Assembly (NCBI GenBank): GCA_900299145.1
Contig: OMIN01000031.1
Span: forward strand, 249 to 64,248
Length of the DNA: 64,000 nt
Origin: Betaproteobacteria bacterium
GTDB lineage: Bacteria > Pseudomonadota > Gammaproteobacteria > Burkholderiales > SG8-41
Reading direction: 5' to 3'
The position numbers were made by a program, and so were the translations under genes. Below the pieces are notes generated by a model. That model saw nothing but the letters and a program-made list of their open reading frames with translations. It made no database searches and was not told the origin of the DNA. This document shows, piece after piece, positions 1 through 64,000 of this stretch; within the stretch, counting starts at the first letter, position 1; every line of letters starts with the position of its first letter.

Positions 1-803
1 CCGACTGCTTCGCCGTCATCCGTCAGCCGGTCAAACTCGGCGATGACTTTGTGCGCCCAGGCAATTTCATCCGCAGTCGGTGAAAGGCCCTTCACCAGCG
101 GATCGATGAAATTCGGATGCAGCGCGCCGGCATGATGCACGCCCGCAGCATGTAACGCAGCCGCCTGCTGTGCCGCCTGATCGGCCTGATCGACGCGGCC
201 GGATGGGTTGGGCACAAACACGCTACCGGTGGGTTCGATATCCAGCGCCATAGCCGCCAACGACACATTTGCCTGCGGGAACGCATACTGGTCGAAGCTC
301 GCGAACATTTCGATGCCGAGGTTGACCGCCATGTCGTAGCCGCCGCCGCCGCCAAGCGAGCGCAGCTTGCGTGGCGTCGCGGTGAGAAATTCGTAGATGT
401 TGACCGCGCCCAGCGCGGATTCGATCATGGGGTAAAGTTCAATCGTGCCTGGCACGATGCCGCGCTCTTTCTCAAGCTTGAGTATGATTTCATGAACGCG
501 GCGGTACTCCGCCGCCGATTCGGTTTTCGGGAGCATGATGCGGTCAACGCCGGGCCAAACCGCGTAGGGCAAGTCCGCATCGACAAACGGCTTGTTGATA
601 CGCACATAGATCGACGCGCCGCCCTTGCTGGCCTTGGCAATCGATTCGCGGATCAGCGTTCGGCAGCGCTGCTTTTCGGCGGGCGCGATGGAATCCTCGA
701 TGTCGAGAATGTAGGCATCACCACCGCGCGTCCAGGCCTTATCGATGAAACGCGGGTTGGTGGGCGTGACGAACATCACGCAGCGAGCGACTCGATTGTT
801 CAT
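1..803 (-). CDS. CitE/HpcH-like CoA ester lyase, paralog 1 (3' end runs off window)
   Basis: Hand translation from ATG 803 (absent from ORF track): MNNRVARCVMFVTPTNPRFIDKAWTRGGDAYILDIEDSIAP...VRIN...MLPKTES...PMIES...GGGYDM; CitE motifs. Confidence 0.85.
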   Translation of the reverse strand, partial: MNNRVARCVMFVTPTNPRFIDKAWTRGGDAYILDIEDSIAPAEKQRCRTLIRESIAKASKGGASIYVRINKPFVDADLPYAVWPGVDRIMLPKTESAAEYRRVHEIILKLEKERGIVPGTIELYPMIESALGAVNIYEFLTATPRKLRSLGGGGGYDMAVNLGIEMFASFDQYAFPQANVSLAAMALDIEPTGSVFVPNPSGRVDQADQAAQQAAALHAAGVHHAGALHPNFIDPLVKGLSPTADEIAWAHKVIAEFDRLTDDGEAV

Positions 804-834
804 GGGTTATTCCACTCAAAAATTTTCTTCGATA

Positions 835-1821
835 CTACCGATGCGCCGCGGCCTTGGCCTCGTCCCGCGCCTTGACCCGGTTCGCCCATTTCAGATACAG
901 CTTCGCGCGCAAATCCACCGGGACATCGATCATATTGCCATCAATGGGTACCGACGCCATGCCGCGCTTCAGCCCCTCAGCGAAAACCTCGATCACTTTT
1001 ACGTAATAGGCAGCTTCTTCCGGCGACGGGCAAAAGCCCGCGTTGCAGTGTTTGATCCACGAAGCGTGTGCGCACACCGCGCCTTTGAAGCCGGTGTCGC
1101 GCGCGATGCGTACGGCTTTCTTCACCGTGTCCTCATCCACATTAGCGCCGGTCAGACTCAGCGGATAACTCATGCCCAGTGCCTGCCCGCCCACCGATAC
1201 CGCCACCGTAATCAGCTGCGACTTGATGTATTCCAGCGGATCGAACGCGAGTGTCGCCGTTGTCTGCATACCAAGGCTTCTGCAGAGCACCAGCTCGTTG
1301 ATGTAGAACGCGCCAAAGCGTTTGCTCGCCCGCGCAATATCCAAAGCGTGCCACACACCGCCGGCTGTATCGACTTCCACATCGATTTCCAGCGAGCCGC
1401 GCGCCATGCCACGGCTTACCTCCAGCGTATCTAGACAGTGTGCTGCTACCGTGATATCCGTAGCAGCAGTGACACCGGTCAACACGATACCAGCGATACC
1501 ACCAAACACCACGGCATCCAGTTCAGCTGCCGCGCTGCCGCTCGCCACGCGCACGAACACTTCCGCGCCGCCGCGGCCCGCCGCGTATATCGCCGCTGGC
1601 ATGCGCGTTTTCAGATCGGTCTGCCAGTCGCGATCAGCTTCCTTCACAAAATCCAGGATGATCGCGTCAGCAAAAGAAGCGTATGCCTTGTCGCCGAGTT
1701 GCGCATCGTCAATAGACAGCGCCAACACCGAACGGCGAATGGTTTTGGGCATGGGCTTGTCGGCCGCCAATACCTGATCCTGAGTTGCGCTTTTATCTTG
1801 CATGGTCATGGTGTTCATCAC
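835..1821 (-). CDS. CitE/HpcH-like lyase, paralog 2 (divergent active site)
   Basis: RRSVL...ILDF...VRV...C-terminal PSPEE...GNMIDVP lid; GTG start overlaps upstream TGA. Confidence 0.8.
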   Translation of the reverse strand: MMNTMTMQDKSATQDQVLAADKPMPKTIRRSVLALSIDDAQLGDKAYASFADAIILDFVKEADRDWQTDLKTRMPAAIYAAGRGGAEVFVRVASGSAAAELDAVVFGGIAGIVLTGVTAATDITVAAHCLDTLEVSRGMARGSLEIDVEVDTAGGVWHALDIARASKRFGAFYINELVLCRSLGMQTTATLAFDPLEYIKSQLITVAVSVGGQALGMSYPLSLTGANVDEDTVKKAVRIARDTGFKGAVCAHASWIKHCNAGFCPSPEEAAYYVKVIEVFAEGLKRGMASVPIDGNMIDVPVDLRAKLYLKWANRVKARDEAKAAAHR

Positions 1822-2546
1822 TGGGCAAACCCTTCATTCACCGCCGCCACCTGCTCCGGCGCAGCGCACACGCAGCCGGTAAAACCCATCAGCCGCGCTT
1901 CCCGTGCCGCCTTCGCCGTGCTTTCTTTGGAAGCCACGCCCCCGCGCGAGTCGGGCCGCCACAATGCGCCGAGCGGCTGCTTCCCGAGCATGCGCGCCAC
2001 CAACAGCGCACGCGTCATCAGGAAGCGATACAACCGAAACTCGTTCTGCGGCACCGGCCCCAGCCGCATCGTCAAATCAATGCGCCCGACACCCAGCGCC
2101 GTTACGCGCGGGCTTGCCTTCGCGATGGCATCAGCGTTCCAGAAGCCGCGCGCCGATTCGAGCATCAGCACAAGTTCCGTCGCGCCCGGCTCGACGCCGC
2201 GCTCGCGCTCGATGGCCGTGATGAGTTCGCCCACTTCGGCGACTTCGTCGGTCGAATCGGCGCCTGGAAATACAATCCCCCGGATGCCGCGAGTCACCGC
2301 GGCGCGCACATCGGCCCAGCGCGTATCGCGGTCAATGCGCACAAAGACCTCAACCTGACTGTCGGCCAGTTTCTGGATGACCGCTGTCAAGCCTTCGCGC
2401 GCGGCCGCTTTTGCCTTCGGCGGCACGGTGTATTCAAGATCGAGCACCACCACGTCAGGCTTGATATCCGCGCATCGTGCGAGCGCGGCCGCGTCATGCG
2501 CGGACACGATCATCCACGAGCGCCGGTTGTTTGTGTTATCTGTCAT
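1818..2546 (-). CDS. CitE/HpcH-like lyase, paralog 3 (short C-terminus)
   Basis: RRSW...VLDLEY...VRID...LMLES...GRIDL; GGAGG RBS upstream of ATG 2546. Confidence 0.8.
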   Translation of the reverse strand: MTDNTNNRRSWMIVSAHDAAALARCADIKPDVVVLDLEYTVPPKAKAAAREGLTAVIQKLADSQVEVFVRIDRDTRWADVRAAVTRGIRGIVFPGADSTDEVAEVGELITAIERERGVEPGATELVLMLESARGFWNADAIAKASPRVTALGVGRIDLTMRLGPVPQNEFRLYRFLMTRALLVARMLGKQPLGALWRPDSRGGVASKESTAKAAREARLMGFTGCVCAAPEQVAAVNEGFAQ

Positions 2547-2582
2547 AGTCCCTGTCTCCTCCATTAATGCAACACCTACGTT

Positions 2583-3575
2583 TCATTCCAGCCGGATTTT
2601 CGCATCCCTGATGAGTTTTGCATAACGGGTGAGATCGGTCTTGATCAACGCGGCAAACTGCTCCGGCGATCCGATCATGGTGTCGGCACCCATTTTTTGC
2701 AGGGTATCCCGCACGTCCGGCGTGCGCAAGATGCGCGCGTATTCCGCTGACAGCTTGTCGATAATCGCGCGCGGCGTTCTTGCCGGCGCCAGCACGCCCT
2801 GCCACGAATTGACGGAAAAACCCGGCAGGCCCGCCTCGGTAAACGTCGGCACGTCCGGCAGCGAAATCAGCCGATTCTCGCCAGAAATCGCGATGGCTCG
2901 GATGCGCCCGGCCTTGACGAAAGGCGTCAGCGGCAAGGCATTGTTGGTAAACACCTGTACCTGCCCACCGACGAGATCGGTCACCGCCGGCCCTGCGCCC
3001 TTGTGCGGAATATGCTGCATCTTGATGCCGGCAAGTATGCTGAAGAGCTCAAGCGCCAGATGATTGGCAGTGCCGCTGCCCGACGACGCATAGTTGAGCT
3101 GCCCCGGTCTGGCTTTGGCGAGCGCGATCAACTCCTGCAGGTTATTCGCCGGCAATTGCGGATTGACCACCAGCAGCGTTTCGGTGCCAACAAGCGTCGC
3201 CACCGGCGCGAAATCGCGCACCGCGTCATACGGCGTTTTCAGCAGACTCGGATTGATGGCGTGCGTGCTGGTGACGTGCAGCAGCGTATAGCCGTCGGGC
3301 GCGGCCTTGACCATTGCCTCACTCCCAATGATGGTGTTGCCGCCGCCGCGATTGTCCACCACCACCTGCTGGCCCCAACTGTCGGTGAGCTTTTGCCCGA
3401 TCAAGCGCGCGATGATGGTGGTGCTGCCGCCAGGCGGGAACGTCACGATCATGCGGATGGGTTTGCTCGGGTAACCTGCGGCGGGGCTTTGCGCGTGAGC
3501 AGCTGTTCCGCCGTGGCAGGCGAACACAGCCAAGACGTATAAAAAGCTAATCAAAAACAAATACTTACGATCCAT
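2583..3575 (-). CDS. Bug/TctC tripartite tricarboxylate transporter substrate-binding protein
   Basis: YPSKPIRMIVTFPPGG, VDNRGGG, PDGYTL, PDVPT motifs; signal peptide; GGAGG RBS before ATG 3575. Confidence 0.93.
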   Translation of the reverse strand: MDRKYLFLISFLYVLAVFACHGGTAAHAQSPAAGYPSKPIRMIVTFPPGGSTTIIARLIGQKLTDSWGQQVVVDNRGGGNTIIGSEAMVKAAPDGYTLLHVTSTHAINPSLLKTPYDAVRDFAPVATLVGTETLLVVNPQLPANNLQELIALAKARPGQLNYASSGSGTANHLALELFSILAGIKMQHIPHKGAGPAVTDLVGGQVQVFTNNALPLTPFVKAGRIRAIAISGENRLISLPDVPTFTEAGLPGFSVNSWQGVLAPARTPRAIIDKLSAEYARILRTPDVRDTLQKMGADTMIGSPEQFAALIKTDLTRYAKLIRDAKIRLE

Positions 3576-3738
3576 ACACACCTCCGTTAACTTGAGGATG
3601 CGGGGAGTAAATACGCGCTCGCGAGGTAACGCGAACTTATCTGATTGGTGCTTCCGATTGCTGCCGTGAAACAACCTGAGACTTCAGCTGCACGCTGGCG
3701 AGAGGGCGCTGGTGTTTGTGAACGGCGCAATTGCAGCG

Positions 3739-3775
3739 CCCTCGCGCCAGCCCTCTCCCTTGCACGGGAGAGGGG
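3739..3775. repeat. REP-like palindrome CCCTCTCCC-N6-GGGAGAGGG
   Basis: Perfect 9-bp stem 3751-3759/3766-3774; related element at 30232. Confidence 0.7.
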
Positions 3776-3837
3776 TATTACCTGGGGACTTGCTCTGCCC
3801 GGAAATGCCTTACTGCACGTGGCAGATGAAACGCAAG

Positions 3838-4995
3838 TTACGAATGCCCACCTGCCGCACGCAGTGCCGGCGCTGCTTCGCCCTGCGGTGCAGTGGGCGC
3901 TTCCGGACGCATCCAGCTGGTGATGGGCTTAGCCCACGGCGAATGCGCGCCTTCGTACGCTTTCGGGCCCTTGATGAAGTGCTTGGCCTGATCCAGTGTT
4001 TCGATGTGCGGCATGTCCATTGCGTAGAGCTTGTTGAAACGCGGACGCGGCCCCGCCTTCGACACGAAACCATAGAGCTGGTGCCCCACCACTTCCTCGG
4101 CCAGCCACACCGCTTCGATCAGTTTTTCCAGATTGACGCCGGTGTCGATGCCCATTTCTTCGAGCATGTGCATCAGATCTTCAGTTGCGATCATCGAAGC
4201 GCCGCGGCCATTGCCGCAATACGGGCAGCCCGCCATGCCGCCGATGGCCGATTGCAGACGCAGTGTGTCGTCGCCGTCCATCTGTTTCATCGCGGCGTAA
4301 ACCGACGCCAGCGCCACGCCACGCGTGTTGTGCAGATGCAGGTTGAAATCCCTGATATGCGGCCAGCGCTGCTTGATGGCGACAATGCACGCCTCCACCT
4401 GATGCGGCATGTTCCAGCCCATCGCGTCAGACATGCCGATTTTCGTCACCTTGATGCCGGCCTCGGCCCACAGACTGTGCATGCGGTCGAACATGTGCAT
4501 CAGTTGTTCCACTGTGACGTCGCCGCTCCAGTTCGAGCCGAAGGCGTTGCTGATTGACATGCAGCCCTCGGTCGCGCCGTTGGCCACCGCCTGCTCGATG
4601 CTCTTCGGCCAGGTGGCCACCTGCTGCGCCACCGAGCGGTTGGTGTTGCGCTGCGCGAACACGTCGCACATGTCCACGCGCGTAGCGTACTCCAGCGCTT
4701 TTTTGGTAAGCGGCGGGCTGTAGGCTCGTGCGCGCTCGCGCCCCTTGTCATTCAATGCGGTGTAGACATAGCGCACGCCGGGGCGCGGCGTGAAGCGCGT
4801 CACCAGTTCCTCCATCACCGCCATTTGCGGCGTGTACTTCGGGCTGACAAATGAACCAACCGCGATTTCCTTCAGGCCGGTGTCCGACAGTGCATCAAGC
4901 AGACGGATTTTGTCATCGACGGGAATTTTCGCGCTCTCGATCTGCAAACCTTCGCGCATGCCTTCTTCGGTGTGAACAATTTTGGGATAACCCAT
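3838..4995 (-). CDS. HMG-CoA lyase-like DRE-TIM metallolyase
   Basis: EEGMREGLQ, GSFVSPK, HLHNTRG, GGMAGCPYC, ATEDL motifs. Confidence 0.85.
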   Translation of the reverse strand: MGYPKIVHTEEGMREGLQIESAKIPVDDKIRLLDALSDTGLKEIAVGSFVSPKYTPQMAVMEELVTRFTPRPGVRYVYTALNDKGRERARAYSPPLTKKALEYATRVDMCDVFAQRNTNRSVAQQVATWPKSIEQAVANGATEGCMSISNAFGSNWSGDVTVEQLMHMFDRMHSLWAEAGIKVTKIGMSDAMGWNMPHQVEACIVAIKQRWPHIRDFNLHLHNTRGVALASVYAAMKQMDGDDTLRLQSAIGGMAGCPYCGNGRGASMIATEDLMHMLEEMGIDTGVNLEKLIEAVWLAEEVVGHQLYGFVSKAGPRPRFNKLYAMDMPHIETLDQAKHFIKGPKAYEGAHSPWAKPITSWMRPEAPTAPQGEAAPALRAAGGHS

Positions 4996-5236
4996 GATCG
5001 AACTCCTTGGTGTGTGTGGAGGGGGACGGATTCAGAATGAAACGGAGGTAAAACGCTGATGCAACGGGGGTATTACTAAAGTGAAAGTGCCGGACGCATG
5101 AACCGCTCCGGATCGCCACAAATCATTATAGGAGCGCCCCCACTACGGCGCAACGTGCAACGAAACAAACAGCAGACGGACTAAGCCCCGCAGGCAGGTG
5201 AACCAAAGCCCAGAGCGGGGTCGCGCGCGGGAAGAC

Positions 5237-7153
5237 TTATTTGTCCTTCTTCTCGGACAGCGATTCCTTGCGGATTTTCACCTCTCCCTTTTGCTTCAGG
5301 CTCGCCAGAAACGCGGCGTTTTGCTCCTGCAACAGGGCCTGCCCCATGGCCGCGGCGAGGCTCTTTTCTTTTTCAGCGTCGATCTTTTCCGGCTCGACTG
5401 TGCGCGTCACGCGCACCAGCGTGTAGCCCTGCGGCGTTTCCACGCCGGAATAAGCAGGCAATTTCGACACATCGGTGCGCAGAATCTGCTTGCGCAAGTC
5501 ATCATCCAAGTCTTTGATTTGGCTTGAAAAGTTCACCAACTGTGATTTACTCCAGTTGACTTCGGCATCCTTGCCATCCTTACCTTGGCGCAGCTTTTCC
5601 AGCGTCGCCCGCCCTTCCTGCGCGGCCAATTGCGTGGCGCGCTGACGCGTGAGCTTGTTCACGATCTCAACCTGCACCTCCTCAAACGGGCGCACCACGG
5701 CAGGCTTGTGTTCGAGCAGGCGCGCAGAAACCAGCGTGCCGGGTGACACTTCAACCGCTTCGGTATTGCGCTTGTTCTTCAACACCTCGTCCGAAAATAT
5801 CGCCTGCAGCAATTTGGGATTGGTCAGTCGTGGGTCACCCGCACCACCCCCACGCGTAAAGAATCCGCTTTGCAACGGTGCGGATTTGGCCAAATCCTCC
5901 GCAGATTTCAACGTGTCGGCTTGCTCAAACACCATGTTGTTGAATTGCTCGGCCAGCGCGGCGAATTCCTTGCCCGCCGCCGCACGCCGCAGGTCGGTTT
6001 CGATTTTGCCGCGCTCGGCCTCGAACGACGGCGGCTTGGTGGCGGAAATGCCGGTAAGCTTGATAATGTGCAGGCCAAATTCGGATTCCACGATGTCGGA
6101 AATTTCACCGACCTTCATGCCGAACGCCGCGTCGGAAAACGGCTTCACCATGTCCGCGCGCTTGAAGTTGCCCAAGTCGCCGCCATTCACCGCCGAGCCC
6201 GGATCCTGTGAATTCGCTTTGGCGATGTCGGCAAACGCCGCCGGCTTGGCTTTCACCTGTTTCAACAAATCTTCGGCTTTGGCGCGGGCCTTTTTCTTGT
6301 CTTCAGCCGAGGCCTTGGCGTCCACAGAAATCAGGATGTGGCTAGCCTGGCGCTGCTCCTGCACCTGCACGCGCTTGGCTGAATCATCAAACACGCGCTT
6401 GACGTCTTCCGGATCGATTTTCTGACTGGGCAGCAGCGCGTCGAGCGACAGCACCACATATTCGACGCGCACCTGCTCCGGCGTACGGAATTCATCCTGC
6501 CGGCTGTCGTAATATTTTTTCGCGGCGTCGCCCTCGATACTCACCTTGCTTTCAAAGCTCGCGGGCGTCAGTGTGAACGTGCTGGCCTCGCGCTGCGTTT
6601 CCATCAGTTTCGACAACTGCTGCACCACGGTACGCGGCAGGAAGTGCGCTTCGCCATAAGCATCGTTCACCTGGCTTAGCATCAGATCACGACGCATTTC
6701 ATATTCGAACTGGGCCGCGCTCTTGCCGCGGGTTTTCAGGAAATTTTCATACATTTCTATGGAAAACTTGCCGTTCTCCTGAAACGCCGGCGCCTGCCCC
6801 AGTATGATCTGCAACTGCGCATCCGTCGTCACCATGCGCGAACGCTCCGCCTGTTGCAGCAGCAGTTGACGACTCGCCAGTGCCTCGGCGACGCTGAATC
6901 GCATTTCCGGGTTGTCGAGCATTGCCGGGTCCATCTTGCCGCCCATCATTTGCTGCAGGCGGTCCTGCTGTTCGCGCAGCGCGACGTTGAATTCCTGCTG
7001 GCTGATTTTTTCGCCGTTTACCGTGGCAATGGTGGTGGCGGATTCGTCGCCGCGCAAATAGGAATCCACGCCGAAGAAAGCAAACGGCGGCACGATGAGC
7101 AGCGCCAGCACCAGTTGCAGCGCACGCTTGTGCCGGTAAACAAAATCAAACAT
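5237..7153 (-). CDS. ppiD: PpiD periplasmic chaperone/peptidyl-prolyl isomerase
   Basis: N-terminal TM, SurA-N domain, rotamase motif ASHIL...[14 protein letters not shown]...SEFGLHII; 638 aa. Confidence 0.92.
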
Positions 7154-7489
7154 GTGCGAAATACCCTAAAAAAGAGCTCAAATAAATAACAAATCAGGAG
7201 GACAAAAGTGCACGGTCCGTGAACTTAAGCGAAGTGAGATATAAACCTGAATACAAACCTGAATCAGAACCAAAAATTCAAATAAATCAATATGTTAGGA
7301 TCATTTTGCCGGGCATGATACGCGATTTTGCGTGAAAATTCCAGAAACCCCAGATGCCCTTGCTGACAAAACAGCCATCAGGCATTTCCGGCTTGAATGC
7401 CACCCTGCCAAACACCCATCCTGAATTACAATACCGCTCCCACGGATACCCCGGCAAGAAGACCCATCGTGCGTTCGCACCCTCACCGC

Positions 7490-8296
7490 ATGCCCATCGA
7501 CATCAAAACCTCACAAGACATCGAAAAGATGCGCATCGCGGGCCGCCTCGCCGCTGAAGTGCTCGACTACATCGCCCCCTTTGTCACCGCCGGCCGCACC
7601 ACCAACGAGATCGATCAGCTCTGCCACGATTACATGGTGAAAGTGCAGCAGACGATACCCGCGCCACTCAATTATTGTCCGCCGGGTTACTCGCCCTATC
7701 CAAAGTCGATCTGCACGTCTGTGAACCACGTCATTTGCCATGGTATCCCCGGCGAGAAGAAGCTGAAAAACGGCGACGTGGTCAATATCGACATCACGGT
7801 AATCAAGGACGGTTACCACGGCGACACCAGCCGCATGTTCTACGTCGGCACGCCGTCGATACAGGCCAAGCGCCTGTGCGAAATCACTTACGAATGCATG
7901 TGGCGCGGCATCCGGCAGGTCGCGCCCGGCGCGCGGCTGGGCGACATCGGCCACGCGATTCAGAGCCACGCCGAAGCCAACGGCTACAGCGTGGTACGCG
8001 AATTTTGCGGCCACGGCATCGGCAAGAAATTCCACGAGGAACCGCAGGTGGTGCATTACGGCCGGCCGGGCACCGGTGTACCGCTCAGCGCCGGCATGAC
8101 ATTTACCGTCGAGCCGATGATTAACGCCGGCCGCGCAGACATCCGCGGCCTCGCCGACGGCTGGACCATTGTCACCAAGGATCACAGTCTGTCGGCGCAG
8201 TGGGAGCACACTGTGCTGGTCACCGATTCCGGTTTTGAAATTCTGACCGTCTCGCCTGGCATGCCGCCAGAGCCAGCCCCTGCGGCGGCGCGCTGA
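7490..8296 (+). CDS. map: Methionine aminopeptidase type I
   Basis: SVNHVICHGIP, DGYHGDTSR, FCGHGIG, HEEPQV, SAQWEHT; start placed at MPIDIK. Confidence 0.96.
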   Translation: MPIDIKTSQDIEKMRIAGRLAAEVLDYIAPFVTAGRTTNEIDQLCHDYMVKVQQTIPAPLNYCPPGYSPYPKSICTSVNHVICHGIPGEKKLKNGDVVNIDITVIKDGYHGDTSRMFYVGTPSIQAKRLCEITYECMWRGIRQVAPGARLGDIGHAIQSHAEANGYSVVREFCGHGIGKKFHEEPQVVHYGRPGTGVPLSAGMTFTVEPMINAGRADIRGLADGWTIVTKDHSLSAQWEHTVLVTDSGFEILTVSPGMPPEPAPAAAR

Positions 8297-8300
8297 TCCC

Positions 8301-10883
8301 ATGACCCCCGCGCCGCCAGCCGCACCCGGCGGCGTGCCGCCGCTGACGCGATTCAAACAGACGCTCGACGCCGGCCGGGCCAAATTGCGCACGGCCTTCG
8401 AGTCGCGGCCGTCGGCCGCTGATCTGTTACGCAACCACTGCGCACTGGTGGATCAGGTACTGCGCGATATCTGGCAGGCGCACGAACTGCCGCCAGGGCT
8501 GGCGCTGGTGGCCGTGGGCGGCTACGCGCGCGGGCAGCTTTTTCCGTACTCCGACATCGACCTGCTGATCCTGCTCGATCAACCCGCCGATGCGGCGCTG
8601 GAAGCCAAACTGACCGCGCTGGTTGGCGCATGGTGGGACATCGGCCTTGAAACCGGCCACAGCGTGCGCACGGTGGATGAATGCGTGTACCTCGCGCGGC
8701 AGGACATCACCGTGCAGACCAATATGCTCGAGTCGCGCCTGCTCGCCGGCGACCGCAGGCGCTACAAGGAATTTGTCAGCGCCACCACCACGGCGCTCGA
8801 TCCGCTCGCCTTCATGCAGGCCAAGCGTCTCGAACAGCGCCAGCGCCATGCGCGTTACGAGGAAACCAATCTCGAACCGAATGTGAAAGAACGCGCCGGC
8901 GGGCTGCGCGACCTGCACCACATTTTCTGGAACACACGCGCAGCGGGCTTCGGCAAGAGCTGGCGCGATCTGGTGCGCCGGGGCGTGATCACTGAAAGCG
9001 AATCGCGCGACATTCAGCGGCACGAACGCTTTTTGCATCTCCTGCGCATCCGTTTGCATTATCTGGCCGGGCGGCGCGAAGACCGGCTGATTTTCGACGT
9101 GCAATCCGAAATCGCCAAGCAGTTCGGGCTTATCAATCGCGCACACCGGCTCGCCAGCGAGCAGTTGATGCAGCGTTACTACCAGACCACAAAAGCCGTG
9201 GCACAGATCGACAACGTCGTGCAGCAAAACCTGCGAGCGCGGCTCACCGGCGTGCGCGCGATCAAGCTGCAACCCATCGACGACAACTTTGGCATCCGCA
9301 ATGAAGTGCTGTCGATGCAGCACGATGAAGTGTATGAAAAGCACCCGAATGCATTGTTCGACACATTTCTGTATTTACAAAAACATCATGAAATCAATGG
9401 GTTAGGCGCAAACACGCTACGTGCGCTGTGGCGCGCTGGCAAGCTGATCGACCCCGATTTCCGCCGCGAGCCGAGCCATCGCGAACAGTTTCTGAACATT
9501 TTGCGCAGCCCCACGCGCGTCGTGCGCGAACTGCGCCGCATGAACCAGCTCGGCATACTTGGCGCCTACCTGCCGGCGTTTGGCAAGATCGTCGGCCAGA
9601 TGCAGCACGACGGTTACCATGTTTACACCGTCGACGAACACATCCTGCGCGTGATCCGCAATCTGCGGCGCTTTGCGGTGCCGGAACTCGCGCATGAATT
9701 TCCGCTGTGCAGCCGGCTGATGTCGGAATTTGAGCGGCCCGAAGTGCTGTATCTCGCGGGACTCTTTCACGACATTGCCAAGGGGCGTGGCGGCGATCAC
9801 TCCACGTTGGGCAAGGCGGACGCGGCGAAATTCTGCAAGGCGCATGGCTTGTCGGCAGAGGATTGCACACTGGTGGTGTGGCTGGTGGAGCAGCACCTGA
9901 TGATGTCGGCCACGGCACAAAAGCAGGATATTTCCGACCCCGAAGTTATTCAGGCCTTCGCCACAAAGGTTGTCAGTGAGCGGCGCCTTGTCGCGCTATA
10001 CCTGCTGACGGTGGCCGACATCCGCGGCACCAGCCCGAAGGTGTGGAACGCGTGGAAAGGCAAGCTCCTTGAAGACCTGTTCCTCGTCACACAACGGCAT
10101 CTGGCCGGCGACGCTCCCAGCGTTGAAAACAGCCAGCGCGCGCGGCAGGATGAAACCCGCGCCACGCTGCGCCTTTACGCAATCAGCGACGAGGCCATCG
10201 ACGCGTTCTGGAAAAAACTCGACACCGCGTACTTTTTACGCCACGACCCGCAGGAAATCGCCTGGCACACACGCACGCTCTACTACCGCGCACTGTCGCC
10301 CGACCCGGTGATCAAGGCGCGCCCGTCGCGCGCTGGCGAGGGTTTGCAGGTAATGGTGTACGTGCGCGATCAGGAAGAACTTTTTGCGCGCATTTGTGCG
10401 TTTTTCGAGGGCATCCGCTACAACATTCACGAAGCGCGCATCTACACCGCGCAATATGGCTATGCGCTCGACACTTTTCAGGTGCAGGAAGCAGGCGGCG
10501 CCGACATTGATTATCGCGATCTCACCGCCTATATCGAACATGAACTCGCTCAAAGCCTGCGCCTGAAAGCGCCGCTGCCGCCGCTTACCAAACCGCGCCT
10601 GTCGCGGCAGTTGCGGCACTTTCCGATATCGCCCGAAGTCAGCATCCAGAAGGACGACCGCGGCCAGTATCAGGTGCTGTCGATCATCGCTGGCGACCGG
10701 CCGGGCCTTCTGTCACGCATCGCACGCGTGTTTCTTGCCTACGGCATTAACCTGCACACCGCAAAAATCAACACGCTGGGTGCGCGCGCCGAAGATACAT
10801 TTTTGATTACCGGCGCCGCGCTAAGCGATCCCAAGCAGGTGGTGCGGATGGAAGGTGATTTGATTGAAACACTAAAAATATGA
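8301..10883 (+). CDS. glnD: Bifunctional uridylyltransferase/uridylyl-removing enzyme
   Basis: AVGGYARGQLFPYSDIDL, HVYTVDEH, LFHDIAKGRGGDHS, two ACT domains; follows map. Confidence 0.97.
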   Translation: MTPAPPAAPGGVPPLTRFKQTLDAGRAKLRTAFESRPSAADLLRNHCALVDQVLRDIWQAHELPPGLALVAVGGYARGQLFPYSDIDLLILLDQPADAALEAKLTALVGAWWDIGLETGHSVRTVDECVYLARQDITVQTNMLESRLLAGDRRRYKEFVSATTTALDPLAFMQAKRLEQRQRHARYEETNLEPNVKERAGGLRDLHHIFWNTRAAGFGKSWRDLVRRGVITESESRDIQRHERFLHLLRIRLHYLAGRREDRLIFDVQSEIAKQFGLINRAHRLASEQLMQRYYQTTKAVAQIDNVVQQNLRARLTGVRAIKLQPIDDNFGIRNEVLSMQHDEVYEKHPNALFDTFLYLQKHHEINGLGANTLRALWRAGKLIDPDFRREPSHREQFLNILRSPTRVVRELRRMNQLGILGAYLPAFGKIVGQMQHDGYHVYTVDEHILRVIRNLRRFAVPELAHEFPLCSRLMSEFERPEVLYLAGLFHDIAKGRGGDHSTLGKADAAKFCKAHGLSAEDCTLVVWLVEQHLMMSATAQKQDISDPEVIQAFATKVVSERRLVALYLLTVADIRGTSPKVWNAWKGKLLEDLFLVTQRHLAGDAPSVENSQRARQDETRATLRLYAISDEAIDAFWKKLDTAYFLRHDPQEIAWHTRTLYYRALSPDPVIKARPSRAGEGLQVMVYVRDQEELFARICAFFEGIRYNIHEARIYTAQYGYALDTFQVQEAGGADIDYRDLTAYIEHELAQSLRLKAPLPPLTKPRLSRQLRHFPISPEVSIQKDDRGQYQVLSIIAGDRPGLLSRIARVFLAYGINLHTAKINTLGARAEDTFLITGAALSDPKQVVRMEGDLIETLKI

Positions 10884-10922
10884 ATAAAATCATATAGTTA
10901 CAATTTACCAACCCAATCACCC

Positions 10923-11456
10923 TCACTCGTCCGCTATCTCCTCGTCTGGAAACAACTCCGCCGTAAACCCGAAGTTGCGCAAGTCGCGGATGCGCATCGG
11001 GTACAAAATGCCTGCCAGATGATCGCACTCGTGCTGCACCACGCGCGCGTGAAAATCGCTTACCGTACGATCGATCTTCTTGCCGGTTTCGTCAAAGCCC
11101 TGATAACGCAGCTTGAGAAAGCGTGGCACCAGCCCGCGCATGCCGGGCACTGAAAGGCAGCCTTCCCAGCCTTCTTCGATGTCGTCGCCCACCGGCGTGA
11201 GTTTGGGATTCACCAAAATCGTGAACGGCACTTCTTCGGCATCCGGATAGCGCGGATTTTTTTCCACGCCGAAAATCACCACTTGCAGGTTAACGCCGAT
11301 CTGTGGCGCAGCCAGCCCCGCACCATTGAGCGACTTCATGGTGTCCCGCATGTCGGCGATCAAATTATTCAACTCGTCGGTTCGGAATTTCCTGACAGGC
11401 CTCGACGGCTCCAACAGCCGCGGATCGCCCATCCTTAACACCGGTTTAATTGCCAT
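10923..11456 (-). CDS. def: Peptide deformylase
   Basis: [24 protein letters not shown]; start MAIKPVL at 11456. Confidence 0.95.
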
Positions 11457-12264
11457 CGGCCACCGTCTCCAGAAGTATGCGCACGACCCCCGCCATCGCC
11501 TCGCGCGCCAGCGCTTCGGCACCAGCGAGATCAATCGCCTTTGCACTGTCACCGGTGCCGGCGGCCGCGTTCACCACCAGCGCCAGATGGGCATAGCACA
11601 TGCCCAGTTCACGCGCGAGTGCAGCTTCCGGCATGCCGGTCATGCCGACCATGTGCGCGCCGTCGCGTGCCAGACGCTGAATTTCCGCCGCCGTTTCCAG
11701 GCGCGGGCCTTGGGTGGTTGCATAGGCGCCGCCATCGCGCACGGCAATGCCGGCACGCATGGCCGCCCGAAGCAAACGTGCGCGCAAGTTGCCATCGTAC
11801 GGCTGGGTAAAATCAATATGCTTCACGACGCCAGACGCCGCGCCGCTTTGTGCGACGATTTCTGCGGAAATTTCGCCGGCACTTTCGCCAACCACTGCGC
11901 CATCGAAAAACGTCGATGCGCGGCCCCATGTGTAATCGATGATTTGATCCGGCACCACCAGCACGCCCGCGTTTAGCCCGGCTGCAATGCCGCCGACAGT
12001 CGCCACCGCTATAACGTCCGTCACGCCCTGCGCATGCAACGCCCATGCGTTCGCACGGTAGTTGATGCGGTGCGGCGCATATTGATGCCGCTCGCCGTGC
12101 CGCGCCAGAAACACAACTTCACGCCCGCTCAACTTACCGATGAGCAGCGCTGCGGACGGCTTGCCAAAGGGCGTATCGGCGTCGACACGCCGCGCTTCCT
12201 GCAGCGCAGCCAATTGGTCCAGACTGCTGCCGCCAATGATGGCGAGCTTGCGGTTAGGTTGCAT
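11446..12264 (-). CDS. mtnP: S-methyl-5'-thioinosine/methylthioadenosine phosphorylase
   Basis: [35 protein letters not shown]. Confidence 0.9.
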
Positions 12265-12317
12265 GTTTCAGATCATCGGTTGCGGTACGATCCAACAATA
12301 TCAATAAAAACAGATAC

Positions 12318-15505
<3,188 letters not shown>

Positions 15506-15523
15506 AGGTTACTCATGACGTAA

Positions 15524-18500
15524 CTACGCAGCTTCGGACAGTTTCATCGCTTCTTCGATATCCACCGCCACCACGCGCGAAATGCCCGGCTCCTGCATGG
15601 TGATGCCGAGGAGCTGGTTCGCCATTTCCATGGTAATTTTGTTGTGGCTGATAAAAAGAAACTGCGAATTGTCCGACATTTTTTTCACCAGATCGCAGAA
15701 GCGCTCGGTGTTGGAATCATCCAGCGGAGCGTCCACCTCGTCCAGCAGGCAAAACGGGGCCGGATTCAGGCGGAACATGGCAAATACCAGCGACAGCGCC
15801 GTCAGCGCCTTTTCACCGCCCGACAGCAGATGGATGGAAGCGTTTTTCTTGCCCGGCGGCTGCGCGGTGACATGCACGCCGGCATCGAGAATTTCGTCGC
15901 CCGTGAGCGTGAGCCGGGCCTGCCCGCCGCCGAACAGGGCCGGAAACATTTCGCTGAAATGCCGGTTCACCTCGTCAAAAGTGGCCTGCAGTTTGTCGCG
16001 GGTCTCGCGGTCAATGCGGCGGATGGCGTCTTCAAGCGTCGCCATCGCTTCGTTCAAATCTTTCGACTGCGCATCAAGATAATCGCGGCGCTCAGTGGCA
16101 GCCTTCAGTTCTTCCAGCGCGGCCAGGTTAACCGCGCCCAGCGCGCGAATTTCTTCGTTGATGCGGTTGATCTCCGTTTGCAGCGCGTTGGAGCGTGTGC
16201 CTTTTTCCAGCAGATCGGCGAGCACCACTTCGTCTGCGCCCACTTCCAGCAACTGCTGGCCGTATTGCTCTTCGGTCAACCGCGCTTCCTGCTCCTTCAG
16301 GCGTACTTCGGCAATGCGTTCGCGCAGCGGTCCGAGCTTCTCCTCGGAAGCCACGCGCTCCTGCTCGACGCCACGTAACTGCGTGTCCATGCCTTCCAGC
16401 GCGTCGCGCGCCAGTGCCAGCGCCTGCTCGCGCGTGACGCGCGTATCTAGCATCGCCTGTAACTGCTCCTGCCACGGCGCTTCGTCGTAGTTGGAAAGGT
16501 CGCTTTCCGATTCATCAATGTTCGATTCCAGCGCCGCAATCGAGGTGCTCAGCCGCTGGATCGCCTGATCTATCTCATTGATTTTATTGATAATTGTTTT
16601 TTGCGCGAACAGTGCTTCCTGATGTGCCCGGCGCGCCTGCTCAGCGGCCAGCCGCTGCGCATTGAGCGCGGCTTCAGCCTGCTGATAATCCGCAGCCGAT
16701 TGCTCGACCTGCTCGGCCAATGAGGCGCGCTCGTCCTGCAATTGCGCCATCGCCGATTCCGCAGCGTTGCGATTGGCGGTCTCCGACAACACCAGCGCGG
16801 CAATCTCCGCGATCTCTGCGGCAATCTGCTCACCACGTTGCGTGGCGCGTTGCGCCTGTTCCGACAGACGCACGGCCTCGACCTGCACCGCGTGCAAATC
16901 ATTTTGCGCCTGACTGACGCCGGCGCGCAGCTCAGCTGCCTCGACGCGACAATCCTCCACCGCCGCTTTCGCCTGCGCCACGGCTTGCTCAAGCGTATCC
17001 AGCCGTGCGGCGGCGATGTGTGAATCTTCCTGCAGTTTTTCGATTTCGCGCTGGCGCGACAACACACCGTGCAACTCACTGTCGGCGCTATCTGGTGCGT
17101 GAATCGTCACGCTGTGACGCGTGAACACATGTCCATTGGCCGCCACCAGCATGCCCCCTACGGGCAATAGCGCACGGCGCGCCATACCGCTCGCCGTGTC
17201 CGGCGTGGTGTAAACACCATGCAGCCAGTCATCGACCACTGCCGCCAGCCGTGCATCGCGGCAAGTGACGTGACGTCGCAACGGCTCCCAGCCCTGCACT
17301 TCCTCCGGCGCGCCCGCGGGCGGCGCCAGGGTATCCACCACAGTCAGTTTGCCCGGCGGTGGCTGCGTCAACCAATCGGCGGCGCTGTCCCGTGAGTCGA
17401 GCGCTACCTGATCTGGCACCGCAGCGTTCAGCCGCTCACGCAGCACGGCTTCGAGCGCATCTTCCCAACCTGATGCGATTTCAATGCCTTGCCAGAAGCG
17501 CGGCTCCTTATCCAGACCACGCGCCGCGAGCCAGCTTTCCATGTTGCCGCCATTGGCGCCACGCGACAGCTTTGCCTGCAATTGCGACAGCGCGTTGATA
17601 CGCGCCTCGATTTCCGCGCGCGCGCGCGATGCCGCATCCAGTTCCAGCTGACGCTCGCGCACCGCGCTTTCCAGCGCCGGAATTTTGTCTTCGCTATCCA
17701 GCAAACGCTGGCGCTGATCTTCCAACTGCTGCTCGTACTGCGCGGATTGTTCCGTCAGTTGTTCAAGCCGTGCAGTATCCGCCACCGGCAACGCAGCGCG
17801 CTCATCGGCCAGACGCGACTGGCGCAGCGCAAACTGCTCCAGCAACCGCGCGGCGTGACCGCTTTGCGTTTGCTCGACTTGCAGGCGCTGCTGCACCTGC
17901 GACAGATTGCGTTGCACGTTTTCGCGCCGGCTGTAACTCTCGCGATGCGCCGCTTCGGCCTCCGGCAATTTCCGGCCCTGCGCATCCGCCTCGGCTTCGC
18001 TCGCCAGCGCGCGCTCGTCCGCCTGCGTACGCGCCGCGCGTGTATCGTCGAGGGCACGTTGTGCATCGAGCAACTGCGACTGGTTGTCGTCGCGCTGGCC
18101 ACGCAGCGTGCCGATATGGTGCTCGATGCGCGCGCGGTTGTCGCGCACATGCGTGATCTGCTGTTCCAGCCGCGCCACCTCGGCATTGGCTTCGTAAAGC
18201 GCGCCCTGGCAGGCATGCAGCGCGTCGCCCGCCTTGTAATGCTCGCTGCGCAGTTCCTCCAGCCGCTTCTCAGCCTCGCGCAGGCGCGCGGTTTCGGCTT
18301 CGAGTTCGAGTCCCGTGCGCTCGATATCACGCGCGTGGCGCGCGCGAGCGGCTACCGCCTCTTTCTTGCGCGTGAACCACAACAGATTCTGCGAAGTGGT
18401 CAGTTCAGACTGCAATTCGTGGTATTTGCGGGCAACTTCGGCCTGCGCCTGCAAGTGTTCGATCTGCTTGGCCAGTTCCTGCCGGATGTCGTCCACACGC

Positions 18501-19075
18501 AGCAGGTTTTCGCGCGTATCACGCAACCGCGCCTCGGTTTCCTTGCGCCGCTCGCGGTATTTGGAAACGCCAGCGGCTTCTTCGAGGAACACGCGCAGTT
18601 CTTCCGGCTTCGCTTCAATCACGCGCGAAATCATGCCCTGCTCAATGATGGCATAGGCACGCGCGCCCAGGCCGGTACCCAGAAAAATATCCGCGATGTC
18701 GCGCCGGCGCACCACGATGTTGTTGATGTAGTAGGTCGAATCGCCGTCGCGCTCCAGCACGCGCTTTACGGAAATTTCAGCGTAGCTCGACCACTGCCCC
18801 GCCGCCTTGCCCAGACTGTTGTCGAACAGCAGTTCGACACTCGCACGGTTCACCGGCTTGCGATTGCCGGAGCCGTTGAACAGCACGTCCTGCATGGTGG
18901 CGCCGCGCAAATGGCGCGCGGAGGTTTCACCGAGCACCCAGCGCACGGCGTCGATCACGTTTGATTTGCCGCAACCGTTGGGGCCGACAATGCCCACCAG
19001 TTGCCCCGGCACCGGAATCTGCGTGGGGTCTACAAACGATTTGAATCCGGCAAGATTGATATGAGTGAGGCGCAA
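15524..19075 (-). CDS. smc: Chromosome segregation protein SMC
   Basis: GPNGCGKSN Walker A, coiled coils and hinge, LSGGE, LLDEVD; TTG start. Confidence 0.97.
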   Translation of the reverse strand: MRLTHINLAGFKSFVDPTQIPVPGQLVGIVGPNGCGKSNVIDAVRWVLGETSARHLRGATMQDVLFNGSGNRKPVNRASVELLFDNSLGKAAGQWSSYAEISVKRVLERDGDSTYYINNIVVRRRDIADIFLGTGLGARAYAIIEQGMISRVIEAKPEELRVFLEEAAGVSKYRERRKETEARLRDTRENLLRVDDIRQELAKQIEHLQAQAEVARKYHELQSELTTSQNLLWFTRKKEAVAARARHARDIERTGLELEAETARLREAEKRLEELRSEHYKAGDALHACQGALYEANAEVARLEQQITHVRDNRARIEHHIGTLRGQRDDNQSQLLDAQRALDDTRAARTQADERALASEAEADAQGRKLPEAEAAHRESYSRRENVQRNLSQVQQRLQVEQTQSGHAARLLEQFALRQSRLADERAALPVADTARLEQLTEQSAQYEQQLEDQRQRLLDSEDKIPALESAVRERQLELDAASRARAEIEARINALSQLQAKLSRGANGGNMESWLAARGLDKEPRFWQGIEIASGWEDALEAVLRERLNAAVPDQVALDSRDSAADWLTQPPPGKLTVVDTLAPPAGAPEEVQGWEPLRRHVTCRDARLAAVVDDWLHGVYTTPDTASGMARRALLPVGGMLVAANGHVFTRHSVTIHAPDSADSELHGVLSRQREIEKLQEDSHIAAARLDTLEQAVAQAKAAVEDCRVEAAELRAGVSQAQNDLHAVQVEAVRLSEQAQRATQRGEQIAAEIAEIAALVLSETANRNAAESAMAQLQDERASLAEQVEQSAADYQQAEAALNAQRLAAEQARRAHQEALFAQKTIINKINEIDQAIQRLSTSIAALESNIDESESDLSNYDEAPWQEQLQAMLDTRVTREQALALARDALEGMDTQLRGVEQERVASEEKLGPLRERIAEVRLKEQEARLTEEQYGQQLLEVGADEVVLADLLEKGTRSNALQTEINRINEEIRALGAVNLAALEELKAATERRDYLDAQSKDLNEAMATLEDAIRRIDRETRDKLQATFDEVNRHFSEMFPALFGGGQARLTLTGDEILDAGVHVTAQPPGKKNASIHLLSGGEKALTALSLVFAMFRLNPAPFCLLDEVDAPLDDSNTERFCDLVKKMSDNSQFLFISHNKITMEMANQLLGITMQEPGISRVVAVDIEEAMKLSEAA

Positions 19076-19249
19076 TTTAGAATTCTTGAACGTCGGCTGG
19101 AGCGGGATGACAGGAGGTGGGGGGTATAATCGATACAGCCGATCTGTTCAATCGATCTATTCAATCAATCCATCGATCAATCCACCACGATTGTGTAGCG
19201 CAATTTTAACTGATTTACTGATTTTCCCCAATGTGAACGCACGGCGATC

Positions 19250-19666
19250 ATGCCCAGCAAGCCCTCTAAAAAACTTGAAACTTTTGCCAATCCGGCGTCG
19301 CGCCGCGACTACCGGATTCACATGGAAATTCCTGAATTTACATGCCTTTGTCCGATCACCGGGCAGCCGGATTTCGCCACATTGGTACTCGATTTTGTGC
19401 CGGACAAGCGCTGTATCGAATTGAAAAGTCTCAAACTTTATGTGTGGTCATTTCGCAACGAGGGGGCGTTTCACGAAGCCGTGACGCACCGCATCCTCGA
19501 TGACCTGGTGAAGGCGATATCTCCACGGTTCATGCGGCTCACCGCGCATTTTTACGTGCGCGGCGGGATTTTCACCACGGTGGTGGCTGAACACGCGCGG
19601 CGTGGGTGGAGCGCGCGCAAGCTGCCGCCGCTGGAACCTGCCCCTACCCCCGCCAACATGCGGTAG
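19250..19666 (+). CDS. queF: 7-cyano-7-deazaguanine reductase (short single-domain type)
   Basis: [30 protein letters not shown]. Confidence 0.95.
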
Positions 19667-19779
19667 CGCCGGCGGTGTCTCTAGCCACGGAATTTCCCTT
19701 TATAATCCGCGCGTTGTAAAACCTGCGCCGGCCTTTCGACCTATCCGCCACAGCCGGTGCACCCAAGCGAAAGTCATCG

Positions 19780-20970
19780 TTGAACCCCAATCTGGACAAA
19801 CTGCAGAGCTATCCGTTCGAGAAGCGCAATGCGCTGCTGGCTGGTGCGACACCCAACGCCGCGTTTTCACCGATCCAGCTCTACATTGGCGAACCCAAGC
19901 ACCCGACGCCGCAATTTATCAGGCAGGCGCTCATCGATAATTTTGCCGATCTGGCGAGCTATCCGGCCACGGCTGGTCTACCCGTGCTGCGCGAAGCCAT
20001 TGCGCGCTGGATCAAGCTGCGCTATCAGGCCAATATCGACCCGGCGACTCAGATAGTCCCGGTTACCGGCAGCCGCGAGGCGCTGTTTTCGTTCGCGCAA
20101 TGCGTAATCGACGCCGGCAAACCCGACCCGGTGGTGGTCTGTCCCAATCCCTTCTACCAAATCTACGAAGGCGGCGCGCTATTGGCCGGCGCTACGCCGT
20201 ATTTTCTCAACAGCCTGCCGCAAAACCGCTACGCTGCAAATCTCGCCGAACTCCCGGATTCAGTTTGGCGGCGCACCCAGATGATCATTACCTGCTCGCC
20301 CGGTAACCCGACTGGCGCGGTGATGTCGATGGCCGAATGGAAAGCACTGTTCGAGCTCTCCGACAAATACGGTTTTGTGATCGCCTCCGACGAGTGCTAT
20401 TCGGAAATCTATTTCAAGGAAGGCGAGCCGCCGCTGGGCGCGCTGGACGCCGCCCGCCAGCTCGGCCGCACCGATTTCAAACGGCTGGTGATGTTCTCCA
20501 GCCTGTCCAAACGCTCCAACGTGCCGGGCATGCGCTCCGGGTTCGTCGCCGGCGACGCCGGGATCATCCAAAAATACCTGTTGTATCGCACGTATCACGG
20601 CTGCGCCATGAGCGGCACGGTGCAAAAAGCCAGCGCCATTGCCTGGGGCGACGAAAAACACGTGGTCGAAAACCGGCGGCTGTATCGCGAAAAATTCGAT
20701 CTCGCGCTGGATATCCTGAAACCGGTATGTGACATCGACACACCCGACGCCGCGTTTTACTTGTGGCTGCCCACGCCGATAAGCGACACCGAGTTTGCAC
20801 GCCGGCTGTATATCGACAAGAATGTCGCCGTATTGCCCGGCAGCTTCCTCGCACGGGAGGCGCAGGGCGTAAATCCAGGCGCCAACCGGGTACGCATCGC
20901 GCTGGTATCGAGCGTTGACGAATGTGCCGAAAGTAGCCGGCGCATTCGGGATTTCATCAAAGCGTTGTAA
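19780..20970 (+). CDS. dapC: Succinyldiaminopimelate transaminase
   Basis: [31 protein letters not shown]; upstream of dapD; TTG start. Confidence 0.93.
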
Positions 20971-20998
20971 AATTAATGAATTAAATCAAAGGCTTACA

Positions 20999-21820
20999 AT
21001 GTCAGACCTGCAAACCACCATCGAACAGGCGTGGGAAGACCGCGCCAATATCTCGCCCGCCAAGGCGCCCAAACTCGTGCGCGAGGCGGTTGACGAAACC
21101 ATCAATCAGATTGACCGTGGCCAACTGCGCGTCGCCGAAAAACTCAACGGTGACTGGGTAACGCACCAGTGGGCCAAGAAAGCCGTGCTGCTGTCGTTCC
21201 GGCTGTACGACAACGAGGTGCTGAAAGACGGCTACTCGCAGTACTACGACAAAGTGCCCTCCAAGTTTCAGGGCATGACTGCCGAAGGCTTTCAGCAAGC
21301 CGGTTATCGCGTGGTGCCGCCGGCGGCCGCACGCAAAGGCTCGTACATTGCCAAGAACGTGGTGCTGATGCCGTCCTTCGTCAACATCGGCGCCTACGTC
21401 GATGAAGGCACCATGGTCGACACTTGGGCGACCGTCGGCTCCTGCGCACAGATCGGCAAGAACGTACATCTGTCCGGCGGCGTCGGCATCGGCGGCGTGC
21501 TGGAACCACTGCAGGCCAACCCCACGATTATCGAAGACAATTGTTTCATCGGCGCGCGCTCGGAAGTGGTCGAGGGCGTCATCATTGAAACTGGCTCAGT
21601 GTTGTCGATGGGTGTGTTCATTGGCCAGAGCACCAAAATTTTTCACCGCGAAAGCGGCAAAGTGCTGTATGGTCGCGTGCCCGCGGGTTCGGTAGTAGTG
21701 CCCGGCTCGCTGCCTTCGCCCGACGGCAAATGCAATTTATACTGCGCGGTGATCGTCAAACAGGTCGACGCGCAGACTCGGGCCAAAACCAGCATCAATG
21801 AACTGCTGCGGATGGATTAA
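20999..21820 (+). CDS. dapD: Tetrahydrodipicolinate N-succinyltransferase
   Basis: [16 protein letters not shown], hexapeptide repeats, KTSINELLR. Confidence 0.97.
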
Positions 21821-21863
21821 ACGATTCGTGTTAAGTGTTGAATAAATCCCCGGGGAGAATTCC

Positions 21864-23063
21864 ATGTTCGTAACGCCGCTGTTCAAACTGATGGCCGACA
21901 AGCAGGCATCGGACATGTTTTTCACCTGCGGCGCGCCGATCCAGATCAAAATCAACGGCGTGGTGATGCCGATCAACGATCAGCGCTTGACGCCAGAGCA
22001 GGTGCATACCATCTGCTACGAGTTGATGAACCCGCAGCAGGCGAAGGAATTCAACGAAGTGCATGAAATGAACTTCGCTCGGCGCGGCGAAGGCGGCCCC
22101 GACGGCGTGGTCGGCAATTTCCGCATCAATATATTCATGCAGCGCAACACCGTTGGCATGGTGATTCGCTACGTCAAACCCGACATTCCCGCCTTCGATT
22201 CGCTCGGCCTGCCGCCGGTGCTGAAAGAAGTCATCATGGAAAAACTCGGGCTGATCCTGATCGTCGGCTCCACCGGCTCCGGCAAATCGACCACCATGGC
22301 GTCGATGATCGATTACCGCAACTCGGTGCGGTCAGGCCACATCCTCACCATCGAAGACCCGGTGGAATTCGCCTTCCGCCACAAGAAATCCATTGTCAAC
22401 CAGCGCGAGGTGCGCGTAGACACGCACTCGTACGAGGCGGCACTGATCAGCGCCATGCGTGAAGCGCCCGATTTGCTGATGATCGGTGAGGTGCGCGACC
22501 GCACCACGCTGCAAAGCGCGCTGCTGTTCGCGCAGACGGGGCACCTGTGCATGACCACGCTGCACGCCAACAACAGCTACAACGCGTTAAACCGCATCAT
22601 CAATTTTTTCCCGCGCGACATGCGTGATGCCGTGCTCGCCGATCTTTCCATCGGGGTGCGTTGCGTGATTTCACAGCGGCTGGTACGTACCGCGGACGGC
22701 CGCCGCGTGCCGGCGGTGGAAGTCATGCTCAACACCAAACTCATCTCGGAACTCATCGCCAAGGGTGATATCGGCGCCATCAAGGAAGCCATGGAACAAA
22801 GCATGTCGGCCGGCTCTCAAACCTTCGAGCAGGCGCTCTTCCGGCATTATCAGGCGGGCACCATCACGCTCGACGAAGCGCTCGCCAATTCCGATTCGCC
22901 AACCAACCTGCGCTGGCTGATCGACAACGCCATGACGGAAAAGGCGGAAAAGCCCAAGCCCGGTGCGCGCGCCCCTTCGGCTGCGCCCGCACCCGCCGCC
23001 GCTTCAACCAAGGCGCCTGACGATCTGTCCAACATCAAGCTCAACCTGGACGCGCTGAATTAA
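21864..23063 (+). CDS. pilU: PilT/PilU family type IV pilus ATPase (PilU-like)
   Basis: ASDMF, GSTGSGKST, TIEDPVE, GEVRD, TTLHAN. Confidence 0.85.
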   Translation: MFVTPLFKLMADKQASDMFFTCGAPIQIKINGVVMPINDQRLTPEQVHTICYELMNPQQAKEFNEVHEMNFARRGEGGPDGVVGNFRINIFMQRNTVGMVIRYVKPDIPAFDSLGLPPVLKEVIMEKLGLILIVGSTGSGKSTTMASMIDYRNSVRSGHILTIEDPVEFAFRHKKSIVNQREVRVDTHSYEAALISAMREAPDLLMIGEVRDRTTLQSALLFAQTGHLCMTTLHANNSYNALNRIINFFPRDMRDAVLADLSIGVRCVISQRLVRTADGRRVPAVEVMLNTKLISELIAKGDIGAIKEAMEQSMSAGSQTFEQALFRHYQAGTITLDEALANSDSPTNLRWLIDNAMTEKAEKPKPGARAPSAAPAPAAASTKAPDDLSNIKLNLDALN

Positions 23064-23109
23064 GCCGCGCGATACCACCGCAGGCACGCTGGCCGCGCGC
23101 GGTGCGCGG

Positions 23110-23991
23110 ATGTTCAAGGCGGCGAACCTTGCCTTCGGGCACGGCATCGCCAACGCACGCGACGAGGCCATCGTACTCACACAGCACGCACTAAAGCTGC
23201 CGCGACACACTTTTCCGGCCGCACTTAAAGTTACCGCACCGGACGCCACACGCGTGCTAGCCCTCTTCGAGCGGCGAATCTCCGAACGCAAACCAGCGGC
23301 CTACCTGACGCGCGAAGCGTGGCTCGGCGATCAAAAGTTTTACGTCGACGAACGCGTCATCGTCCCGCGCTCCTACATCGCGGAACTACTGCTGGAGCAC
23401 GACCACCCATTGCTGCCGCCGCCCGGCAAAGTGCGAACGGCGCTTGACCTCTGCACCGGCTCGGGCTGCCTCGCCATTCTGCTTGCAAAGCGCTATCGCA
23501 AGGCGCGCATAGACGCCACCGACATCTCGCCAGAAGCACTTGCCGTCACCGCCATCAATGTCAAGCGGCACCGCCTGAACCATCGAGTTAAATATCTGAT
23601 TTCAAACATTTTTTCAAACATCACCCGGCGGCGCTACGACCTCATCATCAGCAATCCGCCTTACGTGCGCGGCGCGGTGATGCGCCGGTTGCCGCGGGAA
23701 TACCGTCGCGAACCCGCGCTCGCACTTGCCGCCGGCGAAGACGGACTGGACATTCTGCGCGTGATCCTCGCCAACGCCGCAAAACACCTGCATCCCGGCG
23801 GCGTGCTCGTGGTGGAATGCGGACATGCGCGCACGCTAATTGAGCGAACCTGGCCGCAGCTGCCGTTTTTTTGGGTGGAAACCTCGGGTGGGGATGATTG
23901 CGTGTTTGTGTTGACGCGGGAGGAACTGCCTAGTTACCAACGCGTGCTGACAGGAATTGAAACAAACAGACAGCGCAAGCGCGGAACGTGA
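23110..23991 (+). CDS. prmB: Ribosomal protein L3 N5-glutamine methyltransferase (start uncertain)
   Basis: FGHG..NARDEA, VDERVIVPRS, DLCTGSGC, SNPPY. Confidence 0.92.
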   Translation: MFKAANLAFGHGIANARDEAIVLTQHALKLPRHTFPAALKVTAPDATRVLALFERRISERKPAAYLTREAWLGDQKFYVDERVIVPRSYIAELLLEHDHPLLPPPGKVRTALDLCTGSGCLAILLAKRYRKARIDATDISPEALAVTAINVKRHRLNHRVKYLISNIFSNITRRRYDLIISNPPYVRGAVMRRLPREYRREPALALAAGEDGLDILRVILANAAKHLHPGGVLVVECGHARTLIERTWPQLPFFWVETSGGDDCVFVLTREELPSYQRVLTGIETNRQRKRGT

Positions 23992-24036
23992 AACCGATCT
24001 GTAAATTACCGCTTCACTTTCTCGTTGGATAACGCT

Positions 24037-25092
24037 TCATGCCGGCAAAATGGCTTCTATATGCCGGGCGTCTTGCTTCAGTTCCCCGCGATCAATTCTC
24101 CGCACCAGCGCTGTCAATGCCGCATGGGTGGGCGCGGGCACGCCCGTCTCGATACCCTTCTCTGCAACCAGTCCGTTGGTAAAATCGATTTCGGATCGCC
24201 GCCCGCGCGCGACGTCACGACCCACGGACGATTGCGAGGGTTCCAGCAGCGTGGCCATCCAGGAGGTCAATCCGTCCTGCACCCGATTTAACGCAGCAGC
24301 ATCGCCACCATCAGCGCCCAGCCAGTCGTCCGGCTGTATGCCCAGCACGGTGCCCAGCTTGTAACCCTGTGCGCGGCCCACTGCGATGGCCTCGGCGGCC
24401 AGACGTACGCCAATGCGATGTTCGCGGCCACGCTCGATGTACACCACTCGGTTATCCTGTCCCGTAGCGCCCAGTAACCCGTGAGTGATGGTGTTGGCGG
24501 TGAGCTTGGTCCAGCGCTCGCCCCAGAGGTTGTCCGTGACTTTGGCCATGTCCACCGCATTGAGAATGCCAGCCAGTTCAGTTGCGCGTTCGGTCGCGCG
24601 GCCATGCACTTCGCCCACGCGAAACACCGCATGTTTGCCGTCGCTCGGCTGCTGATAACGGCTGATGTGGCCCGGCTTGTAGCAGTTGACGCTGATGGTG
24701 CTGATGATGCAGCCCACCGTCTTACCCCAGCCCGCCACGCCGGCGATACGCTCCTCATTCACGCCGTTTTGCATCGACACGATAAACCCCTGCGGCTTGA
24801 GATACTGCTTGATCATCAATGCCGCCCATTCGGTGTCGTACGACTTGGTGCAGATGATGGCGATGTCGATGGGCTTCTTTACAAAACTCTGCACCTCGTG
24901 GATGTGCATCGCCTTGACGCGCACGACATGCTCGCCCTGCGAACCGCCCAGATGCATGCCCTCGCGGTTAATGGTATTGACGTGCTCTGTCCACGGATCG
25001 ACCAGCGCCACGTCCTCCCCTGCACGCGCCAGATGCGCGCCGACATAACCGCCGACCGCGCCCGCGCCCACGAATACGATGTGTTTACCCAT
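24037..25092 (-). CDS. Ketopantoate reductase (PanE/ApbA)-like oxidoreductase, paralog A
   Basis: GAGAVGG, TKSYDT, QNG, ERWTKL, RSEID. Confidence 0.85.
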   Translation of the reverse strand: MGKHIVFVGAGAVGGYVGAHLARAGEDVALVDPWTEHVNTINREGMHLGGSQGEHVVRVKAMHIHEVQSFVKKPIDIAIICTKSYDTEWAALMIKQYLKPQGFIVSMQNGVNEERIAGVAGWGKTVGCIISTISVNCYKPGHISRYQQPSDGKHAVFRVGEVHGRATERATELAGILNAVDMAKVTDNLWGERWTKLTANTITHGLLGATGQDNRVVYIERGREHRIGVRLAAEAIAVGRAQGYKLGTVLGIQPDDWLGADGGDAAALNRVQDGLTSWMATLLEPSQSSVGRDVARGRRSEIDFTNGLVAEKGIETGVPAPTHAALTALVRRIDRGELKQDARHIEAILPA

Positions 25093-25116
25093 GATGCGAT
25101 TTCTCTTGAAAGTTCG

Positions 25117-26199
25117 TTACCGTGCCGGCGCGGCACGCTCGCTGATGAATTCATTCAAATTGTGCATGCCGCGCGCAATCTCACCCCGCTCCACCTGCTT
25201 GACCAACGCCGTCAACCGCGCCTGCGTGGGCGCGGGCAGCCCCACCTGTTCGCCCATCGCCGCGACATAGCCGCAGGTGTAATCGATTTCGGTGCGCCGC
25301 CCCTTCACCAGATCGTGCCCGACAGAACCATAGTGCGGCTCTTTCGAGCGCACCATCCATTTTTTCCAGCCCGCTTCGAGCTCCGCCAGAGCTGCCACTT
25401 GTCCATCTGCGGCCGCACACCACAGCGCGGGTGACATGCGCAATATCGGCTCAAGGTCATGCCCCAGCGCCTGGGCCACGCGTATTGCCTCGCCCGCGCA
25501 TTGGATCGCCAGCAGCCGCGTCTGCTCGTCCTGCATCAACTGGTGATCGTGAATGCCGGTGGCGCCGAGAATGCCGTGGTGCATCGAGTTGGTGACGAGC
25601 TTCGCCCAACGCTCGCCCCACAAATTACTGGTCACTTTCGAACTGTCGACCGACGATAGGATTTCAGCCACCCGTTGCGCGCGCGGCGTCACACGCCCAT
25701 GCATCTCGCCCACGCGAAACACCGTGTACGATTCGCCACCCGGAGTGCGCGCCCGCTCGACAACGCCGGGGCCGGTAACGCTGACGCTGATGGTGCTGGC
25801 AATACAACCCAGTGTGCGATCCGCGCCGACGATGGCGGCGATTTCATGTTCGTTGAGACTGTTTTGCACTGACACCACGAAGCCATTTTCACGAAGGTAC
25901 GGTGCGATCATTTTCGCGTTCCACGCAGTGTCGTACGATTTGGTGCAGATGAACGCAATATCCACCGGATCACGGATCAGCGATTGCACCTCGTGCAAAT
26001 GCATCGCCTCGGCGTTCGCGACCACCGAACCCAGCGGATCGGTCAGCCGGATGCCGTGCGCCTTAATGTGATCCACGTGCTCCGCCCACGAGTCGATGAG
26101 CGCCACGCGGTAGCCGGCGCGCGCAAGTTGCCCGCCGATATAGCCGCCAACAGCGCCGGCGCCCAGCACTGCCAGCCGCAAGGATTTCAGATCTGCCAT
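25117..26199 (-). CDS. Ketopantoate reductase-like oxidoreductase, paralog B
   Basis: GAGAVGG, TKSYDT, QNS, ERWAKL, RTEID. Confidence 0.85.
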   Translation of the reverse strand: MADLKSLRLAVLGAGAVGGYIGGQLARAGYRVALIDSWAEHVDHIKAHGIRLTDPLGSVVANAEAMHLHEVQSLIRDPVDIAFICTKSYDTAWNAKMIAPYLRENGFVVSVQNSLNEHEIAAIVGADRTLGCIASTISVSVTGPGVVERARTPGGESYTVFRVGEMHGRVTPRAQRVAEILSSVDSSKVTSNLWGERWAKLVTNSMHHGILGATGIHDHQLMQDEQTRLLAIQCAGEAIRVAQALGHDLEPILRMSPALWCAAADGQVAALAELEAGWKKWMVRSKEPHYGSVGHDLVKGRRTEIDYTCGYVAAMGEQVGLPAPTQARLTALVKQVERGEIARGMHNLNEFISERAAPAR

Positions 26200-26286
26200 A
26201 CCGTTCTTGCCCCTTTTCTGGATGGTTGCGCGCTGCCCCCGTCAACCGTCTCGACGCGCTAGGGAAGCTCATGCACAATAGTCGAC

Positions 26287-27333
26287 ATGATGTTACTTGA
26301 TTTTGTCCCGCACATACGGTTGCACCCCAAACGTCCACGCTATCGCATGCCGTGGGCAGCGCCGTTGGCGGCCGCCTTGCTGGCCGCACCTTGCAGCGCA
26401 TTCGCGCAGCCCTCCACAACACCGCCGACGCCGGGCTATCCGGCAAAGCCGCTGCGCTTCATGCTGGGTTTTGCGCCCGGCGGGGCATCCGACATCGTCG
26501 CGCGCATTGTCGGCGGGCGGCTTTCCGAAGTGCTGGGCCAGCCGGTAGTCATCGATAACCGCCCCGCCGCCTCCGGTTCCGCCGCCGCGGGGCTGATCGC
26601 GCGCTCGCCCCCCGACGGCTACAGCATGCTGCTCGCCGCCACCAGCACCATGGCGGTCAACCCCAGCATGTACCGCAATTTGCCATACGATTCGCTGAAG
26701 GATTTCACCTACGTCGCGAATTTTGTGTCCATGCCGAATGTGCTGGTGGTACACCCCAGCGTCGCCGCCAAATCAGTGCTCGATGTCATCGCACTCGCCA
26801 AGGCGGAAGGTGGCAAGCTGACATACGCCTCGGCGGGCATCGGCAGCGCGAATCACTTCACCGCCGAAATGTTCGGTTACCTTGCCAAGATCAAGATGAG
26901 CCACATCCCATACAAGGGCGGCGGCCCCGCGCTGATTGACGTTGCGGGCGGACAGGTGCCGGTGATGTTCGCCACCATCGTTTCGGGCATCCCCTACATG
27001 AAGACCGGCCGCCTGCGGCCGCTCGGCGTTACTTCCGCCGAACGCTCGCCCAGCCTGCCCGACGTGCCGACCATCGCCGAGGCCGGCGTGCCGGGTTACG
27101 AAAGCACCATCTGGTACGGCATGGTTATGCCGGCGGGCGTAGCCAAGTCCATCGTGTCCCGATTAAGCGGCGAAGTCGAAAAAATTCTTGGTGCACAGGA
27201 CGTGAAAGACCGCTTTTTCACGCTGGGCGCGAACACGTTTTTCATGACGCCGGAAAGGTTCACCACCTATGTGCGTGCCGAGATCAAGAAATGGCGGACG
27301 GTGGTGGAAGCTACGGGGATGCGGGCGGATTAG
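26287..27333 (+). CDS. Bug/TctC substrate-binding protein
   Basis: YPAKPLRFMLGFAPGGASD, DNRP, PDGYS, PDVPT; true start probably downstream. Confidence 0.92.
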   Translation: MMLLDFVPHIRLHPKRPRYRMPWAAPLAAALLAAPCSAFAQPSTTPPTPGYPAKPLRFMLGFAPGGASDIVARIVGGRLSEVLGQPVVIDNRPAASGSAAAGLIARSPPDGYSMLLAATSTMAVNPSMYRNLPYDSLKDFTYVANFVSMPNVLVVHPSVAAKSVLDVIALAKAEGGKLTYASAGIGSANHFTAEMFGYLAKIKMSHIPYKGGGPALIDVAGGQVPVMFATIVSGIPYMKTGRLRPLGVTSAERSPSLPDVPTIAEAGVPGYESTIWYGMVMPAGVAKSIVSRLSGEVEKILGAQDVKDRFFTLGANTFFMTPERFTTYVRAEIKKWRTVVEATGMRAD

Positions 27334-27434
27334 TAATCTATTGCGATGCGTCAGTGTGCGATATATATGTAAGTATTTGTTTTAATTGAGTATTATTTTA
27401 TTTGCTTGGCAGCACACCGGCACGGCACTCCCTA

Positions 27435-27601
27435 CTAATCCAGGACCAACGTCTCCGTCTTTGCCCTCTCCCCGAACAACAAATTATCATCGTCTTTTTG
27501 GATGCCCGTTCGGCGTCGGTCAACACCAGATCGCGGTGCTCGGGCGAGCCTTCGAGCTCGCGCATTTCGCAGCTACCACACACGGCCTCGGGGCAGGAAT
27601 C
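27435..27601 (-). pseudogene. Remnant of C-terminal 2Fe-2S ferredoxin domain of a PDR/VanB-type reductase
   Basis: SCPEAVCGSCEMRELEGSPEHRDLVLTDAERASKKTMIICCS, then frameshift to AKTETLVLD*. Confidence 0.75.
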
Positions 27602-27883
27602 TAGCCTGCCGGTCACAGTCGCTGTAAAGAAGATGCCTGCTCGCCATCTGAAGCAGAAAGACTTTTGCATCGCTGCTATTTTCAATCCAAGCGTCGCACC
27701 GGCGCACCAATGGGATCGCAGTAAAATCGGCCCGCGTCGCCGTTGATACCGTCGCCGGCACGCTACGGCACAAATGCAAGGACTCCACCATGCAACGACA
27801 TCCCTACACCCAAGCCCAGCCACCCGACCGCGAGCGGCTGGCATGCCCCCCTTCAGCCCACGATTAGTCCAGCGCCTGCATTC

Positions 27884-28846
27884 GTGAGCCCCAACTTTCG
27901 CGCCAGCGCTGGCAAGCGTTTGCAGCTACTCGCAGCGCTATTGCTGTTAGCCACCCTGTGCGCAGCACTGTCGGCCCATTTCTGGTTTTTTGAGCTCTTC
28001 AGCCATTTCAGGCCGTACTACGCGATGTTTGGAGTGCTGTGCGTTATCGGGCTTGGGGCCACGCGCGCCTGGCGCTGGGCGGCGGTGGCAATGCTGTTGG
28101 CACTGTGGAACGGTTATCCGATTGTGCGCTTGTTGCTGCAGGAATTCGTGCCGCCGACCAGCGTGTCGCGGCACGTCACGGTGTTTCATTTCAATGTGGG
28201 CTTGCACCATGAAGAGCCGCAACGCGTCGGCGCGTTTTTGCGCCGCCGCGCCAAACTGGTCGACGTGGTGGTACTGCTCGAAACCAGCGATCGGTTTGCG
28301 CCCGTGCTTGATGAACTCAAAGATGTTTTTCCGCATCAAGTCAGGCATCTGGAAGATTCGCCGTTCGGCATCGCCCTGGTAAGCCGTTTCCCCCTGCAAG
28401 GCACGGTATCGCGCGAACCCTCCGGTGCGTTCCCGCACATAGAGGCCGCGGCAGTGATGCCGGAGCGCGCTGAACCCTTGATGATTTACGCCGTACACGC
28501 GCCGCCGCCGATTGCCGGCGACATGGCTGCGGCGCGCAATCTCAAGTTTGATTACGTGGCGCGCAAGGCTGCCGCGCAACCCAACGCCACGCCCATCGTC
28601 GTGGGCGATTTCAACCTCACGCCGTGGTCACCGTATTTCCAGAAATTCATCGCGGACAGCGGTCTGCGGGATGCGCGTATGCCGCGCCGTTTCGACAACA
28701 CCTGGCCGGTGACCTTCAACAACGCCAACCTTGGTATCGCCATCGACCACAGCTTTGCGCACGCGTCACTGCCGCTGGTCAAGCGTGACATCGGCCCCGA
28801 TCTGGGTTCCGATCATCTGCCGGTAACGGTAACATTCGGCTACTGA
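27884..28846 (+). CDS. Membrane-anchored endonuclease/exonuclease/phosphatase (EEP) domain protein
   Basis: N-terminal TM helices; LLE, VGDFN, IDH, GSDHLP motifs; start uncertain. Confidence 0.85.
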   Translation: MSPNFRASAGKRLQLLAALLLLATLCAALSAHFWFFELFSHFRPYYAMFGVLCVIGLGATRAWRWAAVAMLLALWNGYPIVRLLLQEFVPPTSVSRHVTVFHFNVGLHHEEPQRVGAFLRRRAKLVDVVVLLETSDRFAPVLDELKDVFPHQVRHLEDSPFGIALVSRFPLQGTVSREPSGAFPHIEAAAVMPERAEPLMIYAVHAPPPIAGDMAAARNLKFDYVARKAAAQPNATPIVVGDFNLTPWSPYFQKFIADSGLRDARMPRRFDNTWPVTFNNANLGIAIDHSFAHASLPLVKRDIGPDLGSDHLPVTVTFGY

Positions 28847-28864
28847 AATATATCGGGAAACACA

Positions 28865-29746
28865 ATGGAAATCGGATTCATCGGCCTCGGCGCCATGGGC
28901 GCCGTTATCGTGCCACGTTTAATGGCGGCCGGCCACACGGTTACCGGCTGGAACCGCTCGAAAGAAAAAGCCGAAGCGCTGATCGCAGCCGGCATGCACT
29001 GGGGCGCCACGCCGCGTGAAGTCGCCGCCAAGTCGGAAGTGGTTTTTTCCATCGTTACCGATGCGGAAGCGGTAAAAGCTGTTGCATTGGGGCCGGATGG
29101 CATTATCTCGGGTCTTAAAAAGGGCGGCATTTTTCTCGATATGAGCACCATCGCGCCAGAGCCCAGCCGCGAAGTCGCCGCTGAGTTTGCCCAAGCGGGC
29201 CTCATCATGCTCGATGCGCCCATTTCCGGCAGCCCGGTGACATTGGTGCAAGGTAATGCGTCAACCATGGTCGGCGGAGACAAAGCCGCTTATGAAAAAG
29301 TGCTGCCGGTGCTGCTCGCCATCGGGCCGAAGTCAACCTACATCGGCGCCAACGGCATGGCGGTGCAGATGAAGCTCTCGGTTAACGCGCTGCTGATGGT
29401 TGAAGTTATCGCCTTTGGCGAAGCCGTGGCGCTGGCGGAAAAAGGCGGCGTGTCGCGCGAGATCGCGGTGGATGCCATTCTGAAAAGTGTCGCGGCCTCA
29501 CCCGTGCTGGGCTATCGCGGGCCGTTCATTTTGGAAGGTAAAATGCCCACCGTGCCGCTGGCGGATGTCACCCTACAGCAAAAGGACATGCTGCTGGTGC
29601 TGGAACAGGGCCGCAAACTTGGCTCACCCACGCCGCTCGCAGCAGCGGCCAATGAAATGATGAACGCCTGCCGCGGGCTGGGCATTGATCACAACGACTT
29701 TGTCGTCGCGCATCAGGCTTATCGCATATTAGGAGGACAAAAATGA
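28865..29746 (+). CDS. NAD(P)-dependent beta-hydroxyacid dehydrogenase (3-hydroxyisobutyrate/tartronate semialdehyde reductase family)
   Basis: IGFIGLGAMG, DMSTI, DAPISG, MKL..N. Confidence 0.9.
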   Translation: MEIGFIGLGAMGAVIVPRLMAAGHTVTGWNRSKEKAEALIAAGMHWGATPREVAAKSEVVFSIVTDAEAVKAVALGPDGIISGLKKGGIFLDMSTIAPEPSREVAAEFAQAGLIMLDAPISGSPVTLVQGNASTMVGGDKAAYEKVLPVLLAIGPKSTYIGANGMAVQMKLSVNALLMVEVIAFGEAVALAEKGGVSREIAVDAILKSVAASPVLGYRGPFILEGKMPTVPLADVTLQQKDMLLVLEQGRKLGSPTPLAAAANEMMNACRGLGIDHNDFVVAHQAYRILGGQK

Positions 29747-30177
29747 AACCCGATCAATACACGACACTGAAACCCTACAAAACCAGCCTCAAGGATCTCC
29801 CCAAAGTCGGCGGCCTCAAAGCTAAAGACGGCTGGGTCAATATGCAGGTCCAGTTTCTCATCAACGAAAAAACCTGCAACTCCGACAAACTACTGGTGGG
29901 CTGGACCGTGCTGCCGCCCGGCGCGCAACATGATCAGCATCGCCACTTCAACTGCGACGAATTCTGGATCGTCATCAAGGGCAAGGGCGTGATGTACGGC
30001 GAAAACGGCGAAGAAATACCTTCGAGTGAAGGTGACGTCGTGTTCACGCCGCGCGGGCACTGGCATGGCTTCAAAAACAATTCGACTGAAGACGTGGTGC
30101 TGGCGTGGGGCTGGAGCGGTGCGGGATCGCTGGAAGCAGCGGGATACGAATCGATTGAGGGTGGGCGTACGCACTAA
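29743..30177 (+). CDS. Cupin domain protein
   Basis: HRHFNCDEFW and PRGHWHG; ATGA overlap with upstream gene. Confidence 0.85.
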   Translation: MKPDQYTTLKPYKTSLKDLPKVGGLKAKDGWVNMQVQFLINEKTCNSDKLLVGWTVLPPGAQHDQHRHFNCDEFWIVIKGKGVMYGENGEEIPSSEGDVVFTPRGHWHGFKNNSTEDVVLAWGWSGAGSLEAAGYESIEGGRTH

Positions 30178-30231
30178 GCGAGCAGCTTCTAAAATAATTT
30201 AATTAAAACAAATACTTAAAACAAAATTCCT

Positions 30232-30307
30232 CCCTCACCCCTGCCCCTCTCCCTCATGGCGAGGGGTTCTAAGCCCTTCTCCCCTCGGGAAAAGGGCGGG
30301 GTGAGGG
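30232..30307. repeat. Composite REP-like palindrome between convergent genes (possible bidirectional terminator)
   Basis: Outer arms CCCTCACCCC/GGGGTGAGGG enclosing two CCCTCTCCC-type hairpins. Confidence 0.75.
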
Positions 30308-30344
30308 AAGCGCTTTGGAATGGGTCGCAAGTTCAGAACTCCCT

Positions 30345-31046
30345 TTAAACGCCCAGAAATGCCGTCAGCCGCGCATCAGCGCAGAGCACTGCCGCATCCC
30401 CTTCCAGTACGATTTCACCCTTTTGCAGCACCACCGCGCGATTGACGTGCGCCAGCACGCGACGATAGTTGCGGTCGACAATCAAGCACGCGATGCCGTC
30501 CTTGCGGATTTCGTCGATCACGCGCCAGATTTCCGCCACGACCAGCGGCGCAAGGCCTTCGGTGGCTTCGTCGAGCAGCATCAATTGCGGTTGCGTGAGC
30601 AGTGCACGGCCTATCGCCAGCATTTGCTGCTCGCCGCCCGACAGCAGCCCGGCGGGCTGATGCAGCCTTTCGGTGAGACGCGGGAATGTTGCCAGCACGC
30701 GCTCCAGTGTCCAGCCATCCATTTGCGGGGCACGCGCGGCCATCAGCAGGTTTTCCCGCACCGTGAGATTGGGAATCACGCCGCGGCCTTCGGGCACGTA
30801 GGCAACGCCGCGTCGCGACATCTCATGTGCGCTCGCGCGTGACAAATCTGCGCCCAGATATTGCACTGTGCCTTCGCGCCGCGCGACATGGCCCATCAGC
30901 GTGCGGATCAACGTGCTTTTGCCCATGCCGTTACGTCCCATGAGGCCCACGGATTCACCGCGCCGGACCACCAGATCAACCCCGTGCAGGATGTGGCTTG
31001 CGCCATACCAGGCGTGCACGCCGCGCGCGTCGAGCACGACGTCCAT
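30345..31046 (-). CDS. LIV-type ABC transporter ATP-binding protein (LivF-like)
   Basis: GRNGMGKST, LSGGEQQ, LLDEATEGLAP. Confidence 0.93.
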   Translation of the reverse strand: MDVVLDARGVHAWYGASHILHGVDLVVRRGESVGLMGRNGMGKSTLIRTLMGHVARREGTVQYLGADLSRASAHEMSRRGVAYVPEGRGVIPNLTVRENLLMAARAPQMDGWTLERVLATFPRLTERLHQPAGLLSGGEQQMLAIGRALLTQPQLMLLDEATEGLAPLVVAEIWRVIDEIRKDGIACLIVDRNYRRVLAHVNRAVVLQKGEIVLEGDAAVLCADARLTAFLGV

Positions 31047-31798
31047 CAGTCTTCCCCCAGATACGCTTCGCGCACTGCGGCGTGGCTGCGTATGGCTTGC
31101 GGCGTATCGCTGGCAATCACCGTACCGTTGACCATGACAGTGATTTCATCGGCGATGCGAAACACGGCATCCATGTCGTGCTCCACCAGCAGGATCGCGT
31201 GATCCGCCTTGAGTTCATTCAGCAAATCGAGCATGCGGCGGGTTTCCTCGGCGCCCATGCCCGCCAGCGGCTCGTCGAGCAACAACACGTCAGGACGGGT
31301 TGCCAGACACAGGGCGATTTCCAGTTGCCGCTGCTGGCCGTGCGAGAGTTCGCCGGCAATTTGCTGGTCCTGTCCGTCAAGGCCGGAGCGTAATAGCGCG
31401 TACCGCGCGGCCTGCAAACTTTCTTCACAGCGCCGCGCATCCTGCCACCACAGCCACGGCCTGGGCTGTAATGCCTGCGCGGCAAGCCGGCAGTTTTCCA
31501 GCACCGTCAATCCGGGGAATAACGTGGTGCGCTGATAACTGCGGCCCAAGCCCGCGCGCGCACGGCGCGGCTGGCGCCAGCGGGTGACATCCACGCCATT
31601 GAGTTCCACCCGCCCGGCGGACGGTTCAATTTCGCCCGACAACAAGTTAATCAAAGTCGATTTACCCGCGCCGTTGGTGCCGATCACCGCGTGCACGGCG
31701 CCACGCCGCAGGCTGATCGACACGTTGTCGACCGCAAGCACGCCCCCCCAGCGGCGGGTGAGTCCGCTGCCTCTCAACAAAATTTCAGGTGTTGTCAC
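31046..31798 (-). CDS. LIV-type ABC transporter ATP-binding protein (LivG-like)
   Basis: GTNGAGKST, LSHGQQR, LLDEPLAG, VEHDM. Confidence 0.93.
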   Translation of the reverse strand: MTTPEILLRGSGLTRRWGGVLAVDNVSISLRRGAVHAVIGTNGAGKSTLINLLSGEIEPSAGRVELNGVDVTRWRQPRRARAGLGRSYQRTTLFPGLTVLENCRLAAQALQPRPWLWWQDARRCEESLQAARYALLRSGLDGQDQQIAGELSHGQQRQLEIALCLATRPDVLLLDEPLAGMGAEETRRMLDLLNELKADHAILLVEHDMDAVFRIADEITVMVNGTVIASDTPQAIRSHAAVREAYLGED

Positions 31799-32774
31799 GC
31801 GGCGTACCTGCTAAATGGCGCTTGATTTCCGCTGGCAGGCCAACCAGGCCATTCGGCAGCAGTGTCACGCTGACAATGATGGCAAGCCCCAGTCCCAAAT
31901 GCCAATGCTTGGCGAGCGCGCCGAAAATCGCCTCGGATTTGAAGAACTCCTGCAGCAGCACAAAGGCAAATGCGCCGATCAACGCACCGCGCAAATGCCC
32001 GAGGCCACCTAGTATCACCATCACCAGTACCGCGCCAGAGAGGTGCCAGCTCATGAGTTCAGGGTTGACGAATCCATCTTTGACCGCGAACAAAAAACCC
32101 GCGAAGCCGGCAATCGCGCCCGACAGTGTGAAGGCCGCGAGCTTGTAGCCAAAGGTTGAATAGCTCATCGCACGCATGCGTTGCTCGTTCACGCGTATGC
32201 CCGCGAGCGCATGGCCAAAGCGCGAACGATTGAGCAGCGCCAGAAACAGAAATACCGCTGCGAGAACAACCAGCGTGAACCCGTAAATCATTACCGGCTG
32301 GTTCAGGTTAAGGGCTTCGCCAATGGCGGGCTTTTGCGTGAGATAAATGCCGTCGGTGCCGCCGCCCAGCGGCGTGTCGTGCGCCACGTAATAGGCCATT
32401 TGCGCAAAGGCCAGCGTAACCATGATGAAATAAACGCCGCGCGTGCGCAGCGACAACGCGCCCACCGCCAGCGCATATAGCGCGGCGGCGCACACCGCGG
32501 CAGGCAACAACAATACGAGCGATGCTGCACCATCCTTCGGCGTCAACAACACCGCCGCGTACGCGCCGATGCCAAAATAAGCCGCGTGGCCGAACGACAC
32601 CAGCCCCACACCACCGGCGATCAGTTCCAGACTCAAAGCGAAGATCGCGTAAATCATGATCTTGGTGATGAGATCCAGCCCGAAACTGCCACCGACAAAG
32701 GCATAGCCCGCCAACGCGACGAAGACAACCACAGTAAACACTGTCTGGGGAACCGAGGTCGCGCGCATGTCCAA
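31785..32774 (-). CDS. LIV-type ABC permease (LivM-like)
   Basis: GLVSFGHAAYFGIGAY, GVYFIMVTLAFAQ, GGTDG; alternative ATG at 32768. Confidence 0.92.
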   Translation of the reverse strand: MDMRATSVPQTVFTVVVFVALAGYAFVGGSFGLDLITKIMIYAIFALSLELIAGGVGLVSFGHAAYFGIGAYAAVLLTPKDGAASLVLLLPAAVCAAALYALAVGALSLRTRGVYFIMVTLAFAQMAYYVAHDTPLGGGTDGIYLTQKPAIGEALNLNQPVMIYGFTLVVLAAVFLFLALLNRSRFGHALAGIRVNEQRMRAMSYSTFGYKLAAFTLSGAIAGFAGFLFAVKDGFVNPELMSWHLSGAVLVMVILGGLGHLRGALIGAFAFVLLQEFFKSEAIFGALAKHWHLGLGLAIIVSVTLLPNGLVGLPAEIKRHLAGTPRDNT

Positions 32775-32784
32775 TCCGAATCGG

Positions 32785-33666
32785 TCACCCGGCCTTGAAC
32801 AGGCCGCCGGGCTTCCACAGCAGAATCAACGCCATCAGCACGTAGACCAGCACGCCGGCGGCTTGCGGCAACAACACTTTGCCAAAGGTGTCGACAACGC
32901 CGATCAGCAGTGACGCCAGCAGCGCGCCACGTATGGAACCGATGCCACCGATCACCACCACCACGAAACAAACAATCAGCACCTGATTGCCCATGCCCGG
33001 ATAGACTGACGACACGGGTGCGGCGAGCATGCCCGCGAATACGGCCAGCGCAACGCCGCCCGCGAACACCACGCGATAGAGCCGTGAAACGTCGATGCCG
33101 AGGTTTTGCACCATTTCGCGGTTGGTGCTGCCAGCGCGTATCCGCATGCCGAGCCGCGTATGCCGGAATAACCAGTACATCGCCAGAGCCAGTACGATGC
33201 ACACGCCGGACATGAACAACCGGTAGACTGGATAAGTCATGACGTCTCCCAGCGGAATCGATCCGGCCAGCCATTCGGGCGCTTTGACGCCGTGCACATC
33301 GTCACCAACGATGAGACTGCGCAGTTCCTCGAATACCAGAATGAGGCCGTAGGTCATCAGCACCTGTTGCAGGTGTTCACGTTCATGAAGGTAACTGAAG
33401 AACGCCCACTCCAGCACATAACCCAACGCCACGGCGAGGATCACGCCCACTGCTAGCGTCACGAAAAACCCGCCACCCAAATGGCCCTCCACCCAAGGCG
33501 CCAGTGCGTAGGCCATGTAGGCGCCGGTCATGTAAAAACTGCCGTGCGCAAGATTGATCACGCCCATGATGCCGAAGATGAGCGTGAGCCCGGAAGCCAC
33601 CAGAAACAGTAAAAGGCCGTATTGCAGCGCGTTCAGATACTGAATCAGAAAAGTCGCGGTGGTCAT
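32785..33666 (-). CDS. LIV-type ABC permease (LivH-like)
   Basis: SGLTLIFGIMGVINLAHGSFYM, GGIGSIRG. Confidence 0.93.
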   Translation of the reverse strand: MTTATFLIQYLNALQYGLLLFLVASGLTLIFGIMGVINLAHGSFYMTGAYMAYALAPWVEGHLGGGFFVTLAVGVILAVALGYVLEWAFFSYLHEREHLQQVLMTYGLILVFEELRSLIVGDDVHGVKAPEWLAGSIPLGDVMTYPVYRLFMSGVCIVLALAMYWLFRHTRLGMRIRAGSTNREMVQNLGIDVSRLYRVVFAGGVALAVFAGMLAAPVSSVYPGMGNQVLIVCFVVVVIGGIGSIRGALLASLLIGVVDTFGKVLLPQAAGVLVYVLMALILLWKPGGLFKAG

Positions 33667-33777
33667 TTCACGGTCACTACTGGCTCACACGCGTGACCCA
33701 CCACACGGACAGAGGAAATGCCCGCAGTCCACGCGGCATGATGTTGTTACTTAACTATCTGATTTTATTAAATATTT

Positions 33778-34947
33778 TTACTGCATCGAGCAACCGCGCC
33801 CAGGGTCGGCAAGCGCCTTGATCGCCACGCCGGCTGGTTTGTTTTCCTTGCCGACCACCTGACGCACATAAAAATCCTGCACCGGGTTATGGTTCTTCGA
33901 CAGCGTGAAAGTCCCGCGCGGGCTGTCGATTTTCGCTTTGCGCAAGGCCGCGGAAAAGTCGGCTTTCCTGCTGATGTCACCCTTCGTACCCGCAAGTCCG
34001 GCGGCGAGCATCTGCGCGGCGTCGTAGCCCTGCACCGCGTAAACATCCGGCGGCAGGCGGTAGGTTCGCACGTACGCCACGCGGAACGCATTGTCACGCG
34101 CAGTGCCCAGACCATCGGCGTAGTGCAGCGTGGTATGGATGCCTTCGGCATCCGTGCCCTGCGCTTCCAGCGTGCCGTCGGTGAGGAAGCCCGCCCCATA
34201 AAGCGGGATGGATTTTTTGAGGCCGGCCGCCGCATAATCCTTGACGAATTTCACCGCACCGCCACCCGCAAAAAACGTATACACCGCGTCGGGTTTTAAC
34301 GCGGCAATTTCCGTGAGCAAGGCCTGAAATTCGACATTCGGAAACGGCAGACTCAGTTCTTTTACCACCTTGCCGCCCGCTTTCTGGAAGGAATCCTTGA
34401 AGCCCGCGATGGTTTCGTCGCCAGCTGCATATTTCCAGGCGATGGTCACGACATTCTTGTGGCCGCGCTTGTGCACCCAATCCCCCATGGCATAGCCCTG
34501 CTGCCAGTTCGAGAAACTGGAACGGAAAATATTCGGTGCACACATCGGGCCGGTCACCGCATCCGCTCCGGCGTTGGGCACGATCAGCAGCGTGCCGCTA
34601 TCCTTGGCCGCCTTGGCCATGGCCATGGCGACACCGGAATGCACGGTGCCAATCAGCACATCGACGTTGTCGCGCTTGATGAGTTTGTTGACATTGTCGG
34701 TAGCCTTGGAAGGCTCCGACTCGTCATCCACCTTGAAATACTGGATGTCGCGCCCGCCGAGTTTGCCGCCCTGCTCCGTCACATACAGCTTGAAACCGTT
34801 TTCGATGGCCGTACCAAGGGCCGCGAATGTGCCGGTGGCGGGCAACATCAGGCCAACCTTGAGCGGCGCCTGCTGCGCAAAAGCGGGTAACGCCAAGGCC
34901 CCTGCCGTTAGCAGTGCAGTCGCGTGCAGTTTGAACATGGATTTCAT
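33778..34947 (-). CDS. LIV-type ABC substrate-binding protein (resembles aromatic-acid-binding subgroup)
   Basis: KVGLMLPATG, DDES, GTVHSGVAM, HTTLHYAD; signal peptide. Confidence 0.9.
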   Translation of the reverse strand: MKSMFKLHATALLTAGALALPAFAQQAPLKVGLMLPATGTFAALGTAIENGFKLYVTEQGGKLGGRDIQYFKVDDESEPSKATDNVNKLIKRDNVDVLIGTVHSGVAMAMAKAAKDSGTLLIVPNAGADAVTGPMCAPNIFRSSFSNWQQGYAMGDWVHKRGHKNVVTIAWKYAAGDETIAGFKDSFQKAGGKVVKELSLPFPNVEFQALLTEIAALKPDAVYTFFAGGGAVKFVKDYAAAGLKKSIPLYGAGFLTDGTLEAQGTDAEGIHTTLHYADGLGTARDNAFRVAYVRTYRLPPDVYAVQGYDAAQMLAAGLAGTKGDISRKADFSAALRKAKIDSPRGTFTLSKNHNPVQDFYVRQVVGKENKPAGVAIKALADPGRGCSMQ

Positions 34948-35095
34948 GGAAATTCCTAAAAACTAAACCGGGCGTCGAGTATACCGATTCCCCGTGCGGC
35001 GGCGCTACTCGCAGCTGGGCAGACGCATCAGGAGGCCCCCCGCAACGACGGGCGCTGTCCCGGAGCAGTCTTCGAGAAGTTTTCCCGAAAAGTTT

Positions 35096-36070
35096 CTACT
35101 GCGGCTTGATGCCCAACTGATCGATCAGCCGTCCCCAGCGCTGTGACTCAGATTTGATCAGCGCAGCGAATTGCGCTGGTGTGCCGCCCACCGCGACTCC
35201 GCCGATCGCCGCCAACCGCTCATTCATGTCCGGTGATTTGACCAACCTGTCGATCTCACCTTGCAGACGCTCGATCGCTACGCGCGGCGTCGCAGCGGGC
35301 GCGACAAAACCATTCCATGAAATCGATTCGTATTTCGGCGCACCGGATTCAGCGATGGTCGGCAGGCCCGGCATCAGCGGCGAGCGCTGCGCGGTGGAAA
35401 TCGCCAGTGCGCGCAGCTTGCCCGCCGCGACGTGCGGCTTGGCGGTCGTGATCTGATCGAAGGCCATCGAAATTTGCCCTGCGATCAGATCGGGGATCAT
35501 CTGCGAGCTGCCTTTATAAGGCACATGCGTGAGCTTGATGCCAGCCTGTGTGGCGAGCATCTCGGCGGAGAGATGCGTGGTCGATCCCACGCCTGAAGAC
35601 GAATAGTTAAGCTCGCCCGGGCGTGCCCGCGCCAGCGAGAAAAAATCCTTCATCGACTTCACCGGCAGCGATACCGGCGTCAACAGCAGCAGCGGCAAAT
35701 TCACCACGTGCACAACCGGCGCAAAATCGCGCTCGGCGTCATAGGGCAATTTCATTTCGAGCTGGTGGCGTATCGCCAAAGAGCCGGCCCCCGCCAGCAT
35801 CAGCGTGTGCCCGTCCGCCGGCGCTTTCGCCACCAGATCAGCGGCAATCACGCCGTTCGCGCCCGGACGATTCTCCACGACAATCTGCTGACCCAGCGTA
35901 TCCTTCAATCGCTCCGCCACCAGCCGCGCCGTGACGTCCATCGAGCCGCCGGGCGACAGGCCAATGACAAAACGCAGCGTGCGCGTGGGAAAGCCCTGTC
36001 CCGCGCCCGAGGATTGCGCGATACCCGTGCCCGCATAAGCCAGCATCAGCAATGTGCTTACGATACGCAT
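35096..36070 (-). CDS. Bug/TctC substrate-binding protein
   Basis: FPTRTLRFVIGLSPGGSMD, VENRPGA, ADGHTL; start at MRIVS. Confidence 0.92.
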   Translation of the reverse strand: MRIVSTLLMLAYAGTGIAQSSGAGQGFPTRTLRFVIGLSPGGSMDVTARLVAERLKDTLGQQIVVENRPGANGVIAADLVAKAPADGHTLMLAGAGSLAIRHQLEMKLPYDAERDFAPVVHVVNLPLLLLTPVSLPVKSMKDFFSLARARPGELNYSSSGVGSTTHLSAEMLATQAGIKLTHVPYKGSSQMIPDLIAGQISMAFDQITTAKPHVAAGKLRALAISTAQRSPLMPGLPTIAESGAPKYESISWNGFVAPAATPRVAIERLQGEIDRLVKSPDMNERLAAIGGVAVGGTPAQFAALIKSESQRWGRLIDQLGIKPQ

Positions 36071-36271
36071 CCCGTGTTCCTTCATAACCTGTAATTGTTC
36101 AATCTGGCCCGACACGTCCCACACACGATTTTGTCTGCGTGTAAGTAGCACGCAGCTCCCCATTTTGCCCTGCAATTTGGTGGATGGCGGGTGTTTCTTG
36201 CAGCACATCCGCTAACCACTGTTGAGACGGGCGAACCCTGTCGAAATCCTATAAACTCTTTCGCCCTTGAG

Positions 36272-36326
36272 GTTTCCGATGAGTTTCCAATAGGTTTCCA
36301 GTGGGTTTCCAATGGCTCTCCAAAGG
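36272..36326. repeat. 11-bp period tandem repeat (GTTTCC x4 plus a degenerate fifth unit)
   Basis: GTTTCC at 36272, 36283, 36294, 36305; CTCTCC at 36316. Confidence 0.85.
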
Positions 36327-36479
36327 CTCCGGTGGGGCCACTGGTTTCGTTGTGTTTGGCCGCGCGCTACTCTCGCCAAAGCAGCACTACGTCAAGTAAT
36401 AAATAATTCAATAAAATCAAATAGTTATAATGAATTCGCGCACGCCCGGCGCGTTCATTTATTCACCTCGACAACAGCA

Positions 36480-37763
36480 ATGCCGCTCGACTCCGCCACG
36501 CCTGCAGCCGCCAGCGCAACCTGGATTGCGTTGGCGCCGCACGATATGGCCCACGGTAGCTGGCGGGTTGTGGACAGCGCAGGAAAGTCTGACACATACA
36601 CCAGCGGCACGCTTGCCGCCGCCGTTAGTCATAGAGGCCGCACGGGCAACGATACGTCCGTCTGCGCGTCCATCTGTGTTATCGCACCGCTGTCGCGCTG
36701 CATCGTCATGGCAACGGATTTACCTTTGCTTACCGGCCCCCGCTTGCAACTGGCGCTGACCGGTGCTCTGGGCGACCGTTTGAGCAACAGCGGTGTTCAG
36801 CATTATGCCGCAGCGCCCGTCGAGAACGGCCGCATCCGCGAGGCGGCCGTTTGCGATGCGCAGTGGCTGCGCCAGTGTCTCGGGGCGCTGGCGGAGAGCG
36901 GTGTTCGGGTTGCCCGCGTCGTCCCCGAAGCAGCGCTGCTGCCCAAGGGCTCTGCATGGTGGGGCCAGCTTCAGGCCGATCAGCCGCCGGCGTGGCTGGT
37001 GCGGGCGGCCAGTGGCGAGGCTGTACGCGTGGCGCCGCCGCTACTTGATGCCGTGTTGCCACCGGCAGGCGATGCCATGAAGAATCCGTGGCAGTGTTTT
37101 GCCGACCCCGCATGCGCGGCGCCGCCCGCGCGCGAGGGCGTACACGTTACGCCGCTCGCTGCAGCTGCCCTGCTGCGGCGTGGAGTGCAGACCGCGAAGG
37201 ACGGCTGGGACCTGCGCCAGTTTTCTTTTGCTCCGCCCGATGGCGCGGCGCGCGTCCTGCAATGGGGTGCGGAAATGTTGCATCAGCGCAACGGGCGCTT
37301 CGCCTTGGGTGCATTGCTGTTGTTGCTTGCGGTGAACGTGTTGGGCCTGAATCTTTACGCCATGAAGCAGCGGCATGAAATCCGTGAGCGCCACGCCGAA
37401 ATGGAACGCATCGTGGCACAGGCCCTGCCCGGCGCGCCGCGCGTGCTGGAACCGGCCTTGCAACTGGAAGCGGCGTGGCAACGGGTATCCGGTGGCGCAG
37501 CGGCATCCAGCGCCGGCACACTGCTCGCACTTTTCGCGCAAAGCGGCAGCGCGCCCTCCCTCACGGCACTCGACGTTTCTGACCGTGCGCTGCGCGCGGG
37601 ATTTTCCAATGCCACCGCGCTGGAGCGGGCGGTGGCGGCGTGTCAGGCAGCGACCACGCAGGAAATCCTGCGGCGCGCGGGGGCGAGCTGCGTGCGTGAC
37701 AATGAACAGCTGTTGCTGGAATTTGCGGGCGGTGATGCGCGCAAGGGCAAGGGTAAGAATTAG
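36480..37763 (+). CDS. gspL: Type II secretion protein GspL-like
   Basis: Actin-like cytoplasmic domain (LQLALTGALGDRL, RVVPEAALLP), TM, periplasmic tail; operon context; start estimated. Confidence 0.75.
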   Translation: MPLDSATPAAASATWIALAPHDMAHGSWRVVDSAGKSDTYTSGTLAAAVSHRGRTGNDTSVCASICVIAPLSRCIVMATDLPLLTGPRLQLALTGALGDRLSNSGVQHYAAAPVENGRIREAAVCDAQWLRQCLGALAESGVRVARVVPEAALLPKGSAWWGQLQADQPPAWLVRAASGEAVRVAPPLLDAVLPPAGDAMKNPWQCFADPACAAPPAREGVHVTPLAAAALLRRGVQTAKDGWDLRQFSFAPPDGAARVLQWGAEMLHQRNGRFALGALLLLLAVNVLGLNLYAMKQRHEIRERHAEMERIVAQALPGAPRVLEPALQLEAAWQRVSGGAAASSAGTLLALFAQSGSAPSLTALDVSDRALRAGFSNATALERAVAACQAATTQEILRRAGASCVRDNEQLLLEFAGGDARKGKGKN

Positions 37764-37775
37764 GGCCGATATGCC

Positions 37776-38234
37776 ATGTTGACCCGTTACTGGAACAGCG
37801 CAAGCGCGCGCGAACGGCTGATGCTGGCGGTGATGGTGCTGTTCGTGTGCGGCGCGCTGTTGTTCGCGGTGCTGGTGCGTCCGGCATGGCGCTTGGTGCG
37901 CGATGCACCGGCTACGTTGCAAACGCTCGACGCCAAAGTGTTGGCCATGCGCGCACAGGCGGCACAACTGCGTGCGGCGCCCGCGGCTTTGCCAACCGTA
38001 GCCACTCAACCGGTATCGGCCGAACGCGAATTAAGCGGCCCCGGCGCAACGGTCAGCGAAGCACGCGACAGCAGCGGCGCCACCACGGTCACGTTAAAAA
38101 ACGTCGATGGCGCAAAGCTCGGCGCGTGGCTGGCACGGCCCGACGTGCAAAAGCAGTTGCAGCGGGTGAGCGTTACGCGGGATGCCACCAGCGGCCGCAT
38201 ATCCGGCAGCATGGTCTTAAGCCTAACTAACTGA
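37776..38234 (+). CDS. gspM: Type II secretion protein GspM-like
   Basis: W...SARERLML + TM + coiled segment + ferredoxin-like tail. Confidence 0.75.
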   Translation: MLTRYWNSASARERLMLAVMVLFVCGALLFAVLVRPAWRLVRDAPATLQTLDAKVLAMRAQAAQLRAAPAALPTVATQPVSAERELSGPGATVSEARDSSGATTVTLKNVDGAKLGAWLARPDVQKQLQRVSVTRDATSGRISGSMVLSLTN

Positions 38235-38246
38235 TTTATAAGCACA

Positions 38247-39089
38247 ATGCGGTTTATGGCGACTGTGACTGCCGCGCTGGTTTTGACCCTGATTCTTCTG
38301 GCGGCGCTGATTTATGCAGCGCCAGCGGCCTGGCTTGCGCGCTATATCTCCGAGGTTTCGCAAGGCCGTGTGCTGCTGGCCCAGACGCGCGGCCTGTGGC
38401 ACGACGGTAGCGCATTGTTGGTGCTGACGAGCGGCGCGGGCGGTGCCGATGCCGTTCACTGGCCCCGGCGCGTGACGTGGAGTGCCACGCCACGAACCCC
38501 TCTGCGCTGGTCGCTGCGGTTCGATTGGCCGGACGCCGGCCCGCCGCTGCCTGCAACCCTGACAATCGGCTTCTCCGGTTGGGCACTGGATGCCGGGCCG
38601 TGGCGCGGTGCCGTGCCGCTCGCGGCTTTCAGCGGGCTGGGCGCGCCCTTTAATACACTGGCGCTGGAAGGCGAAGCACAGATCGCCCTCGGCACACTGC
38701 ACTTTGCTTCGGCGGGCGCCACGCAAAACACCGCGCCGAACGTGGAAATCACCGTCTCGCAATTGCGTTCGGCTCTGGCCCAGGGCGTGGTACTGGGCGA
38801 CTACGCCGTGCGCGGGCAGTTTGGCACGAAAGGCGGCTCGGCCAGCGGTACGTTTACCCTGTCCACGCGGCAGGGCGCACTGCTGCTGGACGGACATGGC
38901 CAGTGCACGCTCACAGAGGGGGCGGGCGGATCGTCAGCCCGAATATCCTGCGGTTTTAACGGTACCGCGCGCGCGGCGCGGCACGATGACGCGTTACTTG
39001 GTAATCTATTGGGCCTGCTCGGGAAAATTCAGCCTCAGCCCCAGGTTTCATTCAGCGGCAACTCGCCGGTTACGGAACTCCGATGGTAG
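38247..39089 (+). CDS. gspN: Type II secretion protein GspN-like
   Basis: APAAWLA...RGLWHDGS, LGAPFNTL, LGDY, GALLLDGHG. Confidence 0.8.
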   Translation: MRFMATVTAALVLTLILLAALIYAAPAAWLARYISEVSQGRVLLAQTRGLWHDGSALLVLTSGAGGADAVHWPRRVTWSATPRTPLRWSLRFDWPDAGPPLPATLTIGFSGWALDAGPWRGAVPLAAFSGLGAPFNTLALEGEAQIALGTLHFASAGATQNTAPNVEITVSQLRSALAQGVVLGDYAVRGQFGTKGGSASGTFTLSTRQGALLLDGHGQCTLTEGAGGSSARISCGFNGTARAARHDDALLGNLLGLLGKIQPQPQVSFSGNSPVTELRW

Positions 39090-41206
39090 CCACTTTTCAC
39101 ACAACCGCCCGGCGCCATGCCGGGTGTCTCACGCGCGCCTTGCGCCGGCTCGCAACGCTGCTCATGCTGGCGTGCACAGTGGCGACTACGGCGCACGCCC
39201 AGGATGTCACGCTTAATCTGATCAACGTTGATATCGAATCTGCCGTACGCACCATCGCGCAGGCGACGGGCCGCGACGTAGTGGTCGACCCGCGCGTCAA
39301 GGGCACGGTAACGTTGCAATTCGAGCGGCCGCTGTCGCGCGCGCGCGCGTGGGAGGCGATACAGGCGCAGTTGCGCGTGGCCGGTTACACCATGACCGAG
39401 GTCGCCGGCGTGTGGCGCGTGATTCCCGACACCGAAGCCAAGTTGCAGGGGGGGCCGGTGGGTGCGAACAGCTCGGTGCCCGGCGCCGCCGATCAGATCA
39501 TCACGCAGGTGTTTCGCCTGCAACATGAAACCGCCGCGAATTTGCTGAACGTGGTGCGGCCGCTGGTGGCGCCGAACAACGTGGTAACCGTGACGCCGGG
39601 CACCAACTCGTTGGTGGTCACCGATTATGCCGAGAACGTGCGCCGCATTAGCCGCCTGATTGCGGTGCTCGATATGCCGCAGGCAGGCGAAATCGAAATC
39701 ATGCCGTTGAAGCACGCGACGGCATCCGACCTTGCCACGCTGGTGTTGCGGCTGCTGGAACAGCCGGGGACGGCGGGCACAACGCCGCCCGCCCCCGGCA
39801 CAAACGGCGTGGGCGGCGCGGGCAATGCCCATGGCGTGAGCATTGCCGCCGAGCCGCGCTCCAACAGTCTCATTGTGCGCACTTCGGGCGGCACGCGCCT
39901 TGCCGCCGTGCGCGATCTCGTCACGCGGCTCGATCAGCCAACCGCAGGCAGCGGCAACATTCATGTGGTGTATCTGAAAAACGCCGACGCGATCAAGCTC
40001 GCGCAGACACTGCGTTCGGCTTATGCCGGCGGCAGCGATCCGCAGCCCGCAGCTGGGTTGGGGCTGACACCGCCGGCTTCCACTGGCGCGGGCATCAGCA
40101 CGACCCCGCCAAGGCCCGCTACAACGTCAGCCCCCGTCACCGGCGCGTCCACCAACGCGAGCGGCATCAGCATTCAAGCCGAACCCGCCACCAACTCGCT
40201 GCTGATCTTTGCACCGGAGCCGGTTTACCGCCAATTGCGTCAGGTCATCGACAAGCTCGATGCCCGCCGCGCCCAGGTATATGTGGAGTCGCTGATCGTT
40301 GAAATCAGCGCTGACCGCACTGAAGAGCTCGGCGTTCAATGGCAGGCATTGATAGGCCGCAGCCTCAGTGGCACCAATTTCAGCAGCGGCGGCAATAATG
40401 TACTGAATCTTGGCACGGCCATCCTCAATAGCAACACCAGCACCACCACCCTGCCCGGCGCAGGGCTCAACCTCGGCGTGGTACACAAATTCAGTGGTAT
40501 GTACTCGCTCGGCTTGCTGACACGATTCTTTGAAACCAGCGGCGGCGCAAACATTTTGTCGACACCGAATCTGCTGACGCTCGACAACGAGGAAGCCCGC
40601 ATCGTCATCGGTCAAAATGTGCCGTTTCTGACCGGGCAATATGCGCAGACCGGCACAGCCGCGTCGGTAACACCTTTCCAGACCATTGAGCGGCGCGACG
40701 TCGGGCTGACGCTGCGCGTAAAGCCTCAAATTTCCGAGGGCGGCACCATCAAGTTGACGGTATTTCAGGAAAGCTCCAGCGTCGCTGATACCGCGTCCAC
40801 CAGTGGCCCCACCACCAACAAGCGCTCCATCGAATCCACCGTGCTGGTGGAAGACGGACAGACCATCGCACTGGGCGGCTTGTTGCAGGACAGCGCCAAC
40901 GCCGCAGAGGAAAAGGTGCCCGGGCTGGGCAGTCTGCCGGGCGTGGGTCAACTGTTCCGCTACGACACACGGCGCCGGCAGAAGACCAATCTGATGGTGT
41001 TCCTGCGCCCCGTGGTGCTGCGTACGGCTGAGGCAGCGGACACGCTGATGCAGGATCGCTATCGCACGCTGCGCGAGCAGCAGGGTGCGGCCGATCCGCG
41101 CTCGCGAGGCGGCATCGCGTTGCCCGAAACGCCTTCTCAGGCGGGGCAGACACTGTTCCCCGCGCCGGCCGTCACCTCCCCCGCGCCAGCCCCCACCGGC
41201 AAATAG
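39083..41206 (+). CDS. gspD: Type II secretion secretin GspD
   Basis: VVVDPRVKGTVTL, N domains, QVYVESLIVE, NILSTPNLLTLDNEEA, KTNLMVFLRP. Confidence 0.95.
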   Translation: MVATFHTTARRHAGCLTRALRRLATLLMLACTVATTAHAQDVTLNLINVDIESAVRTIAQATGRDVVVDPRVKGTVTLQFERPLSRARAWEAIQAQLRVAGYTMTEVAGVWRVIPDTEAKLQGGPVGANSSVPGAADQIITQVFRLQHETAANLLNVVRPLVAPNNVVTVTPGTNSLVVTDYAENVRRISRLIAVLDMPQAGEIEIMPLKHATASDLATLVLRLLEQPGTAGTTPPAPGTNGVGGAGNAHGVSIAAEPRSNSLIVRTSGGTRLAAVRDLVTRLDQPTAGSGNIHVVYLKNADAIKLAQTLRSAYAGGSDPQPAAGLGLTPPASTGAGISTTPPRPATTSAPVTGASTNASGISIQAEPATNSLLIFAPEPVYRQLRQVIDKLDARRAQVYVESLIVEISADRTEELGVQWQALIGRSLSGTNFSSGGNNVLNLGTAILNSNTSTTTLPGAGLNLGVVHKFSGMYSLGLLTRFFETSGGANILSTPNLLTLDNEEARIVIGQNVPFLTGQYAQTGTAASVTPFQTIERRDVGLTLRVKPQISEGGTIKLTVFQESSSVADTASTSGPTTNKRSIESTVLVEDGQTIALGGLLQDSANAAEEKVPGLGSLPGVGQLFRYDTRRRQKTNLMVFLRPVVLRTAEAADTLMQDRYRTLREQQGAADPRSRGGIALPETPSQAGQTLFPAPAVTSPAPAPTGK

Positions 41207-41219
41207 CGCCACGACCCGC

Positions 41220-42632
41220 ATGGCGTTGCCCCTGCAATTTTGCCGCCAGCACGGCATTGCCGCGACCAGCACCCCCGCTGGGCTGAAACTGCTGCTTTCG
41301 CCGCAGGCGGGCGCTGCGGCCATCGCGGAAATCGCGCGCTATCACACCATCGCTGAAATCAAGCGCGTGCCACTGGAAACCGTCGAACGGGAACTAACCC
41401 TGCAGTTTTCGCAGGGTGCGAATGCCGCTGCGGCGGTGGTCAATGAAGTCGAAGGCGATGCCGATTTGCAACGCCTGATGCAGGGGCTGCCGCCGGTGGC
41501 CGATCTGCTCGACGGCGCGCATGACGCTCCGATCATCCGCATGCTCAACGCGCTGACCACGCAGGCCGCGCGCGACGGCGCTTCCGACATTCATATCGAG
41601 CCGTATTTCGACACCTCCGCCGTGCGCTTTCGCATCGACGGCACGCTGCGCGACGTGGTACGCCCGCACAAGGGCCTGCACGCGGCACTGGTATCGCGCG
41701 TAAAGGTGCTGGCGGATCTGGACATCGCCGAAAAACGCCTACCACAGGATGGCCGCATCGGCCTGCGGCTGGGCGGGCGCGGCTTGGACGTGCGCGTGTC
41801 CACCATCCCGTGCGCGCACGGCGAGCGCGTGGTGTTGCGGCTGCTTGACCAAGGGCAGGCCCGGCTGGGCATGAAGGCGCTGGGCATGGCGGAAGACACG
41901 CTCACCACCTTCCGCCGGCTGGTCACGCTGCCCAACGGCATCGTGCTGGTAACGGGGCCGACCGGTTCCGGCAAGACCACCACGCTTTACGCCGCGTTGC
42001 AGGAAATCGACACCGCCAAACTCAACGTGTTGACGGTGGAAGACCCGGTCGAGTATGAATTGCCCGGCATCGGCCAGACACAAATTAATCCGCGCATTGA
42101 TCTGACGTTCGCGCGCGCACTGCGATCGATCCTGCGGCAGGACCCGGACGTGGTGATGATCGGCGAAATCCGCGACGCCGAAACCGCGCAGATTGCCATT
42201 CAGGCCTCACTCACCGGCCATCTGGTGCTGGCGACCTTGCACACCAACGACGCGACGGCCGCCATCACACGGCTGATCGACATGGGCATCGAGCCGTTTT
42301 TGCTGGCCTCGTGCCTGCGCGGCGTACTGGCGCAACGGCTGGTACGCTGCCTATGCACCGCCTGCAAAACCTCGCGCGGTGACGGCACGTCAACAGCAGC
42401 AGGCTGCGACGCCTGCGGCATGACCGGTTTTGCCGGCCGCACCGGCGTCTTCGAGTTGCTGGAAGTCGATGCGGCCTGCCGCGCGGCCATTCATCAACGC
42501 GTGGCGGAGTTGCAGCTACGCGAGCGCGCCGTCGCGCAGGGGATGCGCTCGCTTCAGCAAGATGGACAACGCCTGTTGCAGTCCGGCATCACCTCGGCCG
42601 AGGAACTGGCATTTGCAACGCGCAGTGAATAG
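41220..42632 (+). CDS. gspE: Type II secretion ATPase GspE
   Basis: ASDIHIEP, RLPQDG, GPTGSGKTTT, TVEDPVE, GEIRD, CxxC/CxxC. Confidence 0.96.
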   Translation: MALPLQFCRQHGIAATSTPAGLKLLLSPQAGAAAIAEIARYHTIAEIKRVPLETVERELTLQFSQGANAAAAVVNEVEGDADLQRLMQGLPPVADLLDGAHDAPIIRMLNALTTQAARDGASDIHIEPYFDTSAVRFRIDGTLRDVVRPHKGLHAALVSRVKVLADLDIAEKRLPQDGRIGLRLGGRGLDVRVSTIPCAHGERVVLRLLDQGQARLGMKALGMAEDTLTTFRRLVTLPNGIVLVTGPTGSGKTTTLYAALQEIDTAKLNVLTVEDPVEYELPGIGQTQINPRIDLTFARALRSILRQDPDVVMIGEIRDAETAQIAIQASLTGHLVLATLHTNDATAAITRLIDMGIEPFLLASCLRGVLAQRLVRCLCTACKTSRGDGTSTAAGCDACGMTGFAGRTGVFELLEVDAACRAAIHQRVAELQLRERAVAQGMRSLQQDGQRLLQSGITSAEELAFATRSE

Positions 42633-42650
42633 CGCTTTGACGCACAACGC

Positions 42651-43850
42651 ATGAGCGCCTTTCGCTACACCGCTATCGACAGCGCGGGCGCCGGGAAAAA
42701 AGGCCTACTCGACGCCGACAGCGAACGCGCGGCGCGCGCGAAGCTGCGCGAAGCCGGGCTGATTCCCCTGACGCTGGAGCCAGCGGCCAGCGCCCCCAAA
42801 ACCGCTCGAAGCCGCCAGCTTAGTCAATCACAACTTATTGATTTTACAAGACAATTTTCCAGCCTCGTGGCGGCGGGCCTGCCGCTGGAACGCGCCCTTG
42901 CCAATCTCGCCTTGGAAATGGAGCGCGGCAATTCCAAGGCGCTGCTCGAAGCGCTGCGCGCCGGCGTGGCCGGCGGGCAGCCGCTTGCAGCTACCCTCTC
43001 CGACTACCCGGAAGACTTCCCGGAGATTTACCGCGCGATGATTGCCGCAGGCGAAGCCTCCGGTAGCATGGCGGCGGTGTTGCAGCGCCTCGCCGCGTGG
43101 CTGGAAGCTCGCAAGTTGCTGCGCGCGCGGCTCACGCAGGCGTGCATCTACCCGGCCATCGTGGTCGCGGTTGCGGTTCTGGTGGTCGGCGCACTGCTTA
43201 CCTTCGTCGTACCGCAAGTGGTAGGCGTATTTGCCAGCGCGCGGCAAAAGCTGCCCCCGCTGACCGTCATGACGCTTGCGCTAAGCAATTTCCTTCGCGG
43301 ATGGTGGCTGCCGATTTCCAGCCTGCTCATCGCCGCGGCGATCAGTACCTGGTGGGCGCTACGCCAGCCGATGCTACGGCGCGGCTTTGACCAATGGCTG
43401 CTCGGCATGCCGTTGATCGGGCCGCTGGTGCGTGACACCAATGCCGCCCGCTTTGGCGCGACGCTGGGCGCGCTGGTAGGCGCTGGCGTGCCGATACTTA
43501 AGGCACTGCAAGGTGCGGCGCAAACGCTCGGCAATCGCGCCATGCGCACCGACGCCGAGCGTGCGCAAGTCGCGGTCACTCAAGGCGGCAGCGTCGCACG
43601 CGCACTCGGCGAGAGCGGCCGATTCCCGCCCTCATTGATTACGTTTATCTCGCTGGGCGAACAAACCGGACAACTGGCTGACATGGCCGAACGCGCGGCG
43701 GCGCGTCTGGCGGACAGCGTGGAACGCCGCACGCTATGGCTGGTCAGCCTGCTGGAGCCCGCGCTGATCCTTGCCATGGGCGTGATGGTGCTGCTGATCG
43801 TACTGGCGGTGCTGCTGCCGATTATTCAGTTGAATACGTTGGTGCGTTAG
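42651..43850 (+). CDS. gspF: Type II secretion platform protein GspF
   Basis: FRYTA, GLPL, GEASG, IYP, GEQTG, LLEP. Confidence 0.95.
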   Translation: MSAFRYTAIDSAGAGKKGLLDADSERAARAKLREAGLIPLTLEPAASAPKTARSRQLSQSQLIDFTRQFSSLVAAGLPLERALANLALEMERGNSKALLEALRAGVAGGQPLAATLSDYPEDFPEIYRAMIAAGEASGSMAAVLQRLAAWLEARKLLRARLTQACIYPAIVVAVAVLVVGALLTFVVPQVVGVFASARQKLPPLTVMTLALSNFLRGWWLPISSLLIAAAISTWWALRQPMLRRGFDQWLLGMPLIGPLVRDTNAARFGATLGALVGAGVPILKALQGAAQTLGNRAMRTDAERAQVAVTQGGSVARALGESGRFPPSLITFISLGEQTGQLADMAERAAARLADSVERRTLWLVSLLEPALILAMGVMVLLIVLAVLLPIIQLNTLVR

Positions 43851-43893
43851 ACGCCGCGCGGGCACGAACAATCGAAGAAACGATCTTGGCAAG

Positions 43894-44213
43894 TTACGCG
43901 GCGGCCCTTTTTAGGATATCGCGCGCCTCCGTAACACGCTTCAATTTGGCACGTAAACGCCTGATCTCGGCGTTCCGGCTCAATTCCTCAAGCTGGAACG
44001 CCGTTGAAGCAACGTAGCGCTTTAACCATGCATACCGGCTGTGGATTGTGATCCCCAGCCGCTTGGCCACTTCTGCTACTTCGTAACCCCGTTCGGTGAC
44101 CTGTTTTACCGCCTCTATCTTGAACGCCTGCGTATATCGCCTCGCGTTCATAACACCTACCATTCAGCTAATTCGTATGGCGCAAAGAAGTTTACGAAAT
44201 CGGTGGGAATTCA
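43894..44213 (-). mobile_element. IS3-family remnant (left IR + orfA, no orfB)
   Basis: OrfA-like RRYTQAFKIEAVKQV...RDILKRAAA*; IR-like TGAATTCCCACCGATTTCGTAAAC starting at 44213; expected AAAYFAK junction degraded. Confidence 0.8.
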
Positions 44214-44309
44214 CACGGCGTCCTTTACTAGAAGGGCCGGCAAGCTCACAATTTGGCTCAATGCAATGTATGGGCCTCATCCTGTTAACTCTATGTACTG
44301 AACAGTTTT

Positions 44310-44798
44310 ATGCAAAATCTACGCATACTCATCGCCCTGCTGGCGCTTTTCTTGAGCAGTGCGTACGCTCATGCGCAACCGACTGTCACGAGATCTGTCG
44401 GGCAGTCGCTGTACCTGCCCATTTACTCACATATCTGGCATGGCGATATTGACAGCAAGAGACAACCTACCAAGACACTGGTTTCCATATTGGTCAGCAT
44501 AAGAAATACTGATGCCTCAAGATCAATACGGCTTATCTCAGCCCTTTACTTCGATACTAGTGGCAAGCGAATCAAGGAATACATTACCCAGCCCATTACG
44601 ATCAATCCGATGGCAACGCACGAGATTTTTGTGCCACGCAGTGACGATACGGGTGGATCGGGCGCTAATTTCGTCGTGATCTGGCAGGCTCAGGCACCGG
44701 CTAGCCCACCACTGGTGGAGGGGGTCCATGCAAACTTACCTGCTGCGCGTTCCATCGCCTTCACTACTACGGCCAGAGTAATTCCACCAGATCAGTAA
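44310..44798 (+). CDS. DUF3124-like secreted protein
   Basis: Signal peptide; YLPIYSHI, SIRNTD, DDTGGSGANFVVIW, PLVEGV (family recognised from memory). Confidence 0.75.
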   Translation: MQNLRILIALLALFLSSAYAHAQPTVTRSVGQSLYLPIYSHIWHGDIDSKRQPTKTLVSILVSIRNTDASRSIRLISALYFDTSGKRIKEYITQPITINPMATHEIFVPRSDDTGGSGANFVVIWQAQAPASPPLVEGVHANLPAARSIAFTTTARVIPPDQ

Positions 44799-45219
44799 GG
44801 GCAATATAGCCCGTTACCTCCCCTATGCAGGGCGCAGGCAACTGCAATGCCAGATTGGCCATTCGTGCGTGGCGGCGCCACACAATAAAGTCAAAAACAA
44901 TGGTTACAAACAGGCATTGGCCGTTTGCGGTCGATTCCTGCATGCTTCGTAGCCCGGCGTTATAGTTATCAAGCCTTTACCCGAGAAACAGCTACCGATT
45001 TCCTGCACCATTGCTACTCTCCGCCCAAAGTAGGAATACCCAATACTCGCCGCTTTCAAGCATTGCGCATGTGCGTGAATGTTGACGCGGGCCTTTTCCG
45101 CGTATTATCACTGGTAAACCAAAGAGTATCGCTACTTTTTGTCACACTGCTCCAGCCAACATGCACAGCACGCAGGCGGACTGCCGCGGTACGGAATGTT
45201 GGCGGCCTCCAATCAGGAT

Positions 45220-45735
45220 ATGATCGTGACACCGGCAGAATCTGACTACCTTCTTCGCCTTGCGGCTCTATCCTTGTCGTTTGTTGGCTTTTCAGCTGTG
45301 GTAGTGACCTTGCGAGGTGCATTGGGTGGCGAGCTTTCTGATCGGCATCTTCGCCTTGTGCGCCTGTACATCGAAGGCGGTCTCCTGGTGACTGCCTTGG
45401 CCTTGGTACCTACCCTCCTAAATCTGCTCCATATCCCTGATACCATCACTTGGCTTCTGTCCAGCGCGGCCGCAGCGTCAATTTTCTCCTTCGTACTTTT
45501 GCTCCAATTCCGCCGCCGCCGTCTGGTTGAACCAGGCCCATTTCCCGTATGGGTCGTCGTCATTTACATCGTTTCGATCATCGCCGTAACGGGTCTCTGG
45601 CTAAACGTCATAGGAACTCTCTTTTCACCGAATTACGGCCCATACGCTGTTACCCTGACGTGGGCACTTTGCGTCTTTGGCTTCATTTTTGTACGGACCA
45701 TTGAGTTATTTCTGCACCGTGGGCCCCACCCCTAA
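45220..45735 (+). CDS. Hypothetical multi-pass membrane protein
   Basis: About 5 hydrophobic segments; AGGA RBS before ATG 45220. Confidence 0.65.
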   Translation: MIVTPAESDYLLRLAALSLSFVGFSAVVVTLRGALGGELSDRHLRLVRLYIEGGLLVTALALVPTLLNLLHIPDTITWLLSSAAAASIFSFVLLLQFRRRRLVEPGPFPVWVVVIYIVSIIAVTGLWLNVIGTLFSPNYGPYAVTLTWALCVFGFIFVRTIELFLHRGPHP

Positions 45736-45889
45736 GCGGGTCTTTCGCATGTGCTCCTGACATACGCGTTGTCAGCACCATCCTTCTCTACTTGCTGTCG
45801 TTAGGTGTCTCCACATGCGGCGCAATTAGCGACAGCACCTTGCATCCCCGGGCAAGCCATAAGGCAAGTAATGCAATGCATCCTGTCAC

Positions 45890-46085
45890 CGCTAAGTCAC
45901 ATCCGGCAAAAGCAGGTAGGAATAAATGCCCAAGGCCAACAAGTTTTCCTTGCAGCTATGCCGATACTTAACCCGCCATGATGTGCCCCATTTGCCTTCA
46001 TCAGCAGGTACATGCATTCACTATCAGTGGGCTTCAAAGCCGCGGATTTTGCTTCGCACCACGAACTTGAAGTCAGCCAAAGAAA
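45890..46085 (-). pseudogene. Decayed P4-like integrase N-terminal arm-binding domain
   Basis: Hand translation with one frameshift: MYLLMKANGAH-x-WRVKYRHSCKENLLALGIY, matching LYLLVKPNGSKYWRLKYR..GKEKLLALGVYP. Confidence 0.75.
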
Positions 46086-46248
46086 TTGGACGCTAGTCCC
46101 AGTGGCGGTATAAATGTACCCAAAAAAATAGTTCCACTTTTGACCGGAAGTTACAAGCCACTCCCGGATGACCGAGGGTACGAATTTAGAATTTTGATTC
46201 TAAAATCAGGGCCATAACGGACTGGAGTGAATTTCTAAAATATTAGAA

Positions 46249-46270
46249 TGGTGCCGGAACCGGCTTCGAA
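46249..46270 (-). other. att site: degenerate tRNA 3' end (T-arm + CCA), tRNA-Leu-like
   Basis: Minus strand TTCGAAGCCGGTTCCGGCACCA; no upstream tRNA body. Confidence 0.75.
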
Positions 46271-46324
46271 TTGATTCTGTAAGCTATTGAAATATATACT
46301 TATTATTAGGTTAAAACTTTAAAA

Positions 46325-46344
46325 ATACCATCACACATACCATC
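46325..46344. repeat. Putative integrase arm-type sites (ATACCATC-N4-ATACCATC)
   Basis: Direct repeat 46325-46332 and 46337-46344 about 55 bp inside the att fragment; IHF-like site between them and the core at 46280-46292. Confidence 0.65.
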
Positions 46345-46926
46345 CCCCCTCGATTGGTCGGTTCGAAGAATAAATCTATCCTTCGAACTGATCGTGAAAA
46401 ACGCAAAAATTGTTACTCGTCACATTAAGCTTGATGTCTAATTTTCGATATCGCGACATGACCTGTCAGCCACAGGGAAATTTTATGCGGCCGAACGCAA
46501 AGCGTTCAAGTGGCACCTATCGGCCACTCGTCGCTTGTTAGGGATGCTTATGAACAGGCTGCTTGTCGGACATAGCTGAATTTGAAACTGTGGCCAGCGT
46601 CGGTCGGCAATGCATCAGTTAGCTGCCTCCCAGCCCGAATACCAGCAGAACGTCAGCTCCCTGATCTGATGAATGCGCGCTCCCGCTACCTAATCCTGCC
46701 ATTCGTGGCACTTGTGCCGACGGCAGGATCGGGCTGCGAGGAATTGCACGGACATACGACCTGTAGCCAACCCCAATACCGAAAACGGTTTTCGAGGAGC
46801 CCGTAGCATTACAACGTCCCCTAGCCGATTTGCCATCCTATCCTCGCGGCTAGCTCAAGGGTTGTTTGACCGAGAATCCTCTTCCCTTAAACTTTACTCC
46901 CGCACCGTGCTAAGTACGAGCGCATA

Positions 46927-47625
46927 TTAAGTGGAGTCGCGCGGCCTGCGTGCCGCACCATGCGCCTCGTGAAGCATATGCAGGGTGATCTTGCGCACCT
47001 CGGCCTTGCTGGCAGCGATATGCGCCTTGAGCAATAGCGCGACTTCGACGGCCTTGCGCTGCATCAGGAAACGTAGGATCTTGGCGTGCTCATCGTAGGT
47101 GGCAGCGATGCGTTCGCTCTTGGTGAAGTCAAGTCGGCGGATGATGCGGATTTTTTCAGTGATGTCGCGATGGACGCGCGCCATTTCCTCGTTTCCGGTG
47201 GCTAGCACCAAGTCTTGATGGAATGCCTCGTCATACATCGATACCGTTTCGCCATCTGCGAGACGCTTGTCCTTTGGCACTAGCCATAAATTCTTGAGGG
47301 CGGAGAAATCAGGCACGTTTTGCGCGTCGCAGAGCTGCCGCACTGCGGCCAATTCGAGCACAATGCGCAGGTCGTATAGTTGCTCTAGGCGATTGAAGTC
47401 AATGGGTGGCACGTTCCAGCCGCTGCGGTAGGCGACCTTGAGGTAGCCTTCCTGCTCGAGCCGGTGAAGCGCTTGGCGGACTGGCGTGCGGCTTACTCCG
47501 AGCGCGGCAGCCAGTTCCCCCTCCGTCAGGCGGTCACCGGGTAAGATGCGAAAGTCGAAGATGTCATGCTTGATCCGCTCGTAAACGGATTCTGACAGTC
47601 GGGCAGGTGAATGAGTCGAGGTCAT
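46927..47625 (-). CDS. GntR/FadR-family transcriptional regulator
   Basis: HTH LGVSRTPVRQAL, FCD domain; ATGA overlap with upstream gene. Confidence 0.93.
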   Translation of the reverse strand: MTSTHSPARLSESVYERIKHDIFDFRILPGDRLTEGELAAALGVSRTPVRQALHRLEQEGYLKVAYRSGWNVPPIDFNRLEQLYDLRIVLELAAVRQLCDAQNVPDFSALKNLWLVPKDKRLADGETVSMYDEAFHQDLVLATGNEEMARVHRDITEKIRIIRRLDFTKSERIAATYDEHAKILRFLMQRKAVEVALLLKAHIAASKAEVRKITLHMLHEAHGAARRPRDST

Positions 47626-48008
47626 ACTGGAATTATGCTCACATGCGCAGCAACGATGTGCCAGCCTTGGGACAGGTGTACCCAAGGCTGGCTCTGGCGT
47701 CCGCATCGCCCAGCCTTGCGAACGAACTTGATATTGGCAGTGGTAAAGTTGATGCCAAACGTCGTGATTACGGTGTTTCGCGACTTTCGGGCAGGTCCTG
47801 TCAGGTTGCACGCGGTGCGGAAGGCGCGAATGGCCGCGATACCGCAAAGATGCTCGCCGTTGCCGTAGCGCAGCGAGAGTCGGCTGTGCCAAAGCAGTAC
47901 ATCGAGCACAGTAAGATCATTGCTTACCGGCGCCGCCTCATATCGGGCTAAGGTGGGTGTCACTTCGGCCATAACATCGGGAAGGTTAATCTCGCCTGCA
48001 TCGACCAT
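47622..48008 (-). CDS. AtzH/HpxZ-like protein (DUF3225), possibly degenerating
   Basis: INLPDVMAEV, RYG, AIRAFR, TVITTFG, GRQSQ, WHIVAAHVS. Confidence 0.82.
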   Translation of the reverse strand: MVDAGEINLPDVMAEVTPTLARYEAAPVSNDLTVLDVLLWHSRLSLRYGNGEHLCGIAAIRAFRTACNLTGPARKSRNTVITTFGINFTTANIKFVRKAGRCGRQSQPWVHLSQGWHIVAAHVSIIPV

Positions 48009-48016
48009 CGCACCGC

Positions 48017-49423
48017 TCAAGTTGTTGGCGTCGGCGCGACGACGGGGCGCACCGTAATGCCGGCCTTCTGCAGTGCCCACACCGCGCGCAGGCAAATGTC
48101 TTCGCGCCAAGGCGGCGCGATCAGCTGAACACCGATCGGCAGATGGCCTTCGGTGGGCCAGGTTGGCGCGACAGCGACCGGTAGGCCAATAAAGGAGATT
48201 GGTTGCGTCAACAGCCCCATGCTGGGCCGCGTCGGCAGCGAGCGGCCATTAATCACGATTAAATCCTGCCCGAGAAGCGTGGCGGTTACAGGCGTCGCCG
48301 GCGCGATCAATAGATCGATCTCTCGGAAAGCCTCCAGCACACGCCGGCGGAACAAACTTCGCATCCGCTGCGCCTGCTCCACCCACTGGGCCGGAACCAG
48401 AGCTCCGGCCAAGAGCCGTTCGCGCGAAAGCGGCTCGAAGTCTTCCGGCCGTTCGCGCAACGCCGCCATGTGCAGTGCACCGCCTTCAGACGCGGTGATA
48501 ACAAAGGCTGCGGCACGCGCTGCCGCCACTTCGGGGAGGACAACGTCGCCTAGACTGCCGAGCGCGCGTGCCGCGCGCTCGGACGCAGCACGCGCTACCG
48601 CGCTTGCCTGGTCGTCGAAGTATCCAGCCAAGCGCGCGATCCGCAGGCCGTCGAGCCCGCGTGCGAGCGATTCGGAAGTGGGTTCGATGTTGCGCTGGGC
48701 ACAGGCCGGATCACCTCTGTCGGGGCCTTGCAGCACATCGTAGGCGAGCGCGAGGTCGTCGGCCGAGGCGGCGAGCGGGCCGAGGTGGTCGAGACTATGT
48801 ACGAAGGGAAAACTTCCCGTACGTGGCAGTCGTCCATAGGTAGGTTTGAGGCCAAAGATGCCGCAGAGCGAGGCGGGGACGCGGATGGAACCGTTGGTGT
48901 CGGAACCGAGTGCAATGGGCACCAGCCCGGCGGCAACGGCCGCGCTGGAGCCGCCGGAAGAGCCACCAGCGGTCCGTGCCGAGTCATGCGGATTGCGCGT
49001 GTTCCCGTAGTGCGTGTTCTCGGTAGTGAATCCGTAGGCCAGCGCGTCCATGTTGAGCGCACCCGTGAGCAGACCGCCAGCGTTGCGCATACGCTGCACC
49101 AGCGGGGCATCTGCTGTTGCCGGTGCGTTTCTGGCCAGTAGCCGGGCGCCGGCGAGCGTGGTGATGCCCGCGATGTCAAACAGATTCTTGGCCGCATACG
49201 GCACGGCTGCCAGTCGCCCTGACCGCTCACCGCGCGCACGCGCCGCATCGAGCGCCTCTGCCTCGCGCAGCGCGCGTTCAGTCGTTATAGTCGTCCAGGC
49301 GTTGAGTTCGGGATTGCGGGCCGCGATGCGCTCCAGCGCCGCGACCGCGATCTCCCGAGCCGAGACCTCGCCGCAATCGAAGGCGGCGGCAATGCCTGTC
49401 GCAGTCTCCGGATTGGGGTTCAT
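48017..49423 (-). CDS. AtzE-family amidase (amidase-signature)
   Basis: AAKNLFD, GGSSGGS, GSDTNGSIRVP triad motifs; LPIGVQLIAPPWRED. Confidence 0.9.
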   Translation of the reverse strand: MNPNPETATGIAAAFDCGEVSAREIAVAALERIAARNPELNAWTTITTERALREAEALDAARARGERSGRLAAVPYAAKNLFDIAGITTLAGARLLARNAPATADAPLVQRMRNAGGLLTGALNMDALAYGFTTENTHYGNTRNPHDSARTAGGSSGGSSAAVAAGLVPIALGSDTNGSIRVPASLCGIFGLKPTYGRLPRTGSFPFVHSLDHLGPLAASADDLALAYDVLQGPDRGDPACAQRNIEPTSESLARGLDGLRIARLAGYFDDQASAVARAASERAARALGSLGDVVLPEVAAARAAAFVITASEGGALHMAALRERPEDFEPLSRERLLAGALVPAQWVEQAQRMRSLFRRRVLEAFREIDLLIAPATPVTATLLGQDLIVINGRSLPTRPSMGLLTQPISFIGLPVAVAPTWPTEGHLPIGVQLIAPPWREDICLRAVWALQKAGITVRPVVAPTPTT

Positions 49424-50556
49424 GGTCTGTATTGCGGCGCTGGCAGCGTGTCGCCCGGCAGTCGTGCTGCCTGGACCAGTCTTGCCATCTCGGCCACTCG
49501 ATTGAACTCACTTGTCAGTGCTGCTCGGCGCGCCGGGTCGACATGGATATTATGCATGGCCAGAGCGGCGTCGACGAAAGCCTCGCGCTCGGTTGGTCCC
49601 ACGAAATGGCAGGCAGCAGCGCGCCCGCGCGAGATTTCGCGCAGTGGCGGTGCCAAGGTATGACAACGCTCGACGCCGCGCGGACAGCGTCCGAACAGGC
49701 GGCAGCGGTGGGCGTCGGGATCGATCGGGCTTTGCGGATCACCGCCGATTAGCAGGTCGGCGTCTGTTGTCTGGCCCCCGGCCAAGCCCCCTGGCAGAGA
49801 GGCAATCAGCGCGCGGGTGTACGGGTGCAGCGGGCGCGCGAACACTTCGCGTGCCGGCCCACTTTCGACGATCTGGCCAAGGTACATCACCAGCACTCGA
49901 TCGCACAACAAACGTACCACGTTGAGATCGTGAGAGACGAAGAGGAAGCTCATCCCCATCTCGCGCTTGAGCCGGTCGAGCAGTTGCAGGATTACCGCTT
50001 GCACCGAGACGTCGAGTGCAGCGGTTGGCTCGTCGAGTACAAGCAGTCGTGGCTTGACGACAATGGCGCGGGCGATGCCGACGCGCGCCTTCTGTCCTCC
50101 TGAGAGCTGGTGCGGATAGCGGTCGAGCAGTTCGAAGGGCAGGCCGACATGCGTGGCGGTTTCCTCGACGGCGCGGTCGAGCGCCGATCCACTCATATCG
50201 GTGAGTAGTCTCGCCGACTCGGCAATAGTCTGGCGTGCCGTGTAGCGCGGGTCGAGGCTGTCAGTAGGATCCTGAAACACCATCTGGATCTCGCGCCGCA
50301 TCGGGTGGTCGGCCATGGCCCGCGCCGGAATCAGGCCGATGCCATGGCCGTGGAAGCGCACCTGGCCGTCGGTTAGATCAAGGGTGCGCGTCAGCAACCG
50401 CACCAGCGTCGATTTGCCGCAGCCGGACTCGCCGACGAGGCCGACAGTTTCGCCTGCCTCTATGTGGAAGTTGAGTCCATCGACTGCATGCAAGCGCTTC
50501 TTATCGCCGACTGGGAAGTGTTTCACGAGATCGATGGCTTCAATTAGCCGTTTCAT
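49420..50556 (-). CDS. Peptide-type ABC ATPase (DppF/OppF) fused to C-terminal AtzG/HpxX-like domain
   Basis: GESGCGKST, LSGGQ, LDEPT, HPYT, AACHF, then in frame EAFVDAALAMHNIHVDPARR...FNRVAEMARLV...LPAPQYRP. Confidence 0.85.
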   Translation of the reverse strand: MKRLIEAIDLVKHFPVGDKKRLHAVDGLNFHIEAGETVGLVGESGCGKSTLVRLLTRTLDLTDGQVRFHGHGIGLIPARAMADHPMRREIQMVFQDPTDSLDPRYTARQTIAESARLLTDMSGSALDRAVEETATHVGLPFELLDRYPHQLSGGQKARVGIARAIVVKPRLLVLDEPTAALDVSVQAVILQLLDRLKREMGMSFLFVSHDLNVVRLLCDRVLVMYLGQIVESGPAREVFARPLHPYTRALIASLPGGLAGGQTTDADLLIGGDPQSPIDPDAHRCRLFGRCPRGVERCHTLAPPLREISRGRAAACHFVGPTEREAFVDAALAMHNIHVDPARRAALTSEFNRVAEMARLVQAARLPGDTLPAPQYRP

Positions 50557-50663
50557 GACGTCTTCACCCCGACCTCCATGCAAGCAAGAGAAAGCCAGCG
50601 TGCTCGCTGCGTTCGAAGCTGTTGGCTGGCACGGCATTGATACGGCCTGAACGCGTGGCTCAT
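50553..50663 (-). CDS. Putative 36-aa ORF coupled at both ends by ATGA overlaps
   Basis: [36 protein letters not shown]; no recognisable homology. Confidence 0.3.
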   Translation of the reverse strand: MSHAFRPYQCRASQQLRTQRARWLSLACMEVGVKTS

Positions 50664-51637
50664 GCGCTTTTTCCCATACGCGGGTTGTGGCAGGCGACCA
50701 AATGATTGCCGGCGATGGCGATCTCCGGCAGCGCAGAGGCGCATGCTTCGGAGCGCTGCTCGCAGCGTTCCGAGAAGCGGCAGGGAGGCAGGTCGTTGCG
50801 GCGCAAGTCCGGTAGATTGCCGGGGATCGCGGCGAGATTTTCGAGCTGCTCTTGCCCAACCGGCGTCGCGAGCACCAGTTGGGCGGTGTAGGGGTGTGCA
50901 GACGATTTGAACAGGGATTCGGTTGGACCAATCTCCACGACATGGCCAGCATGCATCACCGCGATTCGGTCGCAGAACTCGCGGGCGAGGCCGAGGTCGT
51001 GAGTGATCAACAGCGTCGCCATCCCCTTTTCACGGCCTAGGTCGCGTATCAGCCGCATGATCGCCGCCTGCGTGGTGACGTCGAGTCCGGTTGTGGGCTC
51101 ATCGGCGATCAGCAACCTCGGCTGGCAAGCCAATGCGATGGCGATCATCACACGCTGGCACATGCCGCCGGAGAGCTCGAAGGGATAGGCGGAGTAGCGA
51201 CGTTCCGGATCGGGGATGCGCACTTCAGAGAGACACTCTATTGCGCGTTCCCGTGCCTTACTGCCGCGAAGATCAGTGTGCCGTAGCAGTACATCCTCGA
51301 TCTGGCGGCCGACTTGTCGAATCGGATTGAGTGCAACACGCGGGTTCTGGAAGATCATCGCCAGTTCGCGTCCACGAATGTTTTTCATCGCAGCACCGTT
51401 ATCAGCCAGCAGATCCTGGCCAGCGAAGCGGATGTCGCCTCCCGTTACGCGCGCTGCGGCGTCAAGGATGCCAAGCACCGCGAACGAGAGCACCGACTTG
51501 CCCGAGCCACTCTCGCCCACCAAACCGAGCGAGCCTCCCTCTAGCAATTCGAGGCTAACGTTCTCCAGCGCGCGCACCGTGCCGCCGCGGGTGCGGAATT
51601 CGAGCGAAAACTTGTGGATTTCGAGCAGGGAGTTCAC
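50660..51637 (-). CDS. Peptide-type ABC ATPase (DppD/OppD)
   Basis: [26 protein letters not shown]; GTG start overlapping permease stop. Confidence 0.92.
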
Positions 51638-52503
51638 GTCCGTCTCCGTGGATCGACCAAGTCGCGCAGCGAATCGCCTAGCAGGTTGAAGCAGAACACT
51701 GCCAGCATCAGCACCGCGCCGGGGAAGAGCGCGATCCACCATTCGCCTGAGACTATGTACTGCGCACCCTCGGCAACCATGATGCCCCATTCTGCAGCTG
51801 GAGGGCGCACGCCAAGACCGATAAAGGACAGGCCGGCGGCGTTGAGAATGGCCCAACCCATGTTGAGCGAAACCTGAACTGTCATCGGCGGAAGAATATT
51901 GGGAATGATGTGGTAGAACAGCAGTCGCGCTTCGCTGTTGCCGGCCAGTCGCGCCGCCTCGACGAACCCGGTGTTTCTTAGTACACCGGACTCGGCCCGC
52001 GCCACGCGGATGTAGAAGGGTAGATTGATGATGGCGGTGGCCAGCACGATGTTGGCGACGGTGTTGCCCATCGCGGCGACGATGCCCATGGCCAGCACGA
52101 ACAGAGGGAATGCCATGATGGTGTCGGACAGCCGGCCGACGATGCGGTCGGTCCAGCCGCCGAAGAAGCCGGCGCAGGCACCGGCTAGGCCGCCAATTAG
52201 CACCGAGATGCTTACTGCAGCCACCGCGATACCGAGGTCCAGCCGCGCTGCTACCACCACCCGCGACAGAATATCGCGGCCAAGCGCGTCGGTGCCGAAC
52301 CAATACTTTAACGAAGGAGGTGCAAGTGGTGTGCCGACGTTGGATGTCAATGCATCGAAGGGCGCAAGCCACGGCCCGACCAGCGCCAGCAGAACAAATG
52401 TGGCAAAGAGCAGGAAAGCGGCGAGCGACAGCGGGTTCTCGCCGACGACGTAGCGCAGCGCGGTCCAGCGCTTTTGCCACGGTGACATTACAGCTTCAGC
52501 CAT
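51634..52503 (-). CDS. Peptide-type ABC permease (DppC-like)
   Basis: FGTDALGRDILSR, EAARLAG loop, GLGVRPPAAEWG. Confidence 0.92.
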   Translation of the reverse strand: MAEAVMSPWQKRWTALRYVVGENPLSLAAFLLFATFVLLALVGPWLAPFDALTSNVGTPLAPPSLKYWFGTDALGRDILSRVVVAARLDLGIAVAAVSISVLIGGLAGACAGFFGGWTDRIVGRLSDTIMAFPLFVLAMGIVAAMGNTVANIVLATAIINLPFYIRVARAESGVLRNTGFVEAARLAGNSEARLLFYHIIPNILPPMTVQVSLNMGWAILNAAGLSFIGLGVRPPAAEWGIMVAEGAQYIVSGEWWIALFPGAVLMLAVFCFNLLGDSLRDLVDPRRRT

Positions 52504-53509
52504 CGACACGCATCCGAGGATCGACCAAGCCATAGGCAATGTCGATGGCGAGGTTGAGGAAGACGTAAAGCAGCGCCATGGTCAGCACGAAGCCCTGCAC
52601 CGCTGCATAGTCCGAGGCGACCAGCGCTTCGATGGCGAAGGTGCCGATGCCCGGCCAGGCGAAGACCTTTTCGACCAGCACGTTGGAGCCGAGCAGGAAG
52701 GAGAACACCATGCCAAGAGTGGTCATTACCGGCAGCAGTGCGTTGCGGAAGGCGTAGGTGAAGAGCACTGTGGTCGGCGCCAGACCCGCGGCGCGCGCGG
52801 TGCGAATGAAATCGGCTGACAGCACCCCGAGCATCGAGGCACGCGTCATGCGCGCCAGCGGCGCCAGCACGAACAGCGCCAAGGTGATGGTAGGCAGAAT
52901 CAGTTGTTTAATCGCGCCGACGAATGCGGCAAGATCGCGGGCAATCAGGCTGTCGATCAAGTAGAAGCCGGAAACATGCGGCGGCGTCGACAAATAGGGG
53001 TCGAGCCGCCCCAGCGGCGATGGTGCCCAGCCGAGCAGGAAATAGAAGAAGTACGCCAGCAGCAGGCCGGTGAAGAAGGTCGGCAAGGACACGCCGGCAG
53101 TAGTAATGCCACGGCAAAGGTGGTCGATCCACGAGCCGGGCCGCGTTGCAGCGAGTATGCCCAGTGGCACTGCAACGCTTACAGCAAGCAACAAAGCACA
53201 AAGTGTCAACTCGACCGAGGCGGGCAGACGCATGGCAATTTCAGTAAGCACGGGCTGGCCAGTGCCGAGCGATGTGCCCCAGTCCCCGCGCGTTAGGTCG
53301 CGCACGTAGACCACGAACTGTTCGGGCATAGATTTATCTAGCCCGAGTTTCTTGCGGATTTCCTGAACTGCCTCGGCAGTGCCCGCCGGGCCCGCGAAGA
53401 ACGCCGCCGGATCGCCCGGCAGGGCACGCGTCAGCAGGAAGGTGACGACGACCACCCCGATCAAGTTTGGGATCGAACCCACCAGCCGTTTGAGAATGGT
53501 CGATACCAT
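52496..53509 (-). CDS. Peptide-type ABC permease (DppB-like)
   Basis: PGDPA, GDWGTS, FIRTARAAGL, VEKVFAWPGIG. Confidence 0.93.
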   Translation of the reverse strand: MVSTILKRLVGSIPNLIGVVVVTFLLTRALPGDPAAFFAGPAGTAEAVQEIRKKLGLDKSMPEQFVVYVRDLTRGDWGTSLGTGQPVLTEIAMRLPASVELTLCALLLAVSVAVPLGILAATRPGSWIDHLCRGITTAGVSLPTFFTGLLLAYFFYFLLGWAPSPLGRLDPYLSTPPHVSGFYLIDSLIARDLAAFVGAIKQLILPTITLALFVLAPLARMTRASMLGVLSADFIRTARAAGLAPTTVLFTYAFRNALLPVMTTLGMVFSFLLGSNVLVEKVFAWPGIGTFAIEALVASDYAAVQGFVLTMALLYVFLNLAIDIAYGLVDPRMRVDG

Positions 53510-53515
53510 TGCCGA

Positions 53516-55120
53516 TTACTGCTTCGAAATTTGGCGATAGTCAGGCTGCAGATGAAACCAGTAGGTGTAGCCTTGGACGTTCTTCTGCATCGCTACGTCC
53601 ATCATCGGCTGTGCCACAGGGATGCGCGGTACGTCCCTGTAGGAGATGTCGATAAAGCCCTTTACCGACTGCGCATACTTTTTGCTGTCTCCCTCAAAGC
53701 GCGCTGACTCCACTAGCTTGTCTAGCTCGGCGTTCTGGTAGCTCATGGTGTTGAACACCGCGTTTTGCCCGTGATAAGTCCAGAAGTAGAAGTACTCGGG
53801 ATAGTTGAGCCAGCCGCCAAAGCGGTTGACGATCAGCGGCATGTCCTTCTTCAGCAGCGCAGCACGCCAGTTGGCGCCTGGCACTTTGTTGATCGTCACC
53901 TTGATGTTGATCTGTGCCAGTGACTCCTGGATCAGGATGGCCATGGGTTCTGACACCGTGCCTTGGCCAAGGTCGAACGAGAGCGTGGTCTCGAAGCCTG
54001 CTTCCTTGCCCGCCTCCTTCATCAGGGCCTTGGCCTTGGAGACGTCGGTCGCGTACGAGGTTGAAGTCGGCCATTCCGTGCCCGTTACCGGCTTCTTGGC
54101 GCCAAACAGCGGCACAGCGCGGCCATAGAGTGCGCTCTGCATGATCTTGTCGTAAGGCAGCGCGTAGGCTACGGCCTGGCGCACCTTGACGTTGTCGAAG
54201 GGCGGCTTGTTCGACAGCATGCCGACGTACCACATGGAGTTTTCAATCGGTACGCTAGCGACCTTGACATTGCCTTTCTCCAGCGACATCTCGGCAAAAT
54301 CCTTGGGCGGCATTTCGTAGGTCATGTCGATATCGCCCTTGGCGAGCAGAGCACGACGATTGCCGGCGGAGGGCACCTCGCGCTGGATGATCCGCTTGAT
54401 CTTCGGCAGCGGTCCGCCCTTCCATTCGTCGAAGCGCTCGTAGACGATCTCTTGGCCAGGTTTGTAGGAGGCGACCTTGTAGGCGCCACCGCCCGCAGTG
54501 TTGTTCTTGAGCCAGTTCGCGGCCCACGGGTCTTCCTTGGTGGCGTTCTTCTGCGCTAGCGTCGAGTTGTAGATCGAGGCCACCGGCACCGCCATGTCCG
54601 GCAGGGTCATCTTGTCCTTGCGCAGGAAGGTGACCCTGAAGGTGTGATCATCTACGGCTTCGAACTGCTCGGTTTTTTCCAGCGAACCGGCCTTCATCTG
54701 GAAGGTGGGGAAGCCGCCCATGGCGAGCGCACGGTCGTAGGACCACTTGACGTCCTTGGCCGTCACTGGCGTGCCGTCATGGAATTTCGCGCCCTTGTTG
54801 AGTTTAAAGGTCACTGACATGCCGTCCTTGGCGACCTGCCAGCTCTCGGCAAGTTCGGGCTCAAGCTTCGAGTAGTCATAGCTGACGGTACCATTGGGAA
54901 GCTTTTTCTTGCCGTAGGTCATCAGGCGATCGTAGGCGAGCCACGCCACGCCGTAAGCAGGGCGGTTGGCACCGACACCCTGGATGTCTAGCATGTTGGG
55001 ACCGGTCTCGTTGGCGACGATGAGCGTCTCCTTCTTTGCGTCCTGGGCGCAAGCGACGAGCGGCGCGCAGGCAAGCAACGCGGTGCTGACGATACTAAAG
55101 CACAACTGTTTGGCCATCAT
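53516..55120 (-). CDS. ABC substrate-binding protein, family 5
   Basis: Signal peptide; LAESW, FHDGTPVTAKDVKWS, GGGAYK. Confidence 0.92.
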   Translation of the reverse strand: MMAKQLCFSIVSTALLACAPLVACAQDAKKETLIVANETGPNMLDIQGVGANRPAYGVAWLAYDRLMTYGKKKLPNGTVSYDYSKLEPELAESWQVAKDGMSVTFKLNKGAKFHDGTPVTAKDVKWSYDRALAMGGFPTFQMKAGSLEKTEQFEAVDDHTFRVTFLRKDKMTLPDMAVPVASIYNSTLAQKNATKEDPWAANWLKNNTAGGGAYKVASYKPGQEIVYERFDEWKGGPLPKIKRIIQREVPSAGNRRALLAKGDIDMTYEMPPKDFAEMSLEKGNVKVASVPIENSMWYVGMLSNKPPFDNVKVRQAVAYALPYDKIMQSALYGRAVPLFGAKKPVTGTEWPTSTSYATDVSKAKALMKEAGKEAGFETTLSFDLGQGTVSEPMAILIQESLAQINIKVTINKVPGANWRAALLKKDMPLIVNRFGGWLNYPEYFYFWTYHGQNAVFNTMSYQNAELDKLVESARFEGDSKKYAQSVKGFIDISYRDVPRIPVAQPMMDVAMQKNVQGYTYWFHLQPDYRQISKQ

Positions 55121-55132
55121 GTTGAGTCCTCT

Positions 55133-56977
55133 TTAGGCGGTGGTGATGCGGGTTGAAGAAGTTTGAGCGGCGATGTAAGCACGCCAGCCGCCGAAATGCG
55201 TGATGTCCTCGGCGCCTTCCGTGGCGACCGCTTCGCAGACAAACCCTTTGACGTTGGTGCCATCCTCGAGCTGCAAGGTGCCGATGCCGAGCGGTGCGGG
55301 AATTGCGGCTACAAAGCTGCCGAAGTGGTATGCCGGCAGTTCCCAGAGTTCGACCTCTACTCTCACACCTGTGTCCGGGGCCACGCGCACCAAGCCCGGC
55401 TTGGGCGGCGTGGTGCCTGACAGGGCATAGAAGCGATAGTGCGGTGCCGTGCGCGTGGCGCGTAACAGACGCGCGCCTCGTTCGACGAGTTGCCAGTTGA
55501 GCGGCATCCCGGAAAGATGCGCTCCGACCACAGCGACCGTGATCGTTTCCCCGTGCTGCGGTAAGGGCGGCAGCGGCGTTCTACGATGCGGCGGAAGTCC
55601 CACGCCGCTTGCGAGGCGGCGATGCAGTGTCGACTCGATACGCCGTGCGAACTCAGCTAGGCGATGGTCACCGCCACCCGGAGCGATCAAGGTGATGCCT
55701 GCGGGGAGGCCATCAATGCGGAAAGGTCCGGGAAGCGCCAGCGCGCTCATGTGGAGCAGGTTGACGAAATTGGTGTAGATGCCCAAGCGGCTGTTGGCTG
55801 TGATCGGCTCGGCGGCGATCTGGGCTCGGGTGTATATCGTGGGTGCCGTGGGGACGAGAAGCAGATCGATATCGTTGAACACTGCCTCGGCCATACGCTT
55901 GCCGGCTTCGAGCCGATACAAAGCGGCGAATGTGTCGGCAGCACTCTTGCCGTCGGCCTTGCCCATCACCGTGCGCACCGTCGGGTCCATGGCTTCGGCG
56001 TGCCGATCATAGAAGTCGGCGATGGCGAGACGCCGTTCCGCCACCCACGGGCCGTCGTACAGAAGCGCGGCGATTTCAGCGAATGGTGCGAGTGGTACGT
56101 CGGTAAAACTCAGCAACGTGTGTTGCTTTAGCGCGTGCAAGGCCGCCGAGAAGGCACCGGCAGCTATTGAGTCGCCGCAGAAATCGAGTGGAGCCGGGAT
56201 GCCAATGCGCAGCTCTTTCGTTAGCGTCCCTAAACTTGCGACTTCATGCGAATAGGGATCGGCTTGGTCGCGACCGGCAAGTACTGACAGCACTTGCCAA
56301 CCCTCGGCGACGGATTGTGCAAATATCGAAACGCAGTCGAGGCTGCGACAGGCGGGAAACACACCTGAGGTGCTCACCAATCCCGGCGTCGGCTTGATTC
56401 CAACTAGGTTGCAGAAACCGGCCGGCACTCGACCTGATCCTGCTGTGTCGGTTCCTAATGCAAAGGCAACCAGACCCTGCGCCACGGCCGCCGCCGAACC
56501 TGAACTCGATCCACCGGACACGTAGTCAGAATTGAATGGGTTCGGTACCTCGCCGTATGGCGAGCGAGTGCCTACCAAGCCAGTAGCGAACTGGTCGAGA
56601 TTTGTCTTGCCTACCACTATCGCGCCGGAGGCCTCGAGCCTTTCGATCACGGTCGCGGACCGCTTCGGGGTATAGGCGAACGCAGGACAGGCACAGGTCG
56701 TGGGTATGCTCGCTATGTCGATGTTGTCCTTGACGGCATATGGAACACCAAACAGCGGCAGGACATCCAACACACCCGGGTCAACGACGAATCGGTCGGT
56801 CAGCGCGGTGGCGCGCGCGAGTAGCGCCGCCTCATCGACAAGGGTAATGAAGATGGGCGCGACACCGCAGGTGCGAATGCGCGCGAGAATTTCTCGCACA
56901 AGGTCGACGGGAGTAAACTCGCGTCGACGGTAGCCATTGTTGATGGCATCGACGGTTAGTGCAGCGGGGAGTTGCAT
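55133..56977 (-). CDS. atzF: Allophanate hydrolase
   Basis: AVKDNID, KTNLDQFATGLVGTRSPYG, GTDTAGSGRVPA, C-domain VVGAHLSGMPLN. Confidence 0.95.
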   Translation of the reverse strand: MQLPAALTVDAINNGYRRREFTPVDLVREILARIRTCGVAPIFITLVDEAALLARATALTDRFVVDPGVLDVLPLFGVPYAVKDNIDIASIPTTCACPAFAYTPKRSATVIERLEASGAIVVGKTNLDQFATGLVGTRSPYGEVPNPFNSDYVSGGSSSGSAAAVAQGLVAFALGTDTAGSGRVPAGFCNLVGIKPTPGLVSTSGVFPACRSLDCVSIFAQSVAEGWQVLSVLAGRDQADPYSHEVASLGTLTKELRIGIPAPLDFCGDSIAAGAFSAALHALKQHTLLSFTDVPLAPFAEIAALLYDGPWVAERRLAIADFYDRHAEAMDPTVRTVMGKADGKSAADTFAALYRLEAGKRMAEAVFNDIDLLLVPTAPTIYTRAQIAAEPITANSRLGIYTNFVNLLHMSALALPGPFRIDGLPAGITLIAPGGGDHRLAEFARRIESTLHRRLASGVGLPPHRRTPLPPLPQHGETITVAVVGAHLSGMPLNWQLVERGARLLRATRTAPHYRFYALSGTTPPKPGLVRVAPDTGVRVEVELWELPAYHFGSFVAAIPAPLGIGTLQLEDGTNVKGFVCEAVATEGAEDITHFGGWRAYIAAQTSSTRITTA

Positions 56978-56990
56978 CGACTTCGCTCAT

Positions 56991-57014
56991 CTTGGATACA
57001 AGATAGGATGCAAG
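56991..57014. promoter_or_regulatory. Putative GntR/FadR operator pair
   Basis: Near-palindrome CTTGGATACAAG (56991-57002) plus degenerate copy ATAGGATGCAAG between promoter and atzF start. Confidence 0.5.
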
Positions 57015-57016
57015 AA

Positions 57017-57032
57017 AGCAGAAAACGTGCCA
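57017..57032 (-). promoter_or_regulatory. Sigma54 (-24/-12) promoter for atzF operon
   Basis: Minus strand TGGCACGTTTTCTGCT, GG-N10-GC spacing exact, one mismatch to TGGCAC-N5-TTGCW. Confidence 0.7.
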
Positions 57033-57118
57033 TCTCGTTTGCTTAATACGAACTTGCTGATTCAAAGGGGGAACCGTGTAATCGCCTACGGTTGAATCGG
57101 CTGCCGGAGATCGTGTCG

Positions 57119-57156
57119 CGCACGGACGCGGTGCATTGGCGAAACAACTTGGTGCA
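57119..57156. promoter_or_regulatory. Putative NtrC enhancer sites
   Basis: Minus strand TGCACCGCGTCCGTGCG (57119-57135) and TGCACCAAGTTGTTTCG half site (57140-57156), about 90-125 bp upstream of the sigma54 box. Confidence 0.55.
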
Positions 57157-57191
57157 CTTTTGAGCTATCCCGCTTTTCGTAGACGGTTAAA

Positions 57192-58055
57192 TTAAGCACT
57201 TAGCCATTCTCGCTCAACCTGCTCGGGTGTGCGATAGCCGAGCGATTGATGAATGCGTTTGCGGTTGTAAAACGCCTCGATGTAATCAAAGATGACAGCA
57301 CGGGCCTCATCCCGCGTGCGGAAATCGCAGTGGTGTATCACCTCGTTTTTAAGATTCGAGAAGAAGCTCTCCGCCACCGCGTTGTCCTGCGGCACCTTGC
57401 GCCCATTCATACTCGCACATACGCCATAGTCGGCAAGCAGTTGCCGGTATGCGCCGGTGTTGTATTGCGGCCCCCGGTCGGTGTGGTGAATCAAGCCCGC
57501 TGCCGGCTCGCGGTGCTCCAGCGCCATTTTCAGTGCGCCGACGTGTAATTGCTGTCCCGGCTGCTGATCCATCGCCCAGCCCACCACTTTGCGTGAGTAC
57601 AGATCGAGCAACACCGCCAGATGCAGCCAGCCCTCGCGCGTGCGAATGAACGTCATGTCACCAGCCCACACCCGGTTTGGCTGGGGAGCATGGAAACGGC
57701 CCAGCAGCAAGTCCGGCGCGGGCGGCGCTGTTTTGTGGTGCTCTACGGTGAGCCGTTGCCGGCTGTGGCGATTCGCTTCGATGTGGTGTTCTCGCCGTAA
57801 CCGGGCTACCCGATGCTTGCCGCAAGGTATGCCACGGGCGTTGAGCGTGCGCCAGGTCTTCACGCTGCCGTAGGCCTCGCGGTGTTCCACGTGCACGCGC
57901 CGGATTTCAATCGTCAGTTCACGATCCGCGCTGGCCCGTGCGCTTTCGGGACGGGTGAGCCACGCATGGTAGCCGCTGCGGGAAACCCGCAGCAGTTCAC
58001 ACAACCGGGCAATTGCATACCGGCTTCGTTGCTCACGAATGAAGGCATACTTCAC
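57192..58055 (-). CDS. IS3 transposase OrfB (DDE)
   Basis: WAGDMT, HHTDRG, AVAESFF, YNRKRIH. Confidence 0.93.
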   Translation of the reverse strand: MKYAFIREQRSRYAIARLCELLRVSRSGYHAWLTRPESARASADRELTIEIRRVHVEHREAYGSVKTWRTLNARGIPCGKHRVARLRREHHIEANRHSRQRLTVEHHKTAPPAPDLLLGRFHAPQPNRVWAGDMTFIRTREGWLHLAVLLDLYSRKVVGWAMDQQPGQQLHVGALKMALEHREPAAGLIHHTDRGPQYNTGAYRQLLADYGVCASMNGRKVPQDNAVAESFFSNLKNEVIHHCDFRTRDEARAVIFDYIEAFYNRKRIHQSLGYRTPEQVEREWLSA

Positions 58056-58381
58056 GGCAGTTCCTTCGCAAAGTATGCGGCTGCCTTTTTTAAAATGTCG
58101 CGCTCCTCGGTCACGCGTTTGAGCTCGCGCCGTAGCCGATCCACTTCGCTGTAGTCTGACAGCCGCTTGGCGCCCGGGCCGCGAAAGGCGGCTGCCTCGC
58201 CCTTTGAACCCAATTGTGCCTGCCACTTATACAGTTGGTTGCGGCGAATGCCCAATTCCAGCGCTAATTGCGCCGCCGGCTTTTGCCCCGCTTCCAGCAG
58301 CTTTACCGCCTCCAGCTTGAATTCCTTGGCAAACCGAGCGCGTCTACGCCCCGCATTGACCTTTTCCAGTTCCTTGCCCAT
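58052..58381 (-). CDS. IS3 transposase OrfA
   Basis: FAKEFKLEAV...LKRVTEERDILKKAAAYFAKE. Confidence 0.93.
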   Translation of the reverse strand: MGKELEKVNAGRRRARFAKEFKLEAVKLLEAGQKPAAQLALELGIRRNQLYKWQAQLGSKGEAAAFRGPGAKRLSDYSEVDRLRRELKRVTEERDILKKAAAYFAKELP

Positions 58382-58441
58382 TCGACACCTCCACAGGTAT
58401 TGTCTAACTTCAAAAGTGTCTACGAAAGCTGGGATAGCTCA

Positions 58442-59505
58442 CTACTGCCAATTGGTTTTCCGGCGTCGTTTGAGAATGGCACAATTCCGCCGCGCTCAGA
58501 CTCCTGGCCTCACATACGCGGGGATGTGAAAGTGAGGCAACGAAAACTAGAGCAACCGGTGAAAGTGTTCAGCGGGTGGAGCTCTAAGGAGTTAGTAGAG
58601 AAATTTATCGATAACAAGTGCCAAACTATCATCGACGGTAAGGGCCAGGAAACCGTTTTCGAGATTACATCAAGCGGCACAATCGAAGCAGTTAAAGTTA
58701 GGGGCGCCCCCAGCCACGTAATTTCGACACTTACGGGATTCGGGGGGCCGCAAAAGGCAACCGCCGACCTTCTGGAATTGGGCGTTCCATTTGATGACTA
58801 CCCGAAGCCTGTCCAATTAATCAAATATCTGACGTCTATGATTAGGGGGAGTGACTTCCTAGCTCTCGATTTTTTCTCTGGATCAGCGACAACCGCACAT
58901 GCAATTCTGCAGCTAAACGCTGAAGATGGCGGGAGTCGAAAGTTTGTCATGGTGCAACTTCCGGAGAGGTGCGCCGACGAGACGGCGGCGTTCAAAGCAG
59001 GGTATCAAACCATCGCAGAAATTGGTAAAGACAGAATTCGTCGTGTTGGACAGAAATTTATTGCAAGTGGTCAAAAGATCGATGTCGGCTTTCGTGTTCT
59101 AAAGATTAATTCGTCAAATATGGCCAACATCTACTACGCCCCGACGCACTGGACAGAGCTAACCTCGATCTGTTCGTCGATAACATCAAGCCCGACCGTA
59201 CGCCGGAGGACCTGCTGTTCCAGGTGATGCTGGACTGGGGCGTCGATCTGGCACTGCCGATTGCCAAAGCGGGGATTCAGGGCAAGGACGTGTACTTCGT
59301 CGATGGCCAAGACACGAACATGGCACTCGCGGCCTGTTTTGACGCGCACGGAGGTGTCGATGAAGCTTTTGTCAAAGAACTGGCCAGGCGCCAACCCCTG
59401 TGCGTGGTGTTCCGCGATGCCGGTTTCAAGGACAGCGCGGTCAAGATCAACGTGGAGCAGATTTTCAAGCTGTTGTCGCCCGCCACCGATGTGAAGTGCA
59501 TTTAG
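58442..59505 (+). pseudogene. mod: Type III R-M methyltransferase (mod), 5' truncated by IS and frameshifted
   Basis: YPKPVQLI, LDFFSGSATTAHA, KFVMVQLPE present; DPPY half missing; 1-bp deletion at 59139-59142. Confidence 0.9.
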
Positions 59506-59515
59506 GGAGAGCGGC

Positions 59516-59738
59516 ATGCGTGAATCCGGATTCCCCGCCCTGCCTGCCGGATATGCGGACTGGCTGGCCGACCTTAAGCAGCGCATTCATGCCGCGCACA
59601 GCGTGCCACGCTCGCGGTTAACCGGGAGCTGGTGTTGTTGTATTGGCAAATCGGCCGGGGCATTCTAGAGCGGAATTGCAGACGGACTTGCCGCGAATTG
59701 AAAGATATCGAGCGCGAGTTGCAGGGCGTGGATGAATA
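59516..59738 (+). pseudogene. YhcG/DUF1016 (PD-(D/E)XK nuclease) remnant with large internal deletion
   Basis: YADWLADLKQRIHAA.QRATLAVNRELVLLYWQIG..ILER joined directly to C-terminal ELQTDLPRIE/DIERELQ; frameshifts. Confidence 0.8.
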
Positions 59739-59875
59739 AAAAAATTAATAAAATCAATAAGTTACTGATAAACACACGCAGTAAAGCGGCCATGGTCAAC
59801 ATGGGCGTGAACAGCGCGCCGCGCCGACGGCTTGCAGAGAAGAAATAGAAGTTTGCAGAGAGATTGCAGAGAACA

Positions 59876-62800
59876 ATGAAGCTGAAATTCAAGACGCAGG
59901 CATTCCAGACGGCAGCCGTTCAGGCTGTGGTGGATTGCTTTCAAGGGCAACCGCTGGCCTCGCCCGCCGCCATGAGCTACCGCATCGATCCCGGCAAAGT
60001 GGCACAGGGGCAGACCATTGGCAGCACGGTGGGCAGTGAAGATGGCTTCCGGAATGCCGACTTGAGGCTCGGCGATGCCGCCTTGCTGGACAACATCCAG
60101 AAGGTGCAGCGGGCGCAGAACCTGCCGGTGTCCGCCGAGCTGGTCAAGACCAGGGTGGCTACGGTGAATCTCGACATCGAGATGGAAACCGGCACCGGTA
60201 AGATCTACTGCTACATCAAGACGATTTTCGAGCTGAACAAGCGCTACGGCTGGAGCAAATTCATCATCGTGGTGCCCAGCATCGCCATCCGCGAGGGGGT
60301 GGCCAAGTCGCTGGAGATTACCGCCGAGCATTTCCTGGAGACCTATCACAAGAAAGCGCGGTTCTTCATCTACAACTCCAAACAACCGCACCACCTGGAG
60401 AGCTTTTCGTCGGATGCGGGCATCAACGTGATGGTGATCAATGTGCAGGCATTCAATGCCAAAGGCGCAGATGCTCGGCGCATTTACGGCACGCCAAAGG
60501 TCAATTCCAAGGGACAATCCGTAATGGTCGGCTTGGACGATTTCCAGTCGCGCAAACCAATCGACGTGATAAATGCAAATCGCCCCATCCTGATTCTGGA
60601 CGAACCGCAGAAGTTGGGAGGCGCGGCAACACTGAAATCGCTGGAGGAATTCAAGGCGCTCATGGTGCTGCGCTACTCGGCTACCCACAAGACCACCCAC
60701 AACAAGATACACCGGCTGGATGCGCTTGACGCCTATAACCAAAAGCTGGTGAAAAAGATTGCCGTGCGCGGCATTGAGGTCAAGGGGTTGGCGGGCACGG
60801 CGGGTTACCTCTACCTGCAATCCATCGAGATTTCAACCAACAAGCCGCTCGAGGCGCGCGTGGAGTTCGAGCAAAAGCTGGCGGGCGGCAACATCAAGCG
60901 CGTCATGCGCAAGCTGGGCAAGCGCGACAATCTGTTCGATCTGTCCAACCAACTCGATCAATACCGTGATGGCTACGTGGTGTCGGAAATCAACGCCAAC
61001 ACCGACACCTTAAATTTCACCAACGGGCTTGAATTGACGGCGGGGCGCGCAACGCAAGACATCACCGAGGACGCGCTGCGCCGCATTCAGATACGCGAGG
61101 CCATCAAGGCGCACTTTGACAAGGAGCAGGCACTGTTCCAGCAGGGCGTGAAGGTGTTGACGTTATACTTCATCGACGAGGTGGCCAAATACCGCGACTA
61201 CGCGGCTGCCGATGAGAAAGGCGAGTATGCCCGCATCTTTGAGGAGGAATACAACCTCTACCTGAACGAAGTGCTCGATCTGCACGAGACGCCTTACATC
61301 CAGTATCTCAAGCGCATTCCCCCCGAAAAGACCCACAGCGGCTACTTTGCCATCGACAAAAAAAGCAAGCGGCTGGCCGACCCCGACGTCGTCAAGCGCG
61401 GCGAGAACGCCGGATTGTCGGATGATGTGGATGCCTACGACCTCATCTTGAAAGACAAAGAGCGCTTGCTGTCGCTGGCGGAGCCGGTGCGCTTCATCTT
61501 TTCGCACTCGGCCCTGCGTGAAGGATGGGATAACCCCAACGTGTTCGTCATCTGCGCCCTCAAGCACAGCGACAACACGATTTCGCGCCGGCAGGAGGTG
61601 GGGCGGGGTCTGCGCTTGTCGGTGAATCAGTCCGGCGACCGCATGGATCACCCGGCCACGGTTCACGACGTGAATGTGCTGACGGTGGTGGCCAGCGAAA
61701 GCTACAAGGATTTCGTCGCTGCACTGCAAAAGGACATCAGCGAGTCTTTGTCAGCGCGGCCACGGGTGGCCGACAAAGCCTATTTCACCGGCAAGACGGT
61801 CACCACAGCCGATGGCATGACTACCGTTACGGAAGACCAGGCCACGGACATCGAGTTTTATTTGATTCAGAATGGCTATGTGGACAAAAAGCGCAACATT
61901 ACCGAGAAGTATCACCAGGACAAGAAAAACGGCACTTTGGCGACGCTTCCCGAGGAGCTGACGTCCATTGGCGAGCAGGTTTTCAAGCTCGTGGACGCTG
62001 TCTTCAGCGACGGCCTGTTGCCCGACATCGGTGACGACCGCCGGCCGAAAAAGAACCCGCCCAACGCCAACTTCGAGAAGCAGGAATTTAAGGCGCTGTG
62101 GAGCCGCATCAACCGCAAGGCGGCCTACAGTGTGGCGTTTAATTCAGACGAGCTGGTGAAAAAGGCGGTCGATAGTCTAAATCACAAGGACACCGGGTTG
62201 CGCGTAACGCCGTTGCAATACACGATCCAGCGTGGTGAACAAGCGGCTGCCGTGACCTACGATGACATGAAAGGCGGCAATGCATTCGAGCTAAAGGCCA
62301 TGCAGACCGAAGCCAGCTACGTTTCGACCCATTCTGCCGTGAAGTACGACCTCATCGGCAAGCTGGCCGATGGCACGCAACTCACGCGCCGCACCATTGC
62401 GGAGATACTCAAGGGCATCAATGTCGCGGTATTTGCGCAGTTCAAGACCAACCCGGAGAGCTTCATCGCCGAGGCGATCCGCATGATTAACGAGCAAAAG
62501 GCCACGATCATCATCGAGTATCTGGCCTATGATCCGGTCGAGGATAAATTCGACCTCGATATTTTCACGGCGGGGCAAACCAAGCAGGACTTCAGCAACG
62601 CGGTCAAGACACCAAAGCACCACATCTATGATTACGTGTTGCCAGATTCCGGTTCAAATCCGGAGCGCCAGTTTGCCGAAGCATTGGAAGCCAGCGCCGA
62701 GGTGGTGGTGTACGCCAAGCTGCCACGCGGATTCCTGATCCCAACGCCCGTGGGCGACTACAACCCGGATTGGGCGATCACCTTCAAGGAAGGCTCGGTG

Positions 62801-62986
62801 AAGCACGTCTATTTCGTGGCGGAAACCAAGGGCACCATGTCGTCAATGAAATTGCAGCCCATTGAAAAAACCAAGATTGACTGCGCCCGAAAGTTTTTCG
62901 ATGAAATTAACCGGCGGTATGCACCAGAGAACGTCAGGTACGACGTGGTGGATAGCTTTGGCAAGTTGATGGAAGTGTTGAAGTAG
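59876..62986 (+). CDS. res: Type III restriction enzyme Res subunit (Walker A variant)
   Basis: [41 protein letters not shown]...ETKG. Confidence 0.93.
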
Positions 62987-63002
62987 TTTTAAACTTCCAC
63001 AA

Positions 63003-63140
63003 CTAAGCAGCTATCTTGCGTAAAGGCTGGACTTTCGCGCCGAACGCCATCCCGTCCAGATAATCCGCCCAGCCCTGCATCATGCGTGGGCGGTCGTCAA
63101 AAATTTGCTGTAGCTCGTCGTTGGCTTGCCGCGATAGCGG
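63003..63140 (-). pseudogene. P4-like integrase C-terminal remnant
   Basis: DDRPRMMQGWADYLDGMAFGAKVQPLRKIAA*. Confidence 0.75.
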
Positions 63141-63189
63141 CCCCAAATTGCCCCCCGGGCTTTTTTGCACACAGGCCCTGTTGGCGGGT

Positions 63190-63598
63190 CTACCGAAGCC
63201 CGTTTACGTGCTTGGCAAAATTATTCAGGATGGCCTGCCATCCGCCGCGCTGCATTTCAACCGGATGTTGCGTTTCAGCATCGAATGTAACGCGCACCGT
63301 CACGCCGTTTTCCTGCGGCAGGAATTCAACCTGTGCCGTACGGTCGCCAAACGAATATTCGATCAGTTCGTGTTCCACGATTTTGGTGTAAGTTCCGGCG
63401 AAGTCAAAACCCATGCTGCCGTCCTTGGCCTCCATGCGTGATGAGAACGTGCCCCCCCACCCGCAAGTCTCCCGCAGCGCGCGGGCAGTGCCAGTCATCC
63501 GACGCGAAATTCCACTTCGTAATCTCGTCGGGGGTTGTATAGGCGCTCCAGGCCCTGGCGACTGGGGCATTGACAACAGTTTCAACGGTGATTTTCAT
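63190..63598 (-). pseudogene. SRPBCC/AHSA1-like protein frameshifted in a G7 run
   Basis: MKITVETVVNAP...DWHCPRAAGDLRVGG / TFSSRMEAKDGSMGFDF...GWQAILNNF; +1 G at 63452-63458. Confidence 0.85.
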
Positions 63599-63842
63599 GT
63601 GTGGCTCCTGGTGTGTGTGCAAAGGCCAAAAATTGCAGCAAGCTATTGCTTGCAACTGCTTGTCGAATGGGAATGTTCAAATTCGACAACGACTGTCGCT
63701 TTTTTTATAACGCTTCAACTTAGCGCAATCTGGCGCTGTCGCGGTATTCGGCAGTTAGCAGATGGGCGGCAGTTGCGCCCGTGCACAACGTGCGCGCCCA
63801 AGGTTGGTGTCATTCGCCAGATCAAGTCGCTAGGTGGGCGGT

Positions 63843-64000
63843 TCAGGCCGCACTGCCATGCAGCGGGATGACTTCCGCGCCCTCTCTCAATAAATCCAGA
63901 TAGTCAGCCCACGCCTGCATCATTTTCCGGCGTTCCGGCAGGTGTTGGGCGCTATTGTAGGCCGCGCGCACCTTGTCTTTTTCGCCGTGGGCCAGCTGGC
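63843..64000 (-). CDS. P4-like tyrosine integrase, C-terminal end (rest beyond window)
   Basis: Hand translation QLAHGEKDKVRAAYNSAQHLPERRKMMQAWADYLD...*; catalytic His and Tyr present. Confidence 0.9.
   Translation of the reverse strand, partial: QLAHGEKDKVRAAYNSAQHLPERRKMMQAWADYLDLLREGAEVIPLHGSAA

Follow-up and report, generated by a model that had tools for sequence, protein, structure and literature searches.

Three tandem CitE-like paralogs with complementary losses as candidate subunits of a single hetero-oligomeric acyl-CoA lyase

CitE-like lyases, such as malyl-CoA lyase, citramalyl-CoA lyase, CLYBL, and Rv2498c, are textbook homo-oligomers with the active site located between neighbouring subunits. 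The malyl-CoA, beta-methylmalyl-CoA, and citramalyl-CoA lyases of R. sphaeroides (PDB: 4L9Y, 4L9Z), M. extorquens (PDB: 5UGR), and C. aurantiacus (PDB: 4L80) are TIM-barrel homo-trimers or homo-hexamers encoded by a single gene. The (S)-citramalyl-CoA and beta-hydroxyacyl-CoA lyases of the same superfamily are represented by the PA0883 type (P. aeruginosa, PDB: 8KHL, 9NZB), RipC (Y. pestis, PDB: 3QLL), Rv2498c CitE (M. tuberculosis, PDB: 6AQ4), and human CLYBL (PDB: 5VXO). They have a Mg2+/Arg/lid-Asp site and adjoin family III CoA-transferases in carboxylate breakdown; all of them are homotrimers, and a partner subunit devoid of lid or metal site occurs in none. A limited literature search returned no report of a heteromeric CitE-like, malyl-CoA, or citramalyl-CoA lyase, which is weak evidence of absence. 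In structures from the superfamily, each active site is closed by a lid from the adjacent subunit, which supplies Asp299, and residues Arg76, Glu141, Asp168, Glu44, and Asp45 are conserved superfamily-wide (PMC3832036; PMC6689899).

The window analysed here is a 64,000-nucleotide stretch of DNA from a Betaproteobacteria bacterium. Three HpcH/CitE-fold genes, denoted P1, P2, and P3, are arranged in tandem on its minus strand, downstream of a gene for a TctC-type solute-binding protein. The features of the locus are:

3..803, minus strand: P1, canonical CitE-like protein (PF03328); first 267 of 312 residues, the gene being cut by the window edge
835..1821, minus strand: P2, CitE-like protein whose barrel is degenerate but whose lid is conserved (PF03328), 328 residues
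913..942, minus strand: beta-hairpin of the P2 lid, residues 294–303 (DGNMIDVPVD), which holds the presumed catalytic Asp299
1818..1821, minus strand: GTGA shared by the stop codon of P3 and the start codon of P2 (minus-strand reading gcc cag tga tga aca)
1818..2546, minus strand: P3, lidless CitE-like protein (PF03328), 242 residues
2583..3674, minus strand: TctC/Bug-family periplasmic solute-binding protein (PF03401, E 8e-71), directly upstream of P3
3838..4995, minus strand: HMG-CoA-lyase-like protein of 385 residues (PF00682, E 3e-20), the first gene of the apparent operon

The original prediction of three CitE-fold genes in tandem is borne out by a profile search, in which P3, P2, and P1 all score above the gathering cut-off of 25 bits for Pfam PF03328 (HpcH_HpaI; 97, 42, and 86 bits, with E-values of 1e-27, 8e-11, and 3e-24, respectively). 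The mutual identity of the three proteins is only 24–29%. The coupling of P3 to P2 by a GTGA was likewise found, the junction reading caGTGAtg; the overlap might be just 1 nt, because an ATG comes immediately after the GTG. The same 4-nt overlap is present in one checked ortholog (G008, locus L032), and in another ortholog (G009, L033) the two genes are separated by a 66-nt gap. The P3 frame spans 1818–2564, and its probable true start is the ATG at 2546, which is preceded by GGAGGA; if translation began instead at the in-frame ATG further upstream, at 2564, the protein would have 248 residues. The complete P1 gene encodes 312 residues (contig L001:113-1051), of which the last 45, including the lid hairpin DGKVID, lie just beyond the window (L001:113-247). 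Scans for promoters and terminators gave counts no better than those for shuffled sequence.

The best sequence and structure matches of P1, P2, and P3 (for P1, by sequence) are the malyl-CoA-type lyases, which belong to the same Pfam family. Like those enzymes, P1 contains all of the catalytic residues, and both P1 and P2 carry a helix/hairpin/helix lid with the aspartate; the known lyases are built from one polypeptide, whereas here there are three paralogs that lack different parts. The haloarchaeal malyl-CoA lyase model of NCBIfam, NF041626, is matched with 23–36 bits, far under its cut-off of 500, and the RipC_Ccl model NF038242 with 32–75 bits, under its cut-off of 375. The best NCBIfam model of the trio by E-value is that of citrate lyase CitE (TIGR01588), which is also the database name of the homologs, but the scores of 63–98 bits are far under the cut-off of 443, and neither citD nor citF appears in the trio locus or among the related loci that were annotated. 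CitDEF is heteromeric through unrelated subunits, whereas the members of the trio are all CitE paralogs.

P1 is the complete member of the trio. Its core motifs LDIEDS, VRIN, MIES, and GYDM were all located as predicted, and each of the 70 P1-type sequences has the canonical residue at all seven key positions. The Glu44–Asp45 pair of R. sphaeroides is present as E-D, Arg76 as R, the Mg2+ ligands Glu141 and Asp168 as E128 and D157, and the lid aspartate as D276, which lies outside the window. P1 was compared to malyl-CoA lyases by sequence alignment, with 5ugr and 4l9y as the best PDB matches (E 4e-15). The dN/dS of P1 is 0.04–0.09.

P3 is a barrel without a lid. The motifs LDLEY, VRID, LES, and GRIDL and the C-terminus NEGFAQ are as described in the original prediction. 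P3 has E-Y at the position of Glu44–Asp45 and R at that of Arg76, and retains both Mg2+ ligands (E130 and D157). The lid aspartate is missing, since the chain stops at the last barrel helix; in the AlphaFold (AF2) model, which has a pLDDT of 90, the TIM barrel ends with a helix formed by residues 231–240. The model superimposes on 4l9y and 5ugr with a TMq of 0.82–0.86, and its top matches are malyl-CoA lyases. The key pattern D-E-Y-R-E-D without a lid is found in nearly all of 49 type-a sequences; the type-b relatives (the two types are defined below) have V-E at Glu44–Asp45, and where the superfamily invariably has arginine they carry Gln or Met. Homologs of P3 form more than 100 clusters at 90% identity, are about 243 residues long, and are 70–88% identical. 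The P3 relatives from Chloroflexota retain the lid, which indicates that P3 descended from a lidded CoA-ester enzyme.

P2 shows the opposite pattern of loss. Its altered motifs LDFVKE, EVDT, and INELV, together with the lid DGNMIDVPVD, match the earlier description, and four of six catalytic or metal-binding residues of the barrel are lost. Where the R. sphaeroides enzyme has E44, D45, E141, and D168, P2 has V, K, D, and V, so that the Glu–Asp pair and both Mg2+ ligands are gone; these positions vary among orthologs, and the arginine at position 76 is kept. The lid hairpin is the best-conserved stretch of P2, while the barrel residues drift: 46 P2-type sequences from both subclades show no variation at M297, D299, V300, P301, V302, and D303. 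In the AlphaFold (AF2) model (pLDDT 92), the barrel is followed by a helix, a beta-hairpin placed at residues 291–298, and a second helix; the top matches are malyl-CoA lyases (TMq of 0.73 to 4l9y/4l9z). The most likely explanation is that P2 is a pseudo-enzyme subunit, of which the lid would be the selected part. P2a retains a conserved E-x-D-x-E strand and Glu176, and its barrel may therefore have been re-purposed rather than being dead. Since the active site of the superfamily requires the lid of a neighbour and the conserved residues, P3 without a lid and P2 without metal ligands should each be inactive alone.

The trio co-occurs in other genomes, a point raised by the original prediction. 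Among 80 loci retrieved with a P3-family query and read by ORF calling and BLAST on related genomes, 65 contain all three types, and in the remaining 15 the contig ends within about 2 kb of P3; no solitary P3-type gene was found among loci with sufficient flanking sequence. The loci span Burkholderiales, Alphaproteobacteria, Chloroflexota, Methylomirabilota, and Actinobacteria, which marks the trio as an ancient unit. Members of Dehalococcoidia are represented among them. In the phylogenetic tree, P1-, P2-, and P3-type sequences form one clade apiece (support 0.99–1.0), and every clade divides into corresponding a and b subclades, which indicates that the trio was duplicated as one unit. The type-a trio is present in the same 18–19, and the type-b trio in the same 12–13, of 41 related genomes, and the genes are co-located wherever the contigs extend far enough. 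The two gaps in this joint presence and absence are at contig ends or in a genome that is 84% complete.

Natural fusions connect two members of the trio. Four protein clusters (P0121, P0124, P0144, and P0146) combine an N-terminal P3-type part with a C-terminal P1-type part. Fusions within the genus were hinted at by open frames of 421–577 residues, and an ORF check resolved these into separate genes with upstream frame extensions. The order of genes in the window is P3-P2-P1; in type-b and Chloroflexota loci, P3 adjoins P1, and P2 comes last or is two genes away. The Burkholderiales type-a form described here has a fully deleted P3 lid, a fully degenerate P2 barrel, and the TctC gene ahead of the trio.

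The conservation of the trio, the parallel clades, the joint presence and absence, the complementary losses, the purifying selection, and the fusions together make the co-assembly of P1, P2, and P3 well supported, as an inference from comparative data. Because the paralogs lack different essential parts and are always found together, one mixed three-subunit enzyme is the most likely solution: P1, P2, and P3 probably constitute a single hetero-oligomeric CitE-like acyl-CoA lyase organized on the domain-swapped trimer plan.

An arrangement of two enzymes, in which P1 alone forms a homotrimeric or homohexameric lyase and P2 and P3 form a heteromer of their own, with the P2 lid completing the P3 barrel, is unlikely. 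P1 does have everything needed for a homotrimer, being canonical at seven key positions and having its own lid, P3 and P2 are translationally coupled in the window, and the good lid of P2 and the good metal site of P3 complement one another. However, the partner of P3-type in each of the four fusion clusters is P1-type and never P2-type, and it is P1 that lies beside P3 in the type-b and Chloroflexota loci. Apart from the contig-end gaps, no P1-type gene occurs without the other two in the 41 genomes, and a three-membered ring of P2 and P3 only would always contain mismatched sites.

Less probable still is that the three proteins are independent homo-oligomers, with P3 as a CoA-independent HpaI-like metal aldolase and P2 as a non-catalytic binding or regulatory protein. 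True HpcH/HpaI aldolases belong to the same Pfam family, are about 255–265 residues long, and are not known to have a CitE-type lid. In the window, P3 retains the arginine and both metal ligands. Nevertheless, the sequence and fold of P3 resemble CitE-like CoA lyases: its PDB sequence matches and its listed structure matches are all CitE-like CoA lyases or related malate synthases, and no HpaI-type aldolase is among them. Furthermore, the Gln or Met of type-b P3 replaces an arginine that is invariant in the superfamily, the lidded Chloroflexota relatives point to a lidded CoA-ester ancestor, and the fusions and the invariant P2 lid would be left unexplained.

The possibility that P2 and P3 are decaying duplicates of P1, suggested by the absence of residues that are considered invariant (PMC3832036), is negligible and was rejected based on the selection and conservation data: pseudogene-like selection, which the original prediction had put forward as counter-evidence, is not seen (dN/dS of 0.07–0.17 for P2 and 0.09–0.14 for P3), the frames are intact, identical altered states are kept across phyla, the P2 lid is invariant, and P3 homologs form the more than 100 clusters noted above.

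For the single mixed enzyme, the pattern of decay indicates an order of subunits. The P1 barrel, the P1 lid, the P2 lid, and the P3 metal site never decayed, whereas the P3 lid and the P2 barrel have decayed repeatedly. Loss of the P3 lid, or of its aspartate, affects as many as six lineages, with one or more such losses in each subclade. The P2 barrel is fully canonical in the four type-b lineages in which P3 has the lid aspartate, and is altered in nearly all others, although the lineages behind this link are few and related. The exceptions are L094 and L096, with the P3 lid aspartate kept and a dead P2 barrel, and L111, with a lidless P3 and a canonical P2 barrel. The joint decay of the P3 lid and the P2 barrel suggests that they face each other in a 1:1:1 ring, which would be the most parsimonious arrangement. 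In the domain-swapped trimer of this family, each C-terminal lid with its catalytic aspartate closes the Mg2+-containing barrel of a neighbour. The inferred positions in the ring favoured by the conservation pattern are the P2 lid over the P1 barrel and the P1 lid over the P3 barrel: the lid of P2 would complete the canonical barrel of P1, the lid of P1 would complete the altered barrel of P3, and the P2 barrel with the P3 lid would be a sacrificed third site. P1 would then act as the complete subunit, and P3 would contribute just a barrel, its metal site intact. Of the hetero-assembly proposed originally, the co-assembly is thus upheld by the conservation of the trio, the fusions, and the dN/dS values, but the donation of the P2 lid to P3 is disfavoured by the conservation pattern.

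More tentatively, the complementary decay of a domain-swapped homotrimer might have produced a pseudo-symmetric heterotrimer with two chemically different sites and possibly two reactions, for example C–C cleavage and thioester hydrolysis, or the cleavage of two substrates. Were this so, freshwater Burkholderiales and marine Chloroflexota could use the particle in a carboxylate pathway that is still uncharted.

If the single mixed enzyme is real, it would be a clear natural case of the conversion of a homomer to an obligate heteromer through complementary loss, with intermediate stages still extant: the lidded P3 and canonical P2 of Chloroflexota, and the fused P3–P1 forms. Hundreds of genes annotated as 'citrate lyase subunit beta' would then probably encode subunits that are non-autonomous, whereas the trio is at present counted as three enzymes when pathways are reconstructed for abundant uncultured bacteria of freshwater and the sea.

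The trio is accompanied in the window by the TctC, HMG-CoA-lyase-like, and PpiD genes. In most loci at the genus level, a TctC ortholog with 74–88% identity immediately precedes P3, and CoA-transferase III genes adjoin the trio in many loci. The likely reaction would be the cleavage of a hydroxy-di- or tricarboxylyl-CoA into an acyl-CoA and an oxo-acid. The TctC protein would assist the uptake of the starting acid, and a family III CoA-transferase would activate it. The CoA-transferase that usually follows the trio has its closest ortholog in this genome (G000; 79% identity) in the middle of another contig (C60), unlinked to the trio, and the pathway context is therefore thin. The HMG-CoA-lyase-like gene, which scores 184 bits against NF004283 (below the cut-off of 246), adjoins the trio in only a few loci (L048/L051, L052, and L111), is absent from L041 and others, and is a variable neighbour outside the conserved core. 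Further variable neighbours are amidohydrolase_2, HpcH aldolase, FMN dehydrogenase, and gluconolactonase-like genes.

Five genes on the minus strand are read from position 4995 to the start of the window, and contig C31 of the source genome, on which the window occupies positions 249–64248, begins just 248 bases ahead of it:

3838–4995, minus strand, HMG-CoA-lyase-like gene, the first to be read
2583–3674, minus strand, TctC/Bug solute-binding protein gene
1818–2546, minus strand, P3, HpcH_HpaI/CitE-fold gene
835–1821, minus strand, P2, HpcH_HpaI/CitE-fold gene
3–803, minus strand, P1, HpcH_HpaI/CitE-fold gene, cut by the window edge

The paralogs P1, P2, and P3 have pairwise identities of 24–29%. 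The complete P1 gene (L001:113-1051) encodes 312 amino acids, and 112 bases separate its stop codon from the contig end. P3 likely starts at the ATG at 2546, which is preceded by a GGAGGA box and gives a product of 242 amino acids, the same length as the closest database relative. The stop codon of P3 overlaps the start codon of P2 (caGTGAtg). The HMG-CoA-lyase-like protein has 385 residues, about 80 more than is typical, and scores 184 bits, below the NCBIfam cut-off of 246; a 95% identical copy is encoded in the related genome G013, and the gene is missing at the locus in other relatives. Immediately upstream of the operon is a gene for a PpiD-like periplasmic chaperone (5237–7153, 638 amino acids). 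Its ortholog adjoins the operon in no fewer than two relatives (L041 and L048), whether or not the HMG-CoA-lyase-like gene separates it from the TctC gene.

The active site of the CitE-like family has been defined by published structures. In R. sphaeroides numbering, the barrel contributes Asp42, Glu44, Asp45, Arg76, and the Mg2+ ligands Glu141 and Asp168, whereas Asp299 is positioned on a beta-hairpin of the C-terminal lid, which closes the site of a neighbouring subunit, so that activity requires assembly of the trimer (PMC3832036; PMC6689899). We read the corresponding positions in the window proteins and 221 aligned relatives.

Table. Residue states at the barrel positions and in the lid.
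P1 type: barrel D-E-D-R-E-D, canonical in 70 of 70; lid Asp in 70 of 70
P2 (window): barrel D-V-K-R-D-V; lid DGNMIDVPVD
P3 (window): barrel D-E-Y-R-E-D; no lid, C-terminus ...NEGFAQ

The four altered barrel positions of P2 vary freely among its orthologs. By contrast, the 46 sequences examined from the two subclades show no departure from the lid hairpin G[KR]MIDVPVD, and no other stretch of the protein is as well conserved. The P3 chain goes no further than the last barrel helix, and at least 90% of 51 sequences retain its metal ligands. AlphaFold models built from family alignments predict a TIM barrel without a further domain for P3 (pLDDT 90), and a barrel followed by a helix, a hairpin (residues 291–298), and a helix for P2 (pLDDT 92); the closest structural likeness of both models is to malyl-CoA lyases. 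The original prediction had described the tandem CitE-fold genes, their overlap, the residue states, the P2 lid, and the lidless P3 correctly in every detail, and the models agree. Type-a P2 keeps E-x-D-x-E (residues 144–150) on the strand at whose end the Mg ligand is normally found, and Glu176 two residues ahead of the lost Asp ligand. Therefore, the "dead" P2 barrel may bind something else.

Decay of the paralogs into pseudogenes can be rejected: dN/dS against the nearest orthologs is 0.09–0.14 for P3, 0.07–0.17 for P2, and 0.04–0.09 for P1, and the lidless form of P3, at about 240 residues throughout, accounts for over 100 clusters defined at 90% identity.

In a pattern scan that used a P3-family alignment as the query and covered 185,579 species genomes, we identified 80 loci, 65 of which contain one gene of each type; the remaining 15 all run out downstream of P3, at a distance of no more than about 2 kb. 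The hosts are chiefly uncultured Burkholderiales, together with Alphaproteobacteria, Dehalococcoidia and other Chloroflexota, Methylomirabilota, and Blastococcus. The public titles of several environmental MAGs (L050, L053, L054, L057, L063, L064, L092, and others) name implausible species, among them "Bordetella parapertussis", "Asaia bogorensis", and "Streptomycetaceae", for contigs that clearly come from near relatives of the uncultured Burkholderiales genus; such taxon labels are therefore untrustworthy. The tree of all copies contains three clean clades, one for each paralog type (support 0.99–1.0), and each clade divides into the same two subclades, a and b. Thus, the three types predate a duplication of the whole set. 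Type-a genes are ordered (TctC)-P3-P2-P1, and type-b genes P3b-P1b-TctC-amidohydrolase-P2b. Many genomes of the genus contain both sets; the source genome has only type a. Of 41 related genomes, the same 18–19 carry the type-a genes, the sole discrepancy being a contig end, and the same 12–13 carry the type-b genes. The second, diverged type-b trio, with an amidohydrolase_2 gene, is located at L036 (G004:C537), L037, L043–L047, and L109–L119. Upstream of this trio there is often a true HpcH-type aldolase gene (263-residue product), and in one locus each a gene for an FMN-dependent dehydrogenase or an amidase.

By analogy with the family, neither P3, which lacks a lid, nor P2, which lacks metal ligands, should be active by itself. 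Since both are under selection and each retains exactly what the other has lost, the paralogs probably form a hetero-oligomer on the domain-swapped trimer plan of the family. A lidded P3 is still present in Chloroflexota, Methylomirabilota, and a few Betaproteobacteria; the P3 tree indicates two to four lid losses, at least one in each subclade, and one clade has Thr, and a further single lineage Gly, in place of the lid Asp. The P2 barrel is wholly canonical in the four type-b lineages that retain the P3 lid Asp, and altered to a varying degree in nearly all others. The P3 lid and P2 barrel have thus decayed repeatedly and largely together, in lineages that are related and loss events that are not fully independent; the exceptions are L094 and L096, with an intact P3 lid and a dead P2 barrel, and L111, with the reverse. 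Burkholderiales type a is the most derived form, with the P3 lid fully deleted and the P2 barrel fully degenerate. The P1 barrel, P1 lid, P2 lid, and P3 metal ligands are never lost.

Because of which parts decay and which persist, we infer the order of a putative 1:1:1 ring in which every lid would serve the barrel of one other subunit. The P3 lid would cover the P2 barrel, forming an expendable site, the P2 lid would cover the P1 barrel, and the P1 lid the P3 barrel. The opposite order, which includes the originally suggested lending of the P2 lid to P3, is not favoured: it would leave the canonical P1 barrel lidless, and the conserved P1 lid facing a dead barrel. Within a 1:1:1 ring, only the former order would fit the decay pattern; other stoichiometries are possible.

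Four protein clusters, mutually at most about 50% identical, are in-frame fusions of an N-terminal P3-type and a C-terminal P1-type half: P0121 (638 residues, found on 5 contigs), P0124 (612 residues, P3 half lidless), P0144 (650 residues, Chloroflexota, type-a-like), and P0146 (645 residues). Because of these fusions, which are "classical Rosetta-stone evidence", P3 and P1 would be expected to work within one particle. None of the fusions encountered includes P2. Further fusions suspected in related genomes from open-frame lengths of up to 577 residues proved to be open frames that extend far upstream in the GC-rich sequence, so such lengths call for inspection before they are relied on. The co-assembly of the three proteins envisaged originally is supported by the conserved unit, the complementary parts, and the fusions. 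As a conserved genetic unit, the trio is well supported; as a physical assembly, it is putative.

P1, P2, and P3 all belong to the CitE-like superfamily, but none reaches the curated score for citE, RipC/Ccl, or malyl-CoA lyase. Citrate lyase has citD and citF partners, whereas neither gene is near the trio. All characterised CitE-like members found are homo-oligomers, and the literature searched contained no heteromeric form.

By family, the reaction would be Mg2+-dependent C–C cleavage or thioester hydrolysis of a carboxylate-bearing beta-hydroxyacyl-CoA. The TctC gene at the locus suggests that a di- or tricarboxylate is taken up. In many loci, the trio has family III CoA-transferase genes at its flanks: in Alcaligenaceae MAGs, one encoding 400–423 residues is immediately upstream, and in several members of the genus, a gene for a chain of about 860 residues with two predicted family III CoA-transferase domains is downstream of the type-a trio (L038:2789-5377, L041:1358-3955). 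Its ortholog in the source genome (C60:21071-23608, 79% identical) is positioned mid-contig, unlinked to the trio. The HMG-CoA-lyase-like gene is only an occasional neighbour of the trio.

Follow-up and report, generated by a model that had tools for sequence, protein, structure and literature searches.

An allophanate hydrolase operon with an embedded family-5 ABC importer, an ATPase-AtzG fusion and no known entry enzyme

What does a bacterium take up when it encodes an importer among the enzymes that form and hydrolyse allophanate, and none of the known enzymes that open such a route? Triuret, biuret and cyanuric acid occur as urea fertiliser impurities, s-triazine herbicide breakdown products and uric acid oxidation products, and to our knowledge their uptake by bacteria is essentially unstudied. 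The question is raised by an operon at positions 56977-46927 on the minus strand of the window (the whole stretch of 64,000 nucleotides analysed here), which encodes AtzF, a family-5 ABC importer, AtzE, AtzH and a GntR regulator. An earlier note had described it as island-borne and devoid of any known entry enzyme, and had proposed that the AtzE/G amidase directly attacks an imported, as yet unnamed nitrogen-rich ureide.

Operon structure, control and genomic setting

All genes that the earlier note had named were found where it placed them, on the minus strand, and none of the nine reading frames, which are translationally coupled, is disrupted. The operon starts with atzF (55133..56977; TIGR02713, PF21986), an allophanate hydrolase gene with an amidase domain and an AH_C domain. 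The importer genes follow: a periplasmic substrate-binding protein of family 5 (SBP_bac_5) with a signal peptide (53516..55120; PF00496), a DppB-like permease (52496..53509; PF00528 and PF19300), a DppC-like permease whose start codon is uncertain (about 51634..52503; PF00528 and PF12911), a DppD-like ATPase (50660..51637; PF00005 and PF08352), whose GTG start overlaps the permease stop, and a DppF-like ATPase (49420..50556; PF00005, PF08352 and PF13318). The separate atzG gene that had been claimed is instead the in-frame C-terminal part of this last ORF. Its stop codon overlaps the ATG of atzE (ATGA), which encodes an AtzE-family amidase (48017..49423; NF006631). The AtzH/HpxZ-like product of atzH (47622..48011; PF11533, NF033625) is a DUF3225/NTF2-like decarboxylating amidohydrolase of the 1,3-dicarboxyurea type, and the gene for the GntR/FCD-family regulator (46927..47625; PF00392 and PF07729) has its ATG overlapping the atzH stop.

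The three enzymes score above the cut-offs of their families. AtzF matched TIGR02713 with 781 bits (cut-off 511) and the AH_C model PF21986 with 182 bits, and it aligned over its full length to the Granulibacter allophanate hydrolase 4gyr (E-value of 6e-176). It keeps the full allophanate hydrolase architecture, including the AH_C domain, and conserves the LLYxGPWVAER Tyr and Arg as well as the GAHL His, which we take to be the allophanate-binding residues. AtzE reached 689 bits for NF006631 (cut-off 461) and 660 bits for TIGR02715 (cut-off 426). Its alignment to AtzE of Pseudomonas sp. ADP (6c62, E-value of 4.5e-162) contains the KNLFD, GGSSGGS and GSDTNGSIRVPAS motifs and the Ser-cisSer-Lys signature of the AtzE family. 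Six AtzE substitutions are specific to the clade, and E122A and F123L among them fall in the NMDEF motif; from an alignment alone they cannot be read as a sign of a changed substrate. AtzH matched PF11533 with 143 bits and NF033625 with 146 bits (cut-off 135), and its alignment to ADP AtzH (6bjt) shows conservation of Arg73 and of Tyr22 and Arg46 (ADP numbering), the latter two being catalytic (PMC6219798).

The promoter had been placed directly before atzF, and we indeed identified a sigma-54 (-24/-12) element there, TGGCACGTTTTCTGCT (57017..57032, minus strand; TGGCAC-N5-CTGCT), in which GG-N10-GC is invariant in nine loci. No sigma-70-like site was found upstream of atzF on the operon's strand. 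Between the promoter and the atzF start lies a predicted palindromic GntR-type operator, TCTTGTATCCAAGA (56990..57003, minus strand). This operator occurs once in the 5.5-Mb genome; its core CTTGTATNCAAG is invariant in nine loci, and in locus L019 the palindrome is perfect. By eye, we also noted weak, putative NtrC-like enhancer half-sites (TGCACC-N5-CGTGCG; 57118..57135, minus strand), with comparable TGCACC/GGTGC pairs 100-170 bp upstream of the promoter in loci L009-L014, L016, L019 and L020. The conserved sigma-54 promoter and predicted GntR operator point to control by nitrogen limitation, and sigma-54/NtrC-type control would fit nitrogen scavenging.

The upstream border of the operon is formed by an IS3-family insertion sequence (orfA/orfB; 57154..58448, minus strand; rve and HTH_Tnp_1 domains) with 31-nt terminal inverted repeats, present as a single copy in the assembly. 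It lies ~120 bp upstream of the promoter and may have removed part of the enhancer. The flanks have GC fractions of 0.51 and 0.555 versus 0.617 for the module, and a truncated methylase and a type III restriction gene adjoin the operon region. Of 20 species in the same genus, only two carry a clear ortholog (69-71% identity), and a third hit, with 47% identity, probably represents a paralog. An ortholog from another family is closer, at 85% identity. Together, these features lend indirect support to the island-borne origin proposed in the earlier note. A self-contained nitrogen-scavenging module acquired horizontally is the best explanation of the operon.

Entry enzymes in this genome and in relatives

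The earlier note had suggested looking for atzD and biuH elsewhere in the genome. Across the 5.5-Mb assembly, which is 99.7% complete, there was no match to the AtzD model TIGR02714, which had matches in 11 of 43 other carrier genomes. For urea carboxylase, TIGR02712 matched biotin carboxylase paralogs only. Because this enzyme is absent here and present in just 4 of the 43 carrier genomes, we rejected it as the partner of AtzF. There are only two isochorismatase-family (PF00857) genes; neither has the catalytic Cys, and their scores of 76 and 64 bits stay far below the BiuH cut-off of 370, so that the genome holds no BiuH or TrtA either. Genes of the GGT family are found on other contigs and none on that of the operon.

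To place this in context, we collected orthologs of the binding protein from 222 stretches and analysed 80 species loci among them (66-87% identity). Four other species keep both the layout without an entry enzyme and the fusion of AtzG to the ATPase, at 54-89% protein identity across the genes, and have no BiuH or AtzD. The absence of a known entry enzyme thus holds for the clade of the window. It does not hold elsewhere: a BMP-type importer adjoins the module in 29 of the 80 loci, and where the fetched stretch reaches far enough these also show formamidase and/or biuH (14 loci) and a trtA-like gene (five loci). This set of neighbours corresponds to the published triuret/biuret locus (PMC7948467; PMC12625717). 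Of 44 carrier genomes, 24 encode a true BiuH; by our own reading of contig coordinates, about 7 kb or less separates it from the module in roughly 17 of these. A BiuH paralog beside the module had its best match to Herbaspirillum TrtA (6xix, 292 bits), and another adjacent hydrolase gene matched R. leguminosarum BiuH (417 bits). On alphaproteobacterial plasmids, too, binding-protein homologs are encoded in one operon with hydrolases of the BiuH/TrtA family (278-341 bits), with AtzG/AtzE and with atzF. AtzD never adjoins the module in the carrier genomes, and clustering of the flanking ORFs of the 80 loci revealed no family common across clades beyond the BMP importer, formamidase and BiuH/TrtA-like block.

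Most loci carry AtzE (61 of 70 evaluable). Nine loci keep AtzF, the importer and GntR, with an identical promoter and operator, and lack AtzG, AtzE and AtzH. For six of these, the genome is without any AtzE. In three of the six genomes, among them that of the isolate Azoarcus sp. TTM-91, BiuH, AtzD and urea carboxylase are missing as well, and there AtzF alone seems to be enough for the importer ligand. Inspection by eye of the flanks of three AtzE-less loci (L020, L017 and L011) showed unrelated genes only (autotransporter, NhaA, LysR, cytochrome bd and acyl-CoA enzymes). Three AtzE-less loci, L011, L014 and L020, group with the fused loci in a single clade of the AtzF tree (support 100/99), in which L011 branches from within the fused set. 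The simplest explanation is therefore that AtzE was lost secondarily and that its absence does not mark the ancestral core.

Importer, fusion and the compound taken up

The importer is of the Dpp/Opp type of family 5, with an SBP_bac_5 binding protein (PF00496, 289 bits), two BPD_transp_1 permeases and two ATPases with an oligo_HPY C-terminal region. Peptide specificity is not implied by this, as all scores against equivalog models were far under the cut-offs. The nearest solved structures are remote and include the agropinic-acid binding protein AgaA (6hlx, E-value of 6e-39) as well as peptide binders; with best matches at E ~1e-39 or worse, they are too distant to assign a ligand. In 64 of the 69 species loci that could be evaluated, atzF immediately precedes the gene for the binding protein, which upholds the view that the importer is dedicated to the pathway and led us to reject peptide transport. 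Since relatives link the module to BMP importers, formamidase, biuH, trtA-like and other BiuH/TrtA-family genes, the substrate probably belongs to the known triuret/biuret/carboxybiuret family rather than being an unrelated ureide. The earlier proposal is supported in part. A dedicated Dpp-type importer that travels with allophanate-forming enzymes across Beta- and Alphaproteobacteria is a candidate transporter for this class of compounds, although an ordinary biuret or triuret ligand would make this a useful but incremental annotation.

The AtzG-like domain makes up the C-terminal ~57 residues of the DppF-like ATPase ORF (about 49593-49423), in frame. PF13318 (DUF4089) matched residues 328-376 with an E-value of 1.3e-4 and 22.7 bits, under the 24-bit cut-off, and phmmer aligned the fused tail to residues 4-60 of ADP AtzG (E-value of 0.002). 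No stop codon separates the ATPase and AtzG parts in the window or in loci L009, L010, L012 and L013, so the fusion is conserved in five species. Fused proteins form only 9 clusters among 5.8 billion proteins, and most other loci have a free-standing AtzG gene at the equivalent position upstream of atzE. Such a fusion would be expected if AtzE/G acts on the imported compound, and we infer that in this small Rhodocyclales-like clade AtzE is docked on the importer through the AtzG domain. Direct attack of AtzE/G on an imported ureide, as proposed earlier, fits the fusion; that AtzE/G is an obligatory first step is made less likely by the nine loci without AtzG/E/H and the six genomes without AtzE.

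The reading that we favour, at somewhat better than an even chance, is that through this operon the cell imports a linear urea-condensation compound (triuret, biuret or carboxybiuret type) and mineralises it completely. Under nitrogen limitation the sigma-54 promoter would fire, probably upon activation by NtrC, and in the presence of the substrate or of an acid from the pathway the local GntR/FCD repressor would leave its palindromic operator. The family-5 importer would take up a small linear H2N-CO-NH-CO-X compound, with triuret, biuret, 1-carboxybiuret and allophanate as candidates; the last two are unstable in water and hence odd nutrients for import. Judging from characterised relatives, AtzE, held by the AtzG domain on the DppF-like ATPase, would deamidate the terminal carbamoyl group, AtzH would convert the N-carboxylated product (1,3-dicarboxyurea type) to allophanate, and AtzF would convert allophanate to ammonia and CO2. 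For AtzE, the tree is informative: ADP AtzE nests inside a Comamonadaceae clade of module AtzEs (support 100/100), which makes the module AtzEs the closest relatives of this characterised 1-carboxybiuret hydrolase. By such phylogenetic bracketing, AtzE/G of the operon may likewise hydrolyse 1-carboxybiuret to 1,3-dicarboxyurea.

A bolder, tentative version makes the importer and the first enzyme one machine, in which AtzE, docked via the fused AtzG, itself performs the entry step on a neutral polyuret (triuret/biuret) that has been imported; we think this possible, at well below an even chance. ADP AtzEG was reported not to hydrolyse biuret (PMC6219798). If true, allophanate would be reached with none of TrtA, BiuH and AtzD, and, in a rarely seen arrangement, an ABC importer would be joined physically to the hydrolase acting on what it brings in. 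The fusion-bearing version without an entry enzyme is a test bed both for the natural substrate of AtzE/G beyond AtzD- or TrtA-derived carboxybiuret and for the docking of a catabolic enzyme on an ABC importer.

Several other explanations were weighed against uptake and mineralisation of a urea-condensation compound. AtzF, the importer and GntR might be the core, with allophanate or another amide cleaved directly by AtzF (malonamate, oxamate) as the ligand and AtzG/E/H as an accessory set that recovers carboxybiuret produced by other enzymes. AtzF is the most constant neighbour of the binding-protein gene, and the nine loci reduced to this core retain an unchanged promoter and operator, six of them in genomes without AtzE, of which three are also devoid of BiuH, AtzD and urea carboxylase. 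Carboxylates are, moreover, typical ligands of GntR/FCD regulators and family-5 binding proteins. Still, we consider this unlikely: secondary loss is the simplest account of these loci, the fusion would be hard to account for if the imported compound bypassed AtzE, the genome studied here would offer AtzG/E/H no source of carboxybiuret, and allophanate shares the instability mentioned above. Quite unlikely, too, is a purine-derived oxalurate route as in Klebsiella HpxXYZ, in which AtzE/G/H would turn imported oxalurate into oxamate and the role of HpxW would fall to an AtzF-like amidase. In its favour, oxalurate is a stable anion, recent literature (PMC12625717) regards HpxY as an oxalurate amidohydrolase, and the AtzH-like protein exceeds the cut-off of the NCBI HpxZ model (146 versus 135 bits). 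The hint that HpxZ gave towards oxalurate has to be dropped, however, because that model does not discriminate: NCBI labels the true AtzH of pADP-1 as HpxZ as well. The nesting of ADP AtzE in the module's clade, the complete allophanate hydrolase architecture of AtzF with its presumed allophanate-binding residues, the trtA, biuH and formamidase neighbours in relatives, where allantoate and purine genes are missing, and the absence of a GGT/HpxW gene from the contig also speak against this route.

We give little credence to the idea that the operon is a stranded remnant, which arrived horizontally without trtA, biuH or atzD and has no usable substrate in its present host. The lack of an entry enzyme in the genome, the IS3 element and low-GC DNA at the flanks, and the closeness of the insertion sequence to the enhancer region would agree with it; nine intact, coupled reading frames, a conserved promoter and operator, and a layout and fusion maintained in four further species that have neither BiuH nor AtzD would not. 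Least probable, with a very slight chance, is cyanuric acid or another ring compound that is opened by an unrecognised enzyme not homologous to AtzD and then passes through the AtzE/G/H/F steps. The pADP-1 pathway for cyanuric acid uses exactly these four downstream enzymes, and AtzD-family genes do occur elsewhere in 11 of the 43 carrier genomes, but they never adjoin the module, and in the clade of the window no conserved extra gene of unknown function lies in or beside it.

Relation to known systems

The layout is not a new architecture. Esquirol et al. 2018 (PLoS One, PMC6219798) described beta-proteobacterial clusters of allophanate hydrolase, ABC transporter and atzG-atzE-atzH, which match the operon in gene content, order and strand: the allophanate hydrolase gene leads, and the ABC genes precede atzG-atzE-atzH. 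The present copy differs in that AtzG is fused to the transporter ATPase, in the lack of a downstream second ABC importer or amidase block, and in its position next to an IS3 element in a Rhodocyclales-like genome; in addition, a predicted promoter and operator and the GntR regulator are now defined. What sets this copy apart is the absence of a known first enzyme together with the AtzG-ATPase fusion.

The triuret/biuret loci of Herbaspirillum sp. BH-1 and nitrifiers (trtA, trtB, biuH, atzF and bmpA-nupABC; PMC7948467, PMC12625717) share the allophanate hydrolase end, nitrogen scavenging and the link to an importer, and the module adjoins exactly such genes in many Burkholderiales. Unlike these loci, the genome of the window has no TrtA or BiuH and its operon a Dpp-type importer of family 5 instead of a BMP-type one, and AtzE/G/H stands in for the TrtB-BiuH branch. 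The hpxWXYZ oxalurate genes of Klebsiella and other Enterobacteriaceae include a homologous AtzG/AtzE/AtzH-type trio (HpxX/Y/Z) without AtzD, whereas here the trio has no GGT-family HpxW partner beside it and no allantoate genes nearby, and comes with an allophanate hydrolase and an importer.

Homologs of AtzG, AtzE, AtzH and AtzF of the cyanuric acid operon atzDGEHF on pADP-1 of Pseudomonas sp. ADP are all present. Here, however, AtzD is missing, the importer is embedded in the operon, atzF is the first and not the last gene, and the regulator is of the GntR and not the LysR type (AtzR). An origin of the pADP-1 atzF from the same module was unsupported, as ADP AtzF sits on a long unresolved branch apart from the module AtzFs. 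The pADP-1 AtzG/E genes fall inside the module's Comamonadaceae clade, which supports an origin before herbicide use.

Gene content and the AtzG fusion

The minus-strand operon at 56977-46927 reads as nine intact, closely packed frames. An allophanate hydrolase, AtzF (56977-55133; TIGR02713, 781 bits against a cut-off of 511; AH_C domain, 182 bits), is followed by a family-5 ABC importer assigned by profile search, which comprises a binding protein with a signal peptide (55120-53516), DppB- and DppC-like permeases (53509-52496 and about 52503-51634) and DppD- and DppF-like ATPases (51637-50660 and 50556-49420). Next come an AtzE-family amidase (49423-48017; NF006631, 689 bits, cut-off 461) and, again from profile searches, an AtzH/HpxZ-like NTF2 protein (48011-47622) and a GntR/FCD regulator (47625-46927). 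Several junctions overlap at ATGA or GTGA, making the genes translationally coupled. This is the gene set proposed in the earlier note, save that atzG is not a separate gene.

Judged by their residues, the enzymes look catalytically competent. The window's AtzF aligns end to end with the Granulibacter allophanate hydrolase, a characterised enzyme, C-terminal domain included (E-value of 6e-176), and retains the LLYxGPWVAER Tyr and Arg as well as the His of GAHL, which we take to be substrate-binding and C-domain catalytic residues. AtzE aligns with its counterpart from Pseudomonas sp. ADP (hereafter ADP; PDB 6c62, E-value of 4.5e-162) and carries the amidase-signature motifs. In AtzH, alignment to ADP AtzH (6bjt) showed conservation of Tyr22, Arg46 and Arg73, and mutagenesis of the ADP protein found Tyr22 and Arg46 to be required (PMC6219798). 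We dropped the HpxZ profile match as a sign of an oxalurate route, since the AtzH of the ADP atrazine plasmid pADP-1, encoded in its atzDGEHF cyanuric acid operon, is itself annotated at NCBI as 'oxalurate catabolism protein HpxZ'.

The frame of the DppF-like ATPase continues without a stop past the normal ATPase end into about 57 further residues. These match an AtzG-like Pfam family weakly, under the family cut-off, and align with residues 4-60 of the crystallised ADP AtzG. The free-standing atzG that had been proposed is therefore refuted, the AtzG-like part being an in-frame C-terminal tail of the ATPase. The same fusion occurs in four relatives' loci (L009, L010, L012 and L013), which together with the window we call the fused loci. 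Among 5.8 billion proteins it was found in only nine clusters at 90% identity, each sharing 79% identity or more with the window's protein; the relatives that come after them lack the fusion and measure 319-335 residues. Beyond the window's clade, almost all loci encode AtzG separately, in a gene of 60-75 codons. Because AtzG and AtzE of ADP form an obligate complex (PMC6219798), the fusion should, by analogy, hold AtzE at the transporter. Such docking would fit a direct attack of AtzE on imported cargo.

Layouts and ancestry of the module

Clusters of atzG-atzE-atzH without atzD have been described as common in Proteobacteria, with additional ABC transporter and amidase genes downstream (Esquirol et al. 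2018; PMC6219798). Our scan for the binding protein, with one genome per species, returned 222 stretches with relatives, of which the best 80 species loci were analysed. These 80 loci (66-87% identity for the binding protein) come mostly from Rhodocyclales and Burkholderiales. AtzF lies directly upstream of the binding-protein gene on the same strand in 64 of the 69 loci with enough upstream sequence. The window's gene order (layout A) was found in 31 loci, while AtzG-AtzE-AtzH stands between binding protein and permeases in 29 (layout B) and is inverted in one. Nine loci consist of AtzF, importer and GntR without AtzG, AtzE or AtzH (layout C). In a variant from another relative (L053, 15305-19311), AtzG-AtzE precede a binding protein of NMT1 type, a hydrolase of the isochorismatase family that contains Cys and scores 133 bits with the BiuH model, and a cupin; neither AtzH nor AtzF was detected in this locus.

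In a maximum-likelihood tree, ADP AtzE is nested within a Comamonadaceae layout-A clade (15 rows, 100/100), and the window's AtzE groups with those of the four other fused loci in a clade of five rows (100/100). From this nesting, atzG-atzE of pADP-1 appears to have been drawn from a module of this kind, and phylogenetic bracketing makes it likely that the module AtzEs are carboxybiuret-type hydrolases. ADP AtzF falls outside the module AtzF grouping, on a long branch, so the pADP-1 operon would be a mosaic. The AtzF tree also places three layout-C loci (L011, L014 and L020) in one clade with the fused loci (100/99), L011 within the fused set; given this placement, their lack of AtzG, AtzE and AtzH is most simply read as secondary loss.

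All five fused-clade AtzEs have Ala-Leu at window residues 127-128 (ADP 122-123), in the NMDEF motif. Among the remaining module AtzEs, 49 of 50 carry Glu at the first of these positions and 45 of 50 carry Tyr at the second, and ADP has Glu-Phe. Four further AtzE substitutions are specific to the fused clade. On pADP-1 (L106, 97954-108285), a BMP-family binding-protein gene lies a few kb from atzDGEHF, an arrangement reminiscent of the BMP importer next to Comamonadaceae modules.

Promoter and genomic setting

The promoter expected directly before atzF was borne out. Two elements there are invariant across nine loci: a sigma-54 element of the form GG-N10-GC, TGGCACGTTTTCTGCT (57017-57032, minus strand), and, just downstream, the palindrome CTTGTATNCAAG (56990-57003, minus strand), with TCTTGTATCCAAGA as the candidate GntR operator. 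The palindrome is perfect in locus L019 and occurs once in the own genome. By eye, sequences of TGCACC/GGTGC type, resembling NtrC sites, stand 100-170 bp further upstream in most loci, and no sigma-70-like promoter was found upstream of atzF on the operon strand. The simplest reading of these sites is that the operon would be activated under nitrogen limitation together with substrate-specific relief of GntR repression.

An IS3-family element (orfA/orfB, 57154-58448), single-copy in the assembly and with 31-nt terminal inverted repeats, lies upstream of the sigma-54 promoter, with a gap of about 120 bp between them. As its outer end contributes part of a TGCACC motif, the insertion may have encroached on the enhancer. 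Just past it, at 58450-62986, are the remains of a truncated N6/N4 DNA methylase (about 58.8-59.2 kb), apparently deprived of its N-terminal part by the IS or the operon, and a type III restriction enzyme res subunit of 1040 aa that includes an endonuclease domain (59864-62986). On the other side, a 3-kb low-GC stretch (43851-46926) separates type II secretion genes from the gntR end, its sole convincing ORF being a DUF3124 gene (44310-44798). The module has a GC content of 0.617, the 3 kb to its left 0.51 and the right side 0.555, for a genome average of 0.598. ARAGORN detected no tRNA genes in the window. In the genus, only two of 20 other species have a clear binding-protein ortholog (69-71% identity), while a genome from a different family encodes one of 85% identity. 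With the IS3 element, GC content and patchy orthologs, horizontal acquisition of the operon is likely; the limits of the island postulated in the earlier note cannot be set, as the contig ends inside it.

Entry enzymes and the candidate substrate

The claim that no known entry enzyme is present held when extended from the window to the own assembly (5.5 Mb, 158 contigs, estimated 99.7% complete). The AtzD/TrzD model, for cyanuric acid hydrolases, had zero matches; the same search was positive in 11 of 43 other module-carrying genomes, so it does work. No urea carboxylase was found in the genome, where only biotin carboxylase paralogs match. For the biuret and triuret hydrolases BiuH and TrtA, the genome offers two isochorismatase-family genes; both lack the catalytic cysteine and, at 76 and 64 bits, stay below the 370 bits that the NCBI BiuH model requires. 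Neither atzD nor biuH thus lies elsewhere in this genome, and TrtA/BiuH are absent genome-wide throughout the window's clade (own genome and G050-G053). One of the two genes (contig C55:1913-2470) has an in-frame TGA where its paralog on C142 has Trp, the likely mark of either a pseudogene or a sequencing error. GGT-family genes are absent from the operon's contig and present on others.

Among relatives, BiuH exceeded the model cut-off in 24 of 44 carrier genomes, and in roughly 17 of these biuH and the module are no more than about 7 kb apart (contig coordinates read by eye). A BMP-type ABC importer immediately adjoins the module in 29 of the 80 loci (tblastn); the fetched stretches include a formamidase and/or BiuH in 14 of these and a second BiuH-like paralog in five. 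The neighbouring BiuH scores 432 bits, and its best match among solved structures is R. leguminosarum BiuH. For the paralog it is 6xix/6xj4 (292 bits, versus 205 for BiuH), which we take to be Herbaspirillum TrtA. This Burkholderiales neighbour set equals the published triuret/biuret locus of trtA, trtB, biuH, atzF and bmpA-nupABC (PMC7948467; PMC12625717). Alphaproteobacterial plasmids carry more distant binding-protein homologs (43-57% identity): GntR, binding proteins, permeases, ATPase, cysteine hydrolase and then atzF in Terrarubrum; binding protein, two BiuH/TrtA-family hydrolases (329 and 341 bits), permeases, ATPases, amidase, AtzG and AtzE on Salipiger pTPRO1; and GntR, atzF, binding protein, permeases, ATPase, AtzG and AtzE in Roseomonas mucosa. 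The importer family is thus repeatedly linked to enzymes that form allophanate from linear polyurets or use it up, a context that, by analogy, points to triuret/biuret chemistry.

These data support a module in which nitrogen limitation would induce the operon, the importer would take up a small linear urea-condensation compound, and AtzE/G, AtzH and AtzF would process it in turn to ammonia and CO2. In many Burkholderiales, neighbouring TrtA and BiuH would supply carboxybiuret and allophanate; the window's clade combines their genome-wide absence with AtzG fused to the importer ATPase. Against a simple story, ADP AtzEG is reported to be inactive on biuret (PMC6219798), and the instability of carboxybiuret and allophanate counts against simple import. 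Three genomes, G042, G043 and that of the isolate Azoarcus sp. TTM-91, retain only AtzF, importer and GntR, with AtzE, BiuH, AtzD and urea carboxylase all absent, which suggests that the importer can also deliver something handled by AtzF alone. The earlier note's reading, that AtzE/G directly attacks an imported N-rich ureide, is partly supported by the missing entry enzyme and by the joining of importer and AtzE/G, but the chemistry is probably that of the known triuret/biuret/carboxybiuret compounds. The proposed uncharacterised route has an already published architecture; its entry-enzyme-free, transporter-fused version is a new variant and poses a clear experimental question.

The formamidase in the neighbourhood passes the AmiF equivalog model (564 bits) and has a conserved place, with the BMP-type importer on one side and biuH on the other, in L033/L100, L028, L034, L064, L070 and other loci.

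Follow-up and report, generated by a model that had tools for sequence, protein, structure and literature searches.

A predicted, conserved translational fusion of an Opp/Dpp-type ABC importer ATPase with the amidase partner AtzG

Can the nucleotide-binding subunit of an ABC importer also serve as the partner subunit of an amidase encoded in the same operon? To our knowledge, an ABC importer and the enzyme that uses up its substrate are as a rule distinct proteins, and cases in which the two are physically coupled in a direct way have rarely been documented. The question is raised by a minus-strand operon in a 64,000-nucleotide stretch of a Burkholderiales genome (contig OMIN01000031.1; the whole stretch is referred to as the window), in which the gene of the second importer ATPase continues in frame into a module resembling AtzG, the non-catalytic partner required by the amidase AtzE (PMC6219798). 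The features are listed by coordinate, so that the first gene of the operon comes last.

46927..47625, minus strand: GntR/FCD regulator (PF00392 and PF07729; start set by homology)
47622..48008, minus strand: AtzH-like (NTF2-fold) gene (PF11533, 143.6 bits)
48017..49423, minus strand: AtzE-family amidase of the Ser-cisSer-Lys amidase signature family, GGSSGGS present
49420..49423, minus strand: ATGA overlap of the fusion stop TGA (49420-49422) and the atzE ATG (49423-49421)
49420..50556, minus strand: fused gene dppF::atzG, 378 aa plus stop (single ORF, Pfam matches)
49423..49602, minus strand: AtzG-like module, residues 319-378 (PF13318, PDB alignment, stand-alone homologues)
49600..49602, minus strand: junction codon V319, GTG in the window, at the putative position of the former atzG start (codon alignments)
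49603..50556, minus strand: Opp/Dpp-type ABC ATPase part, residues 1-318 (ABC_tran and oligo_HPY)
50660..51637 (start approximate), minus strand: first ATPase, DppD-type, without extension (ABC_tran and oligo_HPY)
51634-52539, minus strand: DppC-type permease (ORF)
52496-53509, minus strand: DppB-type permease (ORF)
53516..55120, minus strand: family-5 solute-binding protein (ORF; orthologue in locus L013 called SBP_bac_5)
55133..56977, minus strand: AtzF-like allophanate hydrolase, with which the operon begins (Amidase and AH_C domains)

Translation of 49420-50556 gives one unbroken 378-aa protein, in which residues 26-179 match ABC_tran (Pfam, E 1.4e-33), residues 230-298 match oligo_HPY (Pfam, E 1.4e-10) and residues 328-376 match the AtzG-like family PF13318 over model positions 2-50 of 50 (E 1.3e-4). 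The ATPase part is complete, with Walker A (GESGCGKST), signature (LSGGQ), Walker B (LLVLDEPT) and H-loop (SHDL) motifs, and its oligo_HPY domain (PF08352) scores 41.9 bits against a cut-off of 27.1. Four putative cluster-binding cysteines (C285, C291, C298 and C316) are invariant among the aligned fused sequences and are spaced like the 4Fe-4S ligands of Escherichia coli DppF (Cys293/299/306/323), whose Fe-S domain is located at the C-terminus and stabilises the Dpp complex (PMC12136057). The ABC_tran and oligo_HPY layout and the pattern C-x5-C-x6-C-x16/17-C are shared with E. coli DppBCDF, but compared with E. coli DppF the window ATPase bears 60 extra residues past the last cysteine. Because its scores lie below the cut-offs of both NCBIfam equivalogs (254.1 against 660 for NF043071, DppF; 284.3 against 540 for NF011659, OppF), the ATPase part is assigned to the Opp/Dpp family and not to the dipeptide/oligopeptide DppF or OppF proper.

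The tail begins 3 residues past the last Fe-S cysteine, with a linker of about 8 residues adjoining the Fe-S domain, and ends with the PAPxYRP motif of the AtzG family. Its residues 3-60 align to residues 3-60 of AtzG from Pseudomonas sp. ADP (PDB 6c62_C, E 1.4e-3 in a PDB search), and it is 43-46% identical to stand-alone PF13318 proteins of 58-82 aa. PF13318 scores 22.7 bits on the window protein by hmmscan (cut-off 24) and 25.2 bits in a six-frame genome search, and 28.7-42.5 bits, every value above the cut-off of 24, on the fused orthologues. In the window the tail is the C-terminus of the 378-aa protein, not a free-standing AtzG of about 60-80 aa with its own start. The first-pass annotation had described both the read-on into an AtzG/DUF4089-like tail and the overlap of the fusion stop with the atzE start; the former is borne out by the single ORF, the PF13318 match and the 6c62_C alignment, and the latter by direct reading of the TGA and ATG. 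The ATGA overlap is also present in L038, L039, L040, L050 and L051 and points to translational coupling of the fusion with atzE. By sequence, the tail is an AtzG homologue, positioned and coupled to atzE as atzG usually is. A single-chain AlphaFold2 model of the fusion, built on a 7-row alignment, had a mean pLDDT of 43, too low for use.

The earlier annotation had proposed looking for the same fusion in independent genomes, and it is present in those of five other GTDB species (L036-L040, Rhodocyclaceae/Sterolibacteriaceae MAGs) and in several metagenome contigs. In L036-L040, single tblastn HSPs span residues 1-378 at 82-86% identity without internal stops, and fused ORFs of 377-382 aa were found in L036-L040, L050 and L051; the fusion was further seen in P0003/L013/L014, in L015 and in the fragment P0006. 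These amount to at least seven full-length, diverged fused sequences from different projects, with 67-80% identity at the junction and with residues A314-V319, P321 and T322 invariant among those aligned. The operon order atzF-SBP-dppBCD-dppF::atzG-atzE-atzH-gntR is shared, with 84-86% identity across fused operons for the solute-binding protein and 86-89% between the window permeases (called BPD_transp_1 in L013) and those of the other fused operons. At dS of 0.2-1.5, the ATPase part has a dN/dS of 0.083 and the tail one of 0.243 (median about 0.24); the AtzG tail is under purifying selection. In the ATPase tree every fused sequence falls within one 100/100 clade, and monophyly of the fused set was not rejected (p-AU 0.356). 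The fusion was found in at least three families, in one of which its presence is probably due to transfer. Recovery of the relatives depended on the query. A contig scan with the exact junction peptides of the window gave no matches, and a four-sequence alignment query found the fused relatives. Word-indexed protein searches returned just two fused proteins and one apparent stand-alone AtzG of 60 aa (P0005), which was rejected as a gene-calling artefact on a frameshift-ridden Logan contig whose frame is continuous with dppF. We read 49420-50556 as a genuine, inherited translational fusion, in which the last importer gene, that of the second ATPase, appears to have absorbed the downstream atzG.

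How the fusion might have arisen is indicated by unfused relatives. In four related Burkholderiales loci (L055, L056, L057 and L062), the genes are separate in the arrangement dppF-ATGA-atzG-atzE; a dppF orthologue (57% identity) lies directly 5' of atzG and has its own tail of about 12 residues and a stop, and atzG begins with ATG in another frame. Separate dppF and atzG genes with an ATGA overlap are likely the ancestral state. A small deletion would have taken out the DppF tail of about 12 residues and its stop, so that the two frames became one at V319, where atzG used to start. The fusion would then have been locked in, since atzG would lack its own start and ribosome-binding site (RBS), so that a stop at the junction would abolish AtzG. 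Persistence of the fusion is hence no proof of benefit, because re-splitting would cost AtzG expression.

The remaining genes give the fusion its context. The amidase is assigned to the AtzE family (NF006631, 688.9 bits against a cut-off of 461; TIGR02715, 660.4 against 425.75; PDB 6c62_A, E 4.5e-162), and the AtzF-like protein scores 780.8 bits on TIGR02713 against a cut-off of 511. The regulator ATG overlaps the atzH stop (ATGA). The cyanuric acid hydrolase (atzD) profile PF09663 had no match in the genome of the window, and control genomes were equally silent. In each of six genomes, that of the window and L036-L040, there is one PF13318 match, the fused one, and one AtzE-family gene, which adjoins the fusion. 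AtzE is reported to require AtzG for solubility, and an obligate heterotetramer is what the pair forms (PMC6219798). Because the fused module is the only AtzG of the genome and AtzE, whose translation would be coupled to that of the fusion on one mRNA, is reported to need AtzG, AtzE most likely assembles on the C-terminal tail of the ATPase, just behind the Fe-S domain and on the cytoplasmic face of the importer.

Several other explanations have to be weighed against this one. The first-pass annotation had offered a recent stop-loss or indel in this strain as a caveat and had listed an assembly error among the outcomes that would refute its proposal; errors of assembly or sequencing are conceivable in that the window comes from a draft assembly of 158 contigs. 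The caveat does not survive the comparison: the same junction recurs in the at least seven independent full-length sequences described above, which have diverged at synonymous sites and whose tail is under purifying selection. An assembly error is very unlikely because the junction is conserved in other species, and on all the evidence an error or private stop-loss is scarcely credible. The AtzG module might instead be released as a free protein, by internal initiation at GTG-319 or by proteolysis of the linker, leaving AtzE untethered. V319 is encoded by GTG in the window, L036, L037, L038 and L050, exactly where the initiator of AtzG itself would sit. In L039, L040 and L051, however, the codon is GTC and the frame offers no alternative start ahead of the domain, so V319 is not conserved as a start codon and an internal start at this position is ruled out as a general mechanism. 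The claim that no RBS precedes the junction GTG also holds, as the 24 nt 5' of V319 (GGGCGCGCTGCTGCCTGCCATTTC) contain by direct reading no Shine-Dalgarno-like purine run; there is likewise no stop for re-initiation coupling and no known protease site. We regard release of a free AtzG as unlikely. Still more improbable is that the tail no longer partners AtzE and has been co-opted as a regulatory or stabilising C-terminal extension of the ATPase, as in MalK and MetN. Regulatory domains added at the C-terminus are common among ABC ATPases, and the tail lies right beside the Fe-S domain, to which stabilisation of the Dpp complex is ascribed (PMC12136057). Against co-option, the AtzG family motifs are kept, including the C-terminal PAPxYRP; the tail is always directly 5' of atzE and translationally coupled to it; and AtzE would otherwise be without AtzG in 6/6 genomes.

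The alternative of most weight is a fusion that is covalent but functionally neutral, in which the tail serves AtzE as its AtzG and tethering to the importer brings no kinetic, regulatory or stability advantage, the fusion being kept only since re-splitting needs a stop, an RBS and a start at once. The ATGA overlap in L055-L057 and L062 makes fusing a one-step event. Genome G030 has an orthologous importer with a DppF 82% identical and without the tail, and without atzE or atzH; as this importer lacks the tail, the ATPase therefore works without it. Neutrality is also favoured by rarity: among the genomes inspected of the 47 in the order with AtzG-like matches, fusions occur only in the genome of the window and in G094. 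The second case is an AtzF::AtzG fusion found in G094 and G562, two species of another genus and another family, where the product of the gene preceding atzE has the AtzG-like module at its C-terminal end. Its partner is the allophanate hydrolase, not an ATPase, and its linker has about 100 residues rich in Ala/Gly/Pro, compared with about 8 in the window. It is an independent event, which would fit AtzG fusing to whatever gene lies upstream. Its existence shows that AtzG tolerates a large N-terminal partner and, by analogy, also suggests that tethering of AtzE is a role AtzG has taken on more than once. Two further groups of candidates were rejected. Open frames of 200-1274 aa around AtzG-like matches in many Burkholderiales arise, except in G094/G562, because the upstream gene is read through in a wrong frame; they have 19-30% Arg, and a clear Met start lies just 5' of the AtzG-like domain. 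The long proteins P0007, P0015 and others returned by the representative search are Endotoxin_C2-repeat proteins with spurious matches. Against a neutral fusion speak, first, its persistence over dS values reaching about 1 together with its occurrence in at least three families and, second, the invariance of A314-V319, P321 and T322, but a neutral fusion would be compatible with both. On balance neutrality is a serious contender that we nevertheless doubt.

We thus favour, with some confidence, the reading in which a dppF::atzG fusion formed by deletion at the junction has been inherited and AtzE assembles on the C-terminal tail of the ATPase. Under this reading AtzE is probably anchored on the transporter via the fused AtzG tail, and it is reasonable to suppose that it docks on the importer. 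An amide or ureide captured by the family-5 binding protein and imported would encounter AtzE right at the transporter, and free AtzH and AtzF would complete the conversion to ammonia and CO2. Binding of AtzE by the tail, placement of the fused ATPase in the transporter and any kinetic or regulatory gain from proximity are all what we infer from sequence. Two points count against docking: the short linker of about 8 residues beside the Fe-S domain is set against an AtzE dimer of about 100 kDa, and the AtzE2G2 stoichiometry against one DppF per transporter. By analogy with the known complex, AtzE2G2 on a fused ATPase would require each AtzE dimer to engage two transporters, unless the assembly is a different one. 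Channelling of unstable carbamoyl intermediates is a weak rationale because the importer delivers a stable external substrate and labile intermediates arise after AtzE, and because AtzH and AtzF, which take these intermediates, are untethered. More tentatively, AtzE dimers on the Fe-S C-terminal domain may form a transport metabolon in which the imported amide or ureide is hydrolysed on leaving the permease. Within such a metabolon, two transporters might be linked by each dimer of the alpha2-beta2 AtzE-AtzG complex, and ATPase activity could respond to AtzE occupancy.

MalK, MetN, ModC and OpuAA carry C-terminal modules that bind small ligands or regulators and thereby control transport. The window protein resembles them in that its nucleotide-binding subunit has an extra module at the C-terminus, facing the cytoplasm, but its appended module appears to be the subunit of a catabolic enzyme. 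Gene order (G-E-H) and G/E coupling are as in the 1-carboxybiuret hydrolase AtzG-AtzE of Pseudomonas sp. ADP (PDB 6C62/6C6G), where, however, AtzG is a free 68-aa protein with its own gene in atzDGEHF; in the window, AtzG is the C-terminus of an ABC ATPase. Beta-proteobacterial clusters of allophanate hydrolase, ABC transporter and atzG-atzE-atzH have been described (Esquirol et al. 2018, PMC6219798), and these and L055-L057/L062 have the same genes in the same order as the window, with two polypeptides there and one here. AtzG/AtzE are thought to derive from GatC/GatA (PMC6219798), and GatA structures are matched by the window AtzE with E values of 1e-57 to 1e-64; in contrast to GatC-GatA of the GatCAB transamidosome, the system in the window has no GatB partner and no tRNA role, and its small subunit forms one protein with the ATPase of a transporter. 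What is new here is the undescribed fused arrangement of known parts, an ABC ATPase and AtzG. The earlier annotation knew of no described example, and a search of the accessible literature likewise turned up none.

The finding also bears on annotation. Carrier genomes would look as if they had AtzE without a partner, because the AtzG module was missed by precomputed Pfam calls and the proteins are labelled as plain ABC ATP-binding proteins. In this conserved natural fusion, the ATPase of a transporter is combined with the small subunit that a cytoplasmic amidase cannot do without, and comparison of the native with an engineered split fusion offers a system for asking if anchoring on the importer alters flux, intermediate handling or transport regulation. 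If the metabolon reading is true, ABC import and catabolism would be coupled here by a novel mechanism.

The gene at 49420-50556 (-) is a single unbroken reading frame, translating to a 378-aa product in which an ABC ATPase runs into an AtzG-like tail (dppF::atzG). Residues 1-318 form a complete Opp/Dpp-type ATPase (Pfam ABC_tran 26-179, oligo_HPY 230-298) with Walker A, signature, Walker B and H-loop motifs, none missing. It scores under the DppF/OppF equivalog cut-offs, and the substrate is therefore not assignable from the ATPase family. The spacing of C285, C291, C298 and C316 is that of the 4Fe-4S ligands Cys293/299/306/323 of E. coli DppF (PMC12136057). The 60-residue tail begins three residues past the last cysteine and spans the whole PF13318 model (positions 2-50 of 50, E 1.3e-4, 22.7 bits, slightly below the cut-off of 24; 25.2 bits in a six-frame search), and its residues 3-60 align residue for residue with the crystallised AtzG of Pseudomonas sp. 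ADP (6c62_C 3-60). The fusion stop codon shares an ATGA overlap with the start of an AtzE-family amidase (48017-49423; NF006631 688.9 bits, cut-off 461; 6c62_A at E 4.5e-162). The junction residue V319 is encoded by GTG, and direct inspection found no Shine-Dalgarno-like sequence upstream of it. The first-pass annotation was correct in all its statements on the sequence itself (translation, domain matches, ATGA overlap, junction GTG lacking a Shine-Dalgarno). The single-chain AlphaFold model of the fusion is poor (pLDDT 43).

The fusion is gene 6 of a nine-gene operon on the minus strand.

Operon and flanking features in the window
55133-56977 (-), allophanate hydrolase, operon gene 1
53516-55120 (-), family-5 binding protein, operon gene 2
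51634-53509 (-), two permeases, operon genes 3 and 4
about 50660-51637 (-), first ATPase, operon gene 5
49420-50556 (-), fusion dppF::atzG, operon gene 6
48017-49423 (-), atzE, operon gene 7
47622-48008 (-), atzH-like, operon gene 8
46927-47625 (-), GntR/FCD regulator, operon gene 9
57192-58226 (-), IS3-type (IS3-family) transposase, flanking the operon
43894-44163 (-), transposase OrfA fragment, flanking the operon on the other side
58268-59227 (+), DNA methylase-like gene, outside the transposase bracket, restriction-modification pair
59864-62986 (+), 1040-aa ResIII/endonuclease protein, outside the transposase bracket, same pair

Because transposases bracket the operon and a restriction-modification pair lies farther out, the surrounding DNA looks mobile and island-like, a setting consistent with horizontal acquisition of the operon. 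The coding-poor stretch separating the operon from the transposase fragment holds a DUF3124 gene (44310-44798 (+), 133.6 bits) as well as an ORF of 198 aa (45139-45735) that looks membrane-like and matches no family. About 100 nt (50557-50659) separate the first ATPase stop from the fusion start; the same gene pair overlaps by 4 nt in the metagenome contig L013, and in this comparison the spacer is peculiar to the window.

The fusion is conserved and not private to the window's assembly. Independent ENA and Logan contigs carry the same continuous frame in identical gene order, with protein identity of 86% overall and 79% in the tail. A search across GTDB species, one genome each, queried with an alignment of four junctions, recovered five species genomes (labelled Rhodocyclaceae, Methyloversatilis, Rhodocyclales and Sulfuritalea MAGs) that match the 86-residue junction in one segment at 67-80% identity. 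In all five, the fusion aligns in one HSP across residues 1-378 (82-86% identity, no stops), and operon synteny is kept from atzF to gntR, save that atzH was undetected in L040. The same junction was found in two more metagenome contigs, a 177-aa fragment and a noisy Logan contig. The earlier caveat of a recent stop-loss or indel in this strain thus does not stand: the junction is kept in five other GTDB species genomes with a syntenic operon and in further contigs. P0005, an apparent 60-aa stand-alone relative, was rejected as a gene-calling artefact on a noisy, frameshift-ridden Logan contig (L015, SRR28161539), where atzE is called as three genes and dppF in fragments. A partial fused junction (67% identity) also turns up in a MAG labelled 'Opitutae', which belongs to an unrelated phylum (L041, CAJAYO010000453.1, 2.3 kb); this is probably a mis-binned short contig and not a true occurrence beyond Betaproteobacteria.

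By pairwise Nei-Gojobori estimates, median dN/dS is 0.083 in the ATPase part against 0.243 in the tail, at a synonymous divergence of 0.2-1.5; the tail is accordingly translated in this frame and under constraint. The V319 codon is GTG in five sequences and GTC in three (species genomes L039 and L040, metagenome contig L051), and no alternative in-frame start precedes the AtzG-like domain in the fused sequences aligned, which together rule out independent initiation as a general source of AtzG. The window's genome and the five species genomes each hold a single PF13318 match, which is the fused module, and a single AtzE-family gene, adjoining the fusion (6/6 for both).

Every part of the locus belongs to a known family (Opp/Dpp-type ATPase, AtzG, AtzE, AtzH, allophanate hydrolase), and the beta-proteobacterial order atzF - ABC transporter - atzG-atzE-atzH has been described with atzG separate (PMC6219798). 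The gene order is shared with those clusters, whereas the window's AtzG is covalently joined to the ATPase, and this join is new. The searchable literature makes no mention of an AtzG fusion, in line with the first-pass annotation, which knew of no described example. Precomputed Pfam calls overlook the AtzG module, so fused proteins are labelled in databases as plain ABC ATP-binding proteins. No cyanuric acid hydrolase match was obtained in the window's genome, and the control of the same search was likewise silent.

AtzG-like sequence occurs in 47 of 401 genomes sampled from the order, and the inspected cases are all small free-standing genes save those of the window's genome and G094. Long open frames around free-standing atzG genes, considered as further fusions, proved to be out-of-frame read-through. 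Within the window's GTDB family only its own genome carries the fusion (1/159); this and the IS flanks, taken jointly, suggest that it was acquired by transfer. In another family, four species of a single genus (L055, L056, L057, L062) have an orthologous dppF (57% identity) with atzG and atzE as separate genes directly after it. In these loci dppF ends ...ACHFPL(x10)*, its TGA overlapping the atzG ATG (ATGA), and atzG reads MKPDPSAYVDAAL; the fused junction reads ...ACHF-V-x-PTERE-x-[FY]-[VI]-x-A-[AS]-L. This comparison places V319 at the former AtzG initiator position, with the DppF tail lost, and the simplest origin would be a small deletion at the overlapped dppF/atzG junction.

In a tree of ATPase parts, all fused sequences fall within one 100/100 clade, and their monophyly is not rejected (p-AU 0.356). 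The only unfused member of that clade, and the nearest unfused relative, is G030 (L002, G030:C2, 802-3030). Its importer is 82-95% identical, its dppF ends ACHLA* with gntR beginning 15 nt on, and atzG, atzE and atzH are absent; it may be the nearest unfused sister, or it may have lost the tail-to-atzH block secondarily by a clean deletion. Two species of the window's genus (L004/G008, L005/G019) have related importer operons with dppF-atzH-gntR and neither atzG nor atzE, indicating that the cargo genes behind the importer are modular; in these operons an AtzH-like gene stands beside the importer in the absence of AtzE. Elsewhere in Burkholderiales (L018, L019, L021, L024, L032, L054, L060), stand-alone atzG-atzE directly follows a family-5 binding-protein gene, not an ATPase. 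These binding-protein genes are 68-70% identical to the window's, and the association is kept through differing gene orders.

AtzG also takes part in a second fusion of independent origin. In G094 (L043 331-2574, G094:C5), a 747-aa ORF comprises an allophanate hydrolase (Amidase + AH_C), an Ala/Gly/Pro-rich linker of ~100 residues and a C-terminal AtzG-like module (27.4 bits, above cut-off), and is followed by atzE. A second species of that genus, G562 (L058, G562:C25), shows the same arrangement (714 aa) with a diverged linker. AtzG can therefore carry a large N-terminal partner, and the two kinds of fusion indicate at least two captures, each by the gene that happened to lie upstream.

Published work describes AtzG as a non-catalytic protein in an obligate heterotetramer with AtzE, and AtzE as insoluble when AtzG is missing (PMC6219798). 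That the fusion persists does not prove it beneficial: with AtzG's own start signals gone, any stop at the junction would remove AtzG. The first-pass annotation proposed that docking AtzE at the importer channels unstable carbamoyl intermediates. As stated, this argument is weak, since the importer's cargo is a stable external compound, labile intermediates form after AtzE, and AtzH and AtzF, which handle them, are not tethered. On the likeliest reading, the C-terminal tail of the importer's second ATPase, lying behind the Fe-S domain, is the platform for AtzE assembly. The alpha2-beta2 stoichiometry of AtzE-AtzG, set against one DppF per transporter, invites the speculation that two transporters are linked through one AtzE dimer. 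If the fused ATPase does become part of the transporter, as we infer, AtzE assembly on its tail would place the first catabolic enzyme at the transporter's cytoplasmic mouth.
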